Origin: an uncultured Planctomycetia bacterium
GTDB taxonomy: Bacteria; Omnitrophota; Gorgyraeia; 1-14-0-20-64-10
Reading direction: 5' to 3'
Assembly (NCBI GenBank): GCA_964373715.1
Contig: CAYJVR010000001.1
Span: 269,888-333,887, forward strand
DNA: 64,000 nucleotides
Part shown: positions 1-64,000 of the stretch, piece by piece
Layout of the letters: each line of letters begins with the position of its first letter
Position numbering within the stretch: position 1 is the first letter of the stretch
Notes under the pieces: model-generated
Seen by the model: only the letters and a program-made list of their open reading frames with translations
The model's database searches: none
What the model was told of the DNA's origin: nothing
Program-made: the position numbers and the translations under genes

Positions 1-91
1 GCGCCAGATGCATCATCCCGAAGCTGATGAGGGTGATGCCGAAAAAGACCGGGATCATCGAGAGGAGCCTCTTCGCGAGATAGAGTCCCAT
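1..91 (-). CDS. ABC transporter permease (DppB/OppB-like), N-terminal fragment; gene continues beyond the window start
   Basis: Minus-strand translation from the ATG at about 91..89 gives MGLYLAKRLLSMIPVFFGITLISFGMMHLA, a typical peptide-ABC permease N-terminus. It starts 2 nt after the stop of the upstream binding-protein gene. Confidence 0.5.
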   Translation of the reverse strand, partial: MGLYLAKRLLSMIPVFFGITLISFGMMHLA

Positions 92-93
92 CG

Positions 94-1599
94 TTATGCC
101 TCGAAACGGTAGCGCTGTTTGTCGGCCGGCACGTACCAGTGGATCAAGTTATGGCCGATCCCGATCGGGGTAACCTCCACCTCCTGAAAACGCCTATGGA
201 CCGCGGGCAGAGCCTGCGGGACATAGAGGAAGCAGACCGGCTGGTCCTCGTGCAGGATCTTGTGGAATTCCCGATAGATCTGGGTTCTCTTCGTTTGGTC
301 AAAGGTTCTCCTCCCCTCCTCGAGCAGTTTGTCCACGCGGGGGTTGGAATAGCTGATGAAGTTGAATTCTCCCGGCCCCGTTTTCGAAGAGTGCCACAAA
401 TCGAATTGGTCCGGGTCCCTGGAGAGGGACCAGCCCATGAGGACCGCCTCGAACCGCTTCTTGTCAATGAATTCATGCAGCAGCGCCGACCATTCGAGTA
501 TCCGGATCTTCATCCGGATGCCGACCTCCGAGAGGCGCCGTTGGATGATCTGCGCGGTCAGTTCCCTCGGGAGATTTCCTTGGTTCGTGATCAGCGTGAA
601 TTCAAACGGCTGCCCCTCCTTGTCCAGGATTCCGTCCCCGTTGGTGTCCCGCCAGCCGGCGGAGGCGAGCAGCCCTTTTGCCTTGGCGGGATTAAGCGGT
701 TCCGGCTGTATGCCGGGGTCGTAGGCCCAGGATTCTTTCGGGAACGGCCCCGTCGCGGGGTCTCCCAGGCCCATGAGGACCCCCCGGATGATCTCCTCTT
801 TGTCGATCGCGCAGTCAATAGCCTGCCGCACGAGAGGATCCTGGAACTTCGGGTCGAGCAGGTTATAGCCCATGTAGGTGAAGCCGAAGCTCGGGTAGTG
901 GAATTTCTGGAAGAAACGGGAGAAGCGGGGGTTGTTTGAACTCCGGTTGAACTGCAAAGGGGTCAGTCCCGCCGAGTCAACCCCCTGCACCTGCAGTTCG
1001 AGGAAGATGGTGCCCTGGTCGGGAATGATCCGGTAGATAGTCCAGCCGATGAGCGGCGCCCCCTCAAAATAATCGGTGTTCGCCTTGAGTTCGATCCGTT
1101 CTCCCCGGATCCAGCGGTGGAAACGGAACGGCCCGGTCCCGACCGGGTTTTCCTTGAAGGGGGTTTTTGTCAGGTCTTCTCCCTGCAGAAGGTGTTTGGG
1201 AAGTATTCCCATTCCCCATGAGGAGAGGGCCGGGGCGAAAGGTTCCTTGTAGAGGACGCGCACCGTGAACAGGTCCACCAGCTCAAGAGATTTTATTCTC
1301 TCGAAGTCCCCCCGGTAAGGGGTCGGAGTAGCGGGGTCTATGAGGCGCTGGTAGGTGAACTCGACGTCCTCCCCGGTAAACGGGGTGCCGTCGTGCCAGC
1401 GGACGGTTTGCCTCAGATGAAAGATGATTTCGAGGCCGCCCGATTTTATCTCCCAGCTTTCCGCCAGATCTCCGATGAGCTGGAGGTTTTTATCGTACTT
1501 CACAAGGCCGTTGAAGAGCAGGCCGCAGACATCCCCCGAAGCCGAATCTGACGCCAGGATTGGGATCAGCGTGCTCGGTTCGCCGATGGAGGCGGACAC
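94..1599 (-). CDS. ABC transporter substrate-binding protein, family 5 (peptide/nickel, DppA/OppA-like)
   Basis: 501-aa ORF with SBP_bac_5-type composition (…VRWHDGTPFTGEDVEFTY…, …DPRFSRFF…). It is followed by the permease start, matching dppA-dppB order. The true start is uncertain: the tool start is GTG, and an in-frame signal-peptide-like segment lies upstream without a canonical start. Confidence 0.8.
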   Translation of the reverse strand: MSASIGEPSTLIPILASDSASGDVCGLLFNGLVKYDKNLQLIGDLAESWEIKSGGLEIIFHLRQTVRWHDGTPFTGEDVEFTYQRLIDPATPTPYRGDFERIKSLELVDLFTVRVLYKEPFAPALSSWGMGILPKHLLQGEDLTKTPFKENPVGTGPFRFHRWIRGERIELKANTDYFEGAPLIGWTIYRIIPDQGTIFLELQVQGVDSAGLTPLQFNRSSNNPRFSRFFQKFHYPSFGFTYMGYNLLDPKFQDPLVRQAIDCAIDKEEIIRGVLMGLGDPATGPFPKESWAYDPGIQPEPLNPAKAKGLLASAGWRDTNGDGILDKEGQPFEFTLITNQGNLPRELTAQIIQRRLSEVGIRMKIRILEWSALLHEFIDKKRFEAVLMGWSLSRDPDQFDLWHSSKTGPGEFNFISYSNPRVDKLLEEGRRTFDQTKRTQIYREFHKILHEDQPVCFLYVPQALPAVHRRFQEVEVTPIGIGHNLIHWYVPADKQRYRFEA

Positions 1600-1665
1600 G
1601 AGAGCGTCTCCGTAAGAAGGAGAGGATGTCTTCTCGGCGCTGGGAAAAACGGGGAGACAATAGCC

Positions 1666-1681
1666 TGCTGATATCAGCAGG
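1666..1681. repeat. perfect 16-bp palindrome ctgctgat|atcagcag between secG and the ABC binding-protein gene (coordinates +/-1)
   Basis: Read directly from the sequence. On the minus strand it is followed about 14 nt later by cccgtttttccc. Confidence 0.55.
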
Positions 1682-1708
1682 AAACCGGCTAGGGAGGCCG
1701 CGAGAACC

Positions 1709-2113
1709 TTACTGTTGGCCGCCGGAGGTCTCCTGAACGGGCTGTGAAGCCTCTGTTTTTGAAACTGTTTGGGTACTGGCCGTTTTTTGTTCAGTTTGCG
1801 CCACCGGTACAGCGGTTTTTTCGGCGAGAGGCGCCGTTTTTACCGCCGACCTTACCTTCACGCTTGTCATCAGGGATTTGCCCCATTCAACGGATAAAAT
1901 CGCCAGCCCGAGAGAAGTCAGCATGAAAATCGTCGCGCAGACTGTGGTCGCCTTCGTCAGGACGGCCGCTCCGCGCGTGCCCAGAATAGACTGCGCCGCG
2001 CCGCCCCCGAAGGCATCGGAGAGGCCTCCTCCGCGGCCTGCCTGCAGAAGGATGACGGCGACCAGCACGACACAGACGAACAGATGAACCGTGAGTATTA
2101 GCCCGTAGAGCAT
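1709..2113 (-). CDS. secG: preprotein translocase subunit SecG
   Basis: 134 aa with an N-terminal TM helix and the LLQAGRGGGLSDAFGGG motif. It sits immediately downstream of tpiA, the conserved tpiA-secG arrangement. Confidence 0.8.
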   Translation of the reverse strand: MLYGLILTVHLFVCVVLVAVILLQAGRGGGLSDAFGGGAAQSILGTRGAAVLTKATTVCATIFMLTSLGLAILSVEWGKSLMTSVKVRSAVKTAPLAEKTAVPVAQTEQKTASTQTVSKTEASQPVQETSGGQQ

Positions 2114-2892
2114 GGGGATCCTTTCCTTTGGTGAATGCCGGTATTGATAATGGAGAAGAATGATTTCGGGTCAAGGCTCGCGCCTCCCACGAGAGAGCCG
2201 TCCACATCCGGTTGGGACAGCAATTCGCCGGCGTTGTCCGGTTTGACCGACCCCCCGTACTGGATGCGGATCATTTGCGCCTCCGTCTTTCCGAACCGCT
2301 GGGCCAGCCAGTCCCGGATCAGCGCGTGAACTTCCTGCGCCTGCGCGGGGGTCGCGTTGCGGCCTGTGCCTATTGCCCACACCGGTTCATAGGCGATCAC
2401 GAGCTGGCCGGCCGCTTCGGAGGAGGTTGTTCCCTCCAGGTTTATTTCCAATTGGCGTTTGATCACGTTCCACGTTTGGTTGGACTCCCGCTGCTGGAGC
2501 GTTTCCCCGACGCACACGATCACGCTTAAACCTTCTTTCACGACTGCGCGGACCTTCTTTTGAATCAGCTCGTCCGTTTCGCCGAATATCTGGCGGCGTT
2601 CGGAATGCCCTAGGATCACATACCGGCAGCCGATCTCTTTCAGCATTGCCGGTGAGATTTCACCGGTGAAAGCCCCTTTTGTTTCGGAGTAGGTGTTCTG
2701 CGCCCCGAGAAGGAGGCGGCTTCCCTTGATCGCCTGCCCGACGCTTGCAAGGGCCGTAAACGGTGGGCACAGCACAACCTCCGCTTCCGAGTCCGCGGGG
2801 AGCTCCTTTAAAAGTTCCTGGACGATCGCGGTTGCCTCCTGCAGAGTGCCGTTCATCTTCCAGTTGCCTGCAACGATCAGTCGCCGTTTCAT
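2098..2892 (-). CDS. tpiA: triosephosphate isomerase
   Basis: 264 aa with AGNWKMN near the N-terminus, VILGHSERR and GGSV motifs. Confidence 0.9.
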   Translation of the reverse strand: MKRRLIVAGNWKMNGTLQEATAIVQELLKELPADSEAEVVLCPPFTALASVGQAIKGSRLLLGAQNTYSETKGAFTGEISPAMLKEIGCRYVILGHSERRQIFGETDELIQKKVRAVVKEGLSVIVCVGETLQQRESNQTWNVIKRQLEINLEGTTSSEAAGQLVIAYEPVWAIGTGRNATPAQAQEVHALIRDWLAQRFGKTEAQMIRIQYGGSVKPDNAGELLSQPDVDGSLVGGASLDPKSFFSIINTGIHQRKGSPCSTG

Positions 2893-4073
2893 GGTTTTAT
2901 TTAACGCCTTGGGCCTCTTTTGTCATCAAAGCGGCCACGCCGGGGAGCACACGTCCTTCCAGGAACTCCAGGCTGGCCCCCCCTCCGGTGGAGACGTGTG
3001 TCACCTTATCGGCGAGCCCGAACTTCACAACCGCCGCGGCGGAATCTCCGCCGCCGATTACGCTGACGGCGCCGGAGGCCGCGACCGCCTCGGCGATTGC
3101 CCTTGTCCCTTTCGAGAAAGGGTCCATTTCAAAAACCCCCATCGGGCCGTTCCAGAGGATTGTTTTGGCTCCCGAGAGTGTTTTCTTATAATCCTCGACT
3201 GTTTTCGGCCCGATGTCAACCCCTTCCCATCCGTCGGGCACGCCCGGTTTCTCGGTGACCCGGACGTTGGCGTCCGCCGCGAAGCGGTCGGCGATCACAT
3301 GGTCCAGCGGTAGCTTCAGCGGGATACCCCGCTGTTTTGCCTTGGCCGTAATTTCTTTCGCGATGTCCAGTTTGTCCTTCTCGACCGGCGAAGATCCGAC
3401 CCCGATCCCCTGCGAGACGAAGAAGGTATACTGCATTCCGCCGCCGATCAGGATCCCATCCACCTTGTCCATCAGGTTGTTGATCAGCTTGATCTTGTCG
3501 GAGACCTTTGCTCCGCCCAGGATCAGCCAGTAGGGCCTTTTCGGGTTGTGGAGCACCTGCGCTAAAGCCTCCAGCTCTTTCTGCATCAGGAAGCCGGCCG
3601 CCGCCGGCAGGTGGTGCGCGACTCCCTCGGTGGAGGCGTGCGCCCGGTGCGCGGTGCCGAAAGCGTCGTTCACGTAGAGATCGCCCAGTTTGGCCAAGGC
3701 TTTCGAGAAGGCCGGATCGTTTGTTTCTTCCTCAGCGTGGAAGCGGAGATTTTCCAGGAGGAGAACGTCGCCCGGTTGGAGGCGGTTGACCATCTCCTCC
3801 ACCTGCGGTCCGACGCAGTCCGTCGCCGTCTGGACCGGTTTTCCGAGCAATTTCCCGAGAGATTCGGCCACCGGGGCGAGCTTGTATTTCTCCACGACCT
3901 GCCCGTCCGGACGGCCGAGGTGGCTCATCAGGATCAGTTTCGCCTTCTTTTCCAGCGTGTAGCGGATCGTCGGCAGCGCCGCTTCGATCCGGGTCGTATC
4001 GGAAACGTGGCCGTCCTTCAGAGGGACGTTGAAGTCCACCCGCATCAGGACTCGCTGGTTTGCGAGGTTTAGG

Positions 4074-5120
<1,047 letters not shown>

Positions 5121-5196
5121 CTTTTTCTCCCTTCCTTTAATCTATTTCAATAAAAATAGCTGTTGTTGTTTTATGGAAAACCTTGCCTGCAGATGA
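5121..5196 (-). promoter_or_regulatory. AT-rich leader/promoter region upstream of gap with Shine-Dalgarno aaggaagggagaaaag just 5' of the gap ATG
   Basis: This 76-bp stretch is the only AT-rich non-coding gap in the first 8 kb. The minus-sense sequence reads …tttattgaaatagattaaaggaagggagaaaagATG. Confidence 0.35.
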
Positions 5197-6192
5197 TTAT
5201 TTTTCTCCGCGAAGGTACTTGGCGGCGACTTCGGGAGGCGTTGGGTTAACGTAGAACCCCGATCCCCATTCAAACCCAGCAACGCGGGTTAACCGGGGCA
5301 TGAGCTCAATATGCCAATGATACCCCTCCGGCGGCGTTGCCGCAAGGGGGGATGTGTGGATCATAAAATTATAGGAGGGGTTACGGAGGACTTCCTTGAT
5401 CCGGATCAGGACCTGGCGCAGCGCTTCACCGGTCTCTTTCAGCAATTTCGGGGGGGAGGCGGCGAAGTCGGCCGCGTGCTTTTTCGGGATGAGCCACAGT
5501 TCGAACGGGAACCGGGAGGCGAACGGGGCGAAACAGAGGATCTCCGGCGTTTCCAGCACCACCCTGGACCGTTCGGAGGTTTCCTGCCGGATCATTTCGC
5601 AGAAGACGCAGCGCTGGTTCTGTTCATAATATCGGTCGGCCCCCCGGATCTCTTCCATTACTCGTTTGGGGACGATCGGCAGCGCGATCAGCTGGCAGTG
5701 ACTGTGGCTTAAAGAGGCGCCTGCCGAGGCTCCGTGGTTTTTAAAAATCAGAAGGTATTTGAACCGTTTGTCTTTGCGCAGATCAATCGACCGCTCCTGA
5801 AACGCGCGCATCAGCAGCTCCATCTGCTCAGGCTGGAGGTCGGCCAGATCTTTCGAATGATCGGGTGTCTCGACGATTACTTCGTGGGCCCCGACGCCGT
5901 TCATCAGGTCGTAGATGCCGGCGCCGGTCCGGTCCAGATCACCTTCTATCCTTAAAGCCGGGAATCTGTTAGGGAATATCCTGAGCGACCAGGAAGGGTC
6001 ATTTGCCTGCCCTCCCTTGGGGCGGACCGCCGCGATCTCAGGCGGGGTCATCTGCTCGCTTCCGGGACAGAAGGGGCATGAGTCGGTCCCTTTTTTACGG
6101 GGTTCCGGTTCGAAGTCGGCGGGAGACATCGGGTTGTCGGTGGAGACGATCACCCATCTGTAAACTGCCGAATCCATACGGATTTCCGCCAT
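5197..6192 (-). CDS. galT: galactose-1-phosphate uridylyltransferase family protein (HIT superfamily, GalT class I), paralog 1
   Basis: Motifs CPFCPG (zinc site), FKNHG, HSHCQ (H-x-H-x-Q) and FPFELWLIPKKH plus C-terminal AGFEWGSGFY. The tool ORF (to 6324) adds an Arg/Ser-rich artefactual extension; the start was moved to MAEIRM at 6192, which has an AGGAGG SD. Confidence 0.75.
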   Translation of the reverse strand: MAEIRMDSAVYRWVIVSTDNPMSPADFEPEPRKKGTDSCPFCPGSEQMTPPEIAAVRPKGGQANDPSWSLRIFPNRFPALRIEGDLDRTGAGIYDLMNGVGAHEVIVETPDHSKDLADLQPEQMELLMRAFQERSIDLRKDKRFKYLLIFKNHGASAGASLSHSHCQLIALPIVPKRVMEEIRGADRYYEQNQRCVFCEMIRQETSERSRVVLETPEILCFAPFASRFPFELWLIPKKHAADFAASPPKLLKETGEALRQVLIRIKEVLRNPSYNFMIHTSPLAATPPEGYHWHIELMPRLTRVAGFEWGSGFYVNPTPPEVAAKYLRGEK

Positions 6193-6211
6193 GCTTTTTA
6201 AGGCCTCCTTT

Positions 6212-7279
6212 TTACGCGAGTCCCGCCGAGGGATGGACGGCGACCGTCTCTTTTGCCTCTCTGAGGAAGTGGGCCGCCTCTTCCGGGGTGAACGGGTTGA
6301 TATAAAAGCCGGATCCCCATTCAAAGCCCGCCACGCGGGTCAGCCTGGGCATTATTTCGATGTGCCAGTGGAAATCCTCGTCAACCGTCCTCCAGTAGCC
6401 GGGTTTCACGGGCCGCCTGAACGGAGCGGTGTGGATGATGTAATTCAGCGGCGGATCGTTTAAAACCTTGGACAGTTTTGAGAAGGCGGTTTTCATCATA
6501 CGGGCCAGGTCATCCCGGTGTTCCGGCGACAAGGTTGTGAAATCGGCGGCGTGGAGTTTAGGAAGTATCCAGAGTTCGAACGGGAACCGGGAAGCGAAAG
6601 GGGTCAGTGCCACGAAGTAGGGGGTTTCGGCCGCGATCCGTTCCTGCGAGTCGAACTCTTGCCGGAGCATGTCGCAGAGAACGCACCGCTCCTTCATCTC
6701 GAAATAGGCCCGCGCTCCCCGGAGTTCTTCCCTGACCCGGATCGGATTGATCGGCAGTGCGATCAGCTGGGACCGGCAGTGCCGGAATTGGCCTTCCCCT
6801 GCCGCCTGGCCGTGGTTTTTGAACAGGAGCACGTATCTGAAACGGGGGTCCTTTTCCAGGTCCGTGATTCTCTCGATGTAGACATTAATGATCTGCCGGA
6901 TCTGCGTTTCCGGCAGATCGGTCAGGGAACTGACATGGGAGGGACTCTCGATCACGATTTCATGGGCGCCGATCCCGCTGGTAATTTCGTAGATCCCCTG
7001 TTTTTCCTGTTTCAGGTCCCCTTCTATCCTGAGGACCGGGGCGATGGAGGGGACGACCCGCACGTTCCAGCCCGGGCTGTTCGGCCTGCTGCCGGCGGGA
7101 CGTATGGCCCTGATCTCAGGAGAGGTTTTTGCCTCATGACCTTCGCAGAACGGGCAGTCCTCCTGGGGCGGTTCCTGTTCCGGAGTTTCCAAGTCGAGGA
7201 ATTCGTCCGGCCGCTTTGCTCTTTCGGTCGAGATAATGACCCATCTGCCGACCAGAGGATCCTTCCGAAGTTCAGGCAT
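6212..7279 (-). CDS. GalT-family (HIT) uridylyltransferase-like protein, paralog 2, with altered H-x-H-x-Q motif
   Basis: About 50% identical to paralog 1 (CPFCEG, FKNHG, FPFELWILPKLH, AGFEWGSGFY), but the catalytic signature reads FRHCRSQ instead of H-x-H-x-Q. The start was chosen at MPELRKDPLVGRW (7279); the tool ORF extends to 7363 and overlaps fmt. Confidence 0.7.
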   Translation of the reverse strand: MPELRKDPLVGRWVIISTERAKRPDEFLDLETPEQEPPQEDCPFCEGHEAKTSPEIRAIRPAGSRPNSPGWNVRVVPSIAPVLRIEGDLKQEKQGIYEITSGIGAHEIVIESPSHVSSLTDLPETQIRQIINVYIERITDLEKDPRFRYVLLFKNHGQAAGEGQFRHCRSQLIALPINPIRVREELRGARAYFEMKERCVLCDMLRQEFDSQERIAAETPYFVALTPFASRFPFELWILPKLHAADFTTLSPEHRDDLARMMKTAFSKLSKVLNDPPLNYIIHTAPFRRPVKPGYWRTVDEDFHWHIEIMPRLTRVAGFEWGSGFYINPFTPEEAAHFLREAKETVAVHPSAGLA

Positions 7280-7286
7280 GGGGGTA

Positions 7287-8243
7287 TTATAGGCTTTGTT
7301 TCGGACGGGTAAAGGATGTTCCGGCCGGCAACCGGTGACCTCGGAGAAAGCTTTCGGTATCAAGAGCTTTCCCTCCTTCCATCTGGAGCCGGTCTATCCT
7401 CAGCTGGCCTGAGCTTGTTTGCACCCAGAGGCCGTGCACTGCGTCCGCCGAAACAATGGCGCCCGGCTTTTTACCGGCAGCGTTGCGGGAGGCGTCCGGA
7501 AATGTCTCGAAGAGTTTCAGGAGCTTTCCTTCCGATTCGGTCATGGCGCCCGGCCATGGTTGGAGGCCGCGGACCCTGTTATGGATCGCCGTGCAATCCT
7601 CCTCCCACCGGATGATGCCGTCCTCTTTTTTGAGCGGCGGCGCGGCCGTGGCGGCGTCGTCATTTTGGGCATGAAGATGGGCCTGGCCGTTATCGAGCAG
7701 TTCTAGGGCGTCCACGAGAGCCCGAGCTCCTACCGTTGAGAGCAGGTGGCTTAAGGTTGCGGCGTTGTCCTGCGGGTCGATTTTGTGATGCATCTGAAGA
7801 AGGATTGGCCCGTGATCGAGCTGGTCGTCGAGACGGAAGATCGTGACCCCGGTTTCCTGCTCTCCGCGGATCAGCGCCCATTGGATCGGGGCCGCCCCCC
7901 TGAATTTCGGGAGGAGGGAGGGGTGGAGGTTGACCGCACCTTTCGGGAAAACCGCCAACAGGGGGGGCGGAAGGATCCGGCCGTAGGCGACCACCACTGC
8001 GCATTCGGGACGCAAGGCGCGTATGGATTGGAGGAAATTTTCATCCCCCGGGTCTTTCGGTTGAAAGACCTGAATCCCGGCCGCACAAGCCGCTTCTTTG
8101 ACCGCCGGATGGACAGGTTCTTTCGCCCGCTTTTTGGGGCGGTCCGGCTGCGTGACCACGGCCGCCACCTCGTGGGCGGCTTCCAGGACCTGCTGCAGGC
8201 TTGGGACCGCAAATTCTGGTGTTCCGAAAAAAATAATGCGCAT
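7287..8243 (-). CDS. fmt: methionyl-tRNA formyltransferase
   Basis: MRIIFFGTPEFAVPSL N-terminus and HPSLLPKFRGAAPIQWA motif; upstream partner def. Confidence 0.9.
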   Translation of the reverse strand: MRIIFFGTPEFAVPSLQQVLEAAHEVAAVVTQPDRPKKRAKEPVHPAVKEAACAAGIQVFQPKDPGDENFLQSIRALRPECAVVVAYGRILPPPLLAVFPKGAVNLHPSLLPKFRGAAPIQWALIRGEQETGVTIFRLDDQLDHGPILLQMHHKIDPQDNAATLSHLLSTVGARALVDALELLDNGQAHLHAQNDDAATAAPPLKKEDGIIRWEEDCTAIHNRVRGLQPWPGAMTESEGKLLKLFETFPDASRNAAGKKPGAIVSADAVHGLWVQTSSGQLRIDRLQMEGGKALDTESFLRGHRLPAGTSFTRPKQSL

Positions 8244-8255
8244 GTTGTGCCTTCT

Positions 8256-8774
8256 TTACAGTTTGATCTGCCGGAGCGTTCGGGCTACAGACTCGTACTC
8301 TTTCAGGAGTTTGAGTTTTTTCCATGGAGAGACCCGGTCCACGAAAAGGCGGCCGCCGAGATGGTCCGTTTCATGCTGGAGAATCTTGGCCAGCAGTTGA
8401 ACCGCTTCCAGGGTGACCGGTTTGCCTTCCCTATTGAGCCCGGAAACGGTCACCTGAGCGGCGCGTGTTACCTCGGAGGATATCCCGGGCAGAGATAAGC
8501 ACCCCTCCGGAGAGGAGGTTTTTCCGGATCTCTTCTCGATGACCGGGTTGATGAGAACGATCTCGTTTCCCCTTTCCCCGTCCGGGTTGGCGACCAGGAT
8601 CGCCCATTCGGACCCGATCTGGTTTGCGGCCAATCCGACCCCGCGTGCCGCATGCATGGTGCGGATCATCACCCCCACAAGGTTTTCGATATCGGGCGTA
8701 ATAGTCTTTACCTGCTTGGCGGAACGGTGCAGGATTGGATCCGGTTCCTTGACAATTTTGGCAATCATCCCCAC
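8256..8774 (-). CDS. def: peptide deformylase
   Basis: Motifs GVGLAANQIG, EGCLSLPG and HETDHLGG. Confidence 0.9.
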   Translation of the reverse strand: MGMIAKIVKEPDPILHRSAKQVKTITPDIENLVGVMIRTMHAARGVGLAANQIGSEWAILVANPDGERGNEIVLINPVIEKRSGKTSSPEGCLSLPGISSEVTRAAQVTVSGLNREGKPVTLEAVQLLAKILQHETDHLGGRLFVDRVSPWKKLKLLKEYESVARTLRQIKL

Positions 8775-8794
8775 GTTCTCTCTTTAAGGTTATT

Positions 8795-10813
8795 TTATAA
8801 GGGATCCACGTCTACGGCCAAATAAGATCCTTTAGGAGGGTGACAATGGCTTAAGACCTCTTCCAGCTTCGGCAGGATGTTCTCGAGCGACTTGGCCTTC
8901 ACAAGGATTTGCCACCGGTATTGCCTCCTCAACCGGGGGATCGCCGCCGGAGAGGGTCCCAGGATCTCGGCAGAGTTCGCTGGGAGGCAGCGGCGGAGTT
9001 CGCCGGAAAGATCCTCCGCCGTCTGAATCGCTTTGCTTTCCTTGGGACTCCGGACCGTCAGCTGGACCAAACGGGTGAACGGGGGAAGGCCGAGCTCCCG
9101 GCGGATCTGGATCTCCTGGCGGTAGAACGATTCATAATCGTGCAGGCTCGCCGCCTGGATGCCGTAATGATGGGGCGTGCAGGTTTGGACGATCACCTTT
9201 CCCGGCAGGCTGCTGCGCCCCGCCCTTCCGGCGACCTGGGTGATCAGGTTGAAGGTCCTTTCCGCCGACCGGAAGTCCGGCAGGTTCAGCGCCGTGTCGG
9301 CTGAAATCACCCCGACTAGCGTGACGCGCGGATAATCGAGCCCTTTGGCCACCATCTGTGTTCCCACAAGGACGTCAATCTCCCCTTTCCGGAACGCGGT
9401 AAGGATTTTTTCATGCGACCCCCTGATCTTGGTGGAGTCCGTGTCCATCCGGGCGATTTTTGCGCCGGGGAAATGGCGTGCCAGCTCGCTTTCAACACGC
9501 TGGGTCCCGGTCCCCTTAAAACGGACATACTCAGAGCGGCAATTGGGGCACAATTTTGGGGCTTCCAACGAGGCGCTGCAGTAATGGCAAATCAGTAGTT
9601 TTGTTTCGATGTGGTAGGTCAAGGAGACCTGGCAGGAGGCGCATTTCATCGTGTGGCCGCATTTCTTGCACTGGACGAAAGTGGAAAATCCCCGGCGGTT
9701 GAGAAACAGGATCGCTTGCTGGCTCTCCTCCAGGGTTTTTGCCAGTGCCTCTTCGAGCGCCCGCGAAAAGATAGAGCTTCGTTTCCCGAGGCTGAATTCT
9801 TCCCGCATGTCCACAATCTCCACTCGAGGAAGAGGGACTGCGTCCACCCGTTTTTTCAGCTGCAAAAAGCGGTACCGGCCGGAGGAGGCCAGGTAGTACG
9901 ACTCTAATGAGGGGGTGGCGCTGCCTAAGATCACCGCCCCGCCGGAGAGTTCCCCTCGACGGATCGCCACTTCGCGAGCATGATAGCGCGGGGCATCGTC
10001 CTGTTTATAAGAAGGTTCGTGTTCTTCATCCACCACGATGAGACCGAGGATCTTGACCGGGGCGAACACGGCAGATCGGGCCCCGACGACAACCCTTGCT
10101 TGGCCGGCTTCGATCCGGCGCCATTCCTGCAGGCGCCTGCTTTCGAGCATCCCGCTGTGCAGCAGAGCCACCTGCTCCCGCCCGAAACGCCCCTGGAACC
10201 GTTCGATGGCCTGCGGGGTCAGAGAGATTTCCGGAACAAGGACGATCGCGGAACGCCCCCTTTCCAAGGTCCGCTGGATTGCCTGCAGGTAGACCTCGGT
10301 TTTTCCGCTGCCGGTGACGCCGTGAAGCAGGAAGATCTGGTGTTTCAAACTGTCAAGTGAGGCGCAGACTGCTTGGTAAGCGGCATTTTGTTCGCCCGTC
10401 AGCGTGTGGGGCGGGTTTGGGAGGATCTCACGGACCGCCTCCTCCTCTCGGGGAGTCATCGAACTGCGGCCGCGCCTTAACGGGCCAGGCAGAGCCGATT
10501 CGAGCGTCTGCCCCCACCCCGCTTGATAGGTGCGCGCCATCCATTTGGTCAGTTCGAGAATGTCCGGCTCGAATACCGGTTTCTCATCCAGAAGGCCGGC
10601 GATCGGTTTGACCGATGGAACCTCCGCTTTCGCGACGAATCCGACAACAATCCCCATGATGTGGCGCCGACCGAACGGGACTCTTACCCGCTGTCCGGCG
10701 GCGATCTGTTTTTTGAATTCGGCAGGGATCCGGTAATGGAATGTCGCTCTTAGCGGCAGCCCGACCACCACTTCGGCAAACCGAGACCGGGCGGCGGTTT
10801 CATCCGCCGGCAT
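8795..10813 (-). CDS. priA: primosomal protein N' (replication restart helicase PriA)
   Basis: 672 aa; Walker A GVTGSGKTEVY, DEEHEPSYKQ, a Cys-rich zinc-binding insert (CKKCGHTMKCASCQ…CHYC…CPNC) and a helicase C-terminal domain. Confidence 0.9.
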   Translation of the reverse strand: MPADETAARSRFAEVVVGLPLRATFHYRIPAEFKKQIAAGQRVRVPFGRRHIMGIVVGFVAKAEVPSVKPIAGLLDEKPVFEPDILELTKWMARTYQAGWGQTLESALPGPLRRGRSSMTPREEEAVREILPNPPHTLTGEQNAAYQAVCASLDSLKHQIFLLHGVTGSGKTEVYLQAIQRTLERGRSAIVLVPEISLTPQAIERFQGRFGREQVALLHSGMLESRRLQEWRRIEAGQARVVVGARSAVFAPVKILGLIVVDEEHEPSYKQDDAPRYHAREVAIRRGELSGGAVILGSATPSLESYYLASSGRYRFLQLKKRVDAVPLPRVEIVDMREEFSLGKRSSIFSRALEEALAKTLEESQQAILFLNRRGFSTFVQCKKCGHTMKCASCQVSLTYHIETKLLICHYCSASLEAPKLCPNCRSEYVRFKGTGTQRVESELARHFPGAKIARMDTDSTKIRGSHEKILTAFRKGEIDVLVGTQMVAKGLDYPRVTLVGVISADTALNLPDFRSAERTFNLITQVAGRAGRSSLPGKVIVQTCTPHHYGIQAASLHDYESFYRQEIQIRRELGLPPFTRLVQLTVRSPKESKAIQTAEDLSGELRRCLPANSAEILGPSPAAIPRLRRQYRWQILVKAKSLENILPKLEEVLSHCHPPKGSYLAVDVDPL

Positions 10814-11558
10814 CGGGCTTGTCCTGAGCTTGCCGAATGGGTCTGCCGAGTATCTTGAGGACCTGTTTCAGGTCTTCCCAGGTCTCCGTCTTCGCTGCGG
10901 GATTCCGCAGCAGGTAGGCGGGATGGAAGGTAGCCACGAGAGAGATTCCCTTCCAATCGAAAACGGTGCCGCGGAGTTTTCCCATCGGCGCGTCGATCCC
11001 CAAGAGATTGGTGATGGCTGTTTTTCCGAGCGCGCAGATCACCTTCGGGCGGATCGTGGTCAGCTGTGCCTCCAGGTAGGGATGGCAGGCGGCCACCTCA
11101 TCCGGTTCGGGGACCCGGTTCATCGGCGGACGGCACTTCACGATGTTGCAGATGTAAACTTGTTCCCGTTCGAAGCCCATCGCTTTGATCATCCGGTTGA
11201 GCAGTTCTCCCGCCCGGCCGACGAACGGCCTTCCCTGCATGTCTTCATCCCTGCCCGGGCCTTCTCCGACGAAGACGATCTCTGCATCCAATGAGCCTTC
11301 CCCCCAGACGACCGAATTCCTGCCCTGCGCCAGCTTGCAAGCTTGGCAGGAGAGGGCTTTCTGCCGCAAAGGTTCGAGGGCGGCCGCTTTGCCGGAGGAG
11401 TCCAGCGCCGTCTCGTTTTGAGCCGCTGTTTTTTCCCGGGAGGAAGGGACCATCGTGATTCCGAAATCCTGGCTGGTTTTCAGCAGCCGACGGGTCTGGC
11501 CGATGACTCCATCGAGTTCTTGACGCGGATCCGATTTTTTTGTCTCTTCTCTGTTCAT
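10800..11558 (-). CDS. uracil-DNA glycosylase, family 4
   Basis: GEGPGRDEDMQGRPFVGRAGELL and HPAYLLR motifs. The start was set at the ATG (11558) that overlaps the upstream stop as ATGA; the longer tool ORF adds a basic extension. Confidence 0.8.
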   Translation of the reverse strand: MNREETKKSDPRQELDGVIGQTRRLLKTSQDFGITMVPSSREKTAAQNETALDSSGKAAALEPLRQKALSCQACKLAQGRNSVVWGEGSLDAEIVFVGEGPGRDEDMQGRPFVGRAGELLNRMIKAMGFEREQVYICNIVKCRPPMNRVPEPDEVAACHPYLEAQLTTIRPKVICALGKTAITNLLGIDAPMGKLRGTVFDWKGISLVATFHPAYLLRNPAAKTETWEDLKQVLKILGRPIRQAQDKPDAGG

Positions 11559-12667
11559 GGGACGACCAGTTTTGTGATCTGTTCGGCCGCGTGAGGGAGG
11601 CCGTGTTCCCGGGCTTTCTGCCGCATCTTGAGGAGTATTTCGGGATCGTTCCTGAGTTGTTGGATGATGCGCGGGATTTCGGGGACGCTTTTTGCCCACA
11701 AGGCGGCTCCCAGCTGCGTGATGATTTCGGCGTTGCGCGTTTCCTGTCCCGGGATTGGGGCGACAAGCACAAGAGGCACCCCCTTGACCAGGGCTTCCGT
11801 GCAGGTGAGCCCCCCCGCTTTTGATATGACGAGATCCGAAACCCCCATCAGCTCGTCCATGTTGTTGACAAAACCGTAAATTCGCATCATGTGCTTGACT
11901 GAAGGCCGCAGGGATTCCAGTTTCCGGAAAAGGCTGTCATTTTTTCCGACTACGATGAGCAGCTGCAGTGAATCAGACAGGGCCGCCAAGGAGTTTACGA
12001 GCGAGACAATCGGGCCTGTGCCGGCTCCCCCAGAGCCGATGAGGACTGTGAATTTTTTCTGGTCCAACCCGAGCCGCTGAATCAGTTCAGGCCTGTTTCC
12101 GTCGCTCTGGAATTTCGGGTCCACGGGGATGCCGAGGAGATGAATCTTTTCTGCCGGAACACGGCGCACGATCAGTTCCTCTTTGGCCTGAGGGGAAGCC
12201 ACCACATAGGCGTCAATACCGGGCGTCATCCACAGTGCGTGGGGCATGTAGTCGGTGACAACGGTGATCAGGCGCGCCCGTATCTTGCCCTCGGACTTCA
12301 GCCGGCCGGCCACCTCCATCGGGAAAAAATGGGTTCCGATGACCACGTCCGGATTTGTTTCCATAAGGTACTTTTCAAAATAGTTCCCATGGAGCCGGTT
12401 GCTCATTCGGTGTATCCAGCCGACGATGCCGCTGAAGGTTTTGATGTCGGTCAGGTGGTATGCCAGCCCCCAGAGGAACGGTGCCTGCTGGATCAGGCGC
12501 AGGTATCCTTTCGTGAAACTCCAGCGGTAAAGAGCGTTTGTCCCCATCAGGGCGTCCCAGACGATGATCTCGGCCGAGGAGCGGCGGTCGTGAAACGACG
12601 CGCCGATTGCCTCCGCCGCCCTTTGGTGGCCCGCTCCGGCGGGTACGTGGACGACGAGGATTTTCAT
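11555..12667 (-). CDS. diacylglycerol glycosyltransferase, MGDG-synthase/UgtP-like (GT28 family)
   Basis: N-terminus MKILVVHVPAGAGHQRAAEAI and C-terminal GT28 region (GGAG…GVPLVLVAPIPGQE). Start taken at MKIL. Confidence 0.65.
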   Translation of the reverse strand: MKILVVHVPAGAGHQRAAEAIGASFHDRRSSAEIIVWDALMGTNALYRWSFTKGYLRLIQQAPFLWGLAYHLTDIKTFSGIVGWIHRMSNRLHGNYFEKYLMETNPDVVIGTHFFPMEVAGRLKSEGKIRARLITVVTDYMPHALWMTPGIDAYVVASPQAKEELIVRRVPAEKIHLLGIPVDPKFQSDGNRPELIQRLGLDQKKFTVLIGSGGAGTGPIVSLVNSLAALSDSLQLLIVVGKNDSLFRKLESLRPSVKHMMRIYGFVNNMDELMGVSDLVISKAGGLTCTEALVKGVPLVLVAPIPGQETRNAEIITQLGAALWAKSVPEIPRIIQQLRNDPEILLKMRQKAREHGLPHAAEQITKLVVP

Positions 12668-13272
12668 GGGAGCTCTCTGAGTATCCATCCTGCGGCCGCC
12701 CGGAGGTCCTTGGCGATCCGGTCCGGCTGGACCGACAGGTGTTTCGCACTGGACCGGTTGTGTCTTCCGGAGAGCACGAGGATCTTCCCGCAGCCTGCCG
12801 AACGGGCCATGAGAATGTCCACTTCGGAATCTCCGATGACGTAAGAGCGCTTGAGGTCAATGCCGAACCGTTTTACGGCTTTCCGGATCATGCCGGTACG
12901 GGGCTTCCGGCAGCTGCAGTTCCGGTCGGGATGATGCGTGCAGTAATAGACGGCGTGGATTTTTCCGCCCACGCGGCGTATCGCTGTAAGCATCCGCCGG
13001 CTGACTTCATTCAGCTGCGGCTTCGACATGACCCCCCGCCCCACGCCCGATTGATTGGAAACGATCACCAGTGTCACCTCATGGCGGCTTAATACCCGGA
13101 TTGCCTGAAGAGATCCCGGAACAAACCGGAATTCCTCCCACCGCGTAATGTAACGGTGTTCGGGCGGTTCATTGATGACGCCGTCCCTGTCGAGAAAAAC
13201 GGCCGGTTTTTTATATCTTCTTTTGGTCGTCAAGAATTTCCCAGACTTTGGCCCATTTAAGGAAATGGACAA
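12664..13272 (-). CDS. gmhB: D-glycero-beta-D-manno-heptose 1,7-bisphosphate 7-phosphatase (HAD-IIIA)
   Basis: FLDRDGVIN motif, SNQSGVGRG, CxH…CxC zinc site (CTHHPDRNCSCRKP) and VIGDS. Confidence 0.75.
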   Translation of the reverse strand: MSISLNGPKSGKFLTTKRRYKKPAVFLDRDGVINEPPEHRYITRWEEFRFVPGSLQAIRVLSRHEVTLVIVSNQSGVGRGVMSKPQLNEVSRRMLTAIRRVGGKIHAVYYCTHHPDRNCSCRKPRTGMIRKAVKRFGIDLKRSYVIGDSEVDILMARSAGCGKILVLSGRHNRSSAKHLSVQPDRIAKDLRAAAGWILRELP

Positions 13273-15001
13273 ATGCGTAGAGGCCGGAAAAGATCAGGCC
13301 GGCCATCCCTTCCCGGAAACCTTGTTTTTTAACGTACATCTTCCAGAAAAGCTTGACCGGTTTCGCCGTGGTCTGCCGCCAGATGGTTTCCATGGAGATG
13401 GCCGGATTGCTTTCCACCAGCTGCCGGGCCTCGAGAGAGGTGTACCGGTTTTGGCGCTCGATGAACTCCTCCAGAGATCGGAACGGGTAATGTTCCACCC
13501 CTGCTTGGAGTGTGCCGATGCGTCCTTCAACAAGCAGTTTCTCGTGGACCCTGCCTTCATATCGGGCCTTCCCCCGGTAGAAAAGGTGGAGCGACTGGTG
13601 GTCCCATCCGCCGAAGCGCATCCACCGCCCTAAGAAATTATTTTTTCGGCGGAACTTATAGGCCGCGTACGGTTCCGGCGCGCGAGGGAGTTTTTCGAGT
13701 GTTTTTCGGAACGCGCCGGTGACCACTTCATCCGCGTCGAGTTGGAGGACCCAGTCTCCGTTGGCCGCGGCAGCGCCAGCATTCCGGAGGCGGCCGAAAT
13801 CATCTTTGGTTTCGTCCGTCAGTATCTTGGCGCCGGCTTTTTTGCAGATTTCCACTGTCGCGTCGGTGGAGCCTCCGTCCACAATGACGATTTCATCCAC
13901 CCATCGGACTGATTCGAGGCAGTTCCCGATCGTTTGCGCGGCGTTCTTCGAGAGGATCACCGCGGATATTCGGGATTTTCCTGCTGCGGGTCTGGTCTGG
14001 GTGTAAGGATCACCCAACCACTTCTTCCGGCCGGTTCCCGGCCACTCCTCGGTTGCTGTCTCTTTGTGCGTTGTTGGCGACTGGGGAGACTGCCCCCCTG
14101 CCACCTGCTCTCCAGCGTCACCCGCAGCTTTTCCGCGAGGCGCTCCGTTGGCGACAGGACCCGCTTCGGAAGAGGCGCTATTCTTCGCGTGCCAGTATTT
14201 GGCGAAACTGAGGAACTGGTAAGCCCCGCCGAACACCGAGATCATGTAACCTAAAAAACCCTCTTCCTTCCCCTTTTTCAGCCAGTAGCTCCGGTAAAAC
14301 CTGTCGATTGTCCTCCAGAGGGCTTTGCCGGTCGGCATCTTCCTGCCGTCCATGACCCATTTTTGCGTTTCAAGGGTGGTTTGCCTGTTCAGTTTGCCTA
14401 TGAAGTCGCCGATGTCCCTGTAGGAGTAGTGGATCAGGTCTCCCTGCAGTTTTCCCCACGGCTTGTCCGATATGGCCCTGGGATGGACGGTGGTCTCCTC
14501 CCACCGGAAGACGGCCGGCTTGAACAATTTCACCTGCGGGCTGGGGTACCACCCTCCGCGCTGGATCCAATGTTTCCCGAGGTAGTTCCGGCGGGGGACG
14601 GTGTAGATTTCGTTTGCCGGGTTTCCCGAAAACAAGCCCTTGATCTCCTGTGCTAGTTCGGGCGTGACCCTTTCGTCGGAATCAAGGCTGAAAACCCACT
14701 CATGTTTTGCCTGGGTGTGCGCCCAGTTCCGGTGGCGGCCCTCAATGTCCATTTTCCGTTTTAAGACCCGCGCCCCGAGTGATTCTGCGATTTCCGCCGT
14801 CCGGTCGGCGCTGTCGTCGTCAATTACGAGCAGTTCATCCGCCCATTCGGCCGATTTCAGGCAGTCCGCGATCCGGGCAGCCTCGTTCTTCGCCAGCACG
14901 ACGACGGAGACAGGGAGCTTTTGAGATATCAGGAGAATTCTCCCAGATTTCTCTCGCGGCTGACCGGAACGCGGCGGAGTTGTTGAGCCCACCGGATCCA
15001 C
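13211..15001 (-). CDS. bidomain glycosyltransferase: two GT2 (GT-A) domains in one polypeptide
   Basis: Domain 1 VSVVVLAKNEA…LLVIDDDSADRT; domain 2 ISAVILSKNAA…IVIVDGGSTDAT. They are separated by a Pro/Ala/Gly-rich linker. Confidence 0.7.
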   Translation of the reverse strand: MDPVGSTTPPRSGQPREKSGRILLISQKLPVSVVVLAKNEAARIADCLKSAEWADELLVIDDDSADRTAEIAESLGARVLKRKMDIEGRHRNWAHTQAKHEWVFSLDSDERVTPELAQEIKGLFSGNPANEIYTVPRRNYLGKHWIQRGGWYPSPQVKLFKPAVFRWEETTVHPRAISDKPWGKLQGDLIHYSYRDIGDFIGKLNRQTTLETQKWVMDGRKMPTGKALWRTIDRFYRSYWLKKGKEEGFLGYMISVFGGAYQFLSFAKYWHAKNSASSEAGPVANGAPRGKAAGDAGEQVAGGQSPQSPTTHKETATEEWPGTGRKKWLGDPYTQTRPAAGKSRISAVILSKNAAQTIGNCLESVRWVDEIVIVDGGSTDATVEICKKAGAKILTDETKDDFGRLRNAGAAAANGDWVLQLDADEVVTGAFRKTLEKLPRAPEPYAAYKFRRKNNFLGRWMRFGGWDHQSLHLFYRGKARYEGRVHEKLLVEGRIGTLQAGVEHYPFRSLEEFIERQNRYTSLEARQLVESNPAISMETIWRQTTAKPVKLFWKMYVKKQGFREGMAGLIFSGLYAFVHFLKWAKVWEILDDQKKI

Positions 15002-15996
15002 CGGCTGTCGTTTTCTTCAAGCGGCAGCACGATTTTCTGGAAGCCTTTTTTCTTGGCGAGTATCTTTAAGGAGGCGATCGGATAAAAGGCCTGTTTCGGA
15101 AGAACGGAACGGAAAACGTTGAGATGTTCGGGCACGGCCGGCGCCGATTCTTTCGTGCAGAAGACCCAGACGAGATGGTCCTGGTTGGCCAGGAAACGGA
15201 TCTGCCGGCTCAGCCGGCCGGCATCCTTGAGGGAACCGTTCGCCCCGGCGATCCAGGCGATCCTTTCCTGGGAGGGCATGGCCCATCTTTCGAGGAACCG
15301 TTTTTTGTTCTGCTCGAACAGTTTCTCTTTTTCGGGGTTTTTGTTCATCGTGGCGCTGCCGAGATGGTAAACGTAGCAGCCTTTCGCGATCGCGCAGATG
15401 AAGCCGGCCTGCCGGACGCGCATGGAATAATCCGCGTCTTCGTAATACATGAACTGGAACTTTTCGTCGAGGAGACCTACCTGTTCGATGACCGCTCTGG
15501 GCAGGAGCATGCAGAAAGCGACGCAGTTCCAGTATTCCATCCAGCGGCCCTGCTGATCCTTCAGCCGTCCGGCGGTCTCGTCCGGCCCTTCGTTCCGGCG
15601 CGGCAGTGTGCCGAACTCGTTGCTCATCGGGTTGAGCAGGCCTATCTGGGGATTTGCTTCGGCGACCCGGAGGAGTTCATCGAGCCAGCTTTCGGTGACG
15701 ATGACGTCGTTGTTCATCACGCAGACCCACGGCGCGGTTGTTCTTGAGAGCCCGTCGTTGATTCCTTTTGAGAAACCGTCGTTCCGGGTCCGGCGCACGA
15801 TCTCGAGACGCACATGGTCCGTCCCCTTCAGGCTGTTGAGGTAGCCGACCGCTTCCGGTTCGGTGCTGGCGTTGTCCACGAGGATCAGGCGGCAGGGTTT
15901 CTTTGTGTGGCGGGTGATGCTCTCGACGCATGGCTTTAAAAGATCCGCCCGATTCCATGTGAGAAGAACGATGTCGCAGAGGGGCGAGGGTGTCAT
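14929..15996 (-). CDS. glycosyltransferase family 2 with C-terminal extension
   Basis: CDIVLLTWNRADLL…LILVDNAST…NDG; paralog of the next gene. Start set at the ATGA overlap (15996). Confidence 0.7.
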   Translation of the reverse strand: MTPSPLCDIVLLTWNRADLLKPCVESITRHTKKPCRLILVDNASTEPEAVGYLNSLKGTDHVRLEIVRRTRNDGFSKGINDGLSRTTAPWVCVMNNDVIVTESWLDELLRVAEANPQIGLLNPMSNEFGTLPRRNEGPDETAGRLKDQQGRWMEYWNCVAFCMLLPRAVIEQVGLLDEKFQFMYYEDADYSMRVRQAGFICAIAKGCYVYHLGSATMNKNPEKEKLFEQNKKRFLERWAMPSQERIAWIAGANGSLKDAGRLSRQIRFLANQDHLVWVFCTKESAPAVPEHLNVFRSVLPKQAFYPIASLKILAKKKGFQKIVLPLEENDSRWIRWAQQLRRVPVSRERNLGEFS

Positions 15997-17075
15997 GTGC
16001 GGGCCAGTTCGGAGCAATGGCGGAGGATCTGGTCCCCTGTCGGAGTTTGGAGGACATCGGCGCCGTGAAGCCAGCGGAAACGGCGCAGCCAGTTTGTCCA
16101 TGCCGGGTCGTAGCTGATGGCCAGATGGAAAGGTTTTTTCCTCTTTGTCAGAAGGCGCCAGATTGCTTTTCGGCGCCAGTTTCGCGTGGAGGCCTCAAGC
16201 TGGACGACCTGTGCGTGGGATGCAAGCGGTTCAGAAAGAGCTCCTTCCGGAGCCATCAGGTAGAGCCAGTGTCCCTGCCCGAGCAGTTCCAGAGCGGTTT
16301 GTTGCGGAAAGGGGGAGCCGTTCAGCGCCGGCCCGAAGTAAGACCAGAGTATCCTCAGCCGTTTCCCCCAGATTTTCTCAAAGCGCTGTTTGTTTTGCTC
16401 GAAAGCCCCTTTATGCCCCTCCAAATGGCGGAAAGAGCCTTTCTCTTCATGGAAAACGTAGGAGGCGCAGGCCCTCACGCAGCGTAAGCCGGCCTGGCGC
16501 ACCCGCCGTGAAAGGTCATCATCGTCAAAATAGCCCATGCCGAACTCCTCATTCAGGAGCCCTATTTTATCGAAGAGGGATCGTTTCGCAAGCAGGCAGA
16601 ACCCCAGCGCGACCGTGAGGTTTGTCACCTGGCCCGACCGGTTTTTAAGGCCGGCCGCATATTCTTCAAGAGGGGTCTTCCCCGCTTGAAAGCCGAGCGA
16701 GTTGCTTGTTGGGTTGACCAGCCCGATATTGTCGTTCTGTTGAGCCGCTTTGATCAGCTCAGCCAGCCATCCCGGGCTTAGGATCGTATCGTTGTTCAGC
16801 AGGCAGATCCATTCGGAGTTTGCCGCCCGGATTCCCTGGTTGACCCCTTTGATGAAGCCAAGGTTCTCTTCGTTTCGGATGATCTGGACCGGAAATGAGG
16901 ATGAGGCTTGGAATTCCGCCAGTAAACGGCGTGTGGGCGTCTCGGACCCGTTATCCACCAGGATGAGCCGCACCTGCTCTTTTGTCGAACGAATGATGCT
17001 TTGCAAGCACCGTTCGGTTAGCTCAGGCTGGTTCCAGATCGGGATGATGATGTCGCAGACGGTGGGGGCGTTCAT
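15993..17075 (-). CDS. glycosyltransferase family 2 with C-terminal extension (paralog)
   Basis: CDIIIPIWNQPELT…LILVDNGSE…LLNNDT; start overlaps the upstream stop (ATGA). Confidence 0.7.
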   Translation of the reverse strand: MNAPTVCDIIIPIWNQPELTERCLQSIIRSTKEQVRLILVDNGSETPTRRLLAEFQASSSFPVQIIRNEENLGFIKGVNQGIRAANSEWICLLNNDTILSPGWLAELIKAAQQNDNIGLVNPTSNSLGFQAGKTPLEEYAAGLKNRSGQVTNLTVALGFCLLAKRSLFDKIGLLNEEFGMGYFDDDDLSRRVRQAGLRCVRACASYVFHEEKGSFRHLEGHKGAFEQNKQRFEKIWGKRLRILWSYFGPALNGSPFPQQTALELLGQGHWLYLMAPEGALSEPLASHAQVVQLEASTRNWRRKAIWRLLTKRKKPFHLAISYDPAWTNWLRRFRWLHGADVLQTPTGDQILRHCSELART

Positions 17076-18193
17076 CCTTGCGTCAGGCCGCGGAGCTCCA
17101 TTTCCTGCGCTGCCTTGTCCACCTGGTCTTTAGCGGATACGTTCTGCCCCCATTCCGCGAGTTCCGAGAGGCCCTTCTCGAGTGCGATTGAGGGGGAGAA
17201 GCCGATGGAGCGGATCGCGCTTATGTCGGCAAAGCAGTGCCGTATGTCGCCGGCCCGGTACTTGTTGGGGATGTCCGGCTGTATCGCTTTTCCGTAGAGG
17301 CGGGCAAGCGTTTTCGCGATATCGAGGATGGAGATGGATTTCCCCGATCCGACGTTGAAAGCCCCGTAATCGGCGTTCGGGGTGGTAAGCGCGAGCAGGT
17401 TCGCCCGCACGATATCGGACACGTGGACGAAATCCCTGGACTGCAAGCCGTCCTCGTAGGTCAGTGGGGGATTCCCGTTCTTAATCCGCGCGGAAAAAAT
17501 GGCGCACACGCCGGTGTAAGGATTTGACAGCGCTTGCCTCGGGCCGTACACGTTGAAGTAGCGCAGCGCCACCGTCGGTATCCGGTAAGCCCTTCCGACA
17601 GTCAGGCAGATCTCCTCCTGGTCCCTTTTAGAAACCGCGTAGACCGATGTCGGGTATAGCGGTTTTCCCTCAGGGGTCGGTTCGGCCTGGATTGGTTTCG
17701 AACAGCGAGGGCAGCGCATCTCCCAGTCGTGGCGTTTTAACTGCGCTTCCTCCCGCACCGTCGGAGTGACCGGGCCGCAGACGGAGCAACGGTAAGCGCC
17801 TTCGCCGTAAATGCTCATCGAGCTGGCCACGACGAGTTTCTTTACGGGGAGTTTTTCATTAACGATCACATCGAGCAGGGTCCCTGTGCCTCCAACGTTG
17901 GCTGAAAGATATTTTTCAATCTGGTACATGGATTGTCCGACTCCGACAACCGCTGCTTCATGGAAGACGGCCTCAACATCCCGCAGGGACTTCTTTAATG
18001 TCTCCCTGTCCCGAACATCGCCCCAGATGTATTCCGCACCGGGGTTAAGGTAATCCGGTTTTTTCCCTTCGTGCACCTGCTCTTCAAGGCAGTCCAGCAC
18101 TCGCACCTGGTGGCCGTCCTTCACTAGCGCGTCTGTCAGGTGCGATCCGATGAATCCGGCCCCGCCGGTAACGAGAACTTTCATCTTGGCCAC
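17072..18193 (-). CDS. NAD-dependent epimerase/dehydratase (extended SDR) carrying a Cys4 zinc-ribbon insertion
   Basis: [12 protein letters not shown]ossmann motif, catalytic SSMSIYG and YAVSK. Inserted between them is CSVCGP…(16 aa)…CPRCSKP. Confidence 0.75.
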   Translation of the reverse strand: MAKMKVLVTGGAGFIGSHLTDALVKDGHQVRVLDCLEEQVHEGKKPDYLNPGAEYIWGDVRDRETLKKSLRDVEAVFHEAAVVGVGQSMYQIEKYLSANVGGTGTLLDVIVNEKLPVKKLVVASSMSIYGEGAYRCSVCGPVTPTVREEAQLKRHDWEMRCPRCSKPIQAEPTPEGKPLYPTSVYAVSKRDQEEICLTVGRAYRIPTVALRYFNVYGPRQALSNPYTGVCAIFSARIKNGNPPLTYEDGLQSRDFVHVSDIVRANLLALTTPNADYGAFNVGSGKSISILDIAKTLARLYGKAIQPDIPNKYRAGDIRHCFADISAIRSIGFSPSIALEKGLSELAEWGQNVSAKDQVDKAAQEMELRGLTQG

Positions 18194-18205
18194 GGGTTTA
18201 TCCTC

Positions 18206-19042
18206 CTAAGGGATGATGTCCAAAGCATAGTAAGGGTGGTTTTTCATCACTGCTGGAAAATCGTTCGGTGCCTGCTCAAGCGCCCGCGGGAACTTTGGAG
18301 GGTCGACCGGATGGATGTTGGCCATTGCCCTGTCGGACGGCCATTTTTCCCACACGTTGCTTACCCAGTCTTCCTTGATTTCGTGGGCGTGACTGAAGGT
18401 CTTGAACTTGTCTTTCATCGCGGCGGCGGACCGGGCGTATGAAAGATGGTAAAAAACGGCTTTCTCGGGCGGAAATTCGTAAACGGGCCCCAGGCTGTTG
18501 GTCTCGTTTTGCCCGGTGAACCGCAGGTCATAGGGGAATTTTATCCCCAGGATGTTCCGGCGCCGTGTCATCTTGAAGATCCGGCGGGGCCGCCAGGACA
18601 TCTCCTGGGCCGGGATCCGGTAGCGGAACGAGCGCCAGAAGATGTGGCATTTGATGATGAACGTGCCGGTGGCCGGCTGCTTCCCGATCTCCTCGCGTAT
18701 GTTTTTTAAATGGTCTTCCCGGTACACCTCGTCGCCGTCCACCAGCCAGTAATAGTCGGTGCCGTCTTCCAGGCAGAGTTTCATGCCGGTATTCCGGTGC
18801 TCCACTTCGGAGCCCCACACTCCTTTGACGACGGTGATCTTGGGGTCCGTTTTGGCGAGGGCGTCAACGATTGCCTCTGTCCCGTCCGGTGTGGATATTT
18901 CCCTGGCGTTGGGGTTGTAGGCGTTGTAAGGGGCCAGCCCGAGCAGAAGGAGGACTCTGTCCACCGCGGGGAGTATTCCCCGCACAGCCCATTCGAGATA
19001 CTCTTTTTCGTTGTAGACGCAGAAAACAGCCGTGATTTTCAT
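18206..19042 (-). CDS. putative GT-A fold glycosyltransferase (GT2-like)
   Basis: N-terminal ITAVFCVYNE and a DxD-like LVDGDE; it sits among GT genes. The family assignment is tentative. Confidence 0.45.
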   Translation of the reverse strand: MKITAVFCVYNEKEYLEWAVRGILPAVDRVLLLLGLAPYNAYNPNAREISTPDGTEAIVDALAKTDPKITVVKGVWGSEVEHRNTGMKLCLEDGTDYYWLVDGDEVYREDHLKNIREEIGKQPATGTFIIKCHIFWRSFRYRIPAQEMSWRPRRIFKMTRRRNILGIKFPYDLRFTGQNETNSLGPVYEFPPEKAVFYHLSYARSAAAMKDKFKTFSHAHEIKEDWVSNVWEKWPSDRAMANIHPVDPPKFPRALEQAPNDFPAVMKNHPYYALDIIP

Positions 19043-19079
19043 TTTTACCGCAGCATGGATTGGTTGGTTCGAGGCGCGG

Positions 19080-20066
19080 TTACCGCACCGCTTCCCCGTT
19101 CGAGAATTCCTCGCGGATGAGGAACAGGGGGCGCGCCTTCAGTTCATCGAAAATGACAGCGATGTATTCGGCGATGATCGCTAGCAGAAGGCCTTGAATG
19201 AAGCCGGTCATGCCCAGCAGCGCTGTTGTGGTTGCCCAACCGGGAATAGCAAGATTAGTGAACAACTTGACTATGATGGCAGACAGGCCGATCATAAACA
19301 AGGTAAATCCGTAAAGGATTGAGAGGATGCTGGCGCACCGTAAAGGAGTCTTGGAGAACGAGATAAGCGCTGTTTTTGCCAGCCGCAGCATCCCGCTGAG
19401 TCCCACGCGGCTTTTTCCCATGGTCCTGCCGGGCCTGTCGTAGGGGATGGTCGCTTGCTTGCCGCCTACCCACGCCCTTAACCCGGCAAAGTAACGCTCC
19501 TTCTCAGGCATGGCGTTTAAGATGTCCACCACCCGCCTGTCCATCAGGCAGAAAGTTCCTGCCTGTTTCGGGATCGGCGTGTCCGAAATCTTATCGAGCA
19601 AGAGATAAAAGAGGGCGATGAAACAGCGCGTGGCGAAAGATTCGCGGCGGGATTTCCGGAGGCCGTAAACCACCTCGGAACCTTTTTGCCACTGTTCGAG
19701 GAATTGCGGGATCAGCTCCGGCGGGTCTTGAAGATCTCCGTCCATGACGATGACCGCCCTTCCCCGGGAGGCCGTTAATCCGGCGCTGAGGGCCGGCATA
19801 TGGCCGAAACGGCGGAACAGGTTGATGACCCGCAGTTCAGGCAGGGTCCTGCTTAAGTTGACGAGCGTCGGGAGGGTTGAGTCGGTGCTCCCGTCGTTGA
19901 CGATGATAATTTCAAAGGGGATCTTCGTCTGCCGGCAGCTTTCTGCCAGGCGCCGGATCAGTTCGGGCGCGAGGGCCTCTTCGTTGAACAAAGGGGCCAC
20001 CACGGAAAGCCCGGGACCTCCCGACGGAGGTTGTTGGCCGGAACGTGGGCTTAGGTTTTGCGTCAT
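19080..20066 (-). CDS. polyprenyl-phosphate glycosyltransferase, ArnC/DPM1-like GT2
   Basis: LSVVAPLFNEE…IIIVNDGSTDST…VMDGDLQDPPE catalytic core plus two C-terminal TM helices. Confidence 0.75.
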   Translation of the reverse strand: MTQNLSPRSGQQPPSGGPGLSVVAPLFNEEALAPELIRRLAESCRQTKIPFEIIIVNDGSTDSTLPTLVNLSRTLPELRVINLFRRFGHMPALSAGLTASRGRAVIVMDGDLQDPPELIPQFLEQWQKGSEVVYGLRKSRRESFATRCFIALFYLLLDKISDTPIPKQAGTFCLMDRRVVDILNAMPEKERYFAGLRAWVGGKQATIPYDRPGRTMGKSRVGLSGMLRLAKTALISFSKTPLRCASILSILYGFTLFMIGLSAIIVKLFTNLAIPGWATTTALLGMTGFIQGLLLAIIAEYIAVIFDELKARPLFLIREEFSNGEAVR

Positions 20067-21632
20067 TCAGTGCTCCTTTTTTAAGACGGTCACCGGCGGC
20101 GCCTGCCCGTCGGTAAGAAACCGGTGATAACCCGGGTCAGGACGATTTTGCCAGGGAATATCGGGTGCGTCAAGGACAAGCTCCTTGTATCGGTGCTTGA
20201 TTTCGGCGTAGTAAGGGCTTTTAAAAAACTCGTTCGGTATCCAGTCCCTGCGCAGGATGATCCAGTCCGGGAATGTCTCATTCCGAAAGTCCCGCTCGTT
20301 GCGGACCTGTTCGACAGCCAGAGAGGTGTAGAAGATCAGCGGGTGTTCTTCATAAGGGGCTTTTATCGTCTGTCCGGCCCGGCTTTCTTTTTGAAGGAGT
20401 TCCACGATTCCGTCGATGGGGCCTCTGTAAGCATGGGTCAGCTCTCCGAGGAATTCCGCCGGGAGCGACCGTATCCGCACCTTCGGCGAAGAGAGTCTCG
20501 AGCGGATCGCTGGAATTTGTGCCCCCAAGAGGGCCAGCCCGGAGTGATGGATTGCGTCGGTGAGCAGCAGCGCGCCGGCCAGAATGATCCCCGTGGCTAT
20601 CTTTGCCCGGATCAGCCGGGCCAGCAGGGCCGCTTGGACCATGAGGAGGAGCGGAACCAGGAAAATGATGTAGCGGAAGTGCCGCTGTTCGGGTACCAGC
20701 ACCAGAAAGGCGAAACCGGCGGCGATAATCAAAGCGGTGAGCCGCCAACCTTGGCGTGTATTCCCGGAGGAATTCTCGGGAAGGGAACGAAAAGGCCCGC
20801 GCCAGGCCAATCGGAGAATAATCCAGAAAAAGATCGGCACCAGGAATTTGTTCGTCTGGCGGATGTAAAACTGGAAATGGTGGCTGATCTCTTTCCAGGA
20901 AAATCCCTTGTGGTGCTGCCCCGGATCCAGGTAAATGATCCAAGGGAGGGTGAGCGCCGCCAAAGGGATCAGGACCGCCAATCCCCTGCTCCACCGGTCC
21001 TTTTCCCTGTTTTTGGCCAGGAAATGGAGAGCGCAACCGGCCAGGAGGGGAACGAAAATTCCGTGATCGGAATGAAAAAGCAGGGTCAACGCCGCCGCAA
21101 ATTCGACGGACGAGAGGCTCTTTTTATGGAGGAAACGCCAGTAAGCGAGGATCGCCCAGAGCGTGAAGAGGGCCGCCGGCGCGTAGTACCTGCACTGCCT
21201 CATGTGGAGAAGGAACGGAACGCAGAGGACCAGGCTTAGGGTTGTCAGCCGGGCGGTCAGGGTGTCCGATGTCAGGCGTTTGCTTAACAGGTAAGCCAGC
21301 CAGATGGAGATGAGTCCCATCAGCGCGAATGGAACCCGGGCGGCCCATGTATCGGTCCCAAAAAGGGCGAAAGAGCCTGCGGCCAGATACATCGGCAGCC
21401 AGCTGTGGTAGGTCCAGGCGTAGTTTTCTTTGACCGTGAGGCTTGGGTTGAGCCGGTTGATTCCGTCGAACGCCCTGGGATAGCCGAAGGTAAGGATATT
21501 CTTCCCTAAAACGGCTGTTTCGGCTTCATCCTGCCAAAGACGCCCGTTGTCCAGCCGGGTAAAAAGAAGGACCGCCGCCGTCAGCAGAAAAAAGAGAATC
21601 CAAGGGTCAAAGGATAAGGAGCGTATTTTCAT
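20067..21632 (-). CDS. ArnT/PMT-like GT-C membrane glycosyltransferase
   Basis: 521 aa, more than 10 TM helices, and an N-terminal loop RLDNGRLWQDEAETAVLGKNIL typical of the GT39/GT83 (ArnT) family. It lies directly downstream of the ArnC-like gene. Confidence 0.7.
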   Translation of the reverse strand: MKIRSLSFDPWILFFLLTAAVLLFTRLDNGRLWQDEAETAVLGKNILTFGYPRAFDGINRLNPSLTVKENYAWTYHSWLPMYLAAGSFALFGTDTWAARVPFALMGLISIWLAYLLSKRLTSDTLTARLTTLSLVLCVPFLLHMRQCRYYAPAALFTLWAILAYWRFLHKKSLSSVEFAAALTLLFHSDHGIFVPLLAGCALHFLAKNREKDRWSRGLAVLIPLAALTLPWIIYLDPGQHHKGFSWKEISHHFQFYIRQTNKFLVPIFFWIILRLAWRGPFRSLPENSSGNTRQGWRLTALIIAAGFAFLVLVPEQRHFRYIIFLVPLLLMVQAALLARLIRAKIATGIILAGALLLTDAIHHSGLALLGAQIPAIRSRLSSPKVRIRSLPAEFLGELTHAYRGPIDGIVELLQKESRAGQTIKAPYEEHPLIFYTSLAVEQVRNERDFRNETFPDWIILRRDWIPNEFFKSPYYAEIKHRYKELVLDAPDIPWQNRPDPGYHRFLTDGQAPPVTVLKKEH

Positions 21633-21645
21633 AATCCGGAATAGG

Positions 21646-22713
21646 TTATGTTACAGCGCTGATGGCCGAAAGAACCTCTTCCGGCATGAGTTTTCTTAAA
21701 CAGGTGTTCTCCCATGGGCACGGCGGGAACCGGAATGTTTGATAGCAGGGACGGCAGGCCAGTCCTTTCGCTACGATCCGGTGGCCCGGCTTTCCTGGGA
21801 GAGGCCCGTAGACGGCGCCGTCCACAGGCCCAAAAATCGTCACTGTTTTTGTCCCCATCGAGGCGGCGAGGTGCATGAGCCCGCCATCGTTGCCTACCAC
21901 GAACGCGCATCTTTTGAGGATGCTTGCGATGGTGATCAAGGAGGGGATATCAGTGAGAGGAACCGGTTTGCTCCGCGATTGCTGCGCGACCGATTCGCAT
22001 AATTGTTGTTCCTGACGGTTGCCCAGCAGAAGGACGCGTGCGTTGTATTTCTCGCGGATTTGATCGGCGAGCTTGGCAAAATGGGGCGCGGGCCACTGTT
22101 TGTACGCGGCGTTGGGTCCCCAACTGGCTCCTCCTCCGGGGATAAGGGCGACCAGTTTCTCTTTTGAAGTGAACCCTTTTTCTCCGAGCATCCGGTCTCT
22201 TATTGTTTCGGTTCCGGAGGGAAGTTCAAAATCATGCCGGGTGGTGGAAGGCTTATGCAGGGCCATGAGCGGCAGGAGATCGAGGTAGTAGTCGTGGACC
22301 GGTTTAGCGTGGAACCCCTGGAGCGAGATCCGGTGTGTGAGAAATCGCCCCCGGTTTTTAAAATTGAAGCCGATCCTTTTCTTGATGCCGGCCAATGCGG
22401 CCGAGAAACCGATCTGCCAGCCGAGCGAGAGATCCACCAGTACGTCGATTTTCTCGCTCCGGATCTGTTCGACCGTCTTTTTGAGCTGGAGAAATCCCCC
22501 CATCTTCGAACGTTTCCACGCGGCGCGGAATTCGTCCTTTTCAAACACGGAGACATGGTCCAAGCTCTTCCATGCACGGACAAGCTCCTCTGTCCTGCGG
22601 TTACAGAGAAAGGAGAGGTAGTCTTTGGGTTTCGACTGGCGCAGAGCGTAAACGAGGGGGAGGCTGAAAAGAATGTCCCCTATCCCGAAAGGGTTGACGA
22701 TCAGTATTCTCAC
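21646..22713 (-). CDS. LPS heptosyltransferase (GT9, RfaF/WaaC/WaaQ family)
   Basis: MRILIVNPFGIGD N-terminus and NDGGLMHLAASMG C-terminal motif. Confidence 0.8.
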   Translation of the reverse strand: MRILIVNPFGIGDILFSLPLVYALRQSKPKDYLSFLCNRRTEELVRAWKSLDHVSVFEKDEFRAAWKRSKMGGFLQLKKTVEQIRSEKIDVLVDLSLGWQIGFSAALAGIKKRIGFNFKNRGRFLTHRISLQGFHAKPVHDYYLDLLPLMALHKPSTTRHDFELPSGTETIRDRMLGEKGFTSKEKLVALIPGGGASWGPNAAYKQWPAPHFAKLADQIREKYNARVLLLGNRQEQQLCESVAQQSRSKPVPLTDIPSLITIASILKRCAFVVGNDGGLMHLAASMGTKTVTIFGPVDGAVYGPLPGKPGHRIVAKGLACRPCYQTFRFPPCPWENTCLRKLMPEEVLSAISAVT

Positions 22714-23759
22714 AGGGCGGGTTCCGTTCTCTCAAGCAGCCGTTCTTCTGCCGCGGTTTCAACTTCCTGTACGGACGGGGAGAGAAGGATGCGGTTTTGG
22801 TGTCCCCACGGTTTCCAGCGGTTGAGCAGAGGCCCGTGGTTCCGCGGCGCAACAACAATCGTGTAAGTGCCGACGGCTGCTGCGACATGGGTCGGCCCGC
22901 TGTCGTTTGAAATAAGCAGGCGGCAGCGTCTTAAGAGGCCGGGGAGGGCGCCCAGCGGTACTCGGTCCACGAGGTCCGTCAATCCTGAAGGGACGGCTTT
23001 TTTCCACGATGCCGCCTGCTCCGCTGTTTGAGCTGCGCCGATAATTAATACCGGGTGCCCTTTTTTGGATAGCCGCCCTCCCAGCTCAAGGAACGATTCC
23101 AGGGGCCAGTTTTTCACCGGGTTGCTGGTCCAGGGGTGGATCGCAATCGGGCGGACCGAATGGGAGATGCCGTGTGAAAGGAGGATCCGGTCCGCGGTCT
23201 CTTCCCAGGCGGTTTGCGGCGGAAGTTCAATGACGGCCGGGCCTGGTTTTGTTTCAAGCAGGCGCGCTAGTTCGAGGTTATACTCCACCTCGTGGAGGGT
23301 GCGCCGGTTTTTGGAATCCTCGATGGAGCGATTTAAAAGGAATCCCCATTTTCTTCTATACCCCACCCGGATTGGAATACGTGCGAGGAACGAAGCGGTG
23401 TGAAAAAACCGGCTGGGGTTGAACACGACCGCCGCGTCGAACCGCTCAGCGCGCAGCGTCCTGCCCCACCGGAAAGAGCTTTTCCAGCCGCTGCCTTCAG
23501 CCGGATCCCACTCGATGATCCTGTCCAGATCCGGATGCCCTTCGAGCAGAGGTTCTTGGCCTTTCTGAAGAAGGAGGGTGATTTCCGACTCCCGGTAGGT
23601 TTCCCTGATCGCGCGAATCGCCGGCAGGCACATCAGGAGATCCCCGATGCGGTCTGTCCGTATCAAAAGGATGCGCCTGAGGGGACGGCTCAGGTTATTC
23701 CTCCGGCCGGCTTTTTCAAAAGGAATTGGCTTGAACCGAAAATAATTCCGGCCAGGCAC
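22710..23759 (-). CDS. LPS heptosyltransferase (GT9), second copy
   Basis: ILLIRTDRIGD and SNDSGPTHVAAAVG motifs. The true start may lie downstream of the tool start, because the ORF overlaps the ligase gene by 70 nt. Confidence 0.75.
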   Translation of the reverse strand: MPGRNYFRFKPIPFEKAGRRNNLSRPLRRILLIRTDRIGDLLMCLPAIRAIRETYRESEITLLLQKGQEPLLEGHPDLDRIIEWDPAEGSGWKSSFRWGRTLRAERFDAAVVFNPSRFFHTASFLARIPIRVGYRRKWGFLLNRSIEDSKNRRTLHEVEYNLELARLLETKPGPAVIELPPQTAWEETADRILLSHGISHSVRPIAIHPWTSNPVKNWPLESFLELGGRLSKKGHPVLIIGAAQTAEQAASWKKAVPSGLTDLVDRVPLGALPGLLRRCRLLISNDSGPTHVAAAVGTYTIVVAPRNHGPLLNRWKPWGHQNRILLSPSVQEVETAAEERLLERTEPAL

Positions 23760-24949
23760 CAGAAAAGAACCGCCTGCCGAAGCGAGTAAAGGTTCGTGTC
23801 GAACGCCGATTGCACCAGGAAGGCGAGCAGGCCTGAGAGCAGCCCCATCAAAGGCAGACCTGTTTCCGTATCAAGGAGGTGTTTGCGCAGGCTTTTTAAA
23901 CACTCGCGGAAAAGCCGCACGAGAAAAAGGAGAAAGCAGAAAAGAGAAATGACCCCTGTCTCCGCAGCGATCTGGAAGAAGCAGTTATGCGCATAGGCCG
24001 GGCCTTGGTTCGGGCCGGAGACGTAAGACATGTAATTGGCCATAAAGGTGTTCAGGCCGTGCCCCGTGATCGGCCGGGCTTTGATCATTTCCAACGCAGC
24101 GGCCCACATAATGATCCTCTCCTGCGACCCGGGGTCCGCAAAACCGATGGTTTTCAGAAGATTTTTCTGTTTGAAAACGACGAACACAAAGAGGCTGACA
24201 ACCAGCGATGTCCCCGCGATGAGCCACATCCGTTTGTTCTTGAAGTTAAGCAGGAGCAGGAACAGAATGCCTGAAGCCAGCCCCAGCATCGCCCCCTTTG
24301 ATTCCGTCCAGGAAATCGAGCCGATAAGCATCAGCCAGAGGGGCCACCCCGCCGCTTGCCGCCGAAGAGGCTGATGCATGAGAGAAGGAATGATCGCTAA
24401 GGAAACGACCATAAGAAATGTAGCCATATCAATGGGGTTGGAATAAGGCCCAACCATCCGCTCATAAATGAGTGGTTTTCCTCTGATGGGGTCCAGAGGG
24501 ACGCCGGGCCCTGAAAAATGGAGGATCGCCCATTCCTGAATCAATCCGTGCGCCACCACGAACAGGCTGGCGACCAGCAGCAGCTGGACGACCCGTTTTG
24601 CCGTTTCCGGGTGGTTTGACACGTCGGCGAGGATCAGGAAGAAGAGGATGTACTCGAATGTTTTGTAGATGAGGCCTTCCAAGCTGGTGAGAGGGTAGTT
24701 GCTGAATGAGACGGACCAGGCGCAGATCGCGGCGAAAGCGAGCAGTGGCCTCAGGATGGGTTGCCCTTCATTGGTTGCCCAAACCGATCGGGAATTGCCT
24801 TTCCACGCCTGCCAGCCTGCGAGCCAGGCAATCAGTGAAATGGGAAAAGCGATTTCGATTGCCGCTATTGAAAAAGGAATAGCGAAACAGAGGATGTAGA
24901 GCATCCCCCGCCCGATCTTTTCCATCAGAATTGTCCGGCTGTTTTTCAT
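23690..24949 (-). CDS. O-antigen ligase/polymerase family membrane protein (Wzy_C-type)
   Basis: 419 aa, about 11 TM helices, and a periplasmic loop with …RPITGHGLNTF…. Confidence 0.7.
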   Translation of the reverse strand: MKNSRTILMEKIGRGMLYILCFAIPFSIAAIEIAFPISLIAWLAGWQAWKGNSRSVWATNEGQPILRPLLAFAAICAWSVSFSNYPLTSLEGLIYKTFEYILFFLILADVSNHPETAKRVVQLLLVASLFVVAHGLIQEWAILHFSGPGVPLDPIRGKPLIYERMVGPYSNPIDMATFLMVVSLAIIPSLMHQPLRRQAAGWPLWLMLIGSISWTESKGAMLGLASGILFLLLLNFKNKRMWLIAGTSLVVSLFVFVVFKQKNLLKTIGFADPGSQERIIMWAAALEMIKARPITGHGLNTFMANYMSYVSGPNQGPAYAHNCFFQIAAETGVISLFCFLLFLVRLFRECLKSLRKHLLDTETGLPLMGLLSGLLAFLVQSAFDTNLYSLRQAVLFWCLAGIIFGSSQFLLKKPAGGIT

Positions 24950-26757
24950 GCCTCCGGGGCCGTGATCCCTTCCCCGGTTGGGATGGAGGTGGCCACCTGC
25001 CAGGTGATGCCGTTTTCTTCGCAGTAGGCTTGTATCTGTTGCAGGAGGTTTGCCGGCGGGCGCGGGATGGCAATAAGGATTTCCCGGATTCCGAATTCCT
25101 GCACGACCCTTCCGAGCTCTTCCCTGGATCCGAAGATCGGGATGCCGTGGATCCGTCTGCCGTGCATCGCCCTGTCGTCATCGAGGAAACCGACAATGCG
25201 TCTTTTTCCCTGCGCCGTCTGTTTGAGTTGGCGCAGCAGCATCTCCCCGGTGTCCCCGGCGCCTACGATAAGAACCGGCACGGCGGTCCGGATGGAGGCG
25301 TTAATCCACTCGTCGAGCAGGCGTTCGGCGACCCTCGCCCCGCTGATCGTCACGAACAGGAGCAGGCTGTCAATCACAAAGACCGCCCTTGAATAACCCT
25401 CGAACCGCCACAGAAACAAGATGGAGAGGGCGGAAAAGACCGATCCAAGTGTGACGGCCCGGAAAGTGTTGACCAGGTCCGGCAGGCTTGTGTATCTCCA
25501 AAGGCCCTTGTAGAGCCCGCAGACGAAAAAGCAAAGCATCTTGATCAGGATGATCAGAGGCAGGGATTTAAGAATCAGCCCGACCAAGTCCGGCGTCAGG
25601 TTGGCCTCGAACCGGAGCGCGTGGGCCATGACGTAAGAGGCGCAGATCAGCAGAAAGTCGATGATCACCTCGGCGATCCGGCGCTTATGCATCAGCATGG
25701 TGTCAATGAAGGTGATTTTTGGTTCGGTTTCCAGCGTTTTAGCCCCGGTGTAGACACGGACCCTGCTGAGATAGACCCCGCCGACCAGCAGCAGGCCGGC
25801 GGATAGAAGCCAAACGCCGGCTATAGCTAAGGCGTTCTGGTTTGCCAGGACAACGCTTAAGAGGCCGAACGCGGCGCTGATCCCGTAAAGAGTGAAGACC
25901 ACTTGACGGGTTGTCAGCCCCAATATCCCCAGCCTGTGGGAGAGGTGGTCCGTCCCTCCCTGAAACGGGTGTCTCCCGTGTATGACGCGGGAGATCGTGA
26001 CAAAAATGGTGTCGAAAATGGGGACGGCTAGAAGCAGTGTGGGCAGCCCTAGTATGCTCAATAAATGGGTGGATGGGTGTGTGCTCCCCATCAGCGTGAG
26101 TGCTCCGAGACCAAGCCCGAGGACCTGGCTCCCGGAGTCTCCCATGAAGATCTTTGCCGGAGGGAGGTTATACCGCAGAAACCCAAGCGTTGCTCCTGCC
26201 AGGCTGGCTGACAGCAGAGCGGTGGACCATACCCCGGCCTGTACCGCGTGCCACGTGCAAAAGAAGGCTGCGATGACGCCGATTCCGCCGGCCAACCCGT
26301 CCATATTGTCCATCAGGTTGAACGCGTTCATGATGAGGACAAGCCACCCGATAGTGATCGGGGTGGAGAGCCAAGGGAAAGTTTCAATCGGGAATTGGAT
26401 GCCGGAGAGCATGACGAGGCACCCGGCGATGATTTGGAGGACCAGCTTTGTAAACGGTTCGAGGCGTTTGACGTCGTCCCACGCGCCGGTGGCCAGCATG
26501 AGTGTTGTGGCGATAAAGAGGCCGATGAACCGGGCGTCCTGATGGATAAGGGATGCCATTGTCGCGAGAAAGCCGGCGGCGATTGCCAGCCCCCCCAAGC
26601 GGCCGATGGCCCTCCTGCCCCACCGGTCATTGGCCGGTTTCGAAACAGAGCCGATGTTTACAGCGAATTTCCGGATTTGCGGGGTCAGCAGCAGGGACAC
26701 GAACCATGCGCCCAGACCAACGAGCAGAACTTGTTCGAGCGGAGATCTATTGAACAT
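24946..26757 (-). CDS. WecA/MraY-family polyprenyl-phosphate N-acetylhexosamine-1-P transferase (GT4) fused to a C-terminal PglF/WbaP-type Rossmann (CoA-binding-like) domain
   Basis: GT4 motifs GAWDDVKRL, NAFNLMDNMDGLAGG and FMGDSGSQVLG. Extra TM helices follow, then VLIVGAGDTGEMLLRQL…RIVGFLDDD…GIPIFG. Confidence 0.75.
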   Translation of the reverse strand: MFNRSPLEQVLLVGLGAWFVSLLLTPQIRKFAVNIGSVSKPANDRWGRRAIGRLGGLAIAAGFLATMASLIHQDARFIGLFIATTLMLATGAWDDVKRLEPFTKLVLQIIAGCLVMLSGIQFPIETFPWLSTPITIGWLVLIMNAFNLMDNMDGLAGGIGVIAAFFCTWHAVQAGVWSTALLSASLAGATLGFLRYNLPPAKIFMGDSGSQVLGLGLGALTLMGSTHPSTHLLSILGLPTLLLAVPIFDTIFVTISRVIHGRHPFQGGTDHLSHRLGILGLTTRQVVFTLYGISAAFGLLSVVLANQNALAIAGVWLLSAGLLLVGGVYLSRVRVYTGAKTLETEPKITFIDTMLMHKRRIAEVIIDFLLICASYVMAHALRFEANLTPDLVGLILKSLPLIILIKMLCFFVCGLYKGLWRYTSLPDLVNTFRAVTLGSVFSALSILFLWRFEGYSRAVFVIDSLLLFVTISGARVAERLLDEWINASIRTAVPVLIVGAGDTGEMLLRQLKQTAQGKRRIVGFLDDDRAMHGRRIHGIPIFGSREELGRVVQEFGIREILIAIPRPPANLLQQIQAYCEENGITWQVATSIPTGEGITAPEA

Positions 26758-26789
26758 CGAGTTGGTTATAACCGGGGATAGCTGCTTTT

Positions 26790-27776
26790 CTAAGAGTTGC
26801 TCGCAACCAGTTTCGGTTCCTTGCGGTAGTATCCGATAACGCTCTCGAGTATCTTTTTCAACCCCATAGTCGGGGTGAAGCCGGCGTAACGGCGGGCCTT
26901 GCTGATGTCAGGCACGCGGCGGAACATGTCTTCGAAGCCCTCTTCGTAAGCCTCGTTGTATGGGACAAACCGGATTTCAGACCTGCTGCCTGTGAGATCG
27001 ATAACCATCTGTGCTAACTGAAGGATAGTGACTTCCTCCTGGCTGCCGAGATTAAAGGCCTCTCCGGCCGATTCAGGAAGCAGCATAAGCCGGGTCATCG
27101 CCCCGACGGCGTCACCGACATGGAGGAAACACCGGGACTGTTTCCCGTTGCCGTAAACGGTGATCATTTCCCCCTTCAGCGCCTGTTGGACAAACCGGGG
27201 GATGACCATCCCGTAGTGGCCGGTTTGCCGCGGTCCCACCGTGTTGAAAAGTCGGACGATAAAGGTGGGAAGCCCCTTCTCTTTCCAGTAGTTGTACGCG
27301 AGGATTTCGTCCACCGCTTTCGAGGTGGAATAGGACCACCGGCTCTTTAATGGGGAGCCCAGTATCCGGTCTTCATCTTCCTTGAGGGAGGAATTGGTAT
27401 TCTTCCCGTAGATTTCGGAGGTGGAGGTGATCATCACCTTCCGTTGGTACCGGTTGGCCATCTCGAGCACGACTTCCGATCCGCGAATGTTAGTCCAAAG
27501 GGACTCCAGCGGTTTTTTAACGATTAGTTCGACTCCGACGGCCGCTGCCAAGTGGAAGATCGCGTCGCACCGCTCGGCGTATTTGTCAACAAGCCGTTCG
27601 TCCAATATTGAGCCGACCACCAACTGGAATTGCGGGCTGTTTCTTAAATGGGCGATGTTGTCCGTCCGTCCGGTGGACAGATTATCTAAGGCGACAATTT
27701 CATGCCCTTCCGAGATAAGGAGATCCGAAAGGTGGGACCCGATAAACCCCGCTCCGCCGGTAATGAGAAATTTCAC
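26790..27776 (-). CDS. NAD-dependent UDP-glucuronate decarboxylase-like extended SDR (UXS/ArnA C-domain type)
   Basis: [20 protein letters not shown] and YSTSK, with a GTG start preceded by an AGGGG SD. It lies in the same locus as ArnB/ArnC/ArnT-like genes. Confidence 0.65.
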
Positions 27777-27853
27777 GTTTTTGCCCCTGGTGTCCGCCTC
27801 TAGTAAAAAATATTCGCGTAACAGAATTTCCAGAGGTTATCTTAGCACGGTTT
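27777..27853 (-). promoter_or_regulatory. 77-bp AT-rich intergenic region, candidate internal promoter
   Basis: One of only three non-coding gaps over 70 bp in the glycan locus; contains runs of A/T (tagtaaaaaatattcgcg). Confidence 0.25.
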
Positions 27854-29056
27854 TTAGCTTGAAACCAGGCTTTCATAAAGCCGGAGGATGTCCCGGATAA
27901 GCCTGTCGGCGCCGTATTTTTCCCGCACGTAAAGACGGCCCCGGCGGCCCATTTCCTGGCGCAAGGAGGCCTCTTTGAGCAGGAATTCCAGGCCTTGTGC
28001 CAACCCTTTGTGGTCTCCTGAGCGGACCAAGAGGCCATGCTCGCAGATGGAAAAGGCCCTCCCTTCCGAGGGGGACGGATCCTTGCCTCCCCTGTTCAAA
28101 ATATCCCTGACTCCGCCGACATCGGTGGAGATCACCGGCTTGGAGGCGGCAAGCGCTTCAATGAGAGAGACGGGGGTCCCTTCGTTGCGGGAGGTCAGGC
28201 AGACGACGTCCATCGATTGGTAGACGGAGGCCAGATCTTGCCGCCAGCCGAGGAATTGGACGCGGCCGGACAGGCCCAAACGCCGGCTTTCCTCTTCAAG
28301 GCTGGGGCGCAGCTCCCCGTCGCCGACGATCACGGTCTCAATCTCGGGCAGCGAAGTTGTGTCAGACAGCTCCCTGACCGCTTTGAGGAAAATGCCCGGT
28401 TCTTTGATCGGGACCAGCCGTCCGACAAAACCGATCCGCAGCGGTTTTCCCGGCAACGAGTGTCCGTTGCTGAGCTCAAAAAGGTTTTCCAGGTTAAGCC
28501 CGAGTGGGATCACCTCGATTTTTTCAGGAGCGGCGGCGCCCAGCCGCAGAAGGTCCTCTTTCACCGCTGTGCTCACGGCGATGAGCTTGTCGGTCCTTTT
28601 TGCCAGGAAGCGTTCGATGCCGAGAAAGAGGCGGTTTGCCCATGGCAGGAAATAGCCCTCCAGCGCATGGCCGTGGAATGTGTGCGCGATTTTCAGCGGG
28701 CGCCTTGTCGTGAGCCTGTAAAGGATCCCGGCCGCGCGGCCCAGCGTGCCGGCTTTTGCGGTGTGGGTGTGGAGTATATCCGGGCGCTCCTGCCGGAGAA
28801 TCCGGAATATTTTCAGGAAGGCGGCGAGGTCTTTAAGCGGGCTGAGGGAACGCTGCAGTTGGGAGATGCGGACCATCCGGCAGGGGTATTTCTCGAGCAG
28901 ATAGCCGGCATCGGCTTCGGAGGCAGACACCCGGCCTGTCACTAAAATTGTTTCCCACCGGGCGTTGTTGAGCGCGTTGGAGAGGATGGCGACGTGGTGC
29001 GCCGGCCCTCCCACGTTCATTCGGGCGATCACGCGGACGATCTTAAGTTTTTGCAT
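27854..29056 (-). CDS. glycosyltransferase family 4 (GT-B fold)
   Basis: C-terminal VGDGELR…FLGWRQD…[27 protein letters not shown], a GT4 signature. Confidence 0.75.
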
Positions 29057-31172
29057 CGCTGTTACGGGAGAAAATGCCCAGAGGGAATAAAAGAAGGCAC
29101 GCCAGGATCATCGGCAGGCGCAGCCTGAAGAGAGTCCCCGCGTTGGGGATGACCAGCCCAAGAAGAAGAGAAGAGAGAAGGATAAACCCCAGGAGAGACC
29201 AACTAACGGTTTCTCCAGCGCGCAGAAGTCGCCACCCGCCCCGTATTATCCAGGGCAGCAGGAGGTAAAACAGCAGGGTTTCAACGCTTCCGAAAATTCG
29301 GAAAATCCCCGTTGTGGCCTCCTGATCAAACCACTGAAGAGGAAAAGGGGCAAACCAAGCCACTAAAAGGGCTCTGGGGGTGAACCGGACCAGGTCCTCC
29401 GGTTTTCGGAAGGTCACCTCAGGATAGAGCACAGAACGCCCTCCTTCGCCGAGGATGCCTCTGCGGACGTTCATCAAGCTTTGGAGAGAAGCCTGTCCGG
29501 CGAAGGATCTGCCGATGGCCTGCAGGTGCGGGAGAAAGAGAGATGAGATGGGCCGCAGCGGAAGCAGGGGCCAGATTTCGGAAGGCAGTATTCCCCATTC
29601 GTAGGTATATCGGTTGTAAAGAGATCTATGGAGTATACGAAGATTTCCCGTTCTGCCCCGCTGCTCGATCATAATTGCTTGCGGGTTGAAAATAGTGATC
29701 GACTCGAGATTCGCCATGCCGCGATGGTTTATTTCCCCATCTATTTGTCCAGTCACCGAGATGTCCCAGACCACATAATCGGTGGAGCGGACGACCAGTT
29801 TATCTGGATGCGCGAAGACCGTGCGGTGTTTCATGCCGCGGAAGGCGCGGACAATTTCCCTCACGCGGTTCATCGGCCAGATTTGCAGGCCGATCCTTTT
29901 CCATGAAAAGGGTTCCTTTGTTGAAGAGAGGACCGCTGATTCGCCGATAAATCGGGCAGACTCCTGACTTTTCGGTTTGCTGAGCTCAATGAACTTAGGG
30001 TTGACGATCCACATCCGGTGCACCCTCTTATCGGTGAGCTCCAGGATTCGCGGATTGGCCGCACCGGCGGAGAGAGCTTCCTCAGGGGATCTTTCAATGA
30101 TGGTTTTGGAAGGCATGGTGGCTAGCAGAAGCTGGCGGAGCTTGAACGGTTTTCTTGCCTTAACGTGTTTTGTCTCTTGTTTGGTTTCTTGTTTTGCCTC
30201 TTCCTGCATCAGTTTTTTCAGCACCATTTCAATCGAAAAAGAATCTTCCGAGAGCAGCCAGTGCTGTTGTTCTAGTCCCTCCTCCTGTTCCTCAAATTCC
30301 AGCAGCGGCGGAGGTTCGTTATAGACGATGATGAACCATCTCTGCGGATAGGGTGTCTGGTAGGCGAAGGCCATGGCGAATGTGGAGATTATGGCGATGC
30401 CTAAGGCGATGCAGGCCGGTCGGAATCGTCTGTGGAGGAGGTTCCAGAGAAACGTGGAGCCGAAGGCCAGGAGCATGGAGAGAGCCATGGCGATGCCCAG
30501 ATAGGACCGGAATTTAGTAATGGCAGCGGCGGATACGAAGAGAATAAGCCACCAGGAAAGCCAGTTCAAAAAAGAAACAGGGCGCTGCGCCGTGATTTGT
30601 CGCCAGAGGGTAATGCCGGAAGCAAGAACCCCGAGCGCCAGCAGACCGCAGGAGGAATCTTTCAGCAATTGCGTGGACCAAAGAATGCTGGAAGGCCATA
30701 GAGCCACCAGCCAAGCGGCCAGCAGTGCGGTACGCTTTCCCGAGAGATGATGAACAATCCGATAGGCGAGCAGTACCTGAACAGAGGAGATAAAAACGTT
30801 GATGAGGATTCCGTTCAAAGGGTTCGGTCCGAACAGCCTGTAAATTCCTGCTAAAAGGATGTAATACTCGATTGCGCCGTGCGTGAAAACGGGATAAGGG
30901 ACGCCCGTTTTCCAGGAAGAAAGGATCCGGATGGCGTAATCATGGGAGGCTACCGAATCCATCGCGAAATACCAGAACCCGGGCACCGGGTGTTGTTGAG
31001 CGGAGAGAATGGGCCATTTGTAGAAGGAGGCGAGATAAAAGAACAGGGCCGCCGCCAGGCGCAGGCCCGCGGCCCACCCCACCAGTTTATAGAGCGAACG
31101 GTCCGCGCCGATCCAGCGGGACAGAAGAACCAGCGCGCAGGATAAGCCGGCAAGGAGAGCCAGAGGAGTCAT
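29043..31172 (-). CDS. large polytopic membrane protein of unknown function (possible GT-C-like)
   Basis: 709 aa with an N-terminal TM bundle, an acidic/lysine low-complexity segment (EQEEGLEQQ…KQETKQETK), a central soluble region and C-terminal TM helices. No confident family match from sequence alone. Confidence 0.4.
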   Translation of the reverse strand: MTPLALLAGLSCALVLLSRWIGADRSLYKLVGWAAGLRLAAALFFYLASFYKWPILSAQQHPVPGFWYFAMDSVASHDYAIRILSSWKTGVPYPVFTHGAIEYYILLAGIYRLFGPNPLNGILINVFISSVQVLLAYRIVHHLSGKRTALLAAWLVALWPSSILWSTQLLKDSSCGLLALGVLASGITLWRQITAQRPVSFLNWLSWWLILFVSAAAITKFRSYLGIAMALSMLLAFGSTFLWNLLHRRFRPACIALGIAIISTFAMAFAYQTPYPQRWFIIVYNEPPPLLEFEEQEEGLEQQHWLLSEDSFSIEMVLKKLMQEEAKQETKQETKHVKARKPFKLRQLLLATMPSKTIIERSPEEALSAGAANPRILELTDKRVHRMWIVNPKFIELSKPKSQESARFIGESAVLSSTKEPFSWKRIGLQIWPMNRVREIVRAFRGMKHRTVFAHPDKLVVRSTDYVVWDISVTGQIDGEINHRGMANLESITIFNPQAIMIEQRGRTGNLRILHRSLYNRYTYEWGILPSEIWPLLPLRPISSLFLPHLQAIGRSFAGQASLQSLMNVRRGILGEGGRSVLYPEVTFRKPEDLVRFTPRALLVAWFAPFPLQWFDQEATTGIFRIFGSVETLLFYLLLPWIIRGGWRLLRAGETVSWSLLGFILLSSLLLGLVIPNAGTLFRLRLPMILACLLLFPLGIFSRNSDAKT

Positions 31173-31178
31173 CTTTTT

Positions 31179-33143
31179 TTACACATTTTCGTGGACCGCG
31201 GTTGTTTCCTTGGCCAGAGGTTTCTCCTGATGCATATAATGCTGAAGCCACAACTCAAGCATAAGCAGAGTCCACAGATGATGGCCGTAATCCTTTTCAC
31301 CCGAAATGTGCCTTGAAACGAGGTTTTTCAGCCGCTCCGGAAGTATGAGTTGATGGATCTGCGCTTGTGAAGAAAGAAGGATCCCCGACATCCACTCCTT
31401 CAGGGGTCCCCGGAACCATCGGCCGACCGGGATCGAAAATCCCTGCTTCGGCCTCTGAAGGTGCTGTTGGGTGAATATCCCTTTTTGCGTCTCTTTCAGC
31501 AGGTGTTTCAGAGACCGTCCCTTCACTTTCATCTGTCCAGGAAGGCTCGCGAGAAATTCCATGAGCTGGTGGTCCAACAGAGGGGCCCTGGCTTCGAGGC
31601 CGTGCGCCATCGTGCAGATGTCCATCTTGACGAGCAGGTCGTTGGGCAGGTAGAAGGAGGTATCCACCGCCAGCGCCGCATCCACCCCGTCCAAATCTTC
31701 CAGCCCGTCGAAAAGCCTGTTGAGCAGCGCCGCCGACTTAGAGTGCTTCGTTTGCGCTGCCATCTGCGGAGTGTAAAGCGCCCGCTTCTCCTCATCGGAA
31801 AAGAGGCCCGTCCAATGGAGCCAGCGCATTCCCCTCGGTATGCCGGCGGCCCGGAAGAATCTCTTTGGGCTCATCCGACCGTTCAACAGGGCCAGGCGGT
31901 CGGGCCAGGCTCCCATCACCGGTTCGATCAGTCCCCGCCGCAGCCAGACAGGGAGATCGTTGTAAGAATCGGCCAGACGCATCGCTAAATGCCGGTAATA
32001 CCCGCCGAACGCCTCATCGCCGCCGTCCCCGTTTAAAACGACGGTGACTTCCCTGCTGGCTATCTGCGCCAGGTAGTAGGTGGGCAGCGCGGAGGAATCG
32101 GCGAAAGGCTCTCCGAACTGCCGGATCAGTTTCGGGATGATCGCGGAGGCGTTCGGCCGGACGATCTGGTCATGGTGGTCGGTGTTGAATTTCTTGGCGA
32201 CCGCCCGGGCGTAAGGCAGCTCGTTGAAGCTTGCCTCCTCGAATCCGATGGAGAATGTCTTCAGCCTTTGCCCGCTCATCAGGCGGCTGGCGACCGAAAC
32301 GACGGCGCTGGAATCGACCCCTCCGCTTAAGAGAACCCCGAGCGGAACATCGGAGCGGAGCCTCAGGCGGACCGATTCCTCCAGCAGCCTGTTGATCTCT
32401 TCGACCGCCTCTTCGGCGCTGATTTTGATCTTTCGGTGGAAATCCAGCTCCCAGTAGCGGGTGAGCTGAAGTTCCTTCCCATCGTACAGCAGGTAATGGG
32501 CCGGCGGGAGTTTCTGCACCCCTTCGAAAGCGGTTCCGGGGGAGGGCACGCACATGAAGGAGAGATAGTGGTGGATTGCCTCCCTGTCGAGCCGCCGTTC
32601 GATCGCCGGGTGCTGCAGCAGAGATTCCAGCTGGGAGGAGAAGACCATCTGTCCGGAGCGGAACGCGTAAACAAGCGGTTTTTTCCCGAGGCGGTCGCGC
32701 GCCAGCATCAGGCGCTGACGGGTTTCATCCCAGAGGGCGAAGGCGAACATCCCTCGGAGATTCCGGACGCATTCGGGACCTTCAGCTGCGTAAGCCTGCA
32801 GGATCACCTCAGTATCGGATTGCGTCCGGAATTTACAGCCTTTGGCAGCGAGCGAGCCGCGGAGTTCCCGGTAGTTGTAGATTTCACCGTTGAAGACGAT
32901 TTGGAGCGCGCCGGTTTCATCGGCCATCGGCTGGGCGCCGCTGGCCAGGTCAATGACCTTCAGCCGCCTGTGCCCTAAACCGCAGGATATCCCTCCGTTC
33001 GGCCGGCCGGCCTGCGCGGCCGGGTTCAGGTAAAACCCTTCCGCGTCCGGTCCACGGTGGTTTAAAGCGGAGGTTATCCGTTTTAAAAGTTCCGGCTCAA
33101 TCGGCCGTCCTTCCCGGTCCACAATCCCTGCGATACCGCACAT
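31179..33143 (-). CDS. asparagine synthetase B-family glutamine amidotransferase
   Basis: MCGIAG Ntn nucleophile and SGGVDSS PP-loop. In a glycan locus this family usually amidates a sugar carboxylate. Confidence 0.85.
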   Translation of the reverse strand: MCGIAGIVDREGRPIEPELLKRITSALNHRGPDAEGFYLNPAAQAGRPNGGISCGLGHRRLKVIDLASGAQPMADETGALQIVFNGEIYNYRELRGSLAAKGCKFRTQSDTEVILQAYAAEGPECVRNLRGMFAFALWDETRQRLMLARDRLGKKPLVYAFRSGQMVFSSQLESLLQHPAIERRLDREAIHHYLSFMCVPSPGTAFEGVQKLPPAHYLLYDGKELQLTRYWELDFHRKIKISAEEAVEEINRLLEESVRLRLRSDVPLGVLLSGGVDSSAVVSVASRLMSGQRLKTFSIGFEEASFNELPYARAVAKKFNTDHHDQIVRPNASAIIPKLIRQFGEPFADSSALPTYYLAQIASREVTVVLNGDGGDEAFGGYYRHLAMRLADSYNDLPVWLRRGLIEPVMGAWPDRLALLNGRMSPKRFFRAAGIPRGMRWLHWTGLFSDEEKRALYTPQMAAQTKHSKSAALLNRLFDGLEDLDGVDAALAVDTSFYLPNDLLVKMDICTMAHGLEARAPLLDHQLMEFLASLPGQMKVKGRSLKHLLKETQKGIFTQQHLQRPKQGFSIPVGRWFRGPLKEWMSGILLSSQAQIHQLILPERLKNLVSRHISGEKDYGHHLWTLLMLELWLQHYMHQEKPLAKETTAVHENV

Positions 33144-33151
33144 GCGCTAGA

Positions 33152-34123
33152 TCATCTCCCAGCCGCGGTGTTTGCGGCAGCTATGTTTTCCCGGTACCAG
33201 GCGATTGTCCGCGTTAGACCCTCTTCGAGGGAGATCTTCGGCTGGTAGCCGAGCGCCGTAGTTTTCGAAATGTCGAGGAGTCTTTTAGGCTGTCCATCCG
33301 GTCTTGAAAGGTCCCATTCCAGCGTTCCTTTAAATCCGGTCAGGTTGGAGACCATTTCGGCCAGCGTTTTAATCGATGTTTCCTTGCCGGATCCGATATT
33401 GATCGGGTTCGGTTTACCCCATTTCTCCGCCACGAGCAGGATCCCCTCGACGGCATCCTCAACAAAAAGAAAATCGCGCGTTGGATTGCCGGACCCCCAG
33501 AGGATTACCTTGGTTATTTTTTTCTCTTCGGCCTCGGAGAATTTCCGGATCATTGCAGGGACCACATGCGATTTTTCCAAATCAAAATTGTCCCCTGGAC
33601 CGTAGAGGTTTGAGGGGATCGGGTTGACGGCCAAGAACTGGTACTGCTCGTAATAAGCTTTGGATTGGATGGCCAGCAGTCTCTTGGCGAAGCCATAAGG
33701 GGCGTTGGTCTCTTCCGGGCTTCCGTTCCATAGGTGTTCCTCTCGAAAGGGGATCGGTGTGATGTTCGGGTAAGAGCAGGTTGTGCCGACCGCCACGAAT
33801 TTCTCTACTCCGGCGCGGCGGCCCCATTCCATCAGTTGGATTCCCATGATGGCGTTTTCGTAAAAAAATGTGCCTGGCAGTTTCTGGTTGATGCCGATGC
33901 CTCCGACCACTGCCGCCAGATGGATTAAAATCTCCGGTTTGCTCACCTCGTAGAGTCTGCGTATCTGGGCCTCTTCCCTGAGATCAAATTCGATCCGGCG
34001 CGGAACGAAAATTTCCCTGCAGCCTTTTTCCCGGAGTTTCGCCACCACGTGGGAGCCGAGGAATCCGGCTCCTCCGGTGACCGTGACCCGTTTCTTTTCC
34101 CAGAAACCCATTGTTATACCCAT
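33152..34123 (-). CDS. GDP-L-fucose synthase family NAD(P)-dependent epimerase/reductase (Fcl-like)
   Basis: VTGGAGFLGSH and the Fcl-type motif NLYGPGDNF…SHVVPAMIRKF. Confidence 0.6.
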   Translation of the reverse strand: MGITMGFWEKKRVTVTGGAGFLGSHVVAKLREKGCREIFVPRRIEFDLREEAQIRRLYEVSKPEILIHLAAVVGGIGINQKLPGTFFYENAIMGIQLMEWGRRAGVEKFVAVGTTCSYPNITPIPFREEHLWNGSPEETNAPYGFAKRLLAIQSKAYYEQYQFLAVNPIPSNLYGPGDNFDLEKSHVVPAMIRKFSEAEEKKITKVILWGSGNPTRDFLFVEDAVEGILLVAEKWGKPNPINIGSGKETSIKTLAEMVSNLTGFKGTLEWDLSRPDGQPKRLLDISKTTALGYQPKISLEEGLTRTIAWYRENIAAANTAAGR

Positions 34124-36000
34124 CCTTTCAGCCGGTAATAGAGGATTGCCATGTATTCGTGCGCAATCCCTTCGATCTGGCTCAGCGTCATGCCGGGCCG
34201 TCTGCGGCTGTAGTAATAGCTTTCCTCAACCGGAGCCGCCACAACCTCAAGCTCAGGAGCTGTCTTTGCGAAAGATAAAAGGGCCCGCCGCATGTGGTAG
34301 GGGGAGCTGACCAGCAGAATCCGTTTCCAGCCGTTTTCCTTAAGTATTTTCGCCGTATAGAGAGCATTTTGCCGGGTGTTCACCGCTTTTGTTTCCAGCA
34401 GGATCGCCTCGGGCGGGATGCCCAGGGATACAGCCAGCGCCTTCATCACCTCCGGCTCTTGAAAGACATAGACATAACCGGAGGAGAAGATGAGCTTATC
34501 GGCATACCCTGATTTATAAAGTTCCACTGCCCGGTTTACCCGTTCTTCATAGCCCTGGCCGGCTTTCCCGGATTCCCCCACCCCGCCTGCCAGCACCACG
34601 ATCGCGTCCGCTTTTCGCAGGGCGTCCGATAGTTTTAACGGCGCGGCAATAAACCAGGGAAGCGGTGAAAAAAACAGAAGTCCTGCGAAGAGGCCGGCCG
34701 CGGCAAGGCTGGTTATGATTTTCCGCTGGGCGTTCCGGTAGAGCCCAAGGAACAGATCCGGCCATTTCAGCGCTTTATTCGCCGCCCGTTCTTTGATCGT
34801 GGTCTCGATCAGCGCCGCCATCCGCCCGATCTTCACCTGCCAGCTGTTCTCCCGCGCGACCTCGATCCGCCTGGAGATTTTTTCTTCGCCCGATCCGAGC
34901 GCTTTTTCGATCCCTTGGGCGAACTCCCCCGGATTGGAGGCGATCGAGATCAGGGGTCCGTGGCGCTGATTGAAAAGAGAAATTTCTTTCAGAGGGGTCG
35001 AGACGACCGGTTTGCCCATGGCCAGATACTCGTTCGTCTTGGTCGGGTAGACGTTATCGGTGTACTCCGTCAGCCGGTAAGGGATGGTGCAGACATCGAA
35101 CGAACGAATGTAATCGGGCAACAGATCGTGCGGTTTTGGCCCCAGGAAGTGGACGTTCGGCAGTCCCCGGAGAAGGCTGACGTCGGTTTGGATCGGGCCG
35201 ACTAAGACGAATTGGTAAGCCCCATTCCGCGAGGCGGTTTCTTTGAGCAGATCCAGGTTCACCCACTTGTGGATTCCCCCCACGTAGCCGATTCGAGGCG
35301 CTGGTATCCCGGCCATATCTTCGGGCAGCGACCGGATATCGCTGTTCCTCGCTCTTTCGAAAATATCGTAATCCACGCCGAACGGAAAAAGATGAACGTT
35401 GGAATTGTGCCGGCAGGCGTACTGCTCAAGCTGATGAGAGGTGACGAAGACCATATCCGCCCGTTCGAACATCTTCTCCTCCGCCCTGAGGATCTTTTTG
35501 GCGGAGGGCGAACTGGCGGCGAAATTGTCTATGCAGTAATAGATGACCAGTTTTGGATCGAGAGAGCGGATCAGGTCCATTGCCAGCGGCGTCGGCAGGA
35601 ACGTCCAGACTACCGGTTTGTTGAATTGGACCGCCTTCATCCACCGGCCCAGGTCCAGTGTGATCAGGAAGCGGTTGATCCATTGAGCGATCCGGGAGTA
35701 AGGGAAAGGCAGTCCCAGCGGGGAATAAACGTACAGGTTCGGCCGTTCCTGCCGGAATCCGCGGACGCTGTGCCACCAGCGGGCGAGTCTTTTCTTGAGC
35801 CGCGGCATATCGGAGAGGCTGACCGAGCGGATCCCCGTGTTTTCTATGAACAGGACACGGTTTCCCTGGGCGGCGAGGGTAGACATGATCTGCTGGTGGC
35901 CCTGCCAGATAAAGTCGAAATCTATGGAGGAAATGCAGACGATGTCCTGCGGCGCGGCAACGCCGAGGGTCCGTGCGGCGCCGGGTTCTCCTGTCATCAT
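34114..36000 (-). CDS. fusion protein: GT4-like glycosyltransferase domain, TM helix, DUF218 (YdcF/ElyC-like) domain
   Basis: GT-B C-terminal signature TNEYLAMGKPVVSTP, a TM segment LAAAGLFAGLLFFSPLPWFIAAPL, then DUF218 motifs AIVVLAGGVGESG…RQNALYT…ILLVSSPYHMRRA. Start set at the ATGA-overlapping ATG (36000). Confidence 0.6.
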   Translation of the reverse strand: MMTGEPGAARTLGVAAPQDIVCISSIDFDFIWQGHQQIMSTLAAQGNRVLFIENTGIRSVSLSDMPRLKKRLARWWHSVRGFRQERPNLYVYSPLGLPFPYSRIAQWINRFLITLDLGRWMKAVQFNKPVVWTFLPTPLAMDLIRSLDPKLVIYYCIDNFAASSPSAKKILRAEEKMFERADMVFVTSHQLEQYACRHNSNVHLFPFGVDYDIFERARNSDIRSLPEDMAGIPAPRIGYVGGIHKWVNLDLLKETASRNGAYQFVLVGPIQTDVSLLRGLPNVHFLGPKPHDLLPDYIRSFDVCTIPYRLTEYTDNVYPTKTNEYLAMGKPVVSTPLKEISLFNQRHGPLISIASNPGEFAQGIEKALGSGEEKISRRIEVARENSWQVKIGRMAALIETTIKERAANKALKWPDLFLGLYRNAQRKIITSLAAAGLFAGLLFFSPLPWFIAAPLKLSDALRKADAIVVLAGGVGESGKAGQGYEERVNRAVELYKSGYADKLIFSSGYVYVFQEPEVMKALAVSLGIPPEAILLETKAVNTRQNALYTAKILKENGWKRILLVSSPYHMRRALLSFAKTAPELEVVAAPVEESYYYSRRRPGMTLSQIEGIAHEYMAILYYRLKGWV

Positions 36001-37103
36001 TGGAGCCTCAGGAGGCCGCGCAGCGATGGGGCCCGCGGGGCCAGCTGGCTTAAGGGCCACGTCCACCGGACGAGCAGGAGAAAGTTGATCAGCTGCCTGG
36101 CTAGGTTTTCCGGGAGCCCTCCCCGGATTGCCCTGAATTGGGCGAGGAGGTCTTTGAATTCCATGTCGCTGAGCCGGTAATCCATCAGTTCGAATACCGT
36201 CCGGTACCGGCGGTCCTCCGCGCCGGATTTTAAGCCCTTGTTGAAATAGAGGCTGATTTCATAAGCCAGCATCCAAAAGAGGTATTTGTGCGTCATCCCA
36301 CGCCAGCGTTGGACGAGCGGGCTGTGTTCGGGCCATCGTTTGAGGTGGGCGTCGCAGTAGCCGAGGATTGCTTCCCGGTAATCTTTTGTGACCGACAGCG
36401 CTGACCGGCGGCTTAATGATTTCGTATGCAGGCGGTAGGAATAAAGCTGTTTCGGAATATGCCCCACCCGCTGCCGTTCGGCGATCTCAAACCAGAGAAC
36501 GAAATCGCCGAACCCAATCGGTCCTTTCTCGTTAAAACGGGAATTTCCCAAGGCCGAGCGCCGGATCATTGTGCCGGAAAGACCGACGCAGGATCGGCCG
36601 GTCTTCATCGTCTGCTCAATGTAGGCGGTCCCTTCCTGGAGTTCCGGCACTGCGTGGTCCCGTGCGCCGAGAGTGCGTCCTTCTTCATCAATCAATGTCC
36701 AATCCGGGGAGACGAAGCCGGCTTCCGGCTGGGCGGTGAGAAAGGAGACCTCTTCACGTATCAAGGAGGGCCTGAATTCGTCGTCGTCATGCAGGAACGC
36801 GATGAATTCCCCTTGGGACTGTTCGATGAGGTCGTTGTGGTTGGGGTAGATGCCAATATTTCTCTCCCGCCGGATATAACGGACGCGGGGATCCGCCGCC
36901 GCGGCGGAACAGCAAAGGGCCCGTGTGTCATCCGTGGAGGCGTTGTCGCCGATAAGGATTTCAAGGGCCGCGTAATCCTGCGTGAGGATGCTTTCCAGGC
37001 TGCGTTTGAGGAAATTTGCCCGGTTGGCGGTCGGCACACAAATCGAGACAAGGGGTCCGTTCACCGGGCGGCCTCGGAAGAAAACCTTTTCCAGAACGCG
37101 CAC
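35997..37103 (-). CDS. glycosyltransferase family 2
   Basis: VSICVPTANRANFL…ILIGDNASTDDT…DDDDE. Confidence 0.7.
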   Translation of the reverse strand: MRVLEKVFFRGRPVNGPLVSICVPTANRANFLKRSLESILTQDYAALEILIGDNASTDDTRALCCSAAAADPRVRYIRRERNIGIYPNHNDLIEQSQGEFIAFLHDDDEFRPSLIREEVSFLTAQPEAGFVSPDWTLIDEEGRTLGARDHAVPELQEGTAYIEQTMKTGRSCVGLSGTMIRRSALGNSRFNEKGPIGFGDFVLWFEIAERQRVGHIPKQLYSYRLHTKSLSRRSALSVTKDYREAILGYCDAHLKRWPEHSPLVQRWRGMTHKYLFWMLAYEISLYFNKGLKSGAEDRRYRTVFELMDYRLSDMEFKDLLAQFRAIRGGLPENLARQLINFLLLVRWTWPLSQLAPRAPSLRGLLRLQ

Positions 37104-38305
37104 AAGCCTACGGCCGCGAAGATGATCATCAGCGGTTCAATCTCCCACCGGTGCCTGCCTTCCACATAAAAGAGGGCTTGGCTGAAAGAGACGGAGAAGG
37201 CGGCCAGAGCAAACAGAAAAGCCCCCTTTCTGGCGGAGGACCGGGGCGAAGTTGCGGAGATCACCAATCCCGCTATCGCGAAAACCAGCAGCGTGCCATA
37301 GTACATGATGTAGATCCTCAGCCACTTCAATGGGTAAAGAAGCCCTGCGTGCGGCGAAAACCACCAAAAGTAAAACAGTTTTTTGAGAAACAGGTAAGAA
37401 ACGGCTTCAGGGTTGGCGCGCATAAAAGCCACGGCCGCCGCCCTGAATTCCCTGTTCTGTTCGAACTCATTCATTTTACCAATTATCGAGGAGAGTTCGG
37501 GCGGCAATTCTGAGATGACAGAAACAGGGTTTGGCGAAAGGGTGTACGAGGTGCCGGAGGCTCCGGGATGGTTGCCGTACCAGAGGTTCACCCCAGTGTC
37601 GGTCCTCAGAGGGACGACCCGTCCGTAAAGGATAAGACCTCGCGCCATAATGGGGGTGAGCACCGCCAGACCGGATAGGCCGATCATGCAGACCGCCCAG
37701 ACGGCGCGGTTTGCTTGCCGGCGGTTGGTTGAAAGGAACCAAGCGGCCCATAACAGGAAGAAAGGGCCGAACGTTGCCCGGGAGAGGACAGTTAAGCCGG
37801 CCGCTGTCCCTACTCCGGCTAATTTCCAGAAGCTCCAGCTTGGTTTGGCCCGTGCGAACAAATAGAAACTCAGCGCGATAAGAAAGACGTCGAGCGTCTG
37901 GGAATGGAGCCTTCCCGCGTAGACCAGGTTGCCGGGGTGGAGCGAGACGAGCAGGCCGCACAGCAGCGCTGTCCGGCGCCCGAAAAAGATCAGTGCTGTC
38001 CTGTAAACCAGCAGGGCCGTCGCCGCGAACAGTACCCCCTGAAGGATAAGGACGATTGCTTCCATTCCGCCGCTGATTTTCAGGATTCCTGCCAAAAGGA
38101 CAGGGTAAAGGGTCGGCCCGTAAAAATGGTAGGGGGTCCCGAGATAATCGTAGACAAAACCCCTTCCCTCAAGGATATTCCGCGCGATCTGTGAGTATTC
38201 CCACCTCTGCGGGGAAGAAAACTGCCCGGTTGCCGCGGCAGCCGCTGCCGCCGCGCAGAACGCGAGGAGAAAAAGGAGGAGCCGCTGTTTTGTCGCCCGG
38301 CTCAT
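37061..38305 (-). CDS. ArnT/PMT-like GT-C membrane glycosyltransferase, paralog A
   Basis: Polytopic protein with conserved blocks shared with the 41728..43065 gene (GVNLWYGNHPGASG, FYFWWFSPHAG, SQALFYVEGRHRWE). Start set at MSRATKQRLLLF, the ATGA overlap at 38305. Confidence 0.6.
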   Translation of the reverse strand: MSRATKQRLLLFLLAFCAAAAAAAATGQFSSPQRWEYSQIARNILEGRGFVYDYLGTPYHFYGPTLYPVLLAGILKISGGMEAIVLILQGVLFAATALLVYRTALIFFGRRTALLCGLLVSLHPGNLVYAGRLHSQTLDVFLIALSFYLFARAKPSWSFWKLAGVGTAAGLTVLSRATFGPFFLLWAAWFLSTNRRQANRAVWAVCMIGLSGLAVLTPIMARGLILYGRVVPLRTDTGVNLWYGNHPGASGTSYTLSPNPVSVISELPPELSSIIGKMNEFEQNREFRAAAVAFMRANPEAVSYLFLKKLFYFWWFSPHAGLLYPLKWLRIYIMYYGTLLVFAIAGLVISATSPRSSARKGAFLFALAAFSVSFSQALFYVEGRHRWEIEPLMIIFAAVGLCAFWKRFSSEAAR

Positions 38306-38931
38306 CCCCTTCCCTCCGGTTTCCGTGCGATGATCCCGATGAAGCAGCCGTAAAAGTAGGTGAACGAATTGTGCGGGGCCAGGCCTCGGGTTTCGGCCAG
38401 ACGGACCAGATCGCGGCGGCCGAATACCGGCCCCAGCCATTTACCGAGCGGGGAGTTTCTTATCAGAGGCTGGAACCCGAGCGGCCCGAAACGGTAAGGG
38501 ACGCCGACGAAAACCCAGCCTCCCCGCCGCGTTACCCGGCACATTTCGCCGAAAGCGGTTTCGATCCGTTCGAGATGTTCCAGAGTGCTGCTGTTCCAAA
38601 CAAGGTCGAAAACGCCGGTCCGGAACGGCAGCCGGTAAAGGTCGGCCGCCACTACCGGCAGTGTTTTATCCCGGCGCCGCGCTTCGCTGAGAGCGGCCGG
38701 ATCTTTGTCGGAGGCGATGCTGAGGCGGACACCAGGTTGCCGCGCGAAACAGGTGGAGGCGTAGCCCGGGCCGGAGCCTCCTTCGAGCACCCGCGCCGAC
38801 TCTCCCAGAGGTATCCTTCGGGTGAGGATCCGGATAAGCCGGCGGTTGAGTTTTTCCCTCCGGCTGTCGAAGAACCGGTAGCTCCACGTCCCCGGCCCTC
38901 CCAGGAAATGCCAAGAACGTTCCAATCCCAT
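38302..38931 (-). CDS. class I SAM-dependent methyltransferase
   Basis: VLEGGSGPGY (motif I) and VFDLVWNSSTLEH (motif II/III). Confidence 0.7.
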   Translation of the reverse strand: MGLERSWHFLGGPGTWSYRFFDSRREKLNRRLIRILTRRIPLGESARVLEGGSGPGYASTCFARQPGVRLSIASDKDPAALSEARRRDKTLPVVAADLYRLPFRTGVFDLVWNSSTLEHLERIETAFGEMCRVTRRGGWVFVGVPYRFGPLGFQPLIRNSPLGKWLGPVFGRRDLVRLAETRGLAPHNSFTYFYGCFIGIIARKPEGRG

Positions 38932-48365: not shown

Positions 48366-49206
48366 AGTTGACCCGTGCGCCGACCCGGTTCAGATGAGAT
48401 GACCAGGGTTCGCGGGACGGCAGCAGCTTGAAGGCGGCGACATCCCGGCGGCCTGAGAGAGGGGGGTTGGCACGGTGAATCAAGTTTGAATCCCAGAAAA
48501 GCACCGTTCCCGCCGGTCCTTCGATCCGTGTCCCGTCATTCTCCAGCTCTTTTCGGAACGGTTCAGCACGGAACCGGTCGAAGAAACCCTTTCTCAGCAG
48601 CCGGCGCGTGCTCTCTTTCGAGTGCAGACCGAGCGCTCCGCTGGTTCTGTCGCACTCGGTGAGGTAGACCATGATTTTGTAAATCCCCGGGGGGTAGTTG
48701 TCCGTGTGCCACAGCCCGGAGAGGTTCGGAGGCGCCGACGTGGGAACGATCCGGTAAAGCTCGCTGGTGTAAATCTTGAAGTGCGACCCAAAACAAGCTT
48801 CGGCCACCGCGGCCACCTTCGGGTTGATCAGCTGCGCGATCTCCGGGACTCGCGCCATGCTTTCGTTAAACTGGAGGAACCAGTCCTCTTCAGGCAGCAC
48901 CCGGAGGTGGCCGGCGTTTGCTAGCTCCTCGCACTTCGAACGGATCGTTTCCAGCAGGCCCGGTTCATAACCGGGGTTGAAAATGACATACCCGTCCCGG
49001 CGGAAGTGTGCCGCGAAATCAGCTGCCTCAGGAGAAAGCGTTTTACCCGCGCGGCGGAAGGCCCGGCGGCATTCCGCGTGGTGCCGCAGGTACCGGAAGT
49101 TCTTGCCCCATGGGGTCCGGTTTCCGAAAATCGCTTGGTCCGGACGCAGGCCTTCCAGGCCGGGATACTGGTTCCGCAGGTTCCGGTAAATTGTTTTTAC
49201 GGTCAT
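48319..49206 (-). CDS. Fe(II)/2-oxoglutarate-dependent dioxygenase, PhyH-like
   Basis: H-x-D…H triad in LWHTDNYP and SNLIHRANPP, with an Arg in SGRRD. Confidence 0.6.
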   Translation of the reverse strand: MTVKTIYRNLRNQYPGLEGLRPDQAIFGNRTPWGKNFRYLRHHAECRRAFRRAGKTLSPEAADFAAHFRRDGYVIFNPGYEPGLLETIRSKCEELANAGHLRVLPEEDWFLQFNESMARVPEIAQLINPKVAAVAEACFGSHFKIYTSELYRIVPTSAPPNLSGLWHTDNYPPGIYKIMVYLTECDRTSGALGLHSKESTRRLLRKGFFDRFRAEPFRKELENDGTRIEGPAGTVLFWDSNLIHRANPPLSGRRDVAAFKLLPSREPWSSHLNRVGARVNYESRPEQTPADPSAD

Positions 49207-50423
49207 TTTGATTGCGTTCCGTTGACCGGCGGTTTCCCGTTCTTCTGCAGGCCTGCCAGGTACTGCGCCGCCGTTTCCCTGCGCCGGGGCCGCTTGATGA
49301 ACGCGGCCATATGATAGTTCGACATGAGGTCCGACATACCGACATCCGGCCGGAACTTGCGCACGTCCTCCAGGATGCCGCTCAGCCGCGTCTCCTCAAA
49401 CTGGTTCAGCAGCCGCGGTGTCATCGCGGCCCGGAAGTGTGTCAGGTGCGGCGGGTATAGCCGCCTGGACCCGATGAGTTCCATGTCGCAGCGGTCCGCC
49501 ATCCGGATATAGTCGTCCAGCGTCGGGCGCTGTTTGCCGAAATGGAAGTAGTTGTACCGGCCGAGCCAGTCCTCCTGGTCCTCCGGATGAAATTCCCGGA
49601 TGTAGCGCCGGAAATCCTCCGAGCTCAGCCGCTGGCTCACGTAGGGAAATTTCCCGATCACCAGTGAGGAATTGACCGGGAACCACCAGTTGTCGCTCAG
49701 GAAGACAAACATCCCCCCGTCAGGCAGCAGTTCGCTCACCTTCGCGATCTTCCGTTCAGCGTCAAAGCAGGGCATCGAGCAGATGGAGGTGATCAGGTCG
49801 AACTTCTGGTTTTCCACCGTGTAGAGATCCTGCACGAGGAACTTGTCGATCGCCGGCACCGCGCGCAGCCGCATGTTCCAGAAAACGGAGCCGGGCGGAG
49901 GCATATAGCCGAAGACGGCGAAGGTCCGGGTCAGCCGTTTCCCTCCCCAGGTATCTTCTCCGACCAGGAACCGCTTCATCCGCGGCGAGAACCGGGCCAC
50001 GTCACACGCGGTCTTGTAGCGGATCCAGTGCTTCAGGAAGCGTCCCGTGGACAGCCGCTTGCCGAAATCGGCCAGCTCCAGGTTGGCCGCCCACCCGGCC
50101 CGCCCTTCCCCGCGCAGGAACCGGGAGACGGTCCCTTCCGCCCCGCCGATGTCGAGGGACCTGTCCCATCTCTTTTTCACGCCGAGGCTCTCAAGGAAAT
50201 CGATCACGATCGAATATTCGTACGCGTCCTTGATGAACCCGTCGATCCCGAACGGGGTCATCCCCTCATACCCTTCCGGCGGAGGTGTGGTGTCCGACTT
50301 CCTCGCGTGGATGTGGGCTTCCTGGTAGCCTGGAATGCACGCGATGTTCTTCCCGAACGATGTTGTAAAATCTGTTTTCACCGTCTGTCCATTTGTTTTT
50401 TCCTCAGAAAGGCTGTTATGCAT
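49203..50423 (-). CDS. class I SAM-dependent methyltransferase
   Basis: LDIGGAEGTVSRFL motif I and FDLITSICSM. Confidence 0.6.
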   Translation of the reverse strand: MHNSLSEEKTNGQTVKTDFTTSFGKNIACIPGYQEAHIHARKSDTTPPPEGYEGMTPFGIDGFIKDAYEYSIVIDFLESLGVKKRWDRSLDIGGAEGTVSRFLRGEGRAGWAANLELADFGKRLSTGRFLKHWIRYKTACDVARFSPRMKRFLVGEDTWGGKRLTRTFAVFGYMPPPGSVFWNMRLRAVPAIDKFLVQDLYTVENQKFDLITSICSMPCFDAERKIAKVSELLPDGGMFVFLSDNWWFPVNSSLVIGKFPYVSQRLSSEDFRRYIREFHPEDQEDWLGRYNYFHFGKQRPTLDDYIRMADRCDMELIGSRRLYPPHLTHFRAAMTPRLLNQFEETRLSGILEDVRKFRPDVGMSDLMSNYHMAAFIKRPRRRETAAQYLAGLQKNGKPPVNGTQSK

Positions 50424-51225
50424 GGAGCGGCATCTCCACCGGAGCCCGCATGATTTTCACCATCCGGTCTATTTCGGAAAGCTCGTGAGGGTGGATGTTC
50501 TGCCAGTCCGGCGGGAATTCGCACCGGAGGCCGTATTTTCGGCACAGCCGCTCGAAAACCGAGCGGTTGAAGAAGAAGTGGCGCAGCGTGGCCATCTTGA
50601 CTTCCCCCTTGGCCAGCTCGGTGTAGTTGCCGAGAAAGATCCCGTTCTCGTCGAGGAGTTCCGGCAGGTTCTTGATCAGCAGCTCGATATCGTCGACCGG
50701 CATATGGCTGAGCACTCCGTGCAACCAGATGTAGTCGAATTCCCTGCCGTTGAGCTTACCCAAGTCCATCGTCGGAGAAGCGACCAGTGCCGGCTGTTTG
50801 GCGGTGAGCTCGAATTTTTCGATGAAGCGCTGTCCCTGCGCGAGCCGTCCCCGGGAGATGTCCATGCCGGTGTATTTGCCGGGCTCCAGGTACCGGACGA
50901 AATGGATGCCTGCTCTCAGGTACCCGCAGCCGTAGTCGAGCAGAGAGTGGCGGGGTTCCAACCCGTGCTTTTTCACGTACTCGAGCTGGTTGTTCCCCAT
51001 CTCCACCTCGAACCCCTCGATGTAGGGCAAATCGGGAGTGTCGGCGAGGCTGTCCAGGGTTTTGGCGTACCACTCCTTGTAGCTCATGCCCCGCATCCGG
51101 TGGAACGCGTATGAGATGTAGTTGTAATGGTAGTTCCACCGCAAGAATGCCGCCACCTTGCGGATTCCGGGAAAACGGTTTGCCGCACGGCGGTAGGCGC
51201 TCTTTAAACTGTGCTTAAGGTTCAC
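50416..51225 (-). CDS. class I SAM-dependent methyltransferase
   Basis: LLDYGCGYLRAGIHF and FDYIWLHGVLSHM. Confidence 0.65.
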   Translation of the reverse strand: MNLKHSLKSAYRRAANRFPGIRKVAAFLRWNYHYNYISYAFHRMRGMSYKEWYAKTLDSLADTPDLPYIEGFEVEMGNNQLEYVKKHGLEPRHSLLDYGCGYLRAGIHFVRYLEPGKYTGMDISRGRLAQGQRFIEKFELTAKQPALVASPTMDLGKLNGREFDYIWLHGVLSHMPVDDIELLIKNLPELLDENGIFLGNYTELAKGEVKMATLRHFFFNRSVFERLCRKYGLRCEFPPDWQNIHPHELSEIDRMVKIMRAPVEMPLHA

Positions 51226-52406
51226 GATCTTTTCTCCTTTTGTTTAATCAACTCGGCGTACCACCGCTCGTAGGATACCGCCATGGTTTTTGCGTCAAAG
51301 TGGTTTTGAACGGTTTGTTTCGCCGCGGGTGTAAGTTGTCTGCCGAACGAAGGGTTCAGCAGTATCTTTTTGATTCCGCCCGCGAGCGCCGATGGGTTCC
51401 CGGGCGGAACCAGAAGCCCGTTCTTCCCGTTCAGGATGATCTCCGGTATCCCTCCCGAAGAGCAGGCGACCACCGGCACGCCGAGAGTCATCGCTTCAAG
51501 GACAGCGATGCCGAACGGTTCCCAGAGAGAGGGAAAGACGAACAGATCGCTTCCGTTCACCAGCGCTGGAGCGTCGTTCCTGGCGCCGAGGAAGCGGATC
51601 TGCTCCGACAGCCCCAATGCGCGGCTCTTTTTCTCGAGATGTTTTCGCTCGGGGCCTTCTCCCACTAGCAGGCATTCCAGGGGCAGATCCGGCTGGAGCT
51701 CTTTGATCGCTTCCAGCAAGACGCTATGCCCCTTGAACGGGACGAAGTTGGCCACTGTGACGATCCTCTTGCGGGCGGCCGTCTTCTGTTCCGGGCCGTT
51801 TGCCCCATTCGGAGAACCGTTGACTTGGGCTCGGACCTCTGCAACGTCCACGCTGTTGTGAATGACTCGGACCTTTGCCGGATCGATTTTCAGCCCCGGC
51901 CTGGAGCAAACCGCTTTTTTGACCGCTTGTGAGCAGGCGGCCAGGCCGTCGAAAGAGCGGTAGAGAGAGCGGTAAAACCCCGAGACCGCTTTCCACCGGA
52001 TGCGCCGGGCACCGTGCTCTGTTTCCCAGAGGAAATTGATCCCCTGGATCGTCGAGACGAGATGGGGCACCGGCGCCAGCCGGGTGGCGAAATAACCGTA
52101 CAGGTCCCCATGAAACAGGTGGGTGTGAACGATCTGCGGGTTCTCCCTCCGGATCAGTTTAGCGAGCCGTTTAACCGTCTTCAGCGTCGGAATTTTAGGG
52201 AAACTGAAGGCGATCCGCTTGACGCCCGGGATCCCGCCCAGCCGCCTGAAAAGCGGCGACGCCGGGCATACCACCGTGAGATCAAAATGGTTTTTGTCCA
52301 GGTGAAGCGCCAGAAGGCGAACCGTCGCCTCTCCTCCTCCCAGTGATCCGCTGGAAACGATGAACATGAGCCGGCTCTTTCGCGCCGCTGCGGCGTCAGC
52401 GCCCAT
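51222..52406 (-). CDS. glycosyltransferase family 4 (GT-B fold)
   Basis: VGEGPERKHLE…FVFPSLWEPFGIAVLEAMTLGVPVVACSSGGIPE. Confidence 0.75.
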   Translation of the reverse strand: MGADAAAARKSRLMFIVSSGSLGGGEATVRLLALHLDKNHFDLTVVCPASPLFRRLGGIPGVKRIAFSFPKIPTLKTVKRLAKLIRRENPQIVHTHLFHGDLYGYFATRLAPVPHLVSTIQGINFLWETEHGARRIRWKAVSGFYRSLYRSFDGLAACSQAVKKAVCSRPGLKIDPAKVRVIHNSVDVAEVRAQVNGSPNGANGPEQKTAARKRIVTVANFVPFKGHSVLLEAIKELQPDLPLECLLVGEGPERKHLEKKSRALGLSEQIRFLGARNDAPALVNGSDLFVFPSLWEPFGIAVLEAMTLGVPVVACSSGGIPEIILNGKNGLLVPPGNPSALAGGIKKILLNPSFGRQLTPAAKQTVQNHFDAKTMAVSYERWYAELIKQKEKRS

Positions 52407-53304
52407 CTTTTTTCTGCGCCAAAATATAAAGGGTCATCCCTGTTTCTCCGATCAGGCCAAGTCCGATATTCACCGGGACGGCGAGGCACCGGATGGCCGC
52501 CGATTTAAGCCGGTAAGCCCCGGAGGCCAGAGTTACGGAGGACTGTCTACCCGCCGCTGTTTCCTGTTTCTTCCCTCCGTGCAGCAGCCGGGTCACCAGG
52601 CCGAATTGGAGATGCTGGTGAAGGAAGCTCTCTCCCTGTTTCCAGCCGTTCGCTGTCCGCCGGATCTGAAAACCGTTCTTTTCAAGAAGGCAGGTTAAAG
52701 AGGTCCGGTTCCATTGGGTCACGTGGTTCGGCGGAAAATCCCAATCGTACCGGAACCGGGGCCACCGCTCCCTGTTCGGGACGCTCAAAACAAGGTAACC
52801 GTCCGGCTTTACTGCCGCGGCCGCCGCTTCCAGAAATTCTTTTGGAGCGGGGCTGTGCTCTAGCACCTCGAACGCGGTCACCACGTCGAACCGCCCGGTT
52901 TGTTTAAGCTCCCGGAGATCGCCGGTGAAGACCTCTTCCAGCCCGAATCGCTGCTTCGCGCTTTGGACCGCTTCGGCGTCAAAGTCAAAACCGGCAATCT
53001 CGTATCCGGCGGCTCCCGCGGCCGCGAGGAACTCTCCGGTGCCGCAGCCGACATCCAGCAGTTTCCCCCCTAAGGAGGGTGAATCCTTAAAAAATTCCCT
53101 GTGGTTCCACTGGAGTTTCGGCTTGGCGACCCTGTCACGCACGAGGTACATCTCCTGCCGGCGGTACCACTCCCCGTCCACCGAGGGCATCGGATCGGTG
53201 AAGACCAAGTCGCACGCGCTGCACCTCAAGAAATGGTACGGCGGCCGAGCTTCCTCTATCGGAGGACCCGAGACCGGCTCGGAGCAGGCCGGACAGTTGG
53301 GCAT
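52396..53304 (-). CDS. class I SAM-dependent methyltransferase with N-terminal zinc ribbon
   Basis: CPAC…(19 aa)…CSAC, followed by LLDVGCGTGEFL and FDVVTAFEVLEH. Confidence 0.65.
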   Translation of the reverse strand: MPNCPACSEPVSGPPIEEARPPYHFLRCSACDLVFTDPMPSVDGEWYRRQEMYLVRDRVAKPKLQWNHREFFKDSPSLGGKLLDVGCGTGEFLAAAGAAGYEIAGFDFDAEAVQSAKQRFGLEEVFTGDLRELKQTGRFDVVTAFEVLEHSPAPKEFLEAAAAAVKPDGYLVLSVPNRERWPRFRYDWDFPPNHVTQWNRTSLTCLLEKNGFQIRRTANGWKQGESFLHQHLQFGLVTRLLHGGKKQETAAGRQSSVTLASGAYRLKSAAIRCLAVPVNIGLGLIGETGMTLYILAQKKDGR

Positions 53305-54626
53305 CAGTGGACGATGAATCCCTCTTCTTTTGGCGCGCCGTGGCTTTTCCCGTTGCCTGGATGACCGTTCCCGGCACCGGAAGATGCCGGGACAGGCGGG
53401 AATTTCGGGTTGTAGTAGAGCCTTCGGTTCTTTTCCGAGAAGGTCCGGTCGTCCGATTGCGGCACTTGCGCTTCTTTCGCGCCGGGGTCCTGGATGTGGT
53501 GGATGATCGAATCAGTCACCCGCCACTTCCCGTTGGCCTCTTTTTTCCAGATCGAATGGTCCTTCATCGGTTCGACCGCCCCCTCGAACTCCGCCTCGGT
53601 CATCCCGAGGAACTTCAGGTAGAAATCGAGGCTCTTCGGCCTCACATGGTCGTACTCCCGGACCACCTCGATCCCCTCTTCGCGGGTCATTCGGCCGTAT
53701 CGGATTTCGGTGGAGGCGTCATCCGTTGACCGGCCGTAGCCGAACTTCAGGTACTTCATGTAGTCGTGCACCTCGTTCGCGTGGTCGTCGGTTTTCGCGC
53801 AGAGGTGGAATGTCTTGTCCCTCTTGCGGGCCAGCGGCTCGAATCCGCACTTCTCGAGCACCAACTCCGACTGGGCCTTCGGGTCCCAGTAAATGTAGTT
53901 GGTCAGGTAGATTCCCCGCACCCCGACCGATTCGATCTCTTCGTCGGTCGGATAGATGTAGGGGGCCAAATCCCGCATCGTGATGCCGCTTGCCGGGTCG
54001 TTCACGATGTCTTCCGGCTCGATCCCCCGCATGTCGTGTTCCTGGCGGACCCACTTCGTGAATTCCACCATGTCGTCCAGCGTGAAGACGCCGGTCAGCT
54101 CACCGTAATGCTCGGGCCAGACGATCAGAGGAACCTTGTACTTCACCGAGATCTGGAACGGCACCGTCATGATGCCGGCATGGTAGTGCCAGGTGATGTC
54201 GCCGACCCTCTTCACCATGTAGCGGGCGATTTTGCGGACAGATTCGGGGCTCGCGGTGAACCGGACCAGGTCCACGCCGAACCGGCTGACCAGGTTGTTC
54301 AGGTTCCGCAAGCCCAGCTCGGTGTTGAAGCAGTGGTTGAACGTGACGCACAGCGGGTTCAGCCCGTAGACCTCTTTGACCAGGTAGACCTGGAAATGGC
54401 TGTCCTTGCCGCCGCTGACCGGCACGATGCAGTCGTAGATCGCTCCCTGCCCCCTCTGCTTATCCCGGTATTCGGTCAACAGCTTCTCCAGCTTTTTCTC
54501 CCGGTCAGCCCAGTCTATCCGGTGGCGTGACTCGTGGTGACGGCAGCCGCTGCAGACCCCCTGCTCGTCGAAGAGGATAGTCGGTCTTGCGTTTTCCGGG
54601 TACAAACAACGCGCGCAGTATCTCAT
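53304..54626 (-). CDS. N-acetyl sugar amidotransferase (WbpG/WbuX/PseA family, PP-loop ATPase)
   Basis: N-terminal CARC…CSGC zinc ribbon and PP-loop VPVSGGKDS; adjacent to HisH/HisF homologs. Confidence 0.75.
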   Translation of the reverse strand: MRYCARCLYPENARPTILFDEQGVCSGCRHHESRHRIDWADREKKLEKLLTEYRDKQRGQGAIYDCIVPVSGGKDSHFQVYLVKEVYGLNPLCVTFNHCFNTELGLRNLNNLVSRFGVDLVRFTASPESVRKIARYMVKRVGDITWHYHAGIMTVPFQISVKYKVPLIVWPEHYGELTGVFTLDDMVEFTKWVRQEHDMRGIEPEDIVNDPASGITMRDLAPYIYPTDEEIESVGVRGIYLTNYIYWDPKAQSELVLEKCGFEPLARKRDKTFHLCAKTDDHANEVHDYMKYLKFGYGRSTDDASTEIRYGRMTREEGIEVVREYDHVRPKSLDFYLKFLGMTEAEFEGAVEPMKDHSIWKKEANGKWRVTDSIIHHIQDPGAKEAQVPQSDDRTFSEKNRRLYYNPKFPPVPASSGAGNGHPGNGKSHGAPKEEGFIVH

Positions 54627-55396
54627 CGGACCTCAATGCCTGCCTTTCGCAAATGTTCTTTCGCTTTTTTTGTGCTGTGTTCCGTGAAGTGGAAAACGTT
54701 CGCCGCCGAGACCGCTTCTACACCGGTCGAAATTCCTTCGGCCAGGTGTTCCCATTCAAACGCCCCGCCGAAAGCGATGACCGGGATGGATACCGCGTGC
54801 GCCACCTCGCGCATCAGTTCCAGGTCGTAGCCGTTCCGGGAGCCGTCATGGTCGATCGAGGTGAGGAAGATTTCCCCCGCCCCCCGGGCTTCGGCCTTTT
54901 TTGCCCACTCGACCGGCGTCATGGGCGTCGCTTCCCGGCCCCGGTCGATATAAACCCGCAGTCCGCCGGTCTCTCTCCGCACATCAATCGAGACCACGAT
55001 GCATTGACTGCCGAAAATTTTCGCGCAGTCGGTGATAAATTCCGGCCGGCGGACCGCTTCGGTGTTGACCGCCACCTTATCCGCTCCAAGCCTCAGCAGG
55101 TTCTTTACCTCCTCCGGCGATGTGACCCAGCCTCCCGCGGTCAGCGGAACAGTGCATTTCTTTGAAATTGCAGATATTGCGTCATAAAATTTCTGCCGGT
55201 TCTCTGTGGTGCGACTCACATCGAGCAGGACGATCTCATCCACCGCCCACTTGTTGAAGAAGTCAACTGCGGTTTCCGGCTTCCAATGGAGCACATTGGT
55301 ATGCCGGAATCCGACGCTCTGGACCACTTGGCCGTTACGCAGGATAAGGACAGGAATCAGCCGTTTTTTCAGCATAGTTTCGCGCAATTGACGCAA
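54623..55396 (-). CDS. hisF: imidazole glycerol phosphate synthase cyclase subunit homolog (HisF-like; LPS-type)
   Basis: KRLIPVLILRNGQVV…AGGWV…GADKVAVNT…[10 protein letters not shown]…IAFGGA. Confidence 0.85.
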   Translation of the reverse strand: MRQLRETMLKKRLIPVLILRNGQVVQSVGFRHTNVLHWKPETAVDFFNKWAVDEIVLLDVSRTTENRQKFYDAISAISKKCTVPLTAGGWVTSPEEVKNLLRLGADKVAVNTEAVRRPEFITDCAKIFGSQCIVVSIDVRRETGGLRVYIDRGREATPMTPVEWAKKAEARGAGEIFLTSIDHDGSRNGYDLELMREVAHAVSIPVIAFGGAFEWEHLAEGISTGVEAVSAANVFHFTEHSTKKAKEHLRKAGIEVR

Positions 55397-56006
55397 AGTT
55401 TTCCAGGAGTTTTAAGCCTACCCTCTGGCTTTTCTCCGGATGAAACTGAAGGCCATAAATGTTTTCTTTTTGGACGCTCGCTACAATTTCTGTCCCATGC
55501 CAGCATGTGGAAGTGATAACGGAATATTCTTCTGGCGCCACGACCATCTGGAAGCTATGAACGAAATAAAAAACAGGATCTTCCGGTAGTGCTTCAAATA
55601 AACCGCCGGTTTTTTTTATATCGAGATCGTTCCAGCCCATATGAGGAATCTTAAACTTCACGTCTGCAGGACGGATCCTTTTGACGCCGCTCTTAATCCA
55701 GCCAAATCCTGAATCAAGGCCGCCTTCTTCGCTGACTCCCTCGGCTAAAAACTGCATGCCCAAACAAATGCCTAGGTAGGGTTTTTTCTTTTCCTGCACT
55801 TCTTCGAAGAGGGGCTTAATTAATCCGGAGCGAGATAGATTCCTTATGCCGTCACTAAAAGCACCAACTCCGGGCACAACAATTGCTGATGCGTTTTGTA
55901 AATCAGCCGCTTTTCTCGCGATCTGCACTTTCTCGCCGATCGCCTCGAACGCGTTGGCGACCGACCGCAGATTCCCCATCCCGTAATCCACCAGCGCGAG
56001 CCGCAT
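55335..56006 (-). CDS. hisH: glutamine amidotransferase subunit homolog (HisH-like; LPS-type)
   Basis: [16 protein letters not shown]…PGVGAF…GICLGMQ…HSF…QFHPEKS (Cys-His-Glu triad context). Confidence 0.85.
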   Translation of the reverse strand: MRLALVDYGMGNLRSVANAFEAIGEKVQIARKAADLQNASAIVVPGVGAFSDGIRNLSRSGLIKPLFEEVQEKKKPYLGICLGMQFLAEGVSEEGGLDSGFGWIKSGVKRIRPADVKFKIPHMGWNDLDIKKTGGLFEALPEDPVFYFVHSFQMVVAPEEYSVITSTCWHGTEIVASVQKENIYGLQFHPEKSQRVGLKLLENFASIARNYAEKTADSCPYPA

Positions 56007-56650
56007 TAGTTTCTCACCGGGTAACCGCCCCTGCGATTCAGGAACGCTTTTGCTTTAATGGGGCTGATGTCGCGAAAATGGAATATAGATGCAGCGGCAG
56101 CGCCGGTAGCCAATCCCTGGCTAAATGCGAGCGCGAGATCTTCTAATTTACCTGCTCCGCCCGAGATGATTACCGGGATCTTCACTGCTTTGCAGATTGA
56201 TTGGGCAAGCTCAAGATCATACCCTTCCATGGTTCCGTCTCTATCTATCGAAGTGAGTAAGATTTCTCCGGCCCCTAACGCCTCAATCTTTTTCGCCCAA
56301 TCCAAAGGGTTCATTCCGGTCCCGTTGCTGCCGCTATGAGTCATGACTTCATATGAATTGCCATTCTTTTTTGCATCAATTGAAACCACAATGCACTGGC
56401 TGCCAAAGATCTTGGCCGCTTCTCTTATAAACTCCGGATTTTGAACCGCAGCGGTGTTAACAACAACCTTGTCAGCGCCAACAAGTAAAAGCTTTCGAAT
56501 ATCTTCGACGGTCCGAATGCCTCCGCCAACAGTCAGCGGCATAAAAACCCGCCCAGAAATTTCAGAAACGGCATTTGCTAATTGGTCAATGCCGCGCTCT
56601 TCTGTGGTTGCGCGAAAATCAAGAAAGACGAGTTCATCTGCTAGCTGGGC
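55380..56650. other. local GC dip (about 45-50% against about 60% in flanks), covering the standalone hisH and the HisF-domain half of the hisHF fusion
   Basis: 60-nt windows inside this patch count 35-50% GC, for example 55561-55620 about 35% and 56461-56520 about 42%. Flanking windows at 54721-54780 and 56881-57000 count about 60%. Confidence 0.55.
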
Positions 56651-57451
56651 GTCGTAGACCATCGGGGCCTTGACCGGGTGGCCGACGTCATGGCGGATGC
56701 CGTTTTCCTGGATCTGGAACCGGACCGTCTTCGTGAGCCGCCCTTTGTTGTACAAGAGGGTCGGGATCAGCCGGATGTTTGGCGTCTTTTTCTCGTTGGT
56801 TTTAAGGGTCCCCAAGGGTTCGGTTTCTTCAGTTGTTGGATCCCAGGTAAGAAAATTCTTTAACAGGCCGAGGCCGGCTTCCTGGCTCTTCTCCGGGTGG
56901 AACTGGACCCCGGCGATGTTCTCCTTGACGATCGCCGAGTGGAACGTTTCCCCGTATGCGGTGGTGGCGGCGACAGCCGCCAGGTTATCGGACACGACAT
57001 GGTAGCCGTGCACGAAATAGAAATAAGGGACCCGCTTCAATCCTTTAAAGAGGAAACTGGGCCGGGCCGGGACCGCTTCGTCCCACCCAATGTGGAGCGT
57101 TTTCAGAGAGCCGTTTCTTTTGAAAGGTTTAACGCCGGCGGACACCCATCCGAGGCCCGGATGCCGCCCCTGTTCCAAGCTCTCTTTCGCGAGCAACTGC
57201 ATGCCGAGGCAGATGCCGAGAAACGGGGTTTTCCTGACCCGCACTGTTTTTGTCAGCGGCCCGATCAGCCCAAGTTTGTCCAGGTTCTGCATCCCCTGGC
57301 CGAACGCGCCGACCCCCGGCAGAACGATCTTTTCCGCGTTCTCTATGTCGGCCGGACGGCTGGTCACCTGGACTTCGGCGTTCAGCGTTTCGAACGCCCG
57401 GGCGACCGAACTCAAGTTCCCCATCCCGTAGTCGATAATGGTAACCTTCAT
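56006..57451 (-). CDS. fused HisH-HisF homolog (glutamine amidotransferase domain + cyclase domain in one polypeptide)
   Basis: The N-terminal domain [16 protein letters not shown]…GICLGMQ…QFHPEKS and the C-terminal domain [18 protein letters not shown]…GGGI…GADKVVVNT…[10 protein letters not shown]…ISGGAG are joined by the linker [22 protein letters not shown]. Start set at MKVTI (ATGA overlap). Confidence 0.8.
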
Positions 57452-58647
57452 TCTTTCGCTCCCGGAGAGACCCATTTCTCCTGGTCCCAGAGGGGCGCCC
57501 CTTTTTCCACGTGGCGTAGGTCCGGTTTGTGGGGGTAGACCGCGTGCTCAAGCGCGATCTTATTGAACTCCTCTTCGGTCATGCCGACCAGCTTCAGGAA
57601 GACGTCGAGCGAGGCGGGCCGCTTGCCGTCGAATTCCGCCATCAGTTTCTCCCCCTGCTCGCGGGTCATCCGGCTGTTCCGGATATCAATGCTGGCCAAA
57701 TGGTTCGTCCGGCCCATCCCCCGCTTGATGAAGCGCAGGTAGTCCCGCACCCCCTGCAGATAGCATTCGATCTTTTCGTAGCCGTAGCCATCCGGGACCC
57801 CTTCGACCGCTTCCTCTTTCCAGCCCAGCTCCCGCTTGATCACCTCGACTTGGGCCTTGACGTCCCACGGAATGTAGGTCCCCAGGCAGATTGACCGGTA
57901 GCCGAGTTTTTTCAGCTCCTCCTTGGGCGGGTACCGGAACGGCTCCAGGTCCCGCTCGTCGATCCCTTGCCCGAGCATGCCGGCCATGTCCTCCGCGGTG
58001 ATCCCGAGGTTGATGTAACGGTTGAACCGCTTCTCGTCCACGAGTTCCTGCTCGTCCTGGCGGAAGTAGGCGTTGTACTCGGTATTCGGCTCCCCCCAGA
58101 TCACCAAAGGCACCTGGAACCGGATCGCCATCTGCATCGGGAAGGAGAAGATGCCGGTGTGGCAGTGCCAGCAGAAGTCTCCCTTCCTCTTGAGGCTTTC
58201 CACCATGAGCCGGCGCACCACCTTCCAGCCGGCCCGGAACTTGAGGAAGTCAACGCCGAGCGCCCGGATCGTCCGCTCGGTGTTCTCGATCACGGTCGGG
58301 CGCAGGAACCCGTGGTCGAAGCAGACCACCAGCGGTTTGAGCCTGAACTGTTTCACGAGCGTGTAGGCGGTGTAGGTGCTGTCCTTGCCTCCGGAGAACG
58401 GAATGATGCAGTCGTAGGCATACTTGCCGCGGTAGCTGTCGAGCAATCCTTCAAACTCACGCTTTTTGGCGGCCCAGTCGATCACCTGCTGTTTGTGCTC
58501 GATGTTCCGGCAGACGTTGCAGACCCCTTCGGCGTCGAACACGATCGTGTCGTGCGTTTCGGCGAGCAGGCAGCGGACACAGCGCCTCAGTTTCGAGGCG
58601 CTCTCCTGCAATGAGGAGCTTTCTTTATCGAGCGACGGGTTCGGCAT
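57448..58647 (-). CDS. N-acetyl sugar amidotransferase (WbpG/PseA family), second copy
   Basis: CVRCLL…CNVC zinc ribbon and PP-loop IPFSGGKDS; paralog of the 53304..54626 gene. Confidence 0.75.
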   Translation of the reverse strand: MPNPSLDKESSSLQESASKLRRCVRCLLAETHDTIVFDAEGVCNVCRNIEHKQQVIDWAAKKREFEGLLDSYRGKYAYDCIIPFSGGKDSTYTAYTLVKQFRLKPLVVCFDHGFLRPTVIENTERTIRALGVDFLKFRAGWKVVRRLMVESLKRKGDFCWHCHTGIFSFPMQMAIRFQVPLVIWGEPNTEYNAYFRQDEQELVDEKRFNRYINLGITAEDMAGMLGQGIDERDLEPFRYPPKEELKKLGYRSICLGTYIPWDVKAQVEVIKRELGWKEEAVEGVPDGYGYEKIECYLQGVRDYLRFIKRGMGRTNHLASIDIRNSRMTREQGEKLMAEFDGKRPASLDVFLKLVGMTEEEFNKIALEHAVYPHKPDLRHVEKGAPLWDQEKWVSPGAKE

Positions 58648-59734
58648 GCACCTTTTTCTCCGATCGGCTGACGACCATATCCCATGAGAGGGGCGTCCCC
58701 TTAGCGATGTCCCGCGCCGCCTTCTTTCCCAGGACCACCGGCAGTTCCTTCGGCGGAAGCCCGTGCGCGGGCCGGATCGAGCGGACGTTCCGCTCCGTGA
58801 AGATTTCCCCCTCTTTGATGTCGGCCACCACGAAGAGAGAGCGCCGGAACACCCTGTTCTTTTCCTCTTCCGGTGTTGCTTTGTAGTCGGGTGAGCCGAT
58901 CGCCTGCTCCACCATACGGATACCCTTCACCATCGCGGCGAACTCCTGCGGCTCGAGAGAGAAACCGGCGTCTGGCCCACCCTTCGCGCGGGAGAGGATC
59001 AGATGTTTCTCCACGATGCAGGCTCCGAGTGCCACTGCGGCCAGCGCCACCTCGGTTCCGAGCGTGTGGTCCGAAAGCCCGGCCGGCGCATGGAATGTTT
59101 TGGCCAGGTGCGCGATCGTCAAAAGATTCATGTCGGATGGTGTCGCCGGGTAGCCGCTGGTGCATTTCAAGAGCGCGATCTGTTTCGCGCCCGATTCCCG
59201 AGCCGTTTTCACCGCCTCGGCAATTTCACGGAGATTGGCCAGGCCGGTGGATAGGATCATCGGTTTCCCGGTTTTGGCAATCCGCTGAATGAGCGGGATA
59301 TCCACGATCTCAAACGAGGAAACCTTGTAGGCCGGCACCCCCATTTTCTCGAGGAAATCGACCGCGGTCGGGTCGAACGGTGAGCAAAAAAGATCGATCC
59401 CGGCCTCTGCGGCGACCTTTTTCAGCTTCGGCTGCCATTCCCACGGGGTGTGCGCTTCCTTATAGAGGTCGTGGAGCGTCCGGCCGGCCCAGGGGCTCCC
59501 CTTGCCGATCTTGAACTCCGGCCTGTCCGAATCGAGCGTGATCGTGTCCGGCGTGTAGGTCTGCAGTTTCGCCGCGTCGGCCCCCGCCTTTTTCGCGGCC
59601 CGGATCAGCTCCGCCGCCTGCTCGAAAGAGCCGCCGTGGTTGCAGGAGATCTCCGCCACCAGGTAAGCCGGGTGCCCCGCGCCGATCTTCCTGCCGTTGA
59701 TTTCGATAAAAGTTTTTTGTTCCCGCATCGTCAC
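58625..59734 (-). CDS. NeuB-family nonulosonic acid synthase (PseI/LegI/NeuB-like) with C-terminal SAF domain
   Basis: EISCNHGGS, metal-binding GLSDHTLG and VEKHLIL, and a C-terminal SAF/antifreeze-like domain (…GEIFTERNVRSIRPAHGLP). Confidence 0.8.
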   Translation of the reverse strand: MTMREQKTFIEINGRKIGAGHPAYLVAEISCNHGGSFEQAAELIRAAKKAGADAAKLQTYTPDTITLDSDRPEFKIGKGSPWAGRTLHDLYKEAHTPWEWQPKLKKVAAEAGIDLFCSPFDPTAVDFLEKMGVPAYKVSSFEIVDIPLIQRIAKTGKPMILSTGLANLREIAEAVKTARESGAKQIALLKCTSGYPATPSDMNLLTIAHLAKTFHAPAGLSDHTLGTEVALAAVALGACIVEKHLILSRAKGGPDAGFSLEPQEFAAMVKGIRMVEQAIGSPDYKATPEEEKNRVFRRSLFVVADIKEGEIFTERNVRSIRPAHGLPPKELPVVLGKKAARDIAKGTPLSWDMVVSRSEKKVHAEPVAR

Positions 59735-61089
59735 ATTTTCCTGAAAACGGGTTGAATGACAGGCCCTTCGAGCGACTGAAGCAGTTTCCCCTCTTTGAGG
59801 ATCTGCGACAGCAGTTCCAGCACGCTTCGGTAGACCATCAGCACTGATTCCACAGCCGTCTCGTCATGGGCGGCGCAGAGGTTGTGGGCCCCCGTGAACA
59901 GATAGCCACGCTTGATGCATTCCTGCTGGACGAAGGTCTTCATCGCCATTGCCTCCGGGTCCGGGTGGAATCCGATCCCGGTCCTCGGCGGCAGACCGGA
60001 GCACTCGGTCCTTTCTTTCAGGCAGTAGGCTTCGGCCAGCAGGTTGTACCCTTCTTTGATCTGCCGGCCCCGCGCCCAGATCCCTTCCAAGGTGCCCGGT
60101 TCCTCCATCGCCTGAATTGTGGCCAGCGCCGCCGCGATCGATGCGGTCTCACCTGCGAAGGTGAACGAGAAAAATATTTCGTCGAACAGCGCCATTACGT
60201 CGCGCCGGCCGACGATCGCCGAGACCGGCATCCCGTTGGCCATCCCCTTGCCGAAGCAGGCCAGGTCCGGTGTTACCCCGAAATGTCCCTGCGCGCCGCC
60301 TAAGCCCAGCCGGAAGCCGGTCACCATCTCATCGAAGACGAGCAGGGCCCCGTTCTTTTGGGCCAGCTCCTTCACCCCTTCGAGGAAGCCCTGTTTCGGC
60401 TCCGCGAGCCCGACCGGCTCCATGATCACCGCGGCGATTTTCCCCGGGTGCTGTTCAAACAGAGACTTCAAAGACTCAAGGTCGTTATAGCGGAATGTCT
60501 TTGTCAGCTCGGCAACCGCTTTCGGGACCCCCTTGTTCCGGGTGGTCGTGCCGACGTACCAGTCCTGCCAGCCGTGGTAGCCGCAGCAGGCGATCAGATC
60601 GCGGCCAGTGAAGGCGCGTGCCGCCCGGACCGCGGCTGACGTCACGTCGGAACCGTTCTTGCCGAACCGGACCATCTTGGCGCAGGGGATCAGCCGGGTC
60701 AGTATTTCGGAAAGCTCCACCTCGAGCGGGTGGCTGAGCGTGAAGACAGTTCCCTGTTTTGCCTGCGCCGCCACCGCTTGAGCGACGCGCGCGTCTCCGT
60801 AGCCGAGCATGAGCGCTCCCAGCGCCATCGAGAAATCGAGGTATTTGTTGCCGTCGATATCCCAGACAAAACAGCCGGAGCCCCGCTCCAGATAGACTGG
60901 CGCAACCCCCTGCACGAACTGGGAGGGGCCTTTGCTGAAGGTCTGCGAGCAGGCGGGGATTACCTTCTCGGCTCGTTTCTTCAACTGGCGGGATTTTTCC
61001 AGCGTCCGAGCGCGTGCCGCCAGTGCCGGCTTCTCGATCAGCGATTGGCAGAGTTCCTGGATTGACGTTGTTTCAGCTGTTTTTGGCAT
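59731..61089 (-). CDS. class III PLP aminotransferase, glutamate-1-semialdehyde 2,1-aminomutase (HemL)-like
   Basis: FDEMVTGFRLGLGGAQGHFGVTPDLACFGKGMANGMPVSA hallmark of the GSA-AM family, here inside a sugar-biosynthesis cassette. Confidence 0.8.
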   Translation of the reverse strand: MPKTAETTSIQELCQSLIEKPALAARARTLEKSRQLKKRAEKVIPACSQTFSKGPSQFVQGVAPVYLERGSGCFVWDIDGNKYLDFSMALGALMLGYGDARVAQAVAAQAKQGTVFTLSHPLEVELSEILTRLIPCAKMVRFGKNGSDVTSAAVRAARAFTGRDLIACCGYHGWQDWYVGTTTRNKGVPKAVAELTKTFRYNDLESLKSLFEQHPGKIAAVIMEPVGLAEPKQGFLEGVKELAQKNGALLVFDEMVTGFRLGLGGAQGHFGVTPDLACFGKGMANGMPVSAIVGRRDVMALFDEIFFSFTFAGETASIAAALATIQAMEEPGTLEGIWARGRQIKEGYNLLAEAYCLKERTECSGLPPRTGIGFHPDPEAMAMKTFVQQECIKRGYLFTGAHNLCAAHDETAVESVLMVYRSVLELLSQILKEGKLLQSLEGPVIQPVFRKM

Positions 61090-61687
61090 GGTTCGCAGAC
61101 CTGGACTTCAGATAGTCCGATTTCAGAATACCCATCACCGTTTTGTCCCGGAATGCCCCGTCCCGGAACAGCTGTTCCTTGAGGGTCCCTTCCACTGTGA
61201 AGCCGAGTTTTTTGTACGACCGGACAGCTCCCTCATGGTCGGCGTAAACGCCGAGTGTGATCTTATGCAGGTTCAGCCTCTTGAAGCCGTACTCCAGCAG
61301 CAGCTCCATCGCCTCGGAGCCGTACCCCTTCCCCCAGACCCTTTTGTCCCCCACCATGATCCCGATGTCGGCGTTCCGGTGCAGAGGGTGGATGTTCCCC
61401 AGCTTCACGTTGCCGACGTGGCGGTTGGCCTTCTTCTCGATAATCGCCAGCATGACGTTGTTCGGGTGCTTGGCGATGTTCTCCAGGTAGTTGCGCAGAG
61501 TGGCGGTTGTGGTCGGGAAAGAGCCGGTTTCCAGGAACCGGGTCACCTCGTAATTATTGAGCCAGTCAAAGTAGGGCCCGTCCAGGTCGGTCATCTCCAT
61601 CGGACGCAGGTAGATCCTGGCGCCGGTGAGAAATGGGTGGCGGAGTTCCCCCTCTTTCTTCTGTTGCCGAATGGCTGTTTTTGTCAC
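61073..61687 (-). CDS. GNAT-family N-acetyltransferase (RimL-like)
   Basis: GARIYLRPMEMTDL…HVGNVKLG…VWGKGYGSEAM acetyl-CoA binding motif. Confidence 0.75.
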   Translation of the reverse strand: MTKTAIRQQKKEGELRHPFLTGARIYLRPMEMTDLDGPYFDWLNNYEVTRFLETGSFPTTTATLRNYLENIAKHPNNVMLAIIEKKANRHVGNVKLGNIHPLHRNADIGIMVGDKRVWGKGYGSEAMELLLEYGFKRLNLHKITLGVYADHEGAVRSYKKLGFTVEGTLKEQLFRDGAFRDKTVMGILKSDYLKSRSANHAKNS

Positions 61688-61697
61688 GGTTTTTCCC

Positions 61698-62708
61698 CTA
61701 TTCCGGCCGGGTGGTCTGTACCGTTTCCCGGAAAGTCCCTTTTTCCCTCGCGGAGAGGGCCAGCTCCAGCGTGCGGCATCCTGTTTCGAGGTCAGCGGCC
61801 GGTTTTTCCCTGTTCGCGATGCAGTCGAGGAGATGGTTCATTTCCAGCAGGTACATCATGTTGCCGTCGTAAGATTTCTTGTCGAGCAGGGTTTCCCAGC
61901 TTTTCCGGGAGGCGTCGTAGCGCCGCACCAGGATTTTTTCGGGAGATTTCCCCTCGCTTTCCCAAACAAGCGTGCCGCGCGTGCCGATGATTTCGCAGCC
62001 CCTGAGCTTCACCTGGTTCAGGTAATCGGCCTCGATAACGCCGACAGCGCCCGAATCGAATTTGAGGACCATCAGAGCGGTGTCTTCCGTCTCGATTTCC
62101 AGGTTGCTCACCTTGTCCGCGAAGGCGTCGGCCACGGCCGCCTCCCCTCCGATCCAGCGGAGATAATCAATCTCGTGGAGACATTCCAGGATGATTCCCC
62201 CGCCTTGATTCGCCCTGGCGCTGTAGGTCGCCCGGTAATCGGTGCCCGGTCTCCAGTTTGGAAGGTAGTGGCTGAACCGGGATTTGAAGAAAAGAGGTTT
62301 CCCTATCTCTCCGGCGGCCAGCGACCGCTGCAGCGTTTCGACACCGGGATGAAACCTCATGTTGCAGCCGGTCAGCACCGCCTGCCCTTTGACCTCAGCG
62401 ACGATTCGCCAGGCTTCCTCCAGAGAGTCGGCCACCGGTTTCTCGATAAAAAGAGCGCATCCGGCCTTCAGGCATTCGATGGCCGGGTCGGCATGCTCGT
62501 GCGTCGGCGTGCAGATCAGAGCCGCGTCCGGTTTTTCCCGGAGAGCCTCTGTGAGCGAAGAGAAGCTCCGGACGCCGTGTGTTTTTGCTGTTTCTTCGAC
62601 CCGGGCCGGGTCGGTGTCAAAAACAATCACTTCCCCCGCTTTAAGCGTTAACAGGTTGGCGATGTGCCGTTTGCCGATTGAGCCGCAGCCGACAACGAGA
62701 AATTTCAT
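61698..62708 (-). CDS. Gfo/Idh/MocA-family NAD(P)-dependent sugar oxidoreductase
   Basis: MKFLVVGCGSIGKRH Rossmann N-terminus and EKP motif (ALFIEKPVA). Confidence 0.8.
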   Translation of the reverse strand: MKFLVVGCGSIGKRHIANLLTLKAGEVIVFDTDPARVEETAKTHGVRSFSSLTEALREKPDAALICTPTHEHADPAIECLKAGCALFIEKPVADSLEEAWRIVAEVKGQAVLTGCNMRFHPGVETLQRSLAAGEIGKPLFFKSRFSHYLPNWRPGTDYRATYSARANQGGGIILECLHEIDYLRWIGGEAAVADAFADKVSNLEIETEDTALMVLKFDSGAVGVIEADYLNQVKLRGCEIIGTRGTLVWESEGKSPEKILVRRYDASRKSWETLLDKKSYDGNMMYLLEMNHLLDCIANREKPAADLETGCRTLELALSAREKGTFRETVQTTRPE

Positions 62709-63415
62709 CTCTTGACCTCCTCCGGCGAACGCTCCAGAGCTTCCATCAGAGCTTCCGCGATCACCAAGTGCCCAGGTTCGTCAATGTCCACCGACCTCTC
62801 GCGCGGGATCTTCCAGCCGATTGTTTTATCGCTGAAAAGCCGTTTCTCCCGCCGGAGTGCATCCAGCTTCATAAAATAGAAATAGCCGGAGTCCACCCAG
62901 ACGGGGGGGAGTTTCTGCGAGGCCACCAGGTACTGTTCTCCGAAGAAAAGCTTCAGGAAGCCGTTTTCCTCCTGCAGCGCCCAGAACGGGGGCTCCAGGA
63001 AAGTGGTGATTGCCTGGCAGATCTCCGCGTTCCGTTCCTTTATCAGCGCGTAGCCGCCGCGCAGATCCTCCGGCCGCATCAACACCGCGGTCGGCAGGAT
63101 CAGGCAGAGAGTGTCCACCGGTTTTCCCTGTTCCTCCAGCCAGCCGGCGAAGTTGAGGCAGACGTCGGCAAGCCGGGCGGTATCGCCGGCCAGTTCCGGG
63201 GACCGCTCATGCACCCGGGCGCCGAACCGGGCGGCTGTTTCGGAGATCTCCTTGTCATCGGTGGAGACCCAGATTTCCGGAAAGAGCCCGCTAGCGGCCG
63301 CCGCTTCGATGGTCCAGCCGATCACCGGCTTCCCCTTCAAGGAGGCGATGTTCTTTCGGGGGAACCTCTTCGACCCGCCGCGCGCCGGTATCAAACACGC
63401 CAAATTCTCAGACAT
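62705..63415 (-). CDS. CMP-nonulosonic acid synthetase (acylneuraminate cytidylyltransferase, NeuA/PseF/LegF family)
   Basis: LIPARGGSKRFPRKN N-terminal signature. Confidence 0.8.
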   Translation of the reverse strand: MSENLACLIPARGGSKRFPRKNIASLKGKPVIGWTIEAAAASGLFPEIWVSTDDKEISETAARFGARVHERSPELAGDTARLADVCLNFAGWLEEQGKPVDTLCLILPTAVLMRPEDLRGGYALIKERNAEICQAITTFLEPPFWALQEENGFLKLFFGEQYLVASQKLPPVWVDSGYFYFMKLDALRREKRLFSDKTIGWKIPRERSVDIDEPGHLVIAEALMEALERSPEEVKR

Positions 63416-64000
63416 GGTCCCAGGTGATCCCCTCGTTTTCGGCGATCTCCTTGAGCGCCGGTTTGCCCAGGAAATAGCCGAGGTACTCCGGCGATATCCC
63501 GTTCTCCGGGCGCATCCCGATGAGGTGCTCTTCGGTCAGAACCGTCCCCTTTTTGATCGGGGTCCGGGCCGCCAGGTGCCGGAACCACTTCTTCCTCTCG
63601 GCCTGGTCGGCCTGGCTTGGGATCAGGTCGGGAACGCCGACGCCGTCCTGCACCTGCCGTAAAACCTTCACATGCTCGGCGAACTCTTTCGGTTCGAGCG
63701 ACAGCACGTGATGGTGGCCCGGCAGAGTCCGGCTCATCGTGAGCCTCTTCTCCAGCACCGAGGAGCCGAGCGTCACCGCCATGATGTCCGGCGCCGGGTC
63801 CCGGTCGCGCGACGAATAGCCGGCCACCGTTTGGAATGTTTCCTTCAGGTAGGGGATCGTTGCCATGTTCAGCTCGCCGTAGGTGTCGGCGTGGCAGCAG
63901 TGGACAAGGACCGACTGGTCGTTGCCCTGCTCGATCATCAGTTCGATCACCTTGGCCGCGTCCGTTACATCCACCGGCCCGGTGTCTATCAGCATCGGCT
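63408..64000 (-). CDS. second NeuB-family paralog (C-terminal part only; gene continues past window end), with both conserved metal-binding His replaced
   Basis: It aligns to the first NeuB-like protein: GYSSRDRDPAPDIMAVTLGSSVLEKRLTMSR against GLSDHTLGTEVALAAVALGACIVEKHLILSR. The SAF-like C-terminus is retained (TPIKKGTVLTEEHLIGMRPENGISP). Confidence 0.5.
   Translation of the reverse strand, partial: PMLIDTGPVDVTDAAKVIELMIEQGNDQSVLVHCCHADTYGELNMATIPYLKETFQTVAGYSSRDRDPAPDIMAVTLGSSVLEKRLTMSRTLPGHHHVLSLEPKEFAEHVKVLRQVQDGVGVPDLIPSQADQAERKKWFRHLAARTPIKKGTVLTEEHLIGMRPENGISPEYLGYFLGKPALKEIAENEGITWDHV

Follow-up and report, generated by a model that had tools for sequence, protein, structure and literature searches.

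The window, by which we mean the whole 64,000-nucleotide stretch of DNA that was analysed, carries part of a surface-sugar gene cluster from an uncultivated bacterium, probably one of the Omnitrophota. It includes on its minus strand, between nucleotides 53304 and 58647, five ORFs in the order AT-A, HisH::HisF fusion, HisH, HisF and AT-B (Table 1). The ORF search recovered each of them where the first-pass annotation had proposed an amidotransferase, a fusion, a HisH, a HisF and a second amidotransferase. Every junction among the five genes is an overlap, pointing to translational coupling: the AT-A stop codon is overlapped by the ATGA start of the fusion, the fusion stop and the start of the stand-alone HisH share the sequence TAATG, the start of the stand-alone HisF runs 41 nt into HisH, and the HisF stop overlaps the AT-B start, again as ATGA. 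The start that gives the fusion 481 amino acids agrees with the NCBI-derived protein P0001. About 52 kb of the window consists of further glycan genes.

Table 1. Features of the five-gene block and of its flanking genes.
Feature	Coordinates	Strand	Characteristics
SAM-dependent methyltransferase	52396-53304	minus	PF13489, E 5e-28; TGATG overlap with AT-B
AT-B, second NASAT	53304-54626	minus	440 aa, C-terminal extension; putative catalytic unit of module 2
HisF, stand-alone barrel	54623-55375	minus	250 aa from ATG at 55375; module 2; full ORF 54623-55396
HisH, stand-alone glutaminase	55335-56006	minus	223 aa; module 2
HisH::HisF fusion	56006-57451	minus	481 aa from MKV start at 57451; longest ORF 56006-57475, 489 aa
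Fusion, HisF-like (beta/alpha)8 barrel, WbuZ-like	56006-56776	minus	PF00977, E 9e-68
Fusion, linker	56777-56845	minus	about 23 aa, joins the two domains
Fusion, HisH-like class-I glutaminase domain	56846-57451	minus	PF00117, residues 13-209
AT-A, NASAT (PP-loop ATP pyrophosphatase and Zn-ribbon)	57448-58647	minus	399 aa; putative catalytic unit of module 1
PseI-type nonulosonic acid synthase	58625-59734	minus	TIGR03586, 480.2 bits (cut-off 340.25)
Class-III aminotransferase	59731-61089	minus	family match
GNAT	61073-61687	minus	family match
Gfo/Idh/MocA oxidoreductase	61698-62708	minus	family match
PseF-like cytidylyltransferase	62705-63415	minus	family match
NeuB2, divergent NeuB-like synthase, C-terminal part	63412-64000	minus	196-aa fragment, truncated by window edge

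Judged by their sequences, AT-A and AT-B are both members of the N-acetyl sugar amidotransferase (NASAT) family, TIGR03573 WbuX subfamily. A profile search with this NCBIfam model, whose cut-off is 203.2 bits, gave 352.3 bits (E 3e-105) for AT-A and 358.6 bits (E 4e-107) for AT-B, E-values that are far beyond chance. NASATs are defined by a tetracysteine motif, CXXCXn[GN]XCXXC, and a PP-loop, SGGXDS (PMC10607449); the respective sequences are CVRC...GVCNVC from residue 23 and SGGKDS at residue 85 in AT-A, and CARC...GVCSGC from residue 4 and SGGKDS at residue 71 in AT-B, in agreement with the PP-loop amidotransferase identity first proposed for both. Sequence comparison with the solved NASAT structure 8WEX (LpNASAT) matched residues 33-360 of AT-A (E 3.5e-31, 112 bits) and 11-351 of AT-B (E 6.1e-42, 147 bits), in both cases at low identity.

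The GATase (residues 13-209) and His_biosynth (residues 256-470) domains of the fusion lie in one unbroken frame, with no stop codon or frameshift between them, as the annotation of a 481-amino acid HisH and HisF fusion had claimed. Its glutaminase half scored 210 bits against TIGR01855 (HisH, cut-off 105.4 bits) and keeps the catalytic motifs GICLGMQ and FHPE. The AlphaFold model of the fusion has a pLDDT of 92.4 and a pTM of 0.92, with low pLDDT limited to model residues ~205-225 and 247-249, and Foldseek superposed it on yeast His7 (1OX4/1JVN) across both domains with a TMq of 0.85; in this model the glutaminase is predicted to dock on the base of the barrel in the His7 geometry. The domain order, with the glutaminase at the N-terminus, is shared with His7 and with rare prokaryotic his-type HisHF proteins; unlike these, the window fusion lacks the cyclase residue Asp11, has a short linker and has a NASAT gene as its neighbour, not his-operon genes. 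Fusions of this kind also occur outside this locus. Twenty-two independent relatives (54-68% identity) have its length and architecture, and when aligned all 22 read TLL, like the window fusion, where cyclases have CLD. Close relatives of the same architecture form about 25 clusters, and more distant fused forms adjoin single NASATs in several phyla. Asp11 is absent from 27 of the 42 prokaryotic HisH::HisF fusions sampled; the other 15 have CLD, and these his-type fusions are located in his operons. Prokaryotic HisHF fusions have already been reported (PMC1963479). The fusion that the first-pass annotation considered unusual is thus real, but such proteins recur in prokaryotes, in glycan loci as well as in his operons.

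For both HisF-like barrels the top NCBIfam family was TIGR03572 (WbuZ), with 276.7 bits for the fusion barrel and 261.6 bits for the stand-alone HisF, under the cut-off of 299.7 bits. The scores with NF038364 (AglZ/HisF2; 242 and 220.3 bits, cut-off 310) and TIGR00735 (HisF; 261 and 239 bits, cut-off 294.55) were likewise under their cut-offs. Both barrels are encoded beside a NASAT and a HisH-like glutaminase, which is the WbuZ-type context. Asp11 is replaced by Leu in the fusion barrel, within the 11-residue segment that aligns to RIIPCLDVKDG of solved HisF, and by Ile in the stand-alone HisF, where the region reads RLIPVLILRNG; Asp130 is retained in both. Asp11 is absent from every NASAT-adjacent HisF homolog examined, and all his-operon copies keep CLD. 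Since both lack this cyclase residue, neither barrel is expected to make histidine. The stand-alone HisH scored 215 bits against TIGR01855, a model that does not distinguish his-type from glycan-type HisH, and keeps the Cys, His and Glu motifs (GICLGMQ and FHPE). It is scarcely credible that HisH, HisF and the fusion are histidine IGP synthase genes lying by chance in a glycan cluster: although the TIGR01855 cut-off is exceeded and the barrels match HisF strongly, the Asp11 substitutions, the TIGR00735 scores, the translational coupling to NASAT genes and the retention of CLD by true, his-operon fusions all speak against it, and no hisA, hisB, hisI or other his genes were found near the five-gene block in the window.

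Within the locus, paralogs are 38% (AT), 45% (HisH) and 47% (HisF) identical; between loci, orthologs are 70-82% (AT-A), 76-86% (AT-B) and 68-82% (HisF) identical. In the tree of amidotransferases AT-A and AT-B fall in clades with bootstrap values of 99 and 100 respectively, each with orthologs in other lineages, and the stand-alone HisF groups with the HisF adjoining the AT-B ortholog of locus L010 (support 87.5); the branching order of the HisH tree was without resolution. The low identity of the paralogs and the separate clades indicate that the locus joins two old subfamilies and did not arise by local or recent duplication, so that describing it as a duplicated set is misleading. Nor is the arrangement a one-off. 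Seven or more other metagenomic loci have the five-gene block in the same order, and an unfused version is present in L010, from a Rhodospirillaceae MAG, where the modules, arranged as AT-A-H-F and H-F-AT-B, lie five genes apart. These orders define the boundaries of the two modules: module 1 would consist of AT-A and the fused HisH::HisF, and module 2 of HisH, HisF and AT-B. Every part of the double module belongs to a known kind of enzyme; their pairing is genuine and recurs in other loci. The AT-A module alone, with one PseI-type synthase, was found in L169 (Nitrospira MAG) and L170 (Rokubacteria MAG). We consider it improbable that AT-A and AT-B are subunits of one heteromeric amidotransferase that yields a single product, with both HisH/HisF sets as its ammonia inlets or with one set in a regulatory role. 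The strictly conserved gene order and the translational coupling would fit such an enzyme, as would the dimeric state of LpNASAT in crystals, but the residues of the NASAT dimer interface are not conserved across the family (PMC10607449), both amidotransferases have full catalytic motifs, AT-A-type modules exist alone, and the L010 modules are separated.

The gene directly upstream of AT-A, whose end overlaps the AT-A start, encodes a PseI-type nonulosonic acid synthase, orthologs of which (58-71% identity) adjoin AT-A-type genes in most related loci; L167 keeps both modules, with no PseI-type ortholog within the stretch fetched. The upstream cassette (59731-63415) is repeated in L081, L083, L085, L166, L167, L169, L170 and L171. 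Next to it, at the window edge, lies NeuB2, a fragment whose identity is 58% with the L081 protein and 33% with PseI of the window; NeuB2 proteins fall under the cut-offs of both the NeuB and the PseI models. A NeuB2 ortholog is found in the window and in all six readable fused double-module loci, five of them having 63-77% identity to the protein of the sixth, L081. The second NeuB of L010 has 28% identity to NeuB2 and is not an ortholog. The block travels with nonulosonate genes while the remainder of each cluster differs, and this, together with the fact that no WbpA/B/D/E/I-like set was found near the block, makes it doubtful at best that module 2 modifies a non-nonulosonate sugar of the same glycan, in the way that WbuX and WbpG act on FucNAc or a 2,3-diacetamido uronic acid, even though characterised NASATs take diverse N-acetyl sugars (PMC10607449) and the window contains many other glycan genes.

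Taken as sequence evidence, these features suggest that the five genes probably encode two separate glutamine-dependent machines for amidine formation, each self-contained and acting on a different substrate, whose target chemistry would most likely be the conversion of N-acetyl groups on sialic-acid-like sugars to acetamidino groups. As we infer the mechanism, the HisH-like glutaminase of each module would hydrolyse glutamine, and the HisF-like barrel, no longer a cyclase, would conduct the ammonia. The NASAT would spend ATP to activate the carbonyl of an N-acetyl group on the sugar, probably by forming an O-adenylyl imidate, for displacement by ammonia, yielding the acetamidino group, AMP and PPi; this reaction and its PP-loop rationale have been described for NASATs (PMC10607449). 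Different substrates are proposed on the grounds that the two NASATs come from different old subfamilies, each co-evolving with its own ammonia-delivery pair. The occurrence of the AT-A module alone with a single PseI, and the added NeuB2 in double-module loci, also suggest two insulated machines with different substrates. The favoured assignment is that module 1 acts on a PseI-derived, pseudaminic-type nonulosonate and that the acceptor of module 2, which could be another nonulosonate or an intermediate from a later step, is linked to the divergent NeuB2. The suggestion of the first-pass annotation that there are two different amidino decorations or substrates is plausible, a reading strengthened by the conservation of the block and by its co-variation with a second NeuB-like synthase in a sample of about nine loci versus two, which are phylogenetically related. 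On the other hand, the cassette includes only one cytidylyltransferase, more in keeping with one activated sugar than with two, and the L010 locus, whose second NeuB is not a NeuB2 ortholog, and the L167 stretch, which has both modules but no PseI-type ortholog, also weigh against the favoured reading.

With a single cytidylyltransferase, both modules could instead act on one nonulosonate at two N-acetyl groups, either N5 and N7 or including a third introduced by the Gfo/Idh/MocA oxidoreductase, the aminotransferase and the GNAT, to generate a di-acetamidino sugar. This alternative, which we regard as rather unlikely, agrees with the tight coupling of the five genes, which keep a strict order as a single block in eight or more loci. 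It also agrees with the fusion, in L085 and L167, of the oxidoreductase to the class-III aminotransferase, an arrangement implying that oxidation and transamination follow one another, steps that could add an extra amino group. Against it, the AT-A module occurs alone with the same three enzymes in L169 and L170, so that these do not require module 2, and module 2 co-varies with NeuB2. In addition, a di-amidino nonulosonic acid was not found in the searchable literature, and the amidino nonulosonates known to us bear the group at N5 only. Should the double module nevertheless make an undescribed nonulosonic acid, a speculation to which we give limited credence, the product could be a 5,7-di-acetamidino pseudaminic-type sugar or an amidinated tri-amino sugar with the extra amine from the oxidoreductase, aminotransferase and GNAT. 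A sugar of this kind would be cationic overall rather than acidic, and the two conserved members of the Capsule_synth family may polymerise it on the cell surface of Omnitrophota and further uncultivated bacteria.

The first-pass annotation correctly likened the locus to the wbuXYZ, wbpG-hisH2F2 and pseA systems. Acetamidino groups are formed by trios of the WbuX/WbuY/WbuZ and WbpG/HisH2/HisF2 types (PMC10607449), and E. coli O145 and P. aeruginosa O5 have the same combination of NASAT, HisH-like and HisF-like proteins in a surface-glycan locus. These are single trios of separate subunits acting on FucNAc or ManNAc3NAcA, whereas the window has two trios, one with fused subunits, amid nonulosonate genes, and barrels under the WbuZ cut-off. 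An archaeal form of the trio that makes an acetamidino sugar, AglX/AglY/AglZ of Methanococcus maripaludis, is a single unfused set with an N-glycan uronic acid as substrate; both window barrels match its model NF038364, under the 310-bit cut-off. Also related are C. jejuni PseA (Cj1316c) and PtmG (Cj1324) and L. pneumophila ORF28/LpNASAT (8WEX), NASATs whose reaction is the amidination of CMP-pseudaminic or CMP-legionaminic acid at N5 (PMC3766260; bioRxiv 10.64898/2026.04.20.719630), the PtmG-type enzyme converting CMP-Leg5Ac7Ac to CMP-Leg5Am7Ac (PMC3766260). C. jejuni illustrates that one organism can use paralogous NASATs for two different nonulosonates; a difference from the window is that the two Campylobacter NASATs are not adjacent. 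To our knowledge C. jejuni has only one HisH/HisF-like pair, Cj1314c/Cj1315c, for PseA and PtmG, so that each NASAT may not strictly need a pair of its own. A further parallel is the methyltransferase PtmH/ORF8, which N-methylates the amidine: the methyltransferase coupled to AT-B in the window, which has an ortholog with 72% identity at the equivalent position in L167 and a counterpart there in L083, may modify the amidino sugar.

The ORF listing of the window includes five consecutive minus-strand genes, exactly where the first-pass annotation had located them, with the structure AT-A, HisH::HisF fusion, HisH, HisF and AT-B. AT-A and AT-B are two N-acetyl sugar amidotransferases (NASATs); AT-A and the fusion are referred to as module 1, and HisH, HisF and AT-B as module 2. 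The identity proposed earlier for the two amidotransferases holds, as AT-A (352 bits) and AT-B (359 bits) exceed the cut-off of 203 bits of the NCBIfam N-acetyl sugar amidotransferase family TIGR03573, and both include the four-cysteine zinc motif CxxC...GxCxxC and the PP-loop SGGKDS, following the definition of the family motifs (PMC10607449). Every junction along the block is overlapping (ATGA, TAATG, 41 nt, ATGA, and then TGATG into the next gene), which points to translational coupling of the genes. Both amidotransferases are homologous to the Legionella NASAT of structure 8WEX, to our knowledge the only NASAT structure solved.

Coordinates of the features of the block and its surroundings
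Feature	Locus	Coordinates	Strand	Remarks
NeuB2 C-terminus	window	63412-64000	minus	at window edge, upstream of cytidylyltransferase
NeuB2 ortholog	L081	3066-4109
NeuB2 ortholog	L083	1675-2718
NeuB2 ortholog	L167	1681-2652
Gfo/Idh/MocA oxidoreductase	window	61698-62708
GNAT	window	61073-61687
Class-III aminotransferase	window	59731-61089
AT-A	window	57448-58647	minus	399 aa; TIGR03573 match
HisH::HisF fusion	window	56006-57475	minus	ORF of 489 aa; database copy P0001 starts MKV (57451), 481 aa
HisH	window	55335-56006	minus	223 aa
HisF	window	54623-55396 (as listed)	minus	250 aa from ATG at 55375
AT-B	window	53304-54626	minus	440 aa; TIGR03573 match
SAM methyltransferase	window	52396-53304	minus	N-terminal CxxC...CxxC; TGATG overlap with AT-B
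ORF without Pfam hit	window	49203-50423	minus	406 aa
ORF without Pfam hit	window	46791-48365	minus	524 aa
Capsule_synth (PF05159) protein	window	45331-47946	minus	tandem with next
Capsule_synth (PF05159) protein	window	43881-45365	minus

In the fusion ORF, residues 13-209 form a class-I glutaminase domain and residues 256-470 a His_biosynth barrel, both in one frame. That this is a genuine single protein, as initially claimed, was confirmed by the uninterrupted ORF, which has no frameshift, and by 22 independent relatives of the same length and architecture (54-68% identity). An AlphaFold model generated from a 42-sequence alignment is confident (pLDDT 92.4, pTM 0.92), and together with the continuous ORF and the relatives it rules out a frameshift or assembly artefact. 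Both domains of the model together superpose on the yeast IGP synthase His7 (1OX4/1JVN) with a TMq of 0.85; the glutaminase is thus predicted to sit docked on the barrel in the manner of a true ammonia-tunnelling enzyme.

The Cys and His-Pro-Glu motifs are intact in both glutaminase units. The two barrels keep Asp130 but lack the cyclase catalytic residue Asp11, the corresponding segments being IPTLLYNKG and IPVLILRNG versus IPCLDVKDG in solved HisF. Among the loci collected, Asp11 is missing from every NASAT-adjacent HisF homolog and kept by every his-operon copy. WbuZ (TIGR03572) is the first-ranking family for both barrels, yet they score below its cut-off, and neither reaches that of the HisF family. 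On these sequence features both barrels appear to be glycan-type ammonia-channel paralogs and not histidine enzymes, a histidine-pathway role being ruled out by the loss of Asp11 and the gene context. With the missing Asp11 as a simple marker, annotation pipelines could tell glycan-type HisF paralogs from histidine-pathway enzymes.

The fused architecture itself, which the first-pass annotation had considered unusual, proved to be less so. Asp11 is absent from 27 of 42 prokaryotic HisH::HisF fusions sampled, while the other 15 keep the CLD motif that holds it in histidine-pathway copies. One of the latter, the 484-aa protein P0037 (locus L168, 10001-11455), lies among hisIE, hisA, hisZ, hisG, hisB, hisC and hisD; it represents a genuine histidine-pathway fusion from a prokaryotic MAG. 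Fused Asp11-less proteins adjoin a single NASAT gene in MAGs labelled Planctomycetales, Ignavibacteriales, Chitinophaga, Nanoarchaeota and others, often with PseI/PseF genes nearby. A 2007 survey knew only three prokaryotic hisHF fusions (PMC1963479); compared with the many sampled now, this indicates that the architecture is under-described rather than rare. In the genome contig scan, loci L012-L080 were for the most part canonical hisH-hisA-hisF operons, and a metagenome contig scan with the fusion alignment detected no further double modules, only distant single-module fusions. A separate group of proteins of about 700 aa (P0026-P0033, P0050 and others), one of them named from Candidatus Peregrinibacteria, matches GATase, His_biosynth and several other TIM-barrel Pfam families; these may be HisH-HisA-HisF fusions.

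The first-pass interpretation is partly upheld; its description of the block as a duplicated set is misleading. The in-locus paralogs are only 38% (AT), 45% (HisH) and 47% (HisF) identical, while orthologs across loci share 70-82% (AT-A), 76-86% (AT-B) and 68-82% (HisF) identity. Neighbour-joining places AT-A and AT-B in separate clades (bootstrap values 99 and 100), each including other lineages; the HisH phylogeny has support of 22 or less at key nodes. A recent tandem duplication is ruled out by these identities and by the amidotransferase and HisF trees. The complete five-gene block was found again in L081/L082, a JGI contig, L083/L084, L085, L166, L167 and L171, the last an Omnitrophica MAG. 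The 90%-identity cluster of AT-B holds a protein whose name derives from a Candidatus Omnitrophota MAG, and on this one member the window is probably of the same phylum. In L010, from a Rhodospirillaceae MAG, one AT-A-type and one AT-B-type gene are located five genes apart; each has a HisH and a HisF of its own, both unfused, in the orders AT-A-H-F and H-F-AT-B. These orders fix the module boundaries, AT-A going with the fusion and HisH plus HisF with AT-B, and the stand-alone HisF of the window groups with the AT-B-adjacent HisF of L010 (support 87.5). The closer orthologs, the separate clades, the recurring block and the split in L010 together define the locus as two old modules whose pairing is conserved. 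Its parts, by their sequences, all belong to known families, the barrels as sub-threshold WbuZ-like proteins; they make up a conserved dual module, one of whose ammonia-delivery units is fused, inside nonulosonate loci of uncultivated bacteria, and we found no published description of this arrangement.

Inserted genes are found between fusion, HisH and HisF in L166 (10143-11255 and 11890-13032) and L171 (12342-14593), from which it follows that module 2 tolerates splitting. Their products are membrane-anchored and SGNH/GDSL-like by eye, with no Pfam hit on record, which ruled out the two unannotated ones as extra NASATs. L171 includes further genes between HisF and AT-B, among them a PhyH gene and two genes that match GDSL-family Pfam models.

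Upstream of the block are genes for a PseI-type synthase that passes the equivalog cut-off, a class-III aminotransferase, a GNAT protein, a Gfo/Idh/MocA oxidoreductase and a PseF-like cytidylyltransferase, followed by NeuB2, a second, divergent NeuB-like synthase. Full-length NeuB2 orthologs score about 206-224 bits for NeuB (NCBIfam cut-off 400) and 175-188 for PseI (cut-off 340). In L085 (2355-4694) and L167 (3353-5665) the oxidoreductase and a GSA-aminomutase-like class-III aminotransferase are fused into a protein of about 770-780 aa, which implies consecutive oxidation and transamination; these steps could place an extra amino group on the sugar. A formyltransferase replaces GNAT in L083 (4425-5480).

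NASATs turn acetamido groups of sugars into acetamidino groups (PMC10607449), and family membership suggests this chemistry for both modules. A ptmG-type enzyme forms the acetamidino group on CMP-legionaminic acid, after which a PtmH-type methyltransferase can N-methylate the amidine (PMC3766260). An AT-A-type module occurs alone, fused in L169 (Nitrospira MAG) and unfused in L170 (Rokubacteria MAG); in both loci the oxidoreductase/aminotransferase/GNAT set is again present, with just one PseI-type synthase. NeuB2 is absent from these two loci and present in the window and in every fused double-module locus whose DNA was read, a co-variation seen in a small sample of related loci. L010 has a second NeuB that is not orthologous to NeuB2, and the stretch of L167 that was read has no PseI-type ortholog. 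The contrast between AT-A modules alone with a single PseI and double modules with NeuB2 favors a reading in which the modules are two amidine-forming machines insulated from each other, each with a different acceptor; that of module 1 would be linked to the PseI product, that of module 2 to something NeuB2-dependent. The presence of only one cytidylyltransferase in the cassette is a caveat to this reading, and the main alternative is that both modules amidinate a single sugar. No di-amidino nonulosonate was found in the searchable literature, so that such double amidination, if true, would be new chemistry.

An acidic nonulosonic acid that gains an acetamidino group has its charge neutralised or inverted, and such groups influence antigenicity as well as recognition by phages or antibodies in Campylobacter and Legionella. 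If one conserved cassette does hold two insulated machines, nonulosonate chemistry still to be explored would be expected in Omnitrophota, and probably elsewhere among uncultivated bacteria. We know of no structure of any NASAT docked on a HisF-like ammonia channel; the enzyme pairs of the modules offer a concrete test of such docking, for whose reconstitution the naturally fused protein would be a convenient single-chain ammonia donor.

Downstream of AT-B are the coupled methyltransferase, a GT4, another methyltransferase, a PhyH-like protein and two Capsule_synth-family proteins. The coupled methyltransferase, kept at the same position in L083 and L167 (72% identity), might N-methylate the amidine by analogy with PtmH and Legionella ORF8. 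The tandem Capsule_synth pair is conserved downstream of the cassette (L081 16951-19964, L083 17716-20496, L169 14190-17266), and its products are candidate nonulosonate transferases or polymerases. The larger ORF of the pair (871 aa) overlaps the 524-aa ORF, and its 5' end has probably been set too far upstream. The 406-aa ORF also lacks an NCBIfam hit, and proteins of about 505 aa without Pfam hit are found at similar positions in L081, L083 and L085.

Beyond the Capsule_synth genes a large LPS/capsule supercluster extends down to about 11.5 kb. It includes four minus-strand genes for PMT_2 (ArnT/GT-C-like) membrane glycosyltransferases (20067-21632, 29043-31172, 37061-38440 and 41728-43065). 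Some adjoin genes for GT2 and DegT proteins, which suggests that the locus combines several lipid-linked sugar transfer systems. An Rfam scan of the whole window gave no hits. Just before the supercluster, among the housekeeping genes for TIM, PGK, GAPDH, Fmt, PriA and UDG, two tandem paralogous GalT/HIT-like nucleotidyltransferase genes (5197-7363, minus strand; 375 and 383 aa) overlap by about 110 nt.

Follow-up and report, generated by a model that had tools for sequence, protein, structure and literature searches.

A patch of low GC content lies across genes resembling hisH and hisF in the 64-kb stretch of DNA analysed in this work (the window), and one of these genes is a HisH-HisF fusion. 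The question raised by this locus is whether the fusion was created when a foreign hisF-hisH cassette joined native hisH-hisF in frame, as the preliminary description proposed, or whether the patch arose in some other way.

Genes of the module and limits of the low-GC tract

The patch falls within a module of five genes transcribed from the minus strand in the order WbuX1, HisH-HisF fusion, HisH, HisF, WbuX2, which is predicted to be a glycan-amidation unit. Its genes and their upstream context are as follows:

58625..59734, minus strand: PseI-type nonulosonic acid synthase, located upstream of the module; TIGR03586, 480 bits (cut-off 340)
57448..58647, minus strand: WbuX1, N-acetyl sugar amidotransferase, 399 aa; TIGR03573, 352.3 bits (cut-off 203.2); GC3 0.86
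56006..57475, minus strand: fused WbuY-WbuZ (HisH-HisF) gene; longest ORF 489 aa, database product 481 aa from M9 (57451)
about 56846-57445, minus strand: glutaminase domain of the fusion (NCBIfam, residues 11-210)
about 56027-56779, minus strand: HisF-like barrel of the fusion (NCBIfam, residues 233-483)
55335..56006, minus strand: standalone WbuY/HisH glutaminase, 223 aa, intact, with GICLGMQ and HPE motifs; wholly within the low-GC3 tract
54623..55375, minus strand: standalone WbuZ/HisF-like barrel, 250 aa with the start at ATG 55375, 257 aa if TTG 55396 is used instead
53304..54626, minus strand: WbuX2, N-acetyl sugar amidotransferase, 440 aa; TIGR03573, 358.6 bits (cut-off 203.2); GC3 0.84

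The fusion product is 100% identical to a database protein (P0001) and matches both HisF and HisH structures in the PDB. Its single ORF encodes a glutaminase followed by a barrel, i.e. the domain order of the HIS7 type, and its fused homologues, 473-493 aa long, number more than 25. Neighbouring genes overlap by 1 nt (fusion/hisH) and 41 nt (hisH/hisF), and gene calls on Logan contigs give 250 or 257 aa for the standalone HisF. Exact-sequence look-ups with the fusion (489 aa and 481 aa) matched no contig; only hisH and WbuX1 led to the contig of origin. WbuX2 shares one 90% cluster with L086 and Omnitrophota proteins. Both glutaminase copies score above the TIGR01855 cut-off of 105.4 (210 bits for fusion residues 11-210, 215 bits for the standalone HisH), and in each the catalytic residues can be read, Cys in GICLGMQ and His/Glu in HPE. 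For both barrels the best-scoring family is WbuZ (TIGR03572), with 276.7 bits for the fusion and 261.6 bits for the standalone copy, under the curated cut-off of 299.7; the canonical HisF cyclase model TIGR00735 (cut-off 294.55) was not reached by either of them (261 and 239 bits, respectively). The catalytic aspartates of HisF are Asp11 and Asp130 (Thermotoga numbering). In the fusion, Leu stands in place of Asp11 (IPCLDV aligned to IPTLLY), and the standalone HisF reads IPVLIL; the equivalent of Asp130 is retained in the barrels (SIDAK / SIDVR).

The histidine-gene identity assumed in the preliminary description does not agree with these scores, in which WbuX passes its cut-off and WbuZ comes first for both barrels, nor with the glycan-cluster context. 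As judged from both, the genes are WbuX/WbuY/WbuZ-type glycan-amidation paralogues in a pseudaminic-acid/capsule-type cluster, and not hisH/hisF of histidine biosynthesis. By analogy with WbuX/HisH2/HisF2-type systems that have been characterised, each glutaminase with its barrel would pass glutamine-derived ammonia to a WbuX-type ATP-dependent amidotransferase, and this enzyme would form an acetamidino group from an N-acetyl group of its sugar substrate, which is probably a nonulosonate of the pseudaminic-acid type. With two enzyme sets, two steps of amidation, or else two substrates, would be expected.

The GC drop of 10-15 points reported earlier is correct: in 300-bp windows GC is 0.447 at 55400-55699 and 0.460 at 56200-56499, against 0.58-0.64 in the neighbours on either side. 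The patch is the GC minimum of the entire 64-kb window (mean 0.581, sd 0.037; absolute minimum 0.44 at 55351). The sole other region of the window with sustained GC below 0.50 is located at 41.9-43.8 kb. The drop is confined almost wholly to third codon positions, with GC1 and GC2 nearly flat. A two-boundary change-point fit of GC3 was performed over nine consecutive genes (3327 codons) with 100 permutations and 2-lnL support intervals. GC3 proved to be non-uniform, 0.50 inside the tract and 0.78 outside it, with LLR of 77.2 versus a permutation maximum of 11.8 (n=100), and the following limits were obtained:

55148..56644, minus strand: low-GC3 tract of about 1.5 kb, made of the 3' 212 codons of the fusion, the entire standalone hisH and about 76 first codons of the standalone hisF
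56636..56654, minus strand: sharp 5' (upstream) boundary; best fit at fusion codon 278 (56642), support codons 274-280
55115..55343, minus strand: diffuse 3' (downstream) boundary zone; best fit at hisF codon 76 (55148), support codons 11-87

The 5' boundary is resolved to 7 codons, and 40-codon GC3 windows across it change from 0.85 through 0.60 to 0.40. It lies just ahead of a conserved barrel strand, DELVFLD, 44 codons into the HisF domain of the fusion (which starts at about residue 233-235) and away from the domain junction or linker. GC3 of the fusion is 0.70-0.88 in codons 1-275 and 0.40-0.57 in codons 281-489. In the standalone hisH it amounts to 0.42-0.55, apart from the first ~25 codons of the gene, where GC3 is briefly high (0.72 in the first 40-codon window). 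The standalone hisF has GC3 of 0.57-0.75 in the first 100 codons (minimum 0.57, codons 41-100) and 0.7-0.85 thereafter. The tract crosses two gene boundaries and contains in-frame parts of three module genes and nothing else. As described before, hisH and the 3' part of the fusion are of low GC, but the first 44 codons of the HisF domain in the fusion are not; similarly, the standalone hisF is of high GC in its 3' part, but the tract reaches 40-230 nt into this gene, past the previously set lower limit of 55380. In its composition the tract deviates from the host background and has discrete boundaries, as is characteristic of recombinant or acquired DNA.

Conservation of the module and relationships of the tract

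The order WbuX1, HisH-HisF fusion, HisH, HisF, WbuX2 was found in eight other loci, the fusions of which are 58-75% identical to the one described here; loci with the same module and order include L081, L083, L085, L086, L088, L093 and L175. Uniformly high GC3, with no low-GC3 patch, is found in L093, L083 and L088. The first of them comes from an Omnitrophota MAG and is colinear with positions 61618-51380 of the window at 73.8% nucleotide identity, with GC3 uniform at 0.73-0.83. L081, L085, L086 and L175 have low-GC3 patches of their own, at other positions within the fusion, hisH or hisF. A scan of GTDB genomes, which did not include the source species, gave only distant fused or split relatives (34-56% identity). 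Because the five-gene module is conserved in eight other loci, and GC3 is uniformly high in three of these, the fusion is older than the patch; it is ancestral to the module, and not a product of the patch event.

Exchange within the module is directly visible in two groundwater contigs. Between L175 and L081, identity is 88-95% in X1 and 87-94% at the 5' end of hisF, but only 51-77% in the fusion and hisH, which is a real cassette replacement, with conserved flanks around a swapped core.

Separate trees were computed for parts of the fusion, only by neighbour-joining on corrected p-distances with 200 bootstraps, so that compositional attraction is possible. For residues 9-215 (upstream flank) the window was sister to L093 in 199/200 bootstraps, and L093 was its sister on the downstream flank too. 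This affinity was lost in residues 278-489, i.e. in the tract, where the window joined L093 in 11/200 bootstraps and was grouped with P0006/L175 in 158/200. The P0006 grouping may partly reflect composition or long-branch attraction, as L175 is also low in GC3. The HisF part of the tract is nevertheless still of the fusion type: it nests among the HisF domains of fused proteins, at a long distance from the clade formed by the standalone HisF of the modules, which contradicts the earlier assumption that the low-GC HisF came from a hisF-hisH cassette. The HisF part of the fusion is 47% identical to the adjacent standalone HisF, and in similarity to other fused proteins residues 278-489 are on par with the high-GC HisH part (ratio 0.91-1.10). 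Nearest homologues of the standalone hisH are the hisH of other module copies (69% L086, 64% L093).

Affinities change at both ends of the tract. Triplet site patterns shift from 51:13:11 to 24:20:22 across codon 278 of the fusion (Fisher p=0.01) and from 2:7 to 31:8 across codon 76 of hisF (p=0.002); when L086 or L081 was the third member of the triplet, the Fisher tests on the fusion were not significant. The nearest relatives of hisF are L085/L081 in codons 1-76 (0.89/0.88) and L086/L093 in codons 77-250 (0.83/0.79). Third-position identity to L093 drops from ~0.6 to ~0.35 in the tract; divergence of this kind is also obtainable by AT-directed change in place. Amino acids encoded by fusion codons 278-489 are AT-shifted (FYMINK 0.26 vs 0.18; GARP 0.30 vs 0.38), and unique substitutions in these residues, window vs L093, range from 27:8 to 27:13 with four outgroups; the relative-rate excess was not significant for the fusion with L085 as an outgroup (23:16) or for hisH. 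A history of the tract separate from that of its flanks, which the preliminary description had proposed, is supported by the sharp GC3 break, the incongruent trees and the AT-shifted amino acids. The incongruence, observed in distance trees, is likewise consistent with a recombinant tract.

Origin of the tract

We consider it probable that the ~1.5-kb patch came from a relative of lower GC and entered by recombination. The fusion was not created thereby. Homologous recombination would have replaced the region from the middle of the HisF domain of the fusion, through hisH, to the start of hisF with an orthologous segment, and reading frames and catalytic motifs would all have survived. The donor would be a lower-GC lineage carrying the same module, since the HisF part of the tract is fusion-type and its hisH is closest to module hisH; the presumed direction is import into this genome. 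Protein homologue searches gave no donor, the best matches to tract-encoded proteins being 62-70% identical. Nothing above 54% identity was found in a metagenome scan with hisH, and a non-exhaustive protein search with the low-GC HisF part (the query's own protein was unlisted) returned only standalone WbuZ at 55-65%. Among signs of mobile elements looked for at the tract flanks (direct or inverted repeats, integrase, tRNA), only short chance or paralogue-motif repeats were noticed. The diffuse 3' boundary, together with the high-GC3 first ~25 codons of hisH, may point to more than one event.

Alternatively, the tract could be native, and its third positions and some amino acids could have drifted to A/T under locally relaxed selection or reduced GC-biased conversion, e.g. 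in partly redundant HisH/HisF sets. AT-biased mutation is the usual direction, and the fall in third-position identity to L093 roughly corresponds to conversion of about 40% of G/C third positions; the failure to find a donor, the excess of lineage-specific AT-shifted substitutions, which fits accelerated local evolution, and the low-GC3 patches in the same three genes of several relatives also speak for decay in place. We regard it as unlikely, however, because the 5' boundary is sharp to 7 codons in the middle of a domain and gene boundaries are ignored, neither the high-GC HisH domain of the fused gene nor hisF in its 3' part is affected, the closest relative switches at both tract ends, and frames and catalytic motifs are intact. 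Moreover, the comparison of L175 with L081 shows that actual cassette replacement takes place in this module, and we know of no mechanism which would restrict AT drift to a 1.5-kb block.

Selection for AT-rich codons, be it for slow translation, for weaker mRNA structure in coupling across the overlaps or for an antisense or internal regulatory element, is highly improbable. The overlaps at both ends of hisH and the recurrence of low-GC3 patches in the same genes of several loci would fit such a function, but the patch positions differ between loci and L093, L083 and L088 have none, a tract of 1.5 kb far exceeds the length needed by a coupling signal, and an Rfam search was without match. Promoter-like (2 vs 1.5 ± 1.2 in shuffled sequences) and terminator-like sites (9 vs 5.0 ± 2.3) are not clearly above expectation. 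Opposite-strand ORFs are short.

Two kinds of exchange between the paralogous copies were considered and rejected. Recent gene conversion does not fit proteins that are 45-47% identical and DNA in which comparison of the two copies gave only motif-level matches of 24-108 bp; an identical 14-residue motif lies in a 20-codon stretch, yet only 43/60 bases match there. An unequal or Campbell-type crossover between the HisF domain of the fusion and the standalone hisF predicts a standalone-type 3' half, which the tree contradicts. The basis of this idea was a possible correspondence between the two boundaries, codon 278 of the fusion being equivalent to about codon 44 of hisF, which is inside the 11-87 support interval.

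As for the joining of a foreign low-GC hisF-hisH cassette in frame with native hisH-hisF, the composition order (high HisH domain, low HisF part, low hisH, mostly high hisF) is indeed as described. This attractive story of a gene fusion caught in the act has nonetheless to be removed as wrong, with very little probability left to it: fusion and five-gene order recur in the eight other loci, down to 58% identity and with uniform GC3 in three; the break at fusion codons 274-280 lies within the HisF domain, not at the linker; and the low-GC HisF part is an orthologue of the fusion type. Descent of all module copies from one such event is excluded by uniform composition and deep divergence. An assembly chimera of mis-joined reads from two populations sharing conserved motifs has a next to negligible chance: Logan contigs of several runs break within the fusion at 57196-57225 (conserved FLGICLGMQ), so graph branching occurs at this locus, but this is ~580 nt upstream of the composition boundary, two precise in-frame switches would be required, and the mosaic is not a one-assembly artefact because four independent Logan assemblies each cross both boundaries and match the window with 100% identity, starting at 57225 and ending at 52335-54648.

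The locus is instead a documented case of mosaicism within genes, found in the polysaccharide cluster of a lineage not yet cultured. For genome scanning, it shows that a foreign patch can be told apart from one that created the architecture if a GC3 change-point is considered together with synteny in relatives. The fused WbuY-WbuZ, the second unfused set and the two WbuX constitute a conserved, so far uncharacterised unit, a candidate for glycan biochemistry. We put forward only tentatively, and rather doubt, the joint proposal that the double module is an undescribed two-step or two-substrate acetamidino unit for nonulosonic-acid capsules, and that its fusion/hisH/hisF core acts as a hotspot where lineages differing in GC (Omnitrophota and other groundwater bacteria) repeatedly exchange allele segments. 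If true, selection would favour reshuffled ammonia-delivery partners between the two WbuX enzymes.

Comparison with known systems

In NCBIfam the WbuX/WbuY/WbuZ trio is represented by TIGR03573, a HisH-type glutaminase and TIGR03572 ('glycosyl amidation-associated protein WbuZ') or 'AglZ/HisF2 family acetamidino modification protein'. Its equivalents are presumably WbpG/HisH2/HisF2 in the O5 cluster of Pseudomonas aeruginosa and, in Campylobacter jejuni, pseA together with the adjacent hisH/hisF homologues. The trio also appears in the annotation of a Sphingomonas polysaccharide cluster (PMC11340318). The module described here resembles the trio in that both WbuX are well over the cut-off, the glutaminases keep their Cys/His/Glu motifs, the barrels score best against WbuZ, and the genes belong to a nonulosonic-acid/capsule-type cluster adjoining a PseI-type synthase. 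It differs in having two complete sets side by side, in the fusion of glutaminase and barrel in one set (481-489 aa), in the maintenance of X1, YZ fusion, Y, Z and X2 as a unit in eight other loci, and in barrels that remain below the curated WbuZ cut-off (277 and 262 vs 299.7 bits).

In eukaryotes and a few deltaproteobacteria, imidazole glycerol phosphate synthase is a fused protein, HIS7/HisHF (fusion described in PMC1963479). Our fusion likewise consists of an N-terminal class-I glutaminase and a C-terminal (beta/alpha)8 barrel, and matches the yeast chain 1jvn at the pairwise level with E=2e-55. Unlike HIS7, it has a shorter linker (489 aa vs 555 aa in total) and a barrel without the cyclase Asp11, and is WbuZ-type and placed in a glycan cluster rather than in histidine biosynthesis. 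The WbuY-WbuZ fusion is probably independent of the HIS7 fusion.

Surface-polysaccharide loci are known for capsule and O-antigen locus switching and for intragenic mosaic alleles arising by homologous recombination, and the patch is an ordinary case of such a mosaic surface-sugar gene cluster. It shares with them a block of atypical GC between conserved flanks, relatives that change along the locus and intact frames, and L175 and L081 likewise have a swapped core in conserved flanks. In contrast to those loci, the exchanged block encodes cytoplasmic ammonia-delivery enzymes instead of glycosyltransferases, polymerases or flippases, and the breakpoints are located within genes, giving chimeric proteins.

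Gene order and base composition

Between 51 and 62 kb of the window every gene lies on the minus strand.

Genes of the sugar-amidation locus in transcription order (window coordinates, strand, product)
59731-61089, minus: class-III aminotransferase, first in transcription order
58625-59734, minus: PseI-type nonulosonate synthase (TIGR03586, 480 bits)
57448-58647, minus: WbuX1, N-acetyl sugar amidotransferase
56006-57475, minus: fused HisH-HisF (ORF 489 aa; database entry P0001, 481 aa)
55335-56006, minus: standalone HisH
54623-55375/55396, minus: standalone HisF-like barrel (two alternative starts)
53304-54626, minus: WbuX2
after WbuX2, minus: methyltransferase, then GT4 glycosyltransferase

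The standalone hisH encodes an 18-residue C-terminal tail past the usual HisH end (55335-55396), which overlaps the hisF start by 41 nt (ATG) or 62 nt (TTG); gene calls in other loci with this module (L081, L085, L086, L175 and L093, the last from an Omnitrophota MAG) show a similar 41-nt overlap. GC3 is the highest of the locus in the two WbuX genes (0.84 in 53304-54626 and 0.86 in 57448-58647, against 0.72-0.78 in their neighbours), and their products are the best-conserved module proteins, with at most 92% identity to the Omnitrophota MAG.

The GC dip claimed in the preliminary description is real and the deepest of the window (mean GC 0.581, sd 0.037), as seen in 300-bp GC, in codon-position GC3 and in a change-point fit. 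In 300-bp windows the stretch 55.3-55.7 kb falls to a GC of 0.44-0.47 and the stretch 56.1-56.5 kb to 0.46-0.49; the third codon positions carry the dip, GC1 and GC2 being nearly flat. Applied to nine genes in a row (3327 codons), the fit returned one tract, which starts at fusion codon 278 (window position 56642, support interval 56654-56636) and ends at hisF codon 76 (window position 55148, support interval 55343-55115), with GC3 of 0.50 inside against 0.78 outside (LLR 77; maximum of 100 permutations 11.8). The upper limit proposed earlier, 56650, lies a few bases from the fitted boundary; the lower one belongs 40-230 nt further into hisF. The HisF half of the fusion and hisH are mostly low in GC, as described, but high GC persists over the first 44 codons of the HisF domain, and a short high-GC3 blip covers the first ~25 codons of hisH.

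A second low-GC zone (41728-43778, GC about 0.51, 300-bp windows down to 0.46) holds a PMT_2-type membrane glycosyltransferase and a methyltransferase, and may be another acquired block of the polysaccharide cluster.

Relatives of the fusion and origin of the tract

By protein search, fused homologues of 473-493 aa with 54-68% identity form one family, and fused forms of a more distant kind occur in many phyla. WbuX1, fusion, HisH, HisF and WbuX2 surround every close homologue whose contig was fetched (L081/82, L083/84, L085, L086/87, L088, L093/94, L175), the longer contigs also sharing the aminotransferase, NeuB/PseI-type synthase, methyltransferase, glycosyltransferase and Capsule_synth genes. 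L093 aligns colinearly to window 61618-51380 with 73.8% of nucleotides identical, and GC3 is uniformly high across the module in L093, L083 and L088. The low-GC and high-GC parts of the window fusion are equally similar to other fusions (ratio 0.91-1.10), and in the HisF tree the low-GC part falls within the fusion-type HisF domains, well away from the clade that the standalone HisF proteins of the module form. Module conservation together with this affinity means that the donor, if any, had the same module, and that the fusion is older than the tract event. Some standalone 257-aa WbuZ proteins (P0246, P0247, P0250, P0253) also lie inside the fusion-type clade, which suggests, from tree topology, either that the fusion was split or that the two genes fused more than once independently.

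Affinities differ inside and outside the tract. Over fusion residues 9-215 the window is sister to L093 in 199/200 bootstraps; over residues 278-489 it joins L093 in only 11/200 and P0006/L175 in 158/200. Triplet patterns favour L093 outside the tract (51:13:11 in fusion 9-277; 25-31:7-9 in hisF 77-250) and are star-like in its fusion part (24:20:22), a shift significant by Fisher's test with L175 (p=0.01) and L085 (p=0.04), not with L086 or L081. WbuX2 is 92% identical to its L093 protein, HisH is about equally distant from all its relatives, and HisF residues 1-76 are nearest L085/L081 (0.89/0.88), not L093/L086, the nearest relative switching at codon ~76 (p=0.002-0.018). In fusion 278-489 window-unique substitutions exceed those of L093 (four outgroups give 27:8 to 27:13, and L085 gives 23:16), and the amino acids are AT-shifted (FYMINK 0.26 vs 0.18, GARP 0.30 vs 0.38). 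Third-position identity to L093 drops from about 0.6 to about 0.35 in the tract.

Low-GC3 patches occur at differing places elsewhere: in hisF of L081, hisH of L085, fusion codons ~260-380 of L086, and over most of fusion, hisH and hisF in L175. L175:1-3238 and L081:8561-11763, from one groundwater metagenome, share 88-95% DNA identity at the WbuX1 3' end and 87-94% at the hisF 5' end, and only 51-77% over fusion and hisH; hisF itself contains another divergent block. On alignment this is a clear instance of a swapped core between conserved flanks, direct evidence of swapping in the module, and segmental exchange in the fusion/hisH/hisF core is common.

We favour, with some reserve, a homologous exchange in which a ~1.5-kb segment was replaced by its orthologue from a lower-GC lineage with the same module; this reading fits the sharpness of the boundary, the incongruent affinities and the core swapping in other loci. 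The flanks show no repeats indicative of a mobile element. Drift towards AT in place, under relaxed constraint, is unlikely; in its favour, the incongruence comes from distance trees, the only trees built, the tree partner L175 is itself low in GC, and protein searches and a metagenome scan found no donor, the best matches being 62-70% identical. The word-indexed protein search is not exhaustive: it missed the L093 fusion, one of the nearest relatives of the window fusion with 77% (residues 9-215) and 70% (278-489) identity, and, for a 212-aa query, the query's own parent protein. Selection of AT-rich codons for function is quite improbable, given that patch positions differ among loci, three loci have no patch, no RNA family was found, and promoter- or terminator-like sites do not clearly exceed shuffled expectation.

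The preliminary description had proposed that a low-GC hisF-hisH cassette, recombined in-frame, created the fusion. A tract origin distinct from the flanks is plausible from the incongruence, but the creation of the fusion is refuted by the module conserved elsewhere, the uniform GC3 of three loci and the fusion-type affinity of the low-GC part, leaving that proposal barely tenable.

An assembly chimera is least credible of all. Contigs of four independent Logan assemblies, which begin at 57225 and end, each at its own point, at 52335-54648, match the window with 100% identity, so both tract boundaries are crossed in all four. These contigs break at 57196-57225, a 30-nt overlap encoding FLGICLGMQ (contig starting at 57225 in four runs, upstream contig ending at 57196 in three, one run common). 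The break probably reflects a fork in the de Bruijn graph, where a k-mer of this conserved motif also occurs in another hisH-like gene, and we read it as unrelated to the composition boundary.

Predicted function and known systems

WbuZ (glycan amidation) is the top-scoring family for both barrels, yet below its cut-off, and neither reaches the canonical HisF cut-off. Cyclase Asp11 is absent from both (IPTLLY in the fusion, 56740-56779; IPVLIL in the standalone barrel, 55340-55375; IPCLDV in HisF), the Asp130 equivalent is retained, and the GICLGMQ and HPE motifs are intact in each glutaminase. For these reasons the genes are, as judged from sequence, sugar-amidation paralogues and not histidine-biosynthesis genes. 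Compared with HisF structures, loop 1 of the fusion barrel is longer by an insertion of 5 residues. Identity between paralogues is 45% (HisH) and 47% (HisF), and their DNA shares matches of motif length only.

By analogy with WbuX/HisH2/HisF2-type amidation, for which the P. aeruginosa and C. jejuni clusters are the comparison systems, the glutaminase would set ammonia free and the HisF-like barrel would channel it to the ATP-dependent WbuX, which would turn an N-acetyl group of a pseudaminic-acid-type sugar into an acetamidino group. This working draws on NCBIfam family descriptions, the annotation of a Sphingomonas trio and those two clusters. The presence of two sets would mean that two amidation steps take place or that there are two substrates.

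Polysaccharide clusters with recombinant tracts are already known; only the conserved double module and its often-exchanged core are mildly novel. A Sphingomonas cluster is annotated with the same WbuX/HisH/HisF-type trio (PMC11340318). The domain order of the window fusion is that of eukaryotic HIS7 (PDB match; PMC1963479), from which it differs in lacking the cyclase Asp11.

Follow-up and report, generated by a model that had tools for sequence, protein, structure and literature searches.

A widespread oxidoreductase-aminotransferase-acetyltransferase module in a putative pseudaminic acid-type nonulosonate locus

The end of the window, the 64,000-nucleotide stretch of DNA analysed here, carries a compact gene cassette (58625-64000) on the minus strand. 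All five genes named in the initial annotation, encoding a NeuB-family synthase, a CMP-transferase, an oxidoreductase, an aminotransferase and an acetyltransferase, were located on this strand, and all are intact. Neighbouring genes of the cassette overlap or are separated by at most 10 nt and therefore form a single operon. Two amidotransferase modules, together spanning 53304-58647 of the minus strand, and a tailoring and transfer block follow.

63408..64000, minus: C-terminal 197 residues of a second and atypical NeuB-family protein (NeuB2; full protein 347 aa); PF03102 and SAF matches
62705..63415, minus: NeuA/PseF-type nonulosonate cytidylyltransferase (CTw); PF02348/CTP_transf_3, E 1.1e-24
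61698..62708, minus: Gfo/Idh/MocA NAD(P)-dependent oxidoreductase (Gfo); three Gfo/Idh/MocA Pfam domains
61073..61687, minus: GNAT N-acetyltransferase, SpeG/AAC(6')-like (GNATw); Acetyltransf_3, E 2e-24
59731..61089, minus: class-III (GSA-aminomutase-like) PLP aminotransferase (AT); PF00202, E 8.5e-51
58625..59734, minus: pseudaminic acid synthase of the NeuB family (PseI); PF03102, E 5.9e-89
57448..58647, minus: WbuX/PseA-like N-acetyl sugar amidotransferase, copy 1; TIGR03573, 352 bits (cut-off 203)
56006..57475, minus: fused HisH-HisF (WbuY-WbuZ-like) glutamine amidotransferase/cyclase partner; GATase and His_biosynth domains
55335..56006, minus: HisH-like glutaminase subunit of the second set; TIGR01855, 215 bits (cut-off 105)
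54623..55396, minus: HisF/WbuZ-like subunit of the second set; WbuZ, 262 bits (cut-off 300); AglZ/HisF2, 220 bits
53304..54626, minus: WbuX/PseA-like N-acetyl sugar amidotransferase, copy 2; TIGR03573, 359 bits (cut-off 203)
48319..53304, minus: tailoring/transfer block of the same operon (Pfam matches, overlapping stop and start codons), made up of the next five genes
52396-53304, minus: methyltransferase (Pfam)
51222-52406, minus: GT4 glycosyltransferase (Pfam)
50416-51225, minus: second methyltransferase (Pfam)
49203-50423, minus: 406-aa protein of unknown function
48319-49206, minus: PhyH-like dioxygenase (Pfam)
43881..47946, minus: two tandem Capsule_synth (PF05159) proteins; E 8e-13 and 3e-12

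The E-values of the cassette genes lie well outside anything that chance would give. The NeuB2 fragment, 593 bases at the window end, had escaped the initial annotation; the gene starts 451 nt past that end (complete gene, L001:6639-7682). At the other extreme, the real start of the upstream Capsule_synth copy is uncertain. Genes of this family also lie 3' of the NeuB2-cytidylyltransferase pair in one related locus (L090) and downstream in two others (L003 and L004), and we infer that the two proteins are candidate nonulosonate transferases. The methyltransferase and GT4 genes are syntenic in an Omnitrophota metagenome-assembled genome (MAG). It is quite plausible that this region is the core of a pseudaminic acid (Pse)-type nonulosonate operon within an LPS or surface-glycan locus of an uncultured, probably Omnitrophota-related bacterium.

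The combination of a NeuB-family synthase with a CMP-transferase had been read as a nonulosonate cassette, and this reading holds and can be narrowed to the Pse type. The synthase scores 480 bits against the PseI model TIGR03586 (cut-off 340) and 316 bits against the NeuB model (cut-off 400); among solved structures, it matches the pseudaminic acid synthase 8h2c with 298 bits and Neisseria meningitidis NeuB (NmNeuB) with 162. Profile scores and structure matches both place it with PseI; it keeps every catalytic and metal residue of NmNeuB and is, as judged from sequence, a bona fide PseI. The top model for CTw is PseF (TIGR03584; 182.7 bits, below the cut-off of 205.7), and its closest solved structures are NeuA CMP-nonulosonate synthetases. 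NeuB2 falls under both synthase cut-offs (NeuB 200 bits, PseI 177 bits), and both metal-ligand histidines of NmNeuB are substituted: H236 is replaced by arginine in 120/120 homologs, and the H215 position is variable. In 47 of 52 loci, NeuB2 is directly followed by a CTw-type cytidylyltransferase. The proposed acetamidino substitution is likewise borne out at the level of gene content: predicted decoration by two WbuX/HisH/HisF sets is well supported because both WbuX copies, 38% identical to each other, exceed the cut-off and each has HisH/HisF partners, including the fused protein (WbuZ 277 bits; HisH 210 bits, cut-off 105).

Between the synthase and cytidylyltransferase genes lie the three genes of principal interest. 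The oxidoreductase carries GCGSIG and EKP motifs and shares 41% full-length identity with an oxidoreductase encoded in a canonical Pse flagellin locus. The aminotransferase contains the FDEMVTGFR signature (residues 252-260) and a lysine, Lys281, whose column is invariant in the homolog alignment and which is taken to be the PLP lysine; its score against NF004856 is 400 bits (cut-off 486). Its closest solved structures are glutamate-1-semialdehyde (GSA) aminomutases (about 200 bits), with aminoglycoside C-6' aminotransferases also among the solved relatives. These structures and the signature could suggest a housekeeping GSA aminomutase (hemL) present in the locus by chance, an identity that is effectively refuted by a hemL score of 250 bits (cut-off 527), by the overlap of the gene with both neighbours, and by relatives at about 60% identity that are fused to cytidylyltransferase or oxidoreductase domains in Pse loci of many phyla, including Acidobacteriota, Nitrospirota, Planctomycetota and Chloroflexota. 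The earlier description of a class-III, non-housekeeping enzyme is thus upheld. GNATw scores 57 bits against the PseH model, below the cut-off of 93, and a structure search matched spermidine/diamine N-acetyltransferases and AAC(6') enzymes most closely and no PseH structure; it is not a canonical PseH.

Comparison across about 160 related loci revealed perfect co-occurrence of the oxidoreductase and AT. In a set anchored on NeuB2, and hence unbiased for AT, Gfo accompanies AT in 13/13 loci, compared with 0/12 others (Fisher 2e-7), and GNATw occurs only in AT-bearing loci (9/13 and 0/12, p 4.6e-4), the loci counted not being phylogenetically independent. An N-terminal SpsF-type cytidylyltransferase (CT) is fused to 80 of the 120 top AT homologs; non-redundant loci with single-ORF fusions comprise 54 CT~AT, 15 Gfo~CT~AT, one Gfo~AT and one GNAT~AT, so that AT, with or without Gfo, is joined to a CMP-transferase in 69. 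The three proteins therefore behave as the trio that the initial annotation had grouped together, and Gfo, AT and GNATw look like a single co-inherited functional unit.

The same comparison speaks against the idea that the trio generally works in lieu of PseB and PseC. Among the 57 loci that span 18 kb or more, PseB is present in 50, PseC-type DegT in 48, PseG in 53 and a NeuB-family synthase in 54; canonical PseB and PseC thus accompany the module in over 80% of these longer loci. One locus adjoining flagellin genes (L005) encodes PseB, PseC, PseG and PseI above their NCBIfam cut-offs together with Gfo and CT~AT, and another (L100) combines PseB, PseC, a PseH-like~PseG fusion, Gfo~AT and GNATw. 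As a rule, then, the module appears to be an add-on to the full PseB/PseC/PseH/PseG/PseI set and no replacement of PseB/PseC. Nor is the arrangement rare: at least 582 matches were found in a one-genome-per-species collection, and published descriptions exist for Aeromonas and Legionella loci.

The window locus itself departs from this rule. Its upstream extension was read from a public contig that matches the last 1001 nt of the window with 100% identity and encodes a carbamoyltransferase (CarbT), an RmlD-like reductase, a PseG-like hydrolase (about 3.1-4.1 kb past the end) and a PseB-like dehydratase (about 5.8-6.9 kb). The reported lack of adjacent PseB and PseC is accurate within the window and, for PseC, over the upstream stretch read from the contig as well; it fails for PseB, since the contig places a PseB-like gene, and a PseG-like one, shortly past the end. 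No DegT/PseC was found up to 10 kb upstream of the cytidylyltransferase gene, a distance that reaches about 9.4 kb past the window end, nor was a PseC-type DegT or PseH-type GNAT found within about 10 kb upstream and 17 kb downstream of the cassette. A DegT gene at 40521-41678 could encode PseC. Compared with the canonical CMP-Pse pathway of Campylobacter and Helicobacter (PseB/C/H/G/I/F), the locus shares a full-member PseI, PseA/WbuX-type acetamidino formation and PseB-, PseG- and PseF-like proteins, each of these three below its equivalog cut-off, but it lacks PseC and canonical PseH and adds Gfo, AT, GNAT, the RmlD-like reductase, the carbamoyltransferase and NeuB2. The layout is no isolated case: a 15-gene synteny is repeated in the Omnitrophota MAG, whose AT is 79% identical. 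PseC-type DegT and the RmlD-like/CarbT pair are mutually exclusive, occurring in 14 and 6 loci, respectively, and together in none; the latter pair appears to substitute for PseC here.

In WbvB/WbvR-type UDP-L-RhaNAc synthesis, a PseB-like inverting 4,6-dehydratase is followed by an RmlD-like 4-reductase. A similar pair is encoded just upstream of the window, where, however, a PseG-like hydrolase and NeuB-family synthases follow, which implies that the reduced sugar feeds a nonulosonate. Since PseC is absent and the reductase and carbamoyltransferase stand in its stead, position 7 would probably carry oxygen, possibly O-carbamoyl, instead of nitrogen.

The probable role of the trio is to add a further acetylated amino group at a late step of the pathway, and we give late oxidation, transamination and acetylation of the nonulosonate in a Pse-type operon a probability of roughly 50% as the best overall explanation. 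The oxidoreductase would turn one free hydroxyl of the nine-carbon acid, before or after CMP activation, into a ketone; the aminotransferase would convert the ketone to an amine, GNAT would N-acetylate it, and the amidotransferases would change acetamido into acetamidino groups. The candidate oxidation sites are C8 and C4, both of which neighbour a nitrogen-bearing carbon in the canonical Pse skeleton; if C7 carries oxygen in this locus, C4 alone would do so. Both the site and the substrate form (free acid or CMP ester) are put forward tentatively. By analogy, the best mechanistic precedent for a late amination is the Kdo8N pathway of Shewanella, in which a side-chain hydroxyl of the free ulosonic acid is oxidised by KdnB and then transaminated before incorporation. 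KdnA is the aminotransferase of that pathway. The enzyme families are unrelated, KdnB being an iron-type alcohol dehydrogenase, and the substrate is a primary alcohol of an eight-carbon sugar. We also draw a parallel with gentamicin and neomycin 6'-amination, in which class-III aminotransferases (GenQ/GenB, NeoN) found among the solved AT relatives introduce an amino group at exocyclic sugar carbonyls, among them a methyl ketone derived from CH(OH)CH3, and with acetylation by AAC(6') enzymes, which are among the solved GNATw relatives; the substrates there are aminoglycosides, and the similarity is distant (at most 158 bits).

The initial annotation had instead likened the trio to WbpB/WbpE/WbpD, which carry out 3-oxidation, transamination and acetylation of UDP-GlcNAcA, with action on an NDP-hexose ring hydroxyl ahead of condensation. 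The three-step logic and the oxidoreductase superfamily fit, and archaeal UDP-GlcNAc 3-dehydrogenase ranks second among the NCBIfam matches to the oxidoreductase, at 119 bits far under the cut-off of 450. All three proteins fall outside the WbpB, WbpE and WbpD families: WbpE is of the DegT type and WbpD a left-handed beta-helix acetyltransferase, as opposed to the class-III and GNAT enzymes here. In the hexose, C5-O already serves as ring oxygen, and C3-O goes on to form the ring of the nonulosonate, for whose closure C3-OH is required; free hydroxyls at C8 and C4 are thus not present until hydrolysis or condensation has taken place. Fusion to the CMP-transferase agrees with late action and points to the nonulosonate, probably, rather than an NDP-hexose or UDP-hexuronate, as substrate. 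The WbpB-like route is therefore very doubtful.

As canonical PseH and PseC are not seen in window-type loci, the trio could supply the ordinary 7-N-acetyl group. In such a bypass, the RmlD-like reductase would first give a 4-hydroxy hexose, and Gfo, AT and GNAT would add 7-acetamido after condensation, standing in for PseC and PseH; the product would then be a standard 5,7-diamino nonulosonate that bears a carbamoyl group as well as acetamidino ones. Besides the absence of both genes around the cassette, this would account for Gfo and AT, without PseC, in all six RmlD-like/CarbT loci, for PseC in 9/9 NeuB2-type loci without AT (as read from locus maps) compared with about 5/12 with it, and for two WbuX copies matching two N-acetyl groups. 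Yet this AT shares 55-60% identity with ATs from loci already holding PseC and a PseH-like GNAT, where C7 is already aminated, so that different regiochemistry would be required of orthologs; a close relative (L092) carries PseC alongside Gfo and AT; and reducing a carbon only to re-oxidise it is roundabout. We consider this bypass unlikely.

Late amination must also be set against the aldo-keto reductases that partner AT in place of the Gfo-type oxidoreductase in Aeromonas, Legionella and one Vibrio cluster. Because such enzymes usually reduce, the steps could run the other way, from an amine through a ketone to an alcohol; alternatively, the pair might invert a hydroxyl. In either case the acid would gain no amine and would differ in stereochemistry or hydroxylation, as a 4-epi or 8-epi form does. 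Reportedly, 4-epi-legionaminic acid occurs in non-Sg1 L. pneumophila, whose locus carries this class-III AT. The single GNAT~AT fusion, like the strict association of GNAT with AT, instead suggests that the amine made by AT is then acetylated, and an epimerase would have no need of an aminotransferase; we regard a reversed or epimerising pair as distinctly improbable. We know of no natural 4- or 8-amino nonulosonate, and a literature search found none.

Under late amination, an oxygen at C7 combined with the extra amination would make the product a di-N-acyl nonulosonate of unusual type (5,8- or 4,5-diamino, for instance) with acetamidino and carbamoyl or methyl groups, its exact identity being a prediction from gene content. 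Two published systems resemble the locus. Aeromonas group I polar-flagellin glycosylation islands (pseB-pseC-reductase-pseF-class III aminotransferase-pseG-pseI), the product of which is described as a Pse 'derivative', likewise have an oxidoreductase and a class-III aminotransferase flanking the cytidylyltransferase in a Pse cluster, but with an aldo-keto reductase, PseC and a flagellin target (PMC7874193); the window has Gfo/Idh/MocA, NeuB2, a carbamoyltransferase, two amidotransferase sets and an LPS-type context, without adjacent PseC, and function is predicted from genes in both. The O-antigen locus of L. pneumophila Sg6/Sg12 (GNAT-PseG-class III aminotransferase-cytidylyltransferase-acetyltransferase-HisF-HisH-WbuX-like-aryl alcohol dehydrogenase) has an equal set of functions, including the acetamidino machinery (PMC3694923); it differs in gene order, oxidoreductase family and its legionaminic-type sugar, and roles there, too, are predicted from genes.

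Nearly every gene in the window lies on the minus strand, and the region of interest occupies 5.4 kb at its 3' edge. From position 64000 down to ~48300, neighboring genes share 1-62 nt or leave gaps of at most 10 nt, and they therefore form one operon. The initial annotation listed a synthase, a cytidylyltransferase (CT), an oxidoreductase, an aminotransferase and an acetyltransferase in this region, and all five were identified there.

Genes of the 3' edge of the window, with model scores in bits
63408-64000, minus strand: C-terminal 197 residues of NeuB2, a second, atypical NeuB-family protein (full gene L001:6639-7682, on a contig overlapping the window end)
62705-63415, minus strand: CTP_transf_3 cytidylyltransferase; top model PseF (TIGR03584), 182.7, cut-off 205.7
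61698-62708, minus strand: Gfo/Idh/MocA oxidoreductase (Gfo) with GCGSIG and EKP motifs
61073-61687, minus strand: GNAT; PseH model TIGR03585, 57, cut-off 93
59731-61089, minus strand: class-III aminotransferase (AT) with FDEMVTGFR at residues 252-260
58625-59734, minus strand: PseI synthase; TIGR03586, 480, cut-off 340

Located 3' of PseI are, in order, WbuX, a fused HisH-HisF, HisH, HisF and a second WbuX, that is, two complete amidotransferase sets. The WbuX copies (352 and 359 bits; cut-off 203) and the HisH proteins (210 and 215; cut-off 105) score above threshold, and the WbuZ-like proteins, at 277 and 262 bits, fall just under the cut-off of 300; with WbuX above its cut-off and accompanied by HisH- and HisF-like partners, the sets belong to the WbuX/WbuY/WbuZ (PseA-like) N-acetyl sugar amidotransferases. 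At 54623-57475, HisH and HisF are fused in one set (489 aa) and encoded by separate genes, with a 62-nt overlap, in the adjoining second set. The closest named relative of the locus is an Omnitrophota MAG, in which this duplicated arrangement is also kept. Beyond the amidotransferase sets are two methyltransferases, a GT4, a PhyH-like dioxygenase and two Capsule_synth-family proteins, and the remainder of the window is an LPS/O-antigen-type locus containing GT9 heptosyltransferases, a Wzy_C ligase, GT2s, PMT_2 proteins and sugar epimerases, with housekeeping genes farther on.

The two Capsule_synth (PF05159) genes stand in tandem at 43881-47946. An 871-aa ORF (45331-47946) overlaps a 524-aa ORF (46791-48365) in another frame, so that the true start of the former is probably internal. 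The same family also comes after the NeuB2-CT pair in one related locus (L090), which makes the tandem proteins candidate nonulosonate transferases. The segment 35997-43065 holds a DegT protein (40521-41678), a GT2 (39686-40528), methyltransferases and two PMT_2 proteins, an ArnB/ArnC/ArnT-like set that may represent a separate amino-sugar lipid-carrier modification system; the models matched weakly, and below threshold, by an epimerase/dehydratase-family protein at 26790-27776 include those of ArnA and UDP-xylose synthase alongside several others. At 42001-44000 the GC content is down to 0.507, compared with 0.55-0.61 elsewhere, and this dip, which covers one PMT_2 gene and one methyltransferase gene, may mark recently acquired glycan genes. 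In the housekeeping part, two adjoining, partly overlapping ORFs (375 and 383 aa; 5197-7363) resemble galactose-1-phosphate uridylyltransferases of the HIT family.

The locus is a variant of the Pse-type operon. HMM placement makes the synthase at 58625-59734 a clear PseI, and it matches the solved pseudaminic acid synthase 8h2c at 298 bits versus 162 for Neisseria meningitidis NeuB (NmNeuB). All the NmNeuB catalytic and metal-binding residues that we checked are kept, including E25, K53, Q55, K129, E134, H215, H236 and D247, and the position of NmNeuB Asn184 is occupied by Ser, the same as in CjPseI. The CT is an unfused enzyme of the NeuA/PseF type, with NeuA-type proteins as its nearest solved structures.

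A public contig matching the final 1001 nt of the window at 100% identity allowed the sequence to be followed to ~9.4 kb past the window end. Upstream of the CT, nearest first, lie NeuB2 (347 aa), a NodU-like carbamoyltransferase, an RmlD-like reductase and a PseG-like hydrolase (344 aa; TIGR03590, 119 against a cut-off of 154), and farther upstream a MarR-type EPS regulator, a PseB-like dehydratase, a protein of unknown function and a PMT_2 glycosyltransferase. The initial statement that the dehydratase is not adjacent holds inside the window, where there is no PseB, and fails beyond its end, where the PseB-like gene (371 aa; TIGR03589, 309 against a cut-off of 408; 45% identical to bona fide PseB) lies 5.8-6.9 kb away. 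The same search past the window yielded no DegT/PseC within 10 kb upstream of the CT (to ~9.4 kb past the window end). The sole DegT protein of the window, at 40521-41678, scores 265 against the PseC model (cut-off 424) and 334 against LegC (cut-off 420), has Arn-like GT2/PMT_2 surroundings and is only 26% identical to the fused RmlD-DegT proteins of related loci; by these comparisons it is neither confirmed nor excluded as the missing PseC. The window GNAT was rejected as a canonical PseH, given its sub-threshold score, the lack of a BLAST match to the PseG-fused PseH-like domain and the lack of a match to any PseH structure, although it may still do the job of PseH here.

We considered whether the AT is a housekeeping hemL. 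This is ruled out by the model scores (TIGR00713 hemL, 250 against a cut-off of 527; NF004856, 400 against 486), by the overlap of its gene within a glycan operon and by the CT fusions of its relatives; a canonical pseBCHGIF set next door combined with such a hemL, the case that would have undone the initial reading, was looked for, as far as ~9.4 kb past the window end, and not found. The nearest solved relatives of the AT are GSA aminomutases (~200 bits), followed by D-phenylglycine, aminopentol and aminoglycoside C-6' aminotransferases. There are many homologs at 55-60% identity; in 80 of the best 120, an SpsF-type CT domain precedes the AT at the N terminus. With one genome scanned per species, we obtained at least 582 matches, from hosts including Acidobacteriota, Nitrospirota, Planctomycetota, Chloroflexota, Omnitrophota, Aquificota and others.

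We then assigned each ORF of the loci fetched around AT homologs against reference proteins. Among the 57 loci of at least 18 kb, PseB was present in 50, PseC-type DegT in 48, PseG in 53, a NeuB-family synthase in 54, a Gfo homolog in 40 and an SpsF-type CT in 55. The usual order is PseB, PseC, (GNAT), Gfo, fused CT-AT, PseG fused to a PseH-like GNAT, and PseI; in one related locus (L005), PseB, PseC, PseG and PseI all exceed the NCBIfam cut-offs, and flagellin genes adjoin the cluster. CT and AT form a single ORF in 54 non-redundant loci, Gfo, CT and AT in 15, and Gfo-AT and GNAT-AT in one each. In a second set, of metagenome loci anchored on NeuB2 and with no bias toward AT (n = 25 with at least 5 kb downstream of NeuB2), Gfo was present in 13/13 loci with AT compared to 0/12 without (Fisher p = 2e-7, uncorrected for shared ancestry), and the GNAT type of the window in 9/13 compared to 0/12 (p = 4.6e-4, likewise uncorrected). 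The earlier proposal that the oxidoreductase, the AT and the GNAT act together is supported by these Rosetta-stone fusions and by co-inheritance. The module is widespread and recognizable, and biochemically uncharacterized. The fused SpsF-type CT was rejected as an ortholog of the window CT, the two being ~30% identical over the first 64-74 residues only. A second class-III AT subfamily, 33-37% identical to the window AT, occupies the same place after Gfo and GNAT in eight otherwise syntenic loci (L091, L110, L125, L132, L148, L153, L155 and L160).

As to where the trio acts, the initial annotation envisaged a WbpB/WbpE/WbpD-like route on an NDP-hexose replacing PseB/PseC. None of the three proteins falls in those families: the oxidoreductase scores 119 against the UDP-GlcNAc 3-dehydrogenase model (cut-off 450), the AT belongs to class III rather than to DegT, and the acetyltransferase is a GNAT as opposed to the LbH acetyltransferase of that system. 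The route lacks support on further grounds as well: the module normally lies beside a complete Pse pathway, and it is physically fused to the CT, which activates the nine-carbon acid once that is complete. The ring of a UDP-6-deoxy-hexosamine already uses O5, and O3 is needed later for ring closure of the nonulosonate; the canonical Pse skeleton therefore retains free hydroxyls only at C4 and C8, and these exist only after hydrolysis and condensation. Because the families differ, a complete Pse pathway normally stands alongside, the module is fused to a CT in related loci and the pathway chemistry leaves these two positions, we infer, from sequence and gene context, that the trio acts late: Gfo would oxidize C8-OH or C4-OH of the nonulosonate, as the free acid or the CMP ester, the AT would transaminate the resulting carbonyl, if the direction is as we suppose, and the GNAT would N-acetylate the new amine. 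On canonical Pse, both C8 and C4 neighbor a nitrogen-bearing carbon; if C7 carries oxygen, only C4 does so here. Such a neighbor recalls the α-aminocarbonyl/vicinal-diamine chemistry of GSA aminomutase. Kdo8N, made by KdnB oxidation followed by transamination, offers a precedent, as do the enzymes of aminoglycoside 6'-amination and acetylation, relatives of which are among the PDB matches of the AT and the GNAT.

The locus lacks PseC and a PseH-type GNAT and has instead the RmlD-like reductase and the carbamoyltransferase (L087:6333-8968, on the contig overlapping the window end, corresponding to about 64448-67083). Of the NeuB2-anchored loci that extend 5 kb or more upstream, 14 contain only PseC-type DegT, six contain only the reductase-carbamoyltransferase pair, none contains both and five contain neither; Gfo and AT are present in 6/6 loci with the pair. 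This mutual exclusion suggests that the sugar varies at C7, with a hydroxyl or an O-carbamoyl group there. In WbvB/WbvR chemistry, the PseB-like product is reduced, not aminated. One could suppose that the trio bypasses PseC by re-aminating C7, which would fit the absence of both PseC and PseH; however, the window AT is 55-60% identical to ATs from loci in which C7 is already aminated, and a close relative (L092) has PseC along with Gfo and AT. The simplest reading of this locus is a reduce-release-condense route, in which the PseB-like product would be reduced by the RmlD-like enzyme in a WbvB/WbvR-like manner rather than aminated, freed by the PseG-like hydrolase and condensed by PseI, giving a nonulosonate whose C7 bears oxygen, perhaps as O-carbamoyl. 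A second N-acetyl group would then be added by the trio, and two such groups would match the two amidotransferase sets. In some related loci (L019:4153-6330, L032:7903-9978 and L091:1-409), RmlD-like and DegT domains are fused in proteins of ~700 aa, an odd arrangement if both domains compete for one 4-keto sugar.

NeuB2 was aligned, together with 120 homologs, with NmNeuB, CjPseI, BsSpsE and the window PseI. Both metal-ligand histidines are replaced, H236 by Arg in 120/120 and H215 by variable residues (Arg in the window protein); N29T, H30C, Q55I, S154D, Y186H and D247H are found in 120/120 and E134D in 119/120, and the PEP-binding lysines, E25, E234 and R314 are retained. Several substrate residues (the Gln, Glu, Tyr and Asp positions of NmNeuB among them) are thus exchanged along with the metal ligands, in most cases for an invariant Cys, His, Asp or Arg. 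Scoring below the NeuB (200 against 400) and PseI (177 against 340) cut-offs, NeuB2 shares the fold of the NeuB/PseI/LegI family and is not a canonical member. A decayed pseudogene is ruled out by the length of exactly 347 aa in 102 of the 120 homologs, 60-82% identity across phyla and the invariant substituted residues. A NeuA/PseF-type CT directly follows NeuB2 in 47/52 loci, a canonical PseI-type gene is also present in ~13/17 well-covered loci (our count from locus maps), and the usual operon reads PseB, PseC, NeuB2, CT, PseG, (PseH or formyltransferase), PseI. We speculate that the metal site of NeuB2 might have been rebuilt from Cys and His, in the manner of KDO8P or DAHP synthases.

The most far-reaching view that we put forward, tentatively and at a probability of roughly 0.3, is that Gfo, AT and GNAT, coupled to the CT, perform an undescribed late amination. 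It would yield a new class of nonulosonic acids in which C8 or C4 bears one more acetamido or acetamidino group. In the same view, NeuB2 would represent a new enzyme family with the NeuB fold and a rebuilt, Cys/His-rich active site, working with the CT. If so, the products of ordinary Pse loci that carry the module would be 5,7,8- or 4,5,7-triamino sugars; in this locus, where the reductase and carbamoyltransferase would replace PseC, the product would be a 5,8- or 4,5-diamino sugar carrying 7-O-carbamoyl.

Three published clusters are arranged in a related way. In the flagellin islands of Aeromonas group I, pseF lies between an oxidoreductase gene and one for a class-III aminotransferase (PMC7874193); the Legionella pneumophila Sg6/Sg12 LPS locus reads GNAT, PseG, class-III AT, CT, acetyltransferase, HisF, HisH, WbuX-like, aryl alcohol dehydrogenase (PMC3694923); and a Vibrio cluster encodes an SpsF-like CT fused to an aldo-keto reductase (PMC7371886). 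No function was assigned in any of the three. SpsF of Bacillus subtilis is needed for the transfer of legionaminic acid, not for its synthesis (PMC7439481), which fits an activating role. Neither a nonulosonate aminated at C4 or C8 nor a carbamoylated pseudaminic acid was found in the literature, and, for a characterized function of class-III AT, MocA, SpsF or carbamoyltransferase with nonulosonates, the literature gave only descriptive annotations.

Sialic, pseudaminic and legionaminic acids are nonulosonic acids displayed on flagella, LPS and capsules, with effects on immune recognition, phage attachment and motility. The oxidoreductase/AT/CT module is found in hundreds of species from many phyla, with annotated examples in pathogens including Aeromonas and Legionella. 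If it adds an amino group, this sugar family is chemically more diverse than present catalogues show, the structurally unassigned 'Pse derivatives' seen by mass spectrometry could be explained, and the synthesis of aminated sialic-acid analogues would gain new biocatalysts. The exclusivity of PseC and the reductase-carbamoyltransferase pair and the conserved NeuB2-CT pair lead to directly testable hypotheses. These observations are of value mainly in giving a common orphan module, and with it the orphan NeuB2 and the PseC swap, a hypothesis that is concrete and can be tested.
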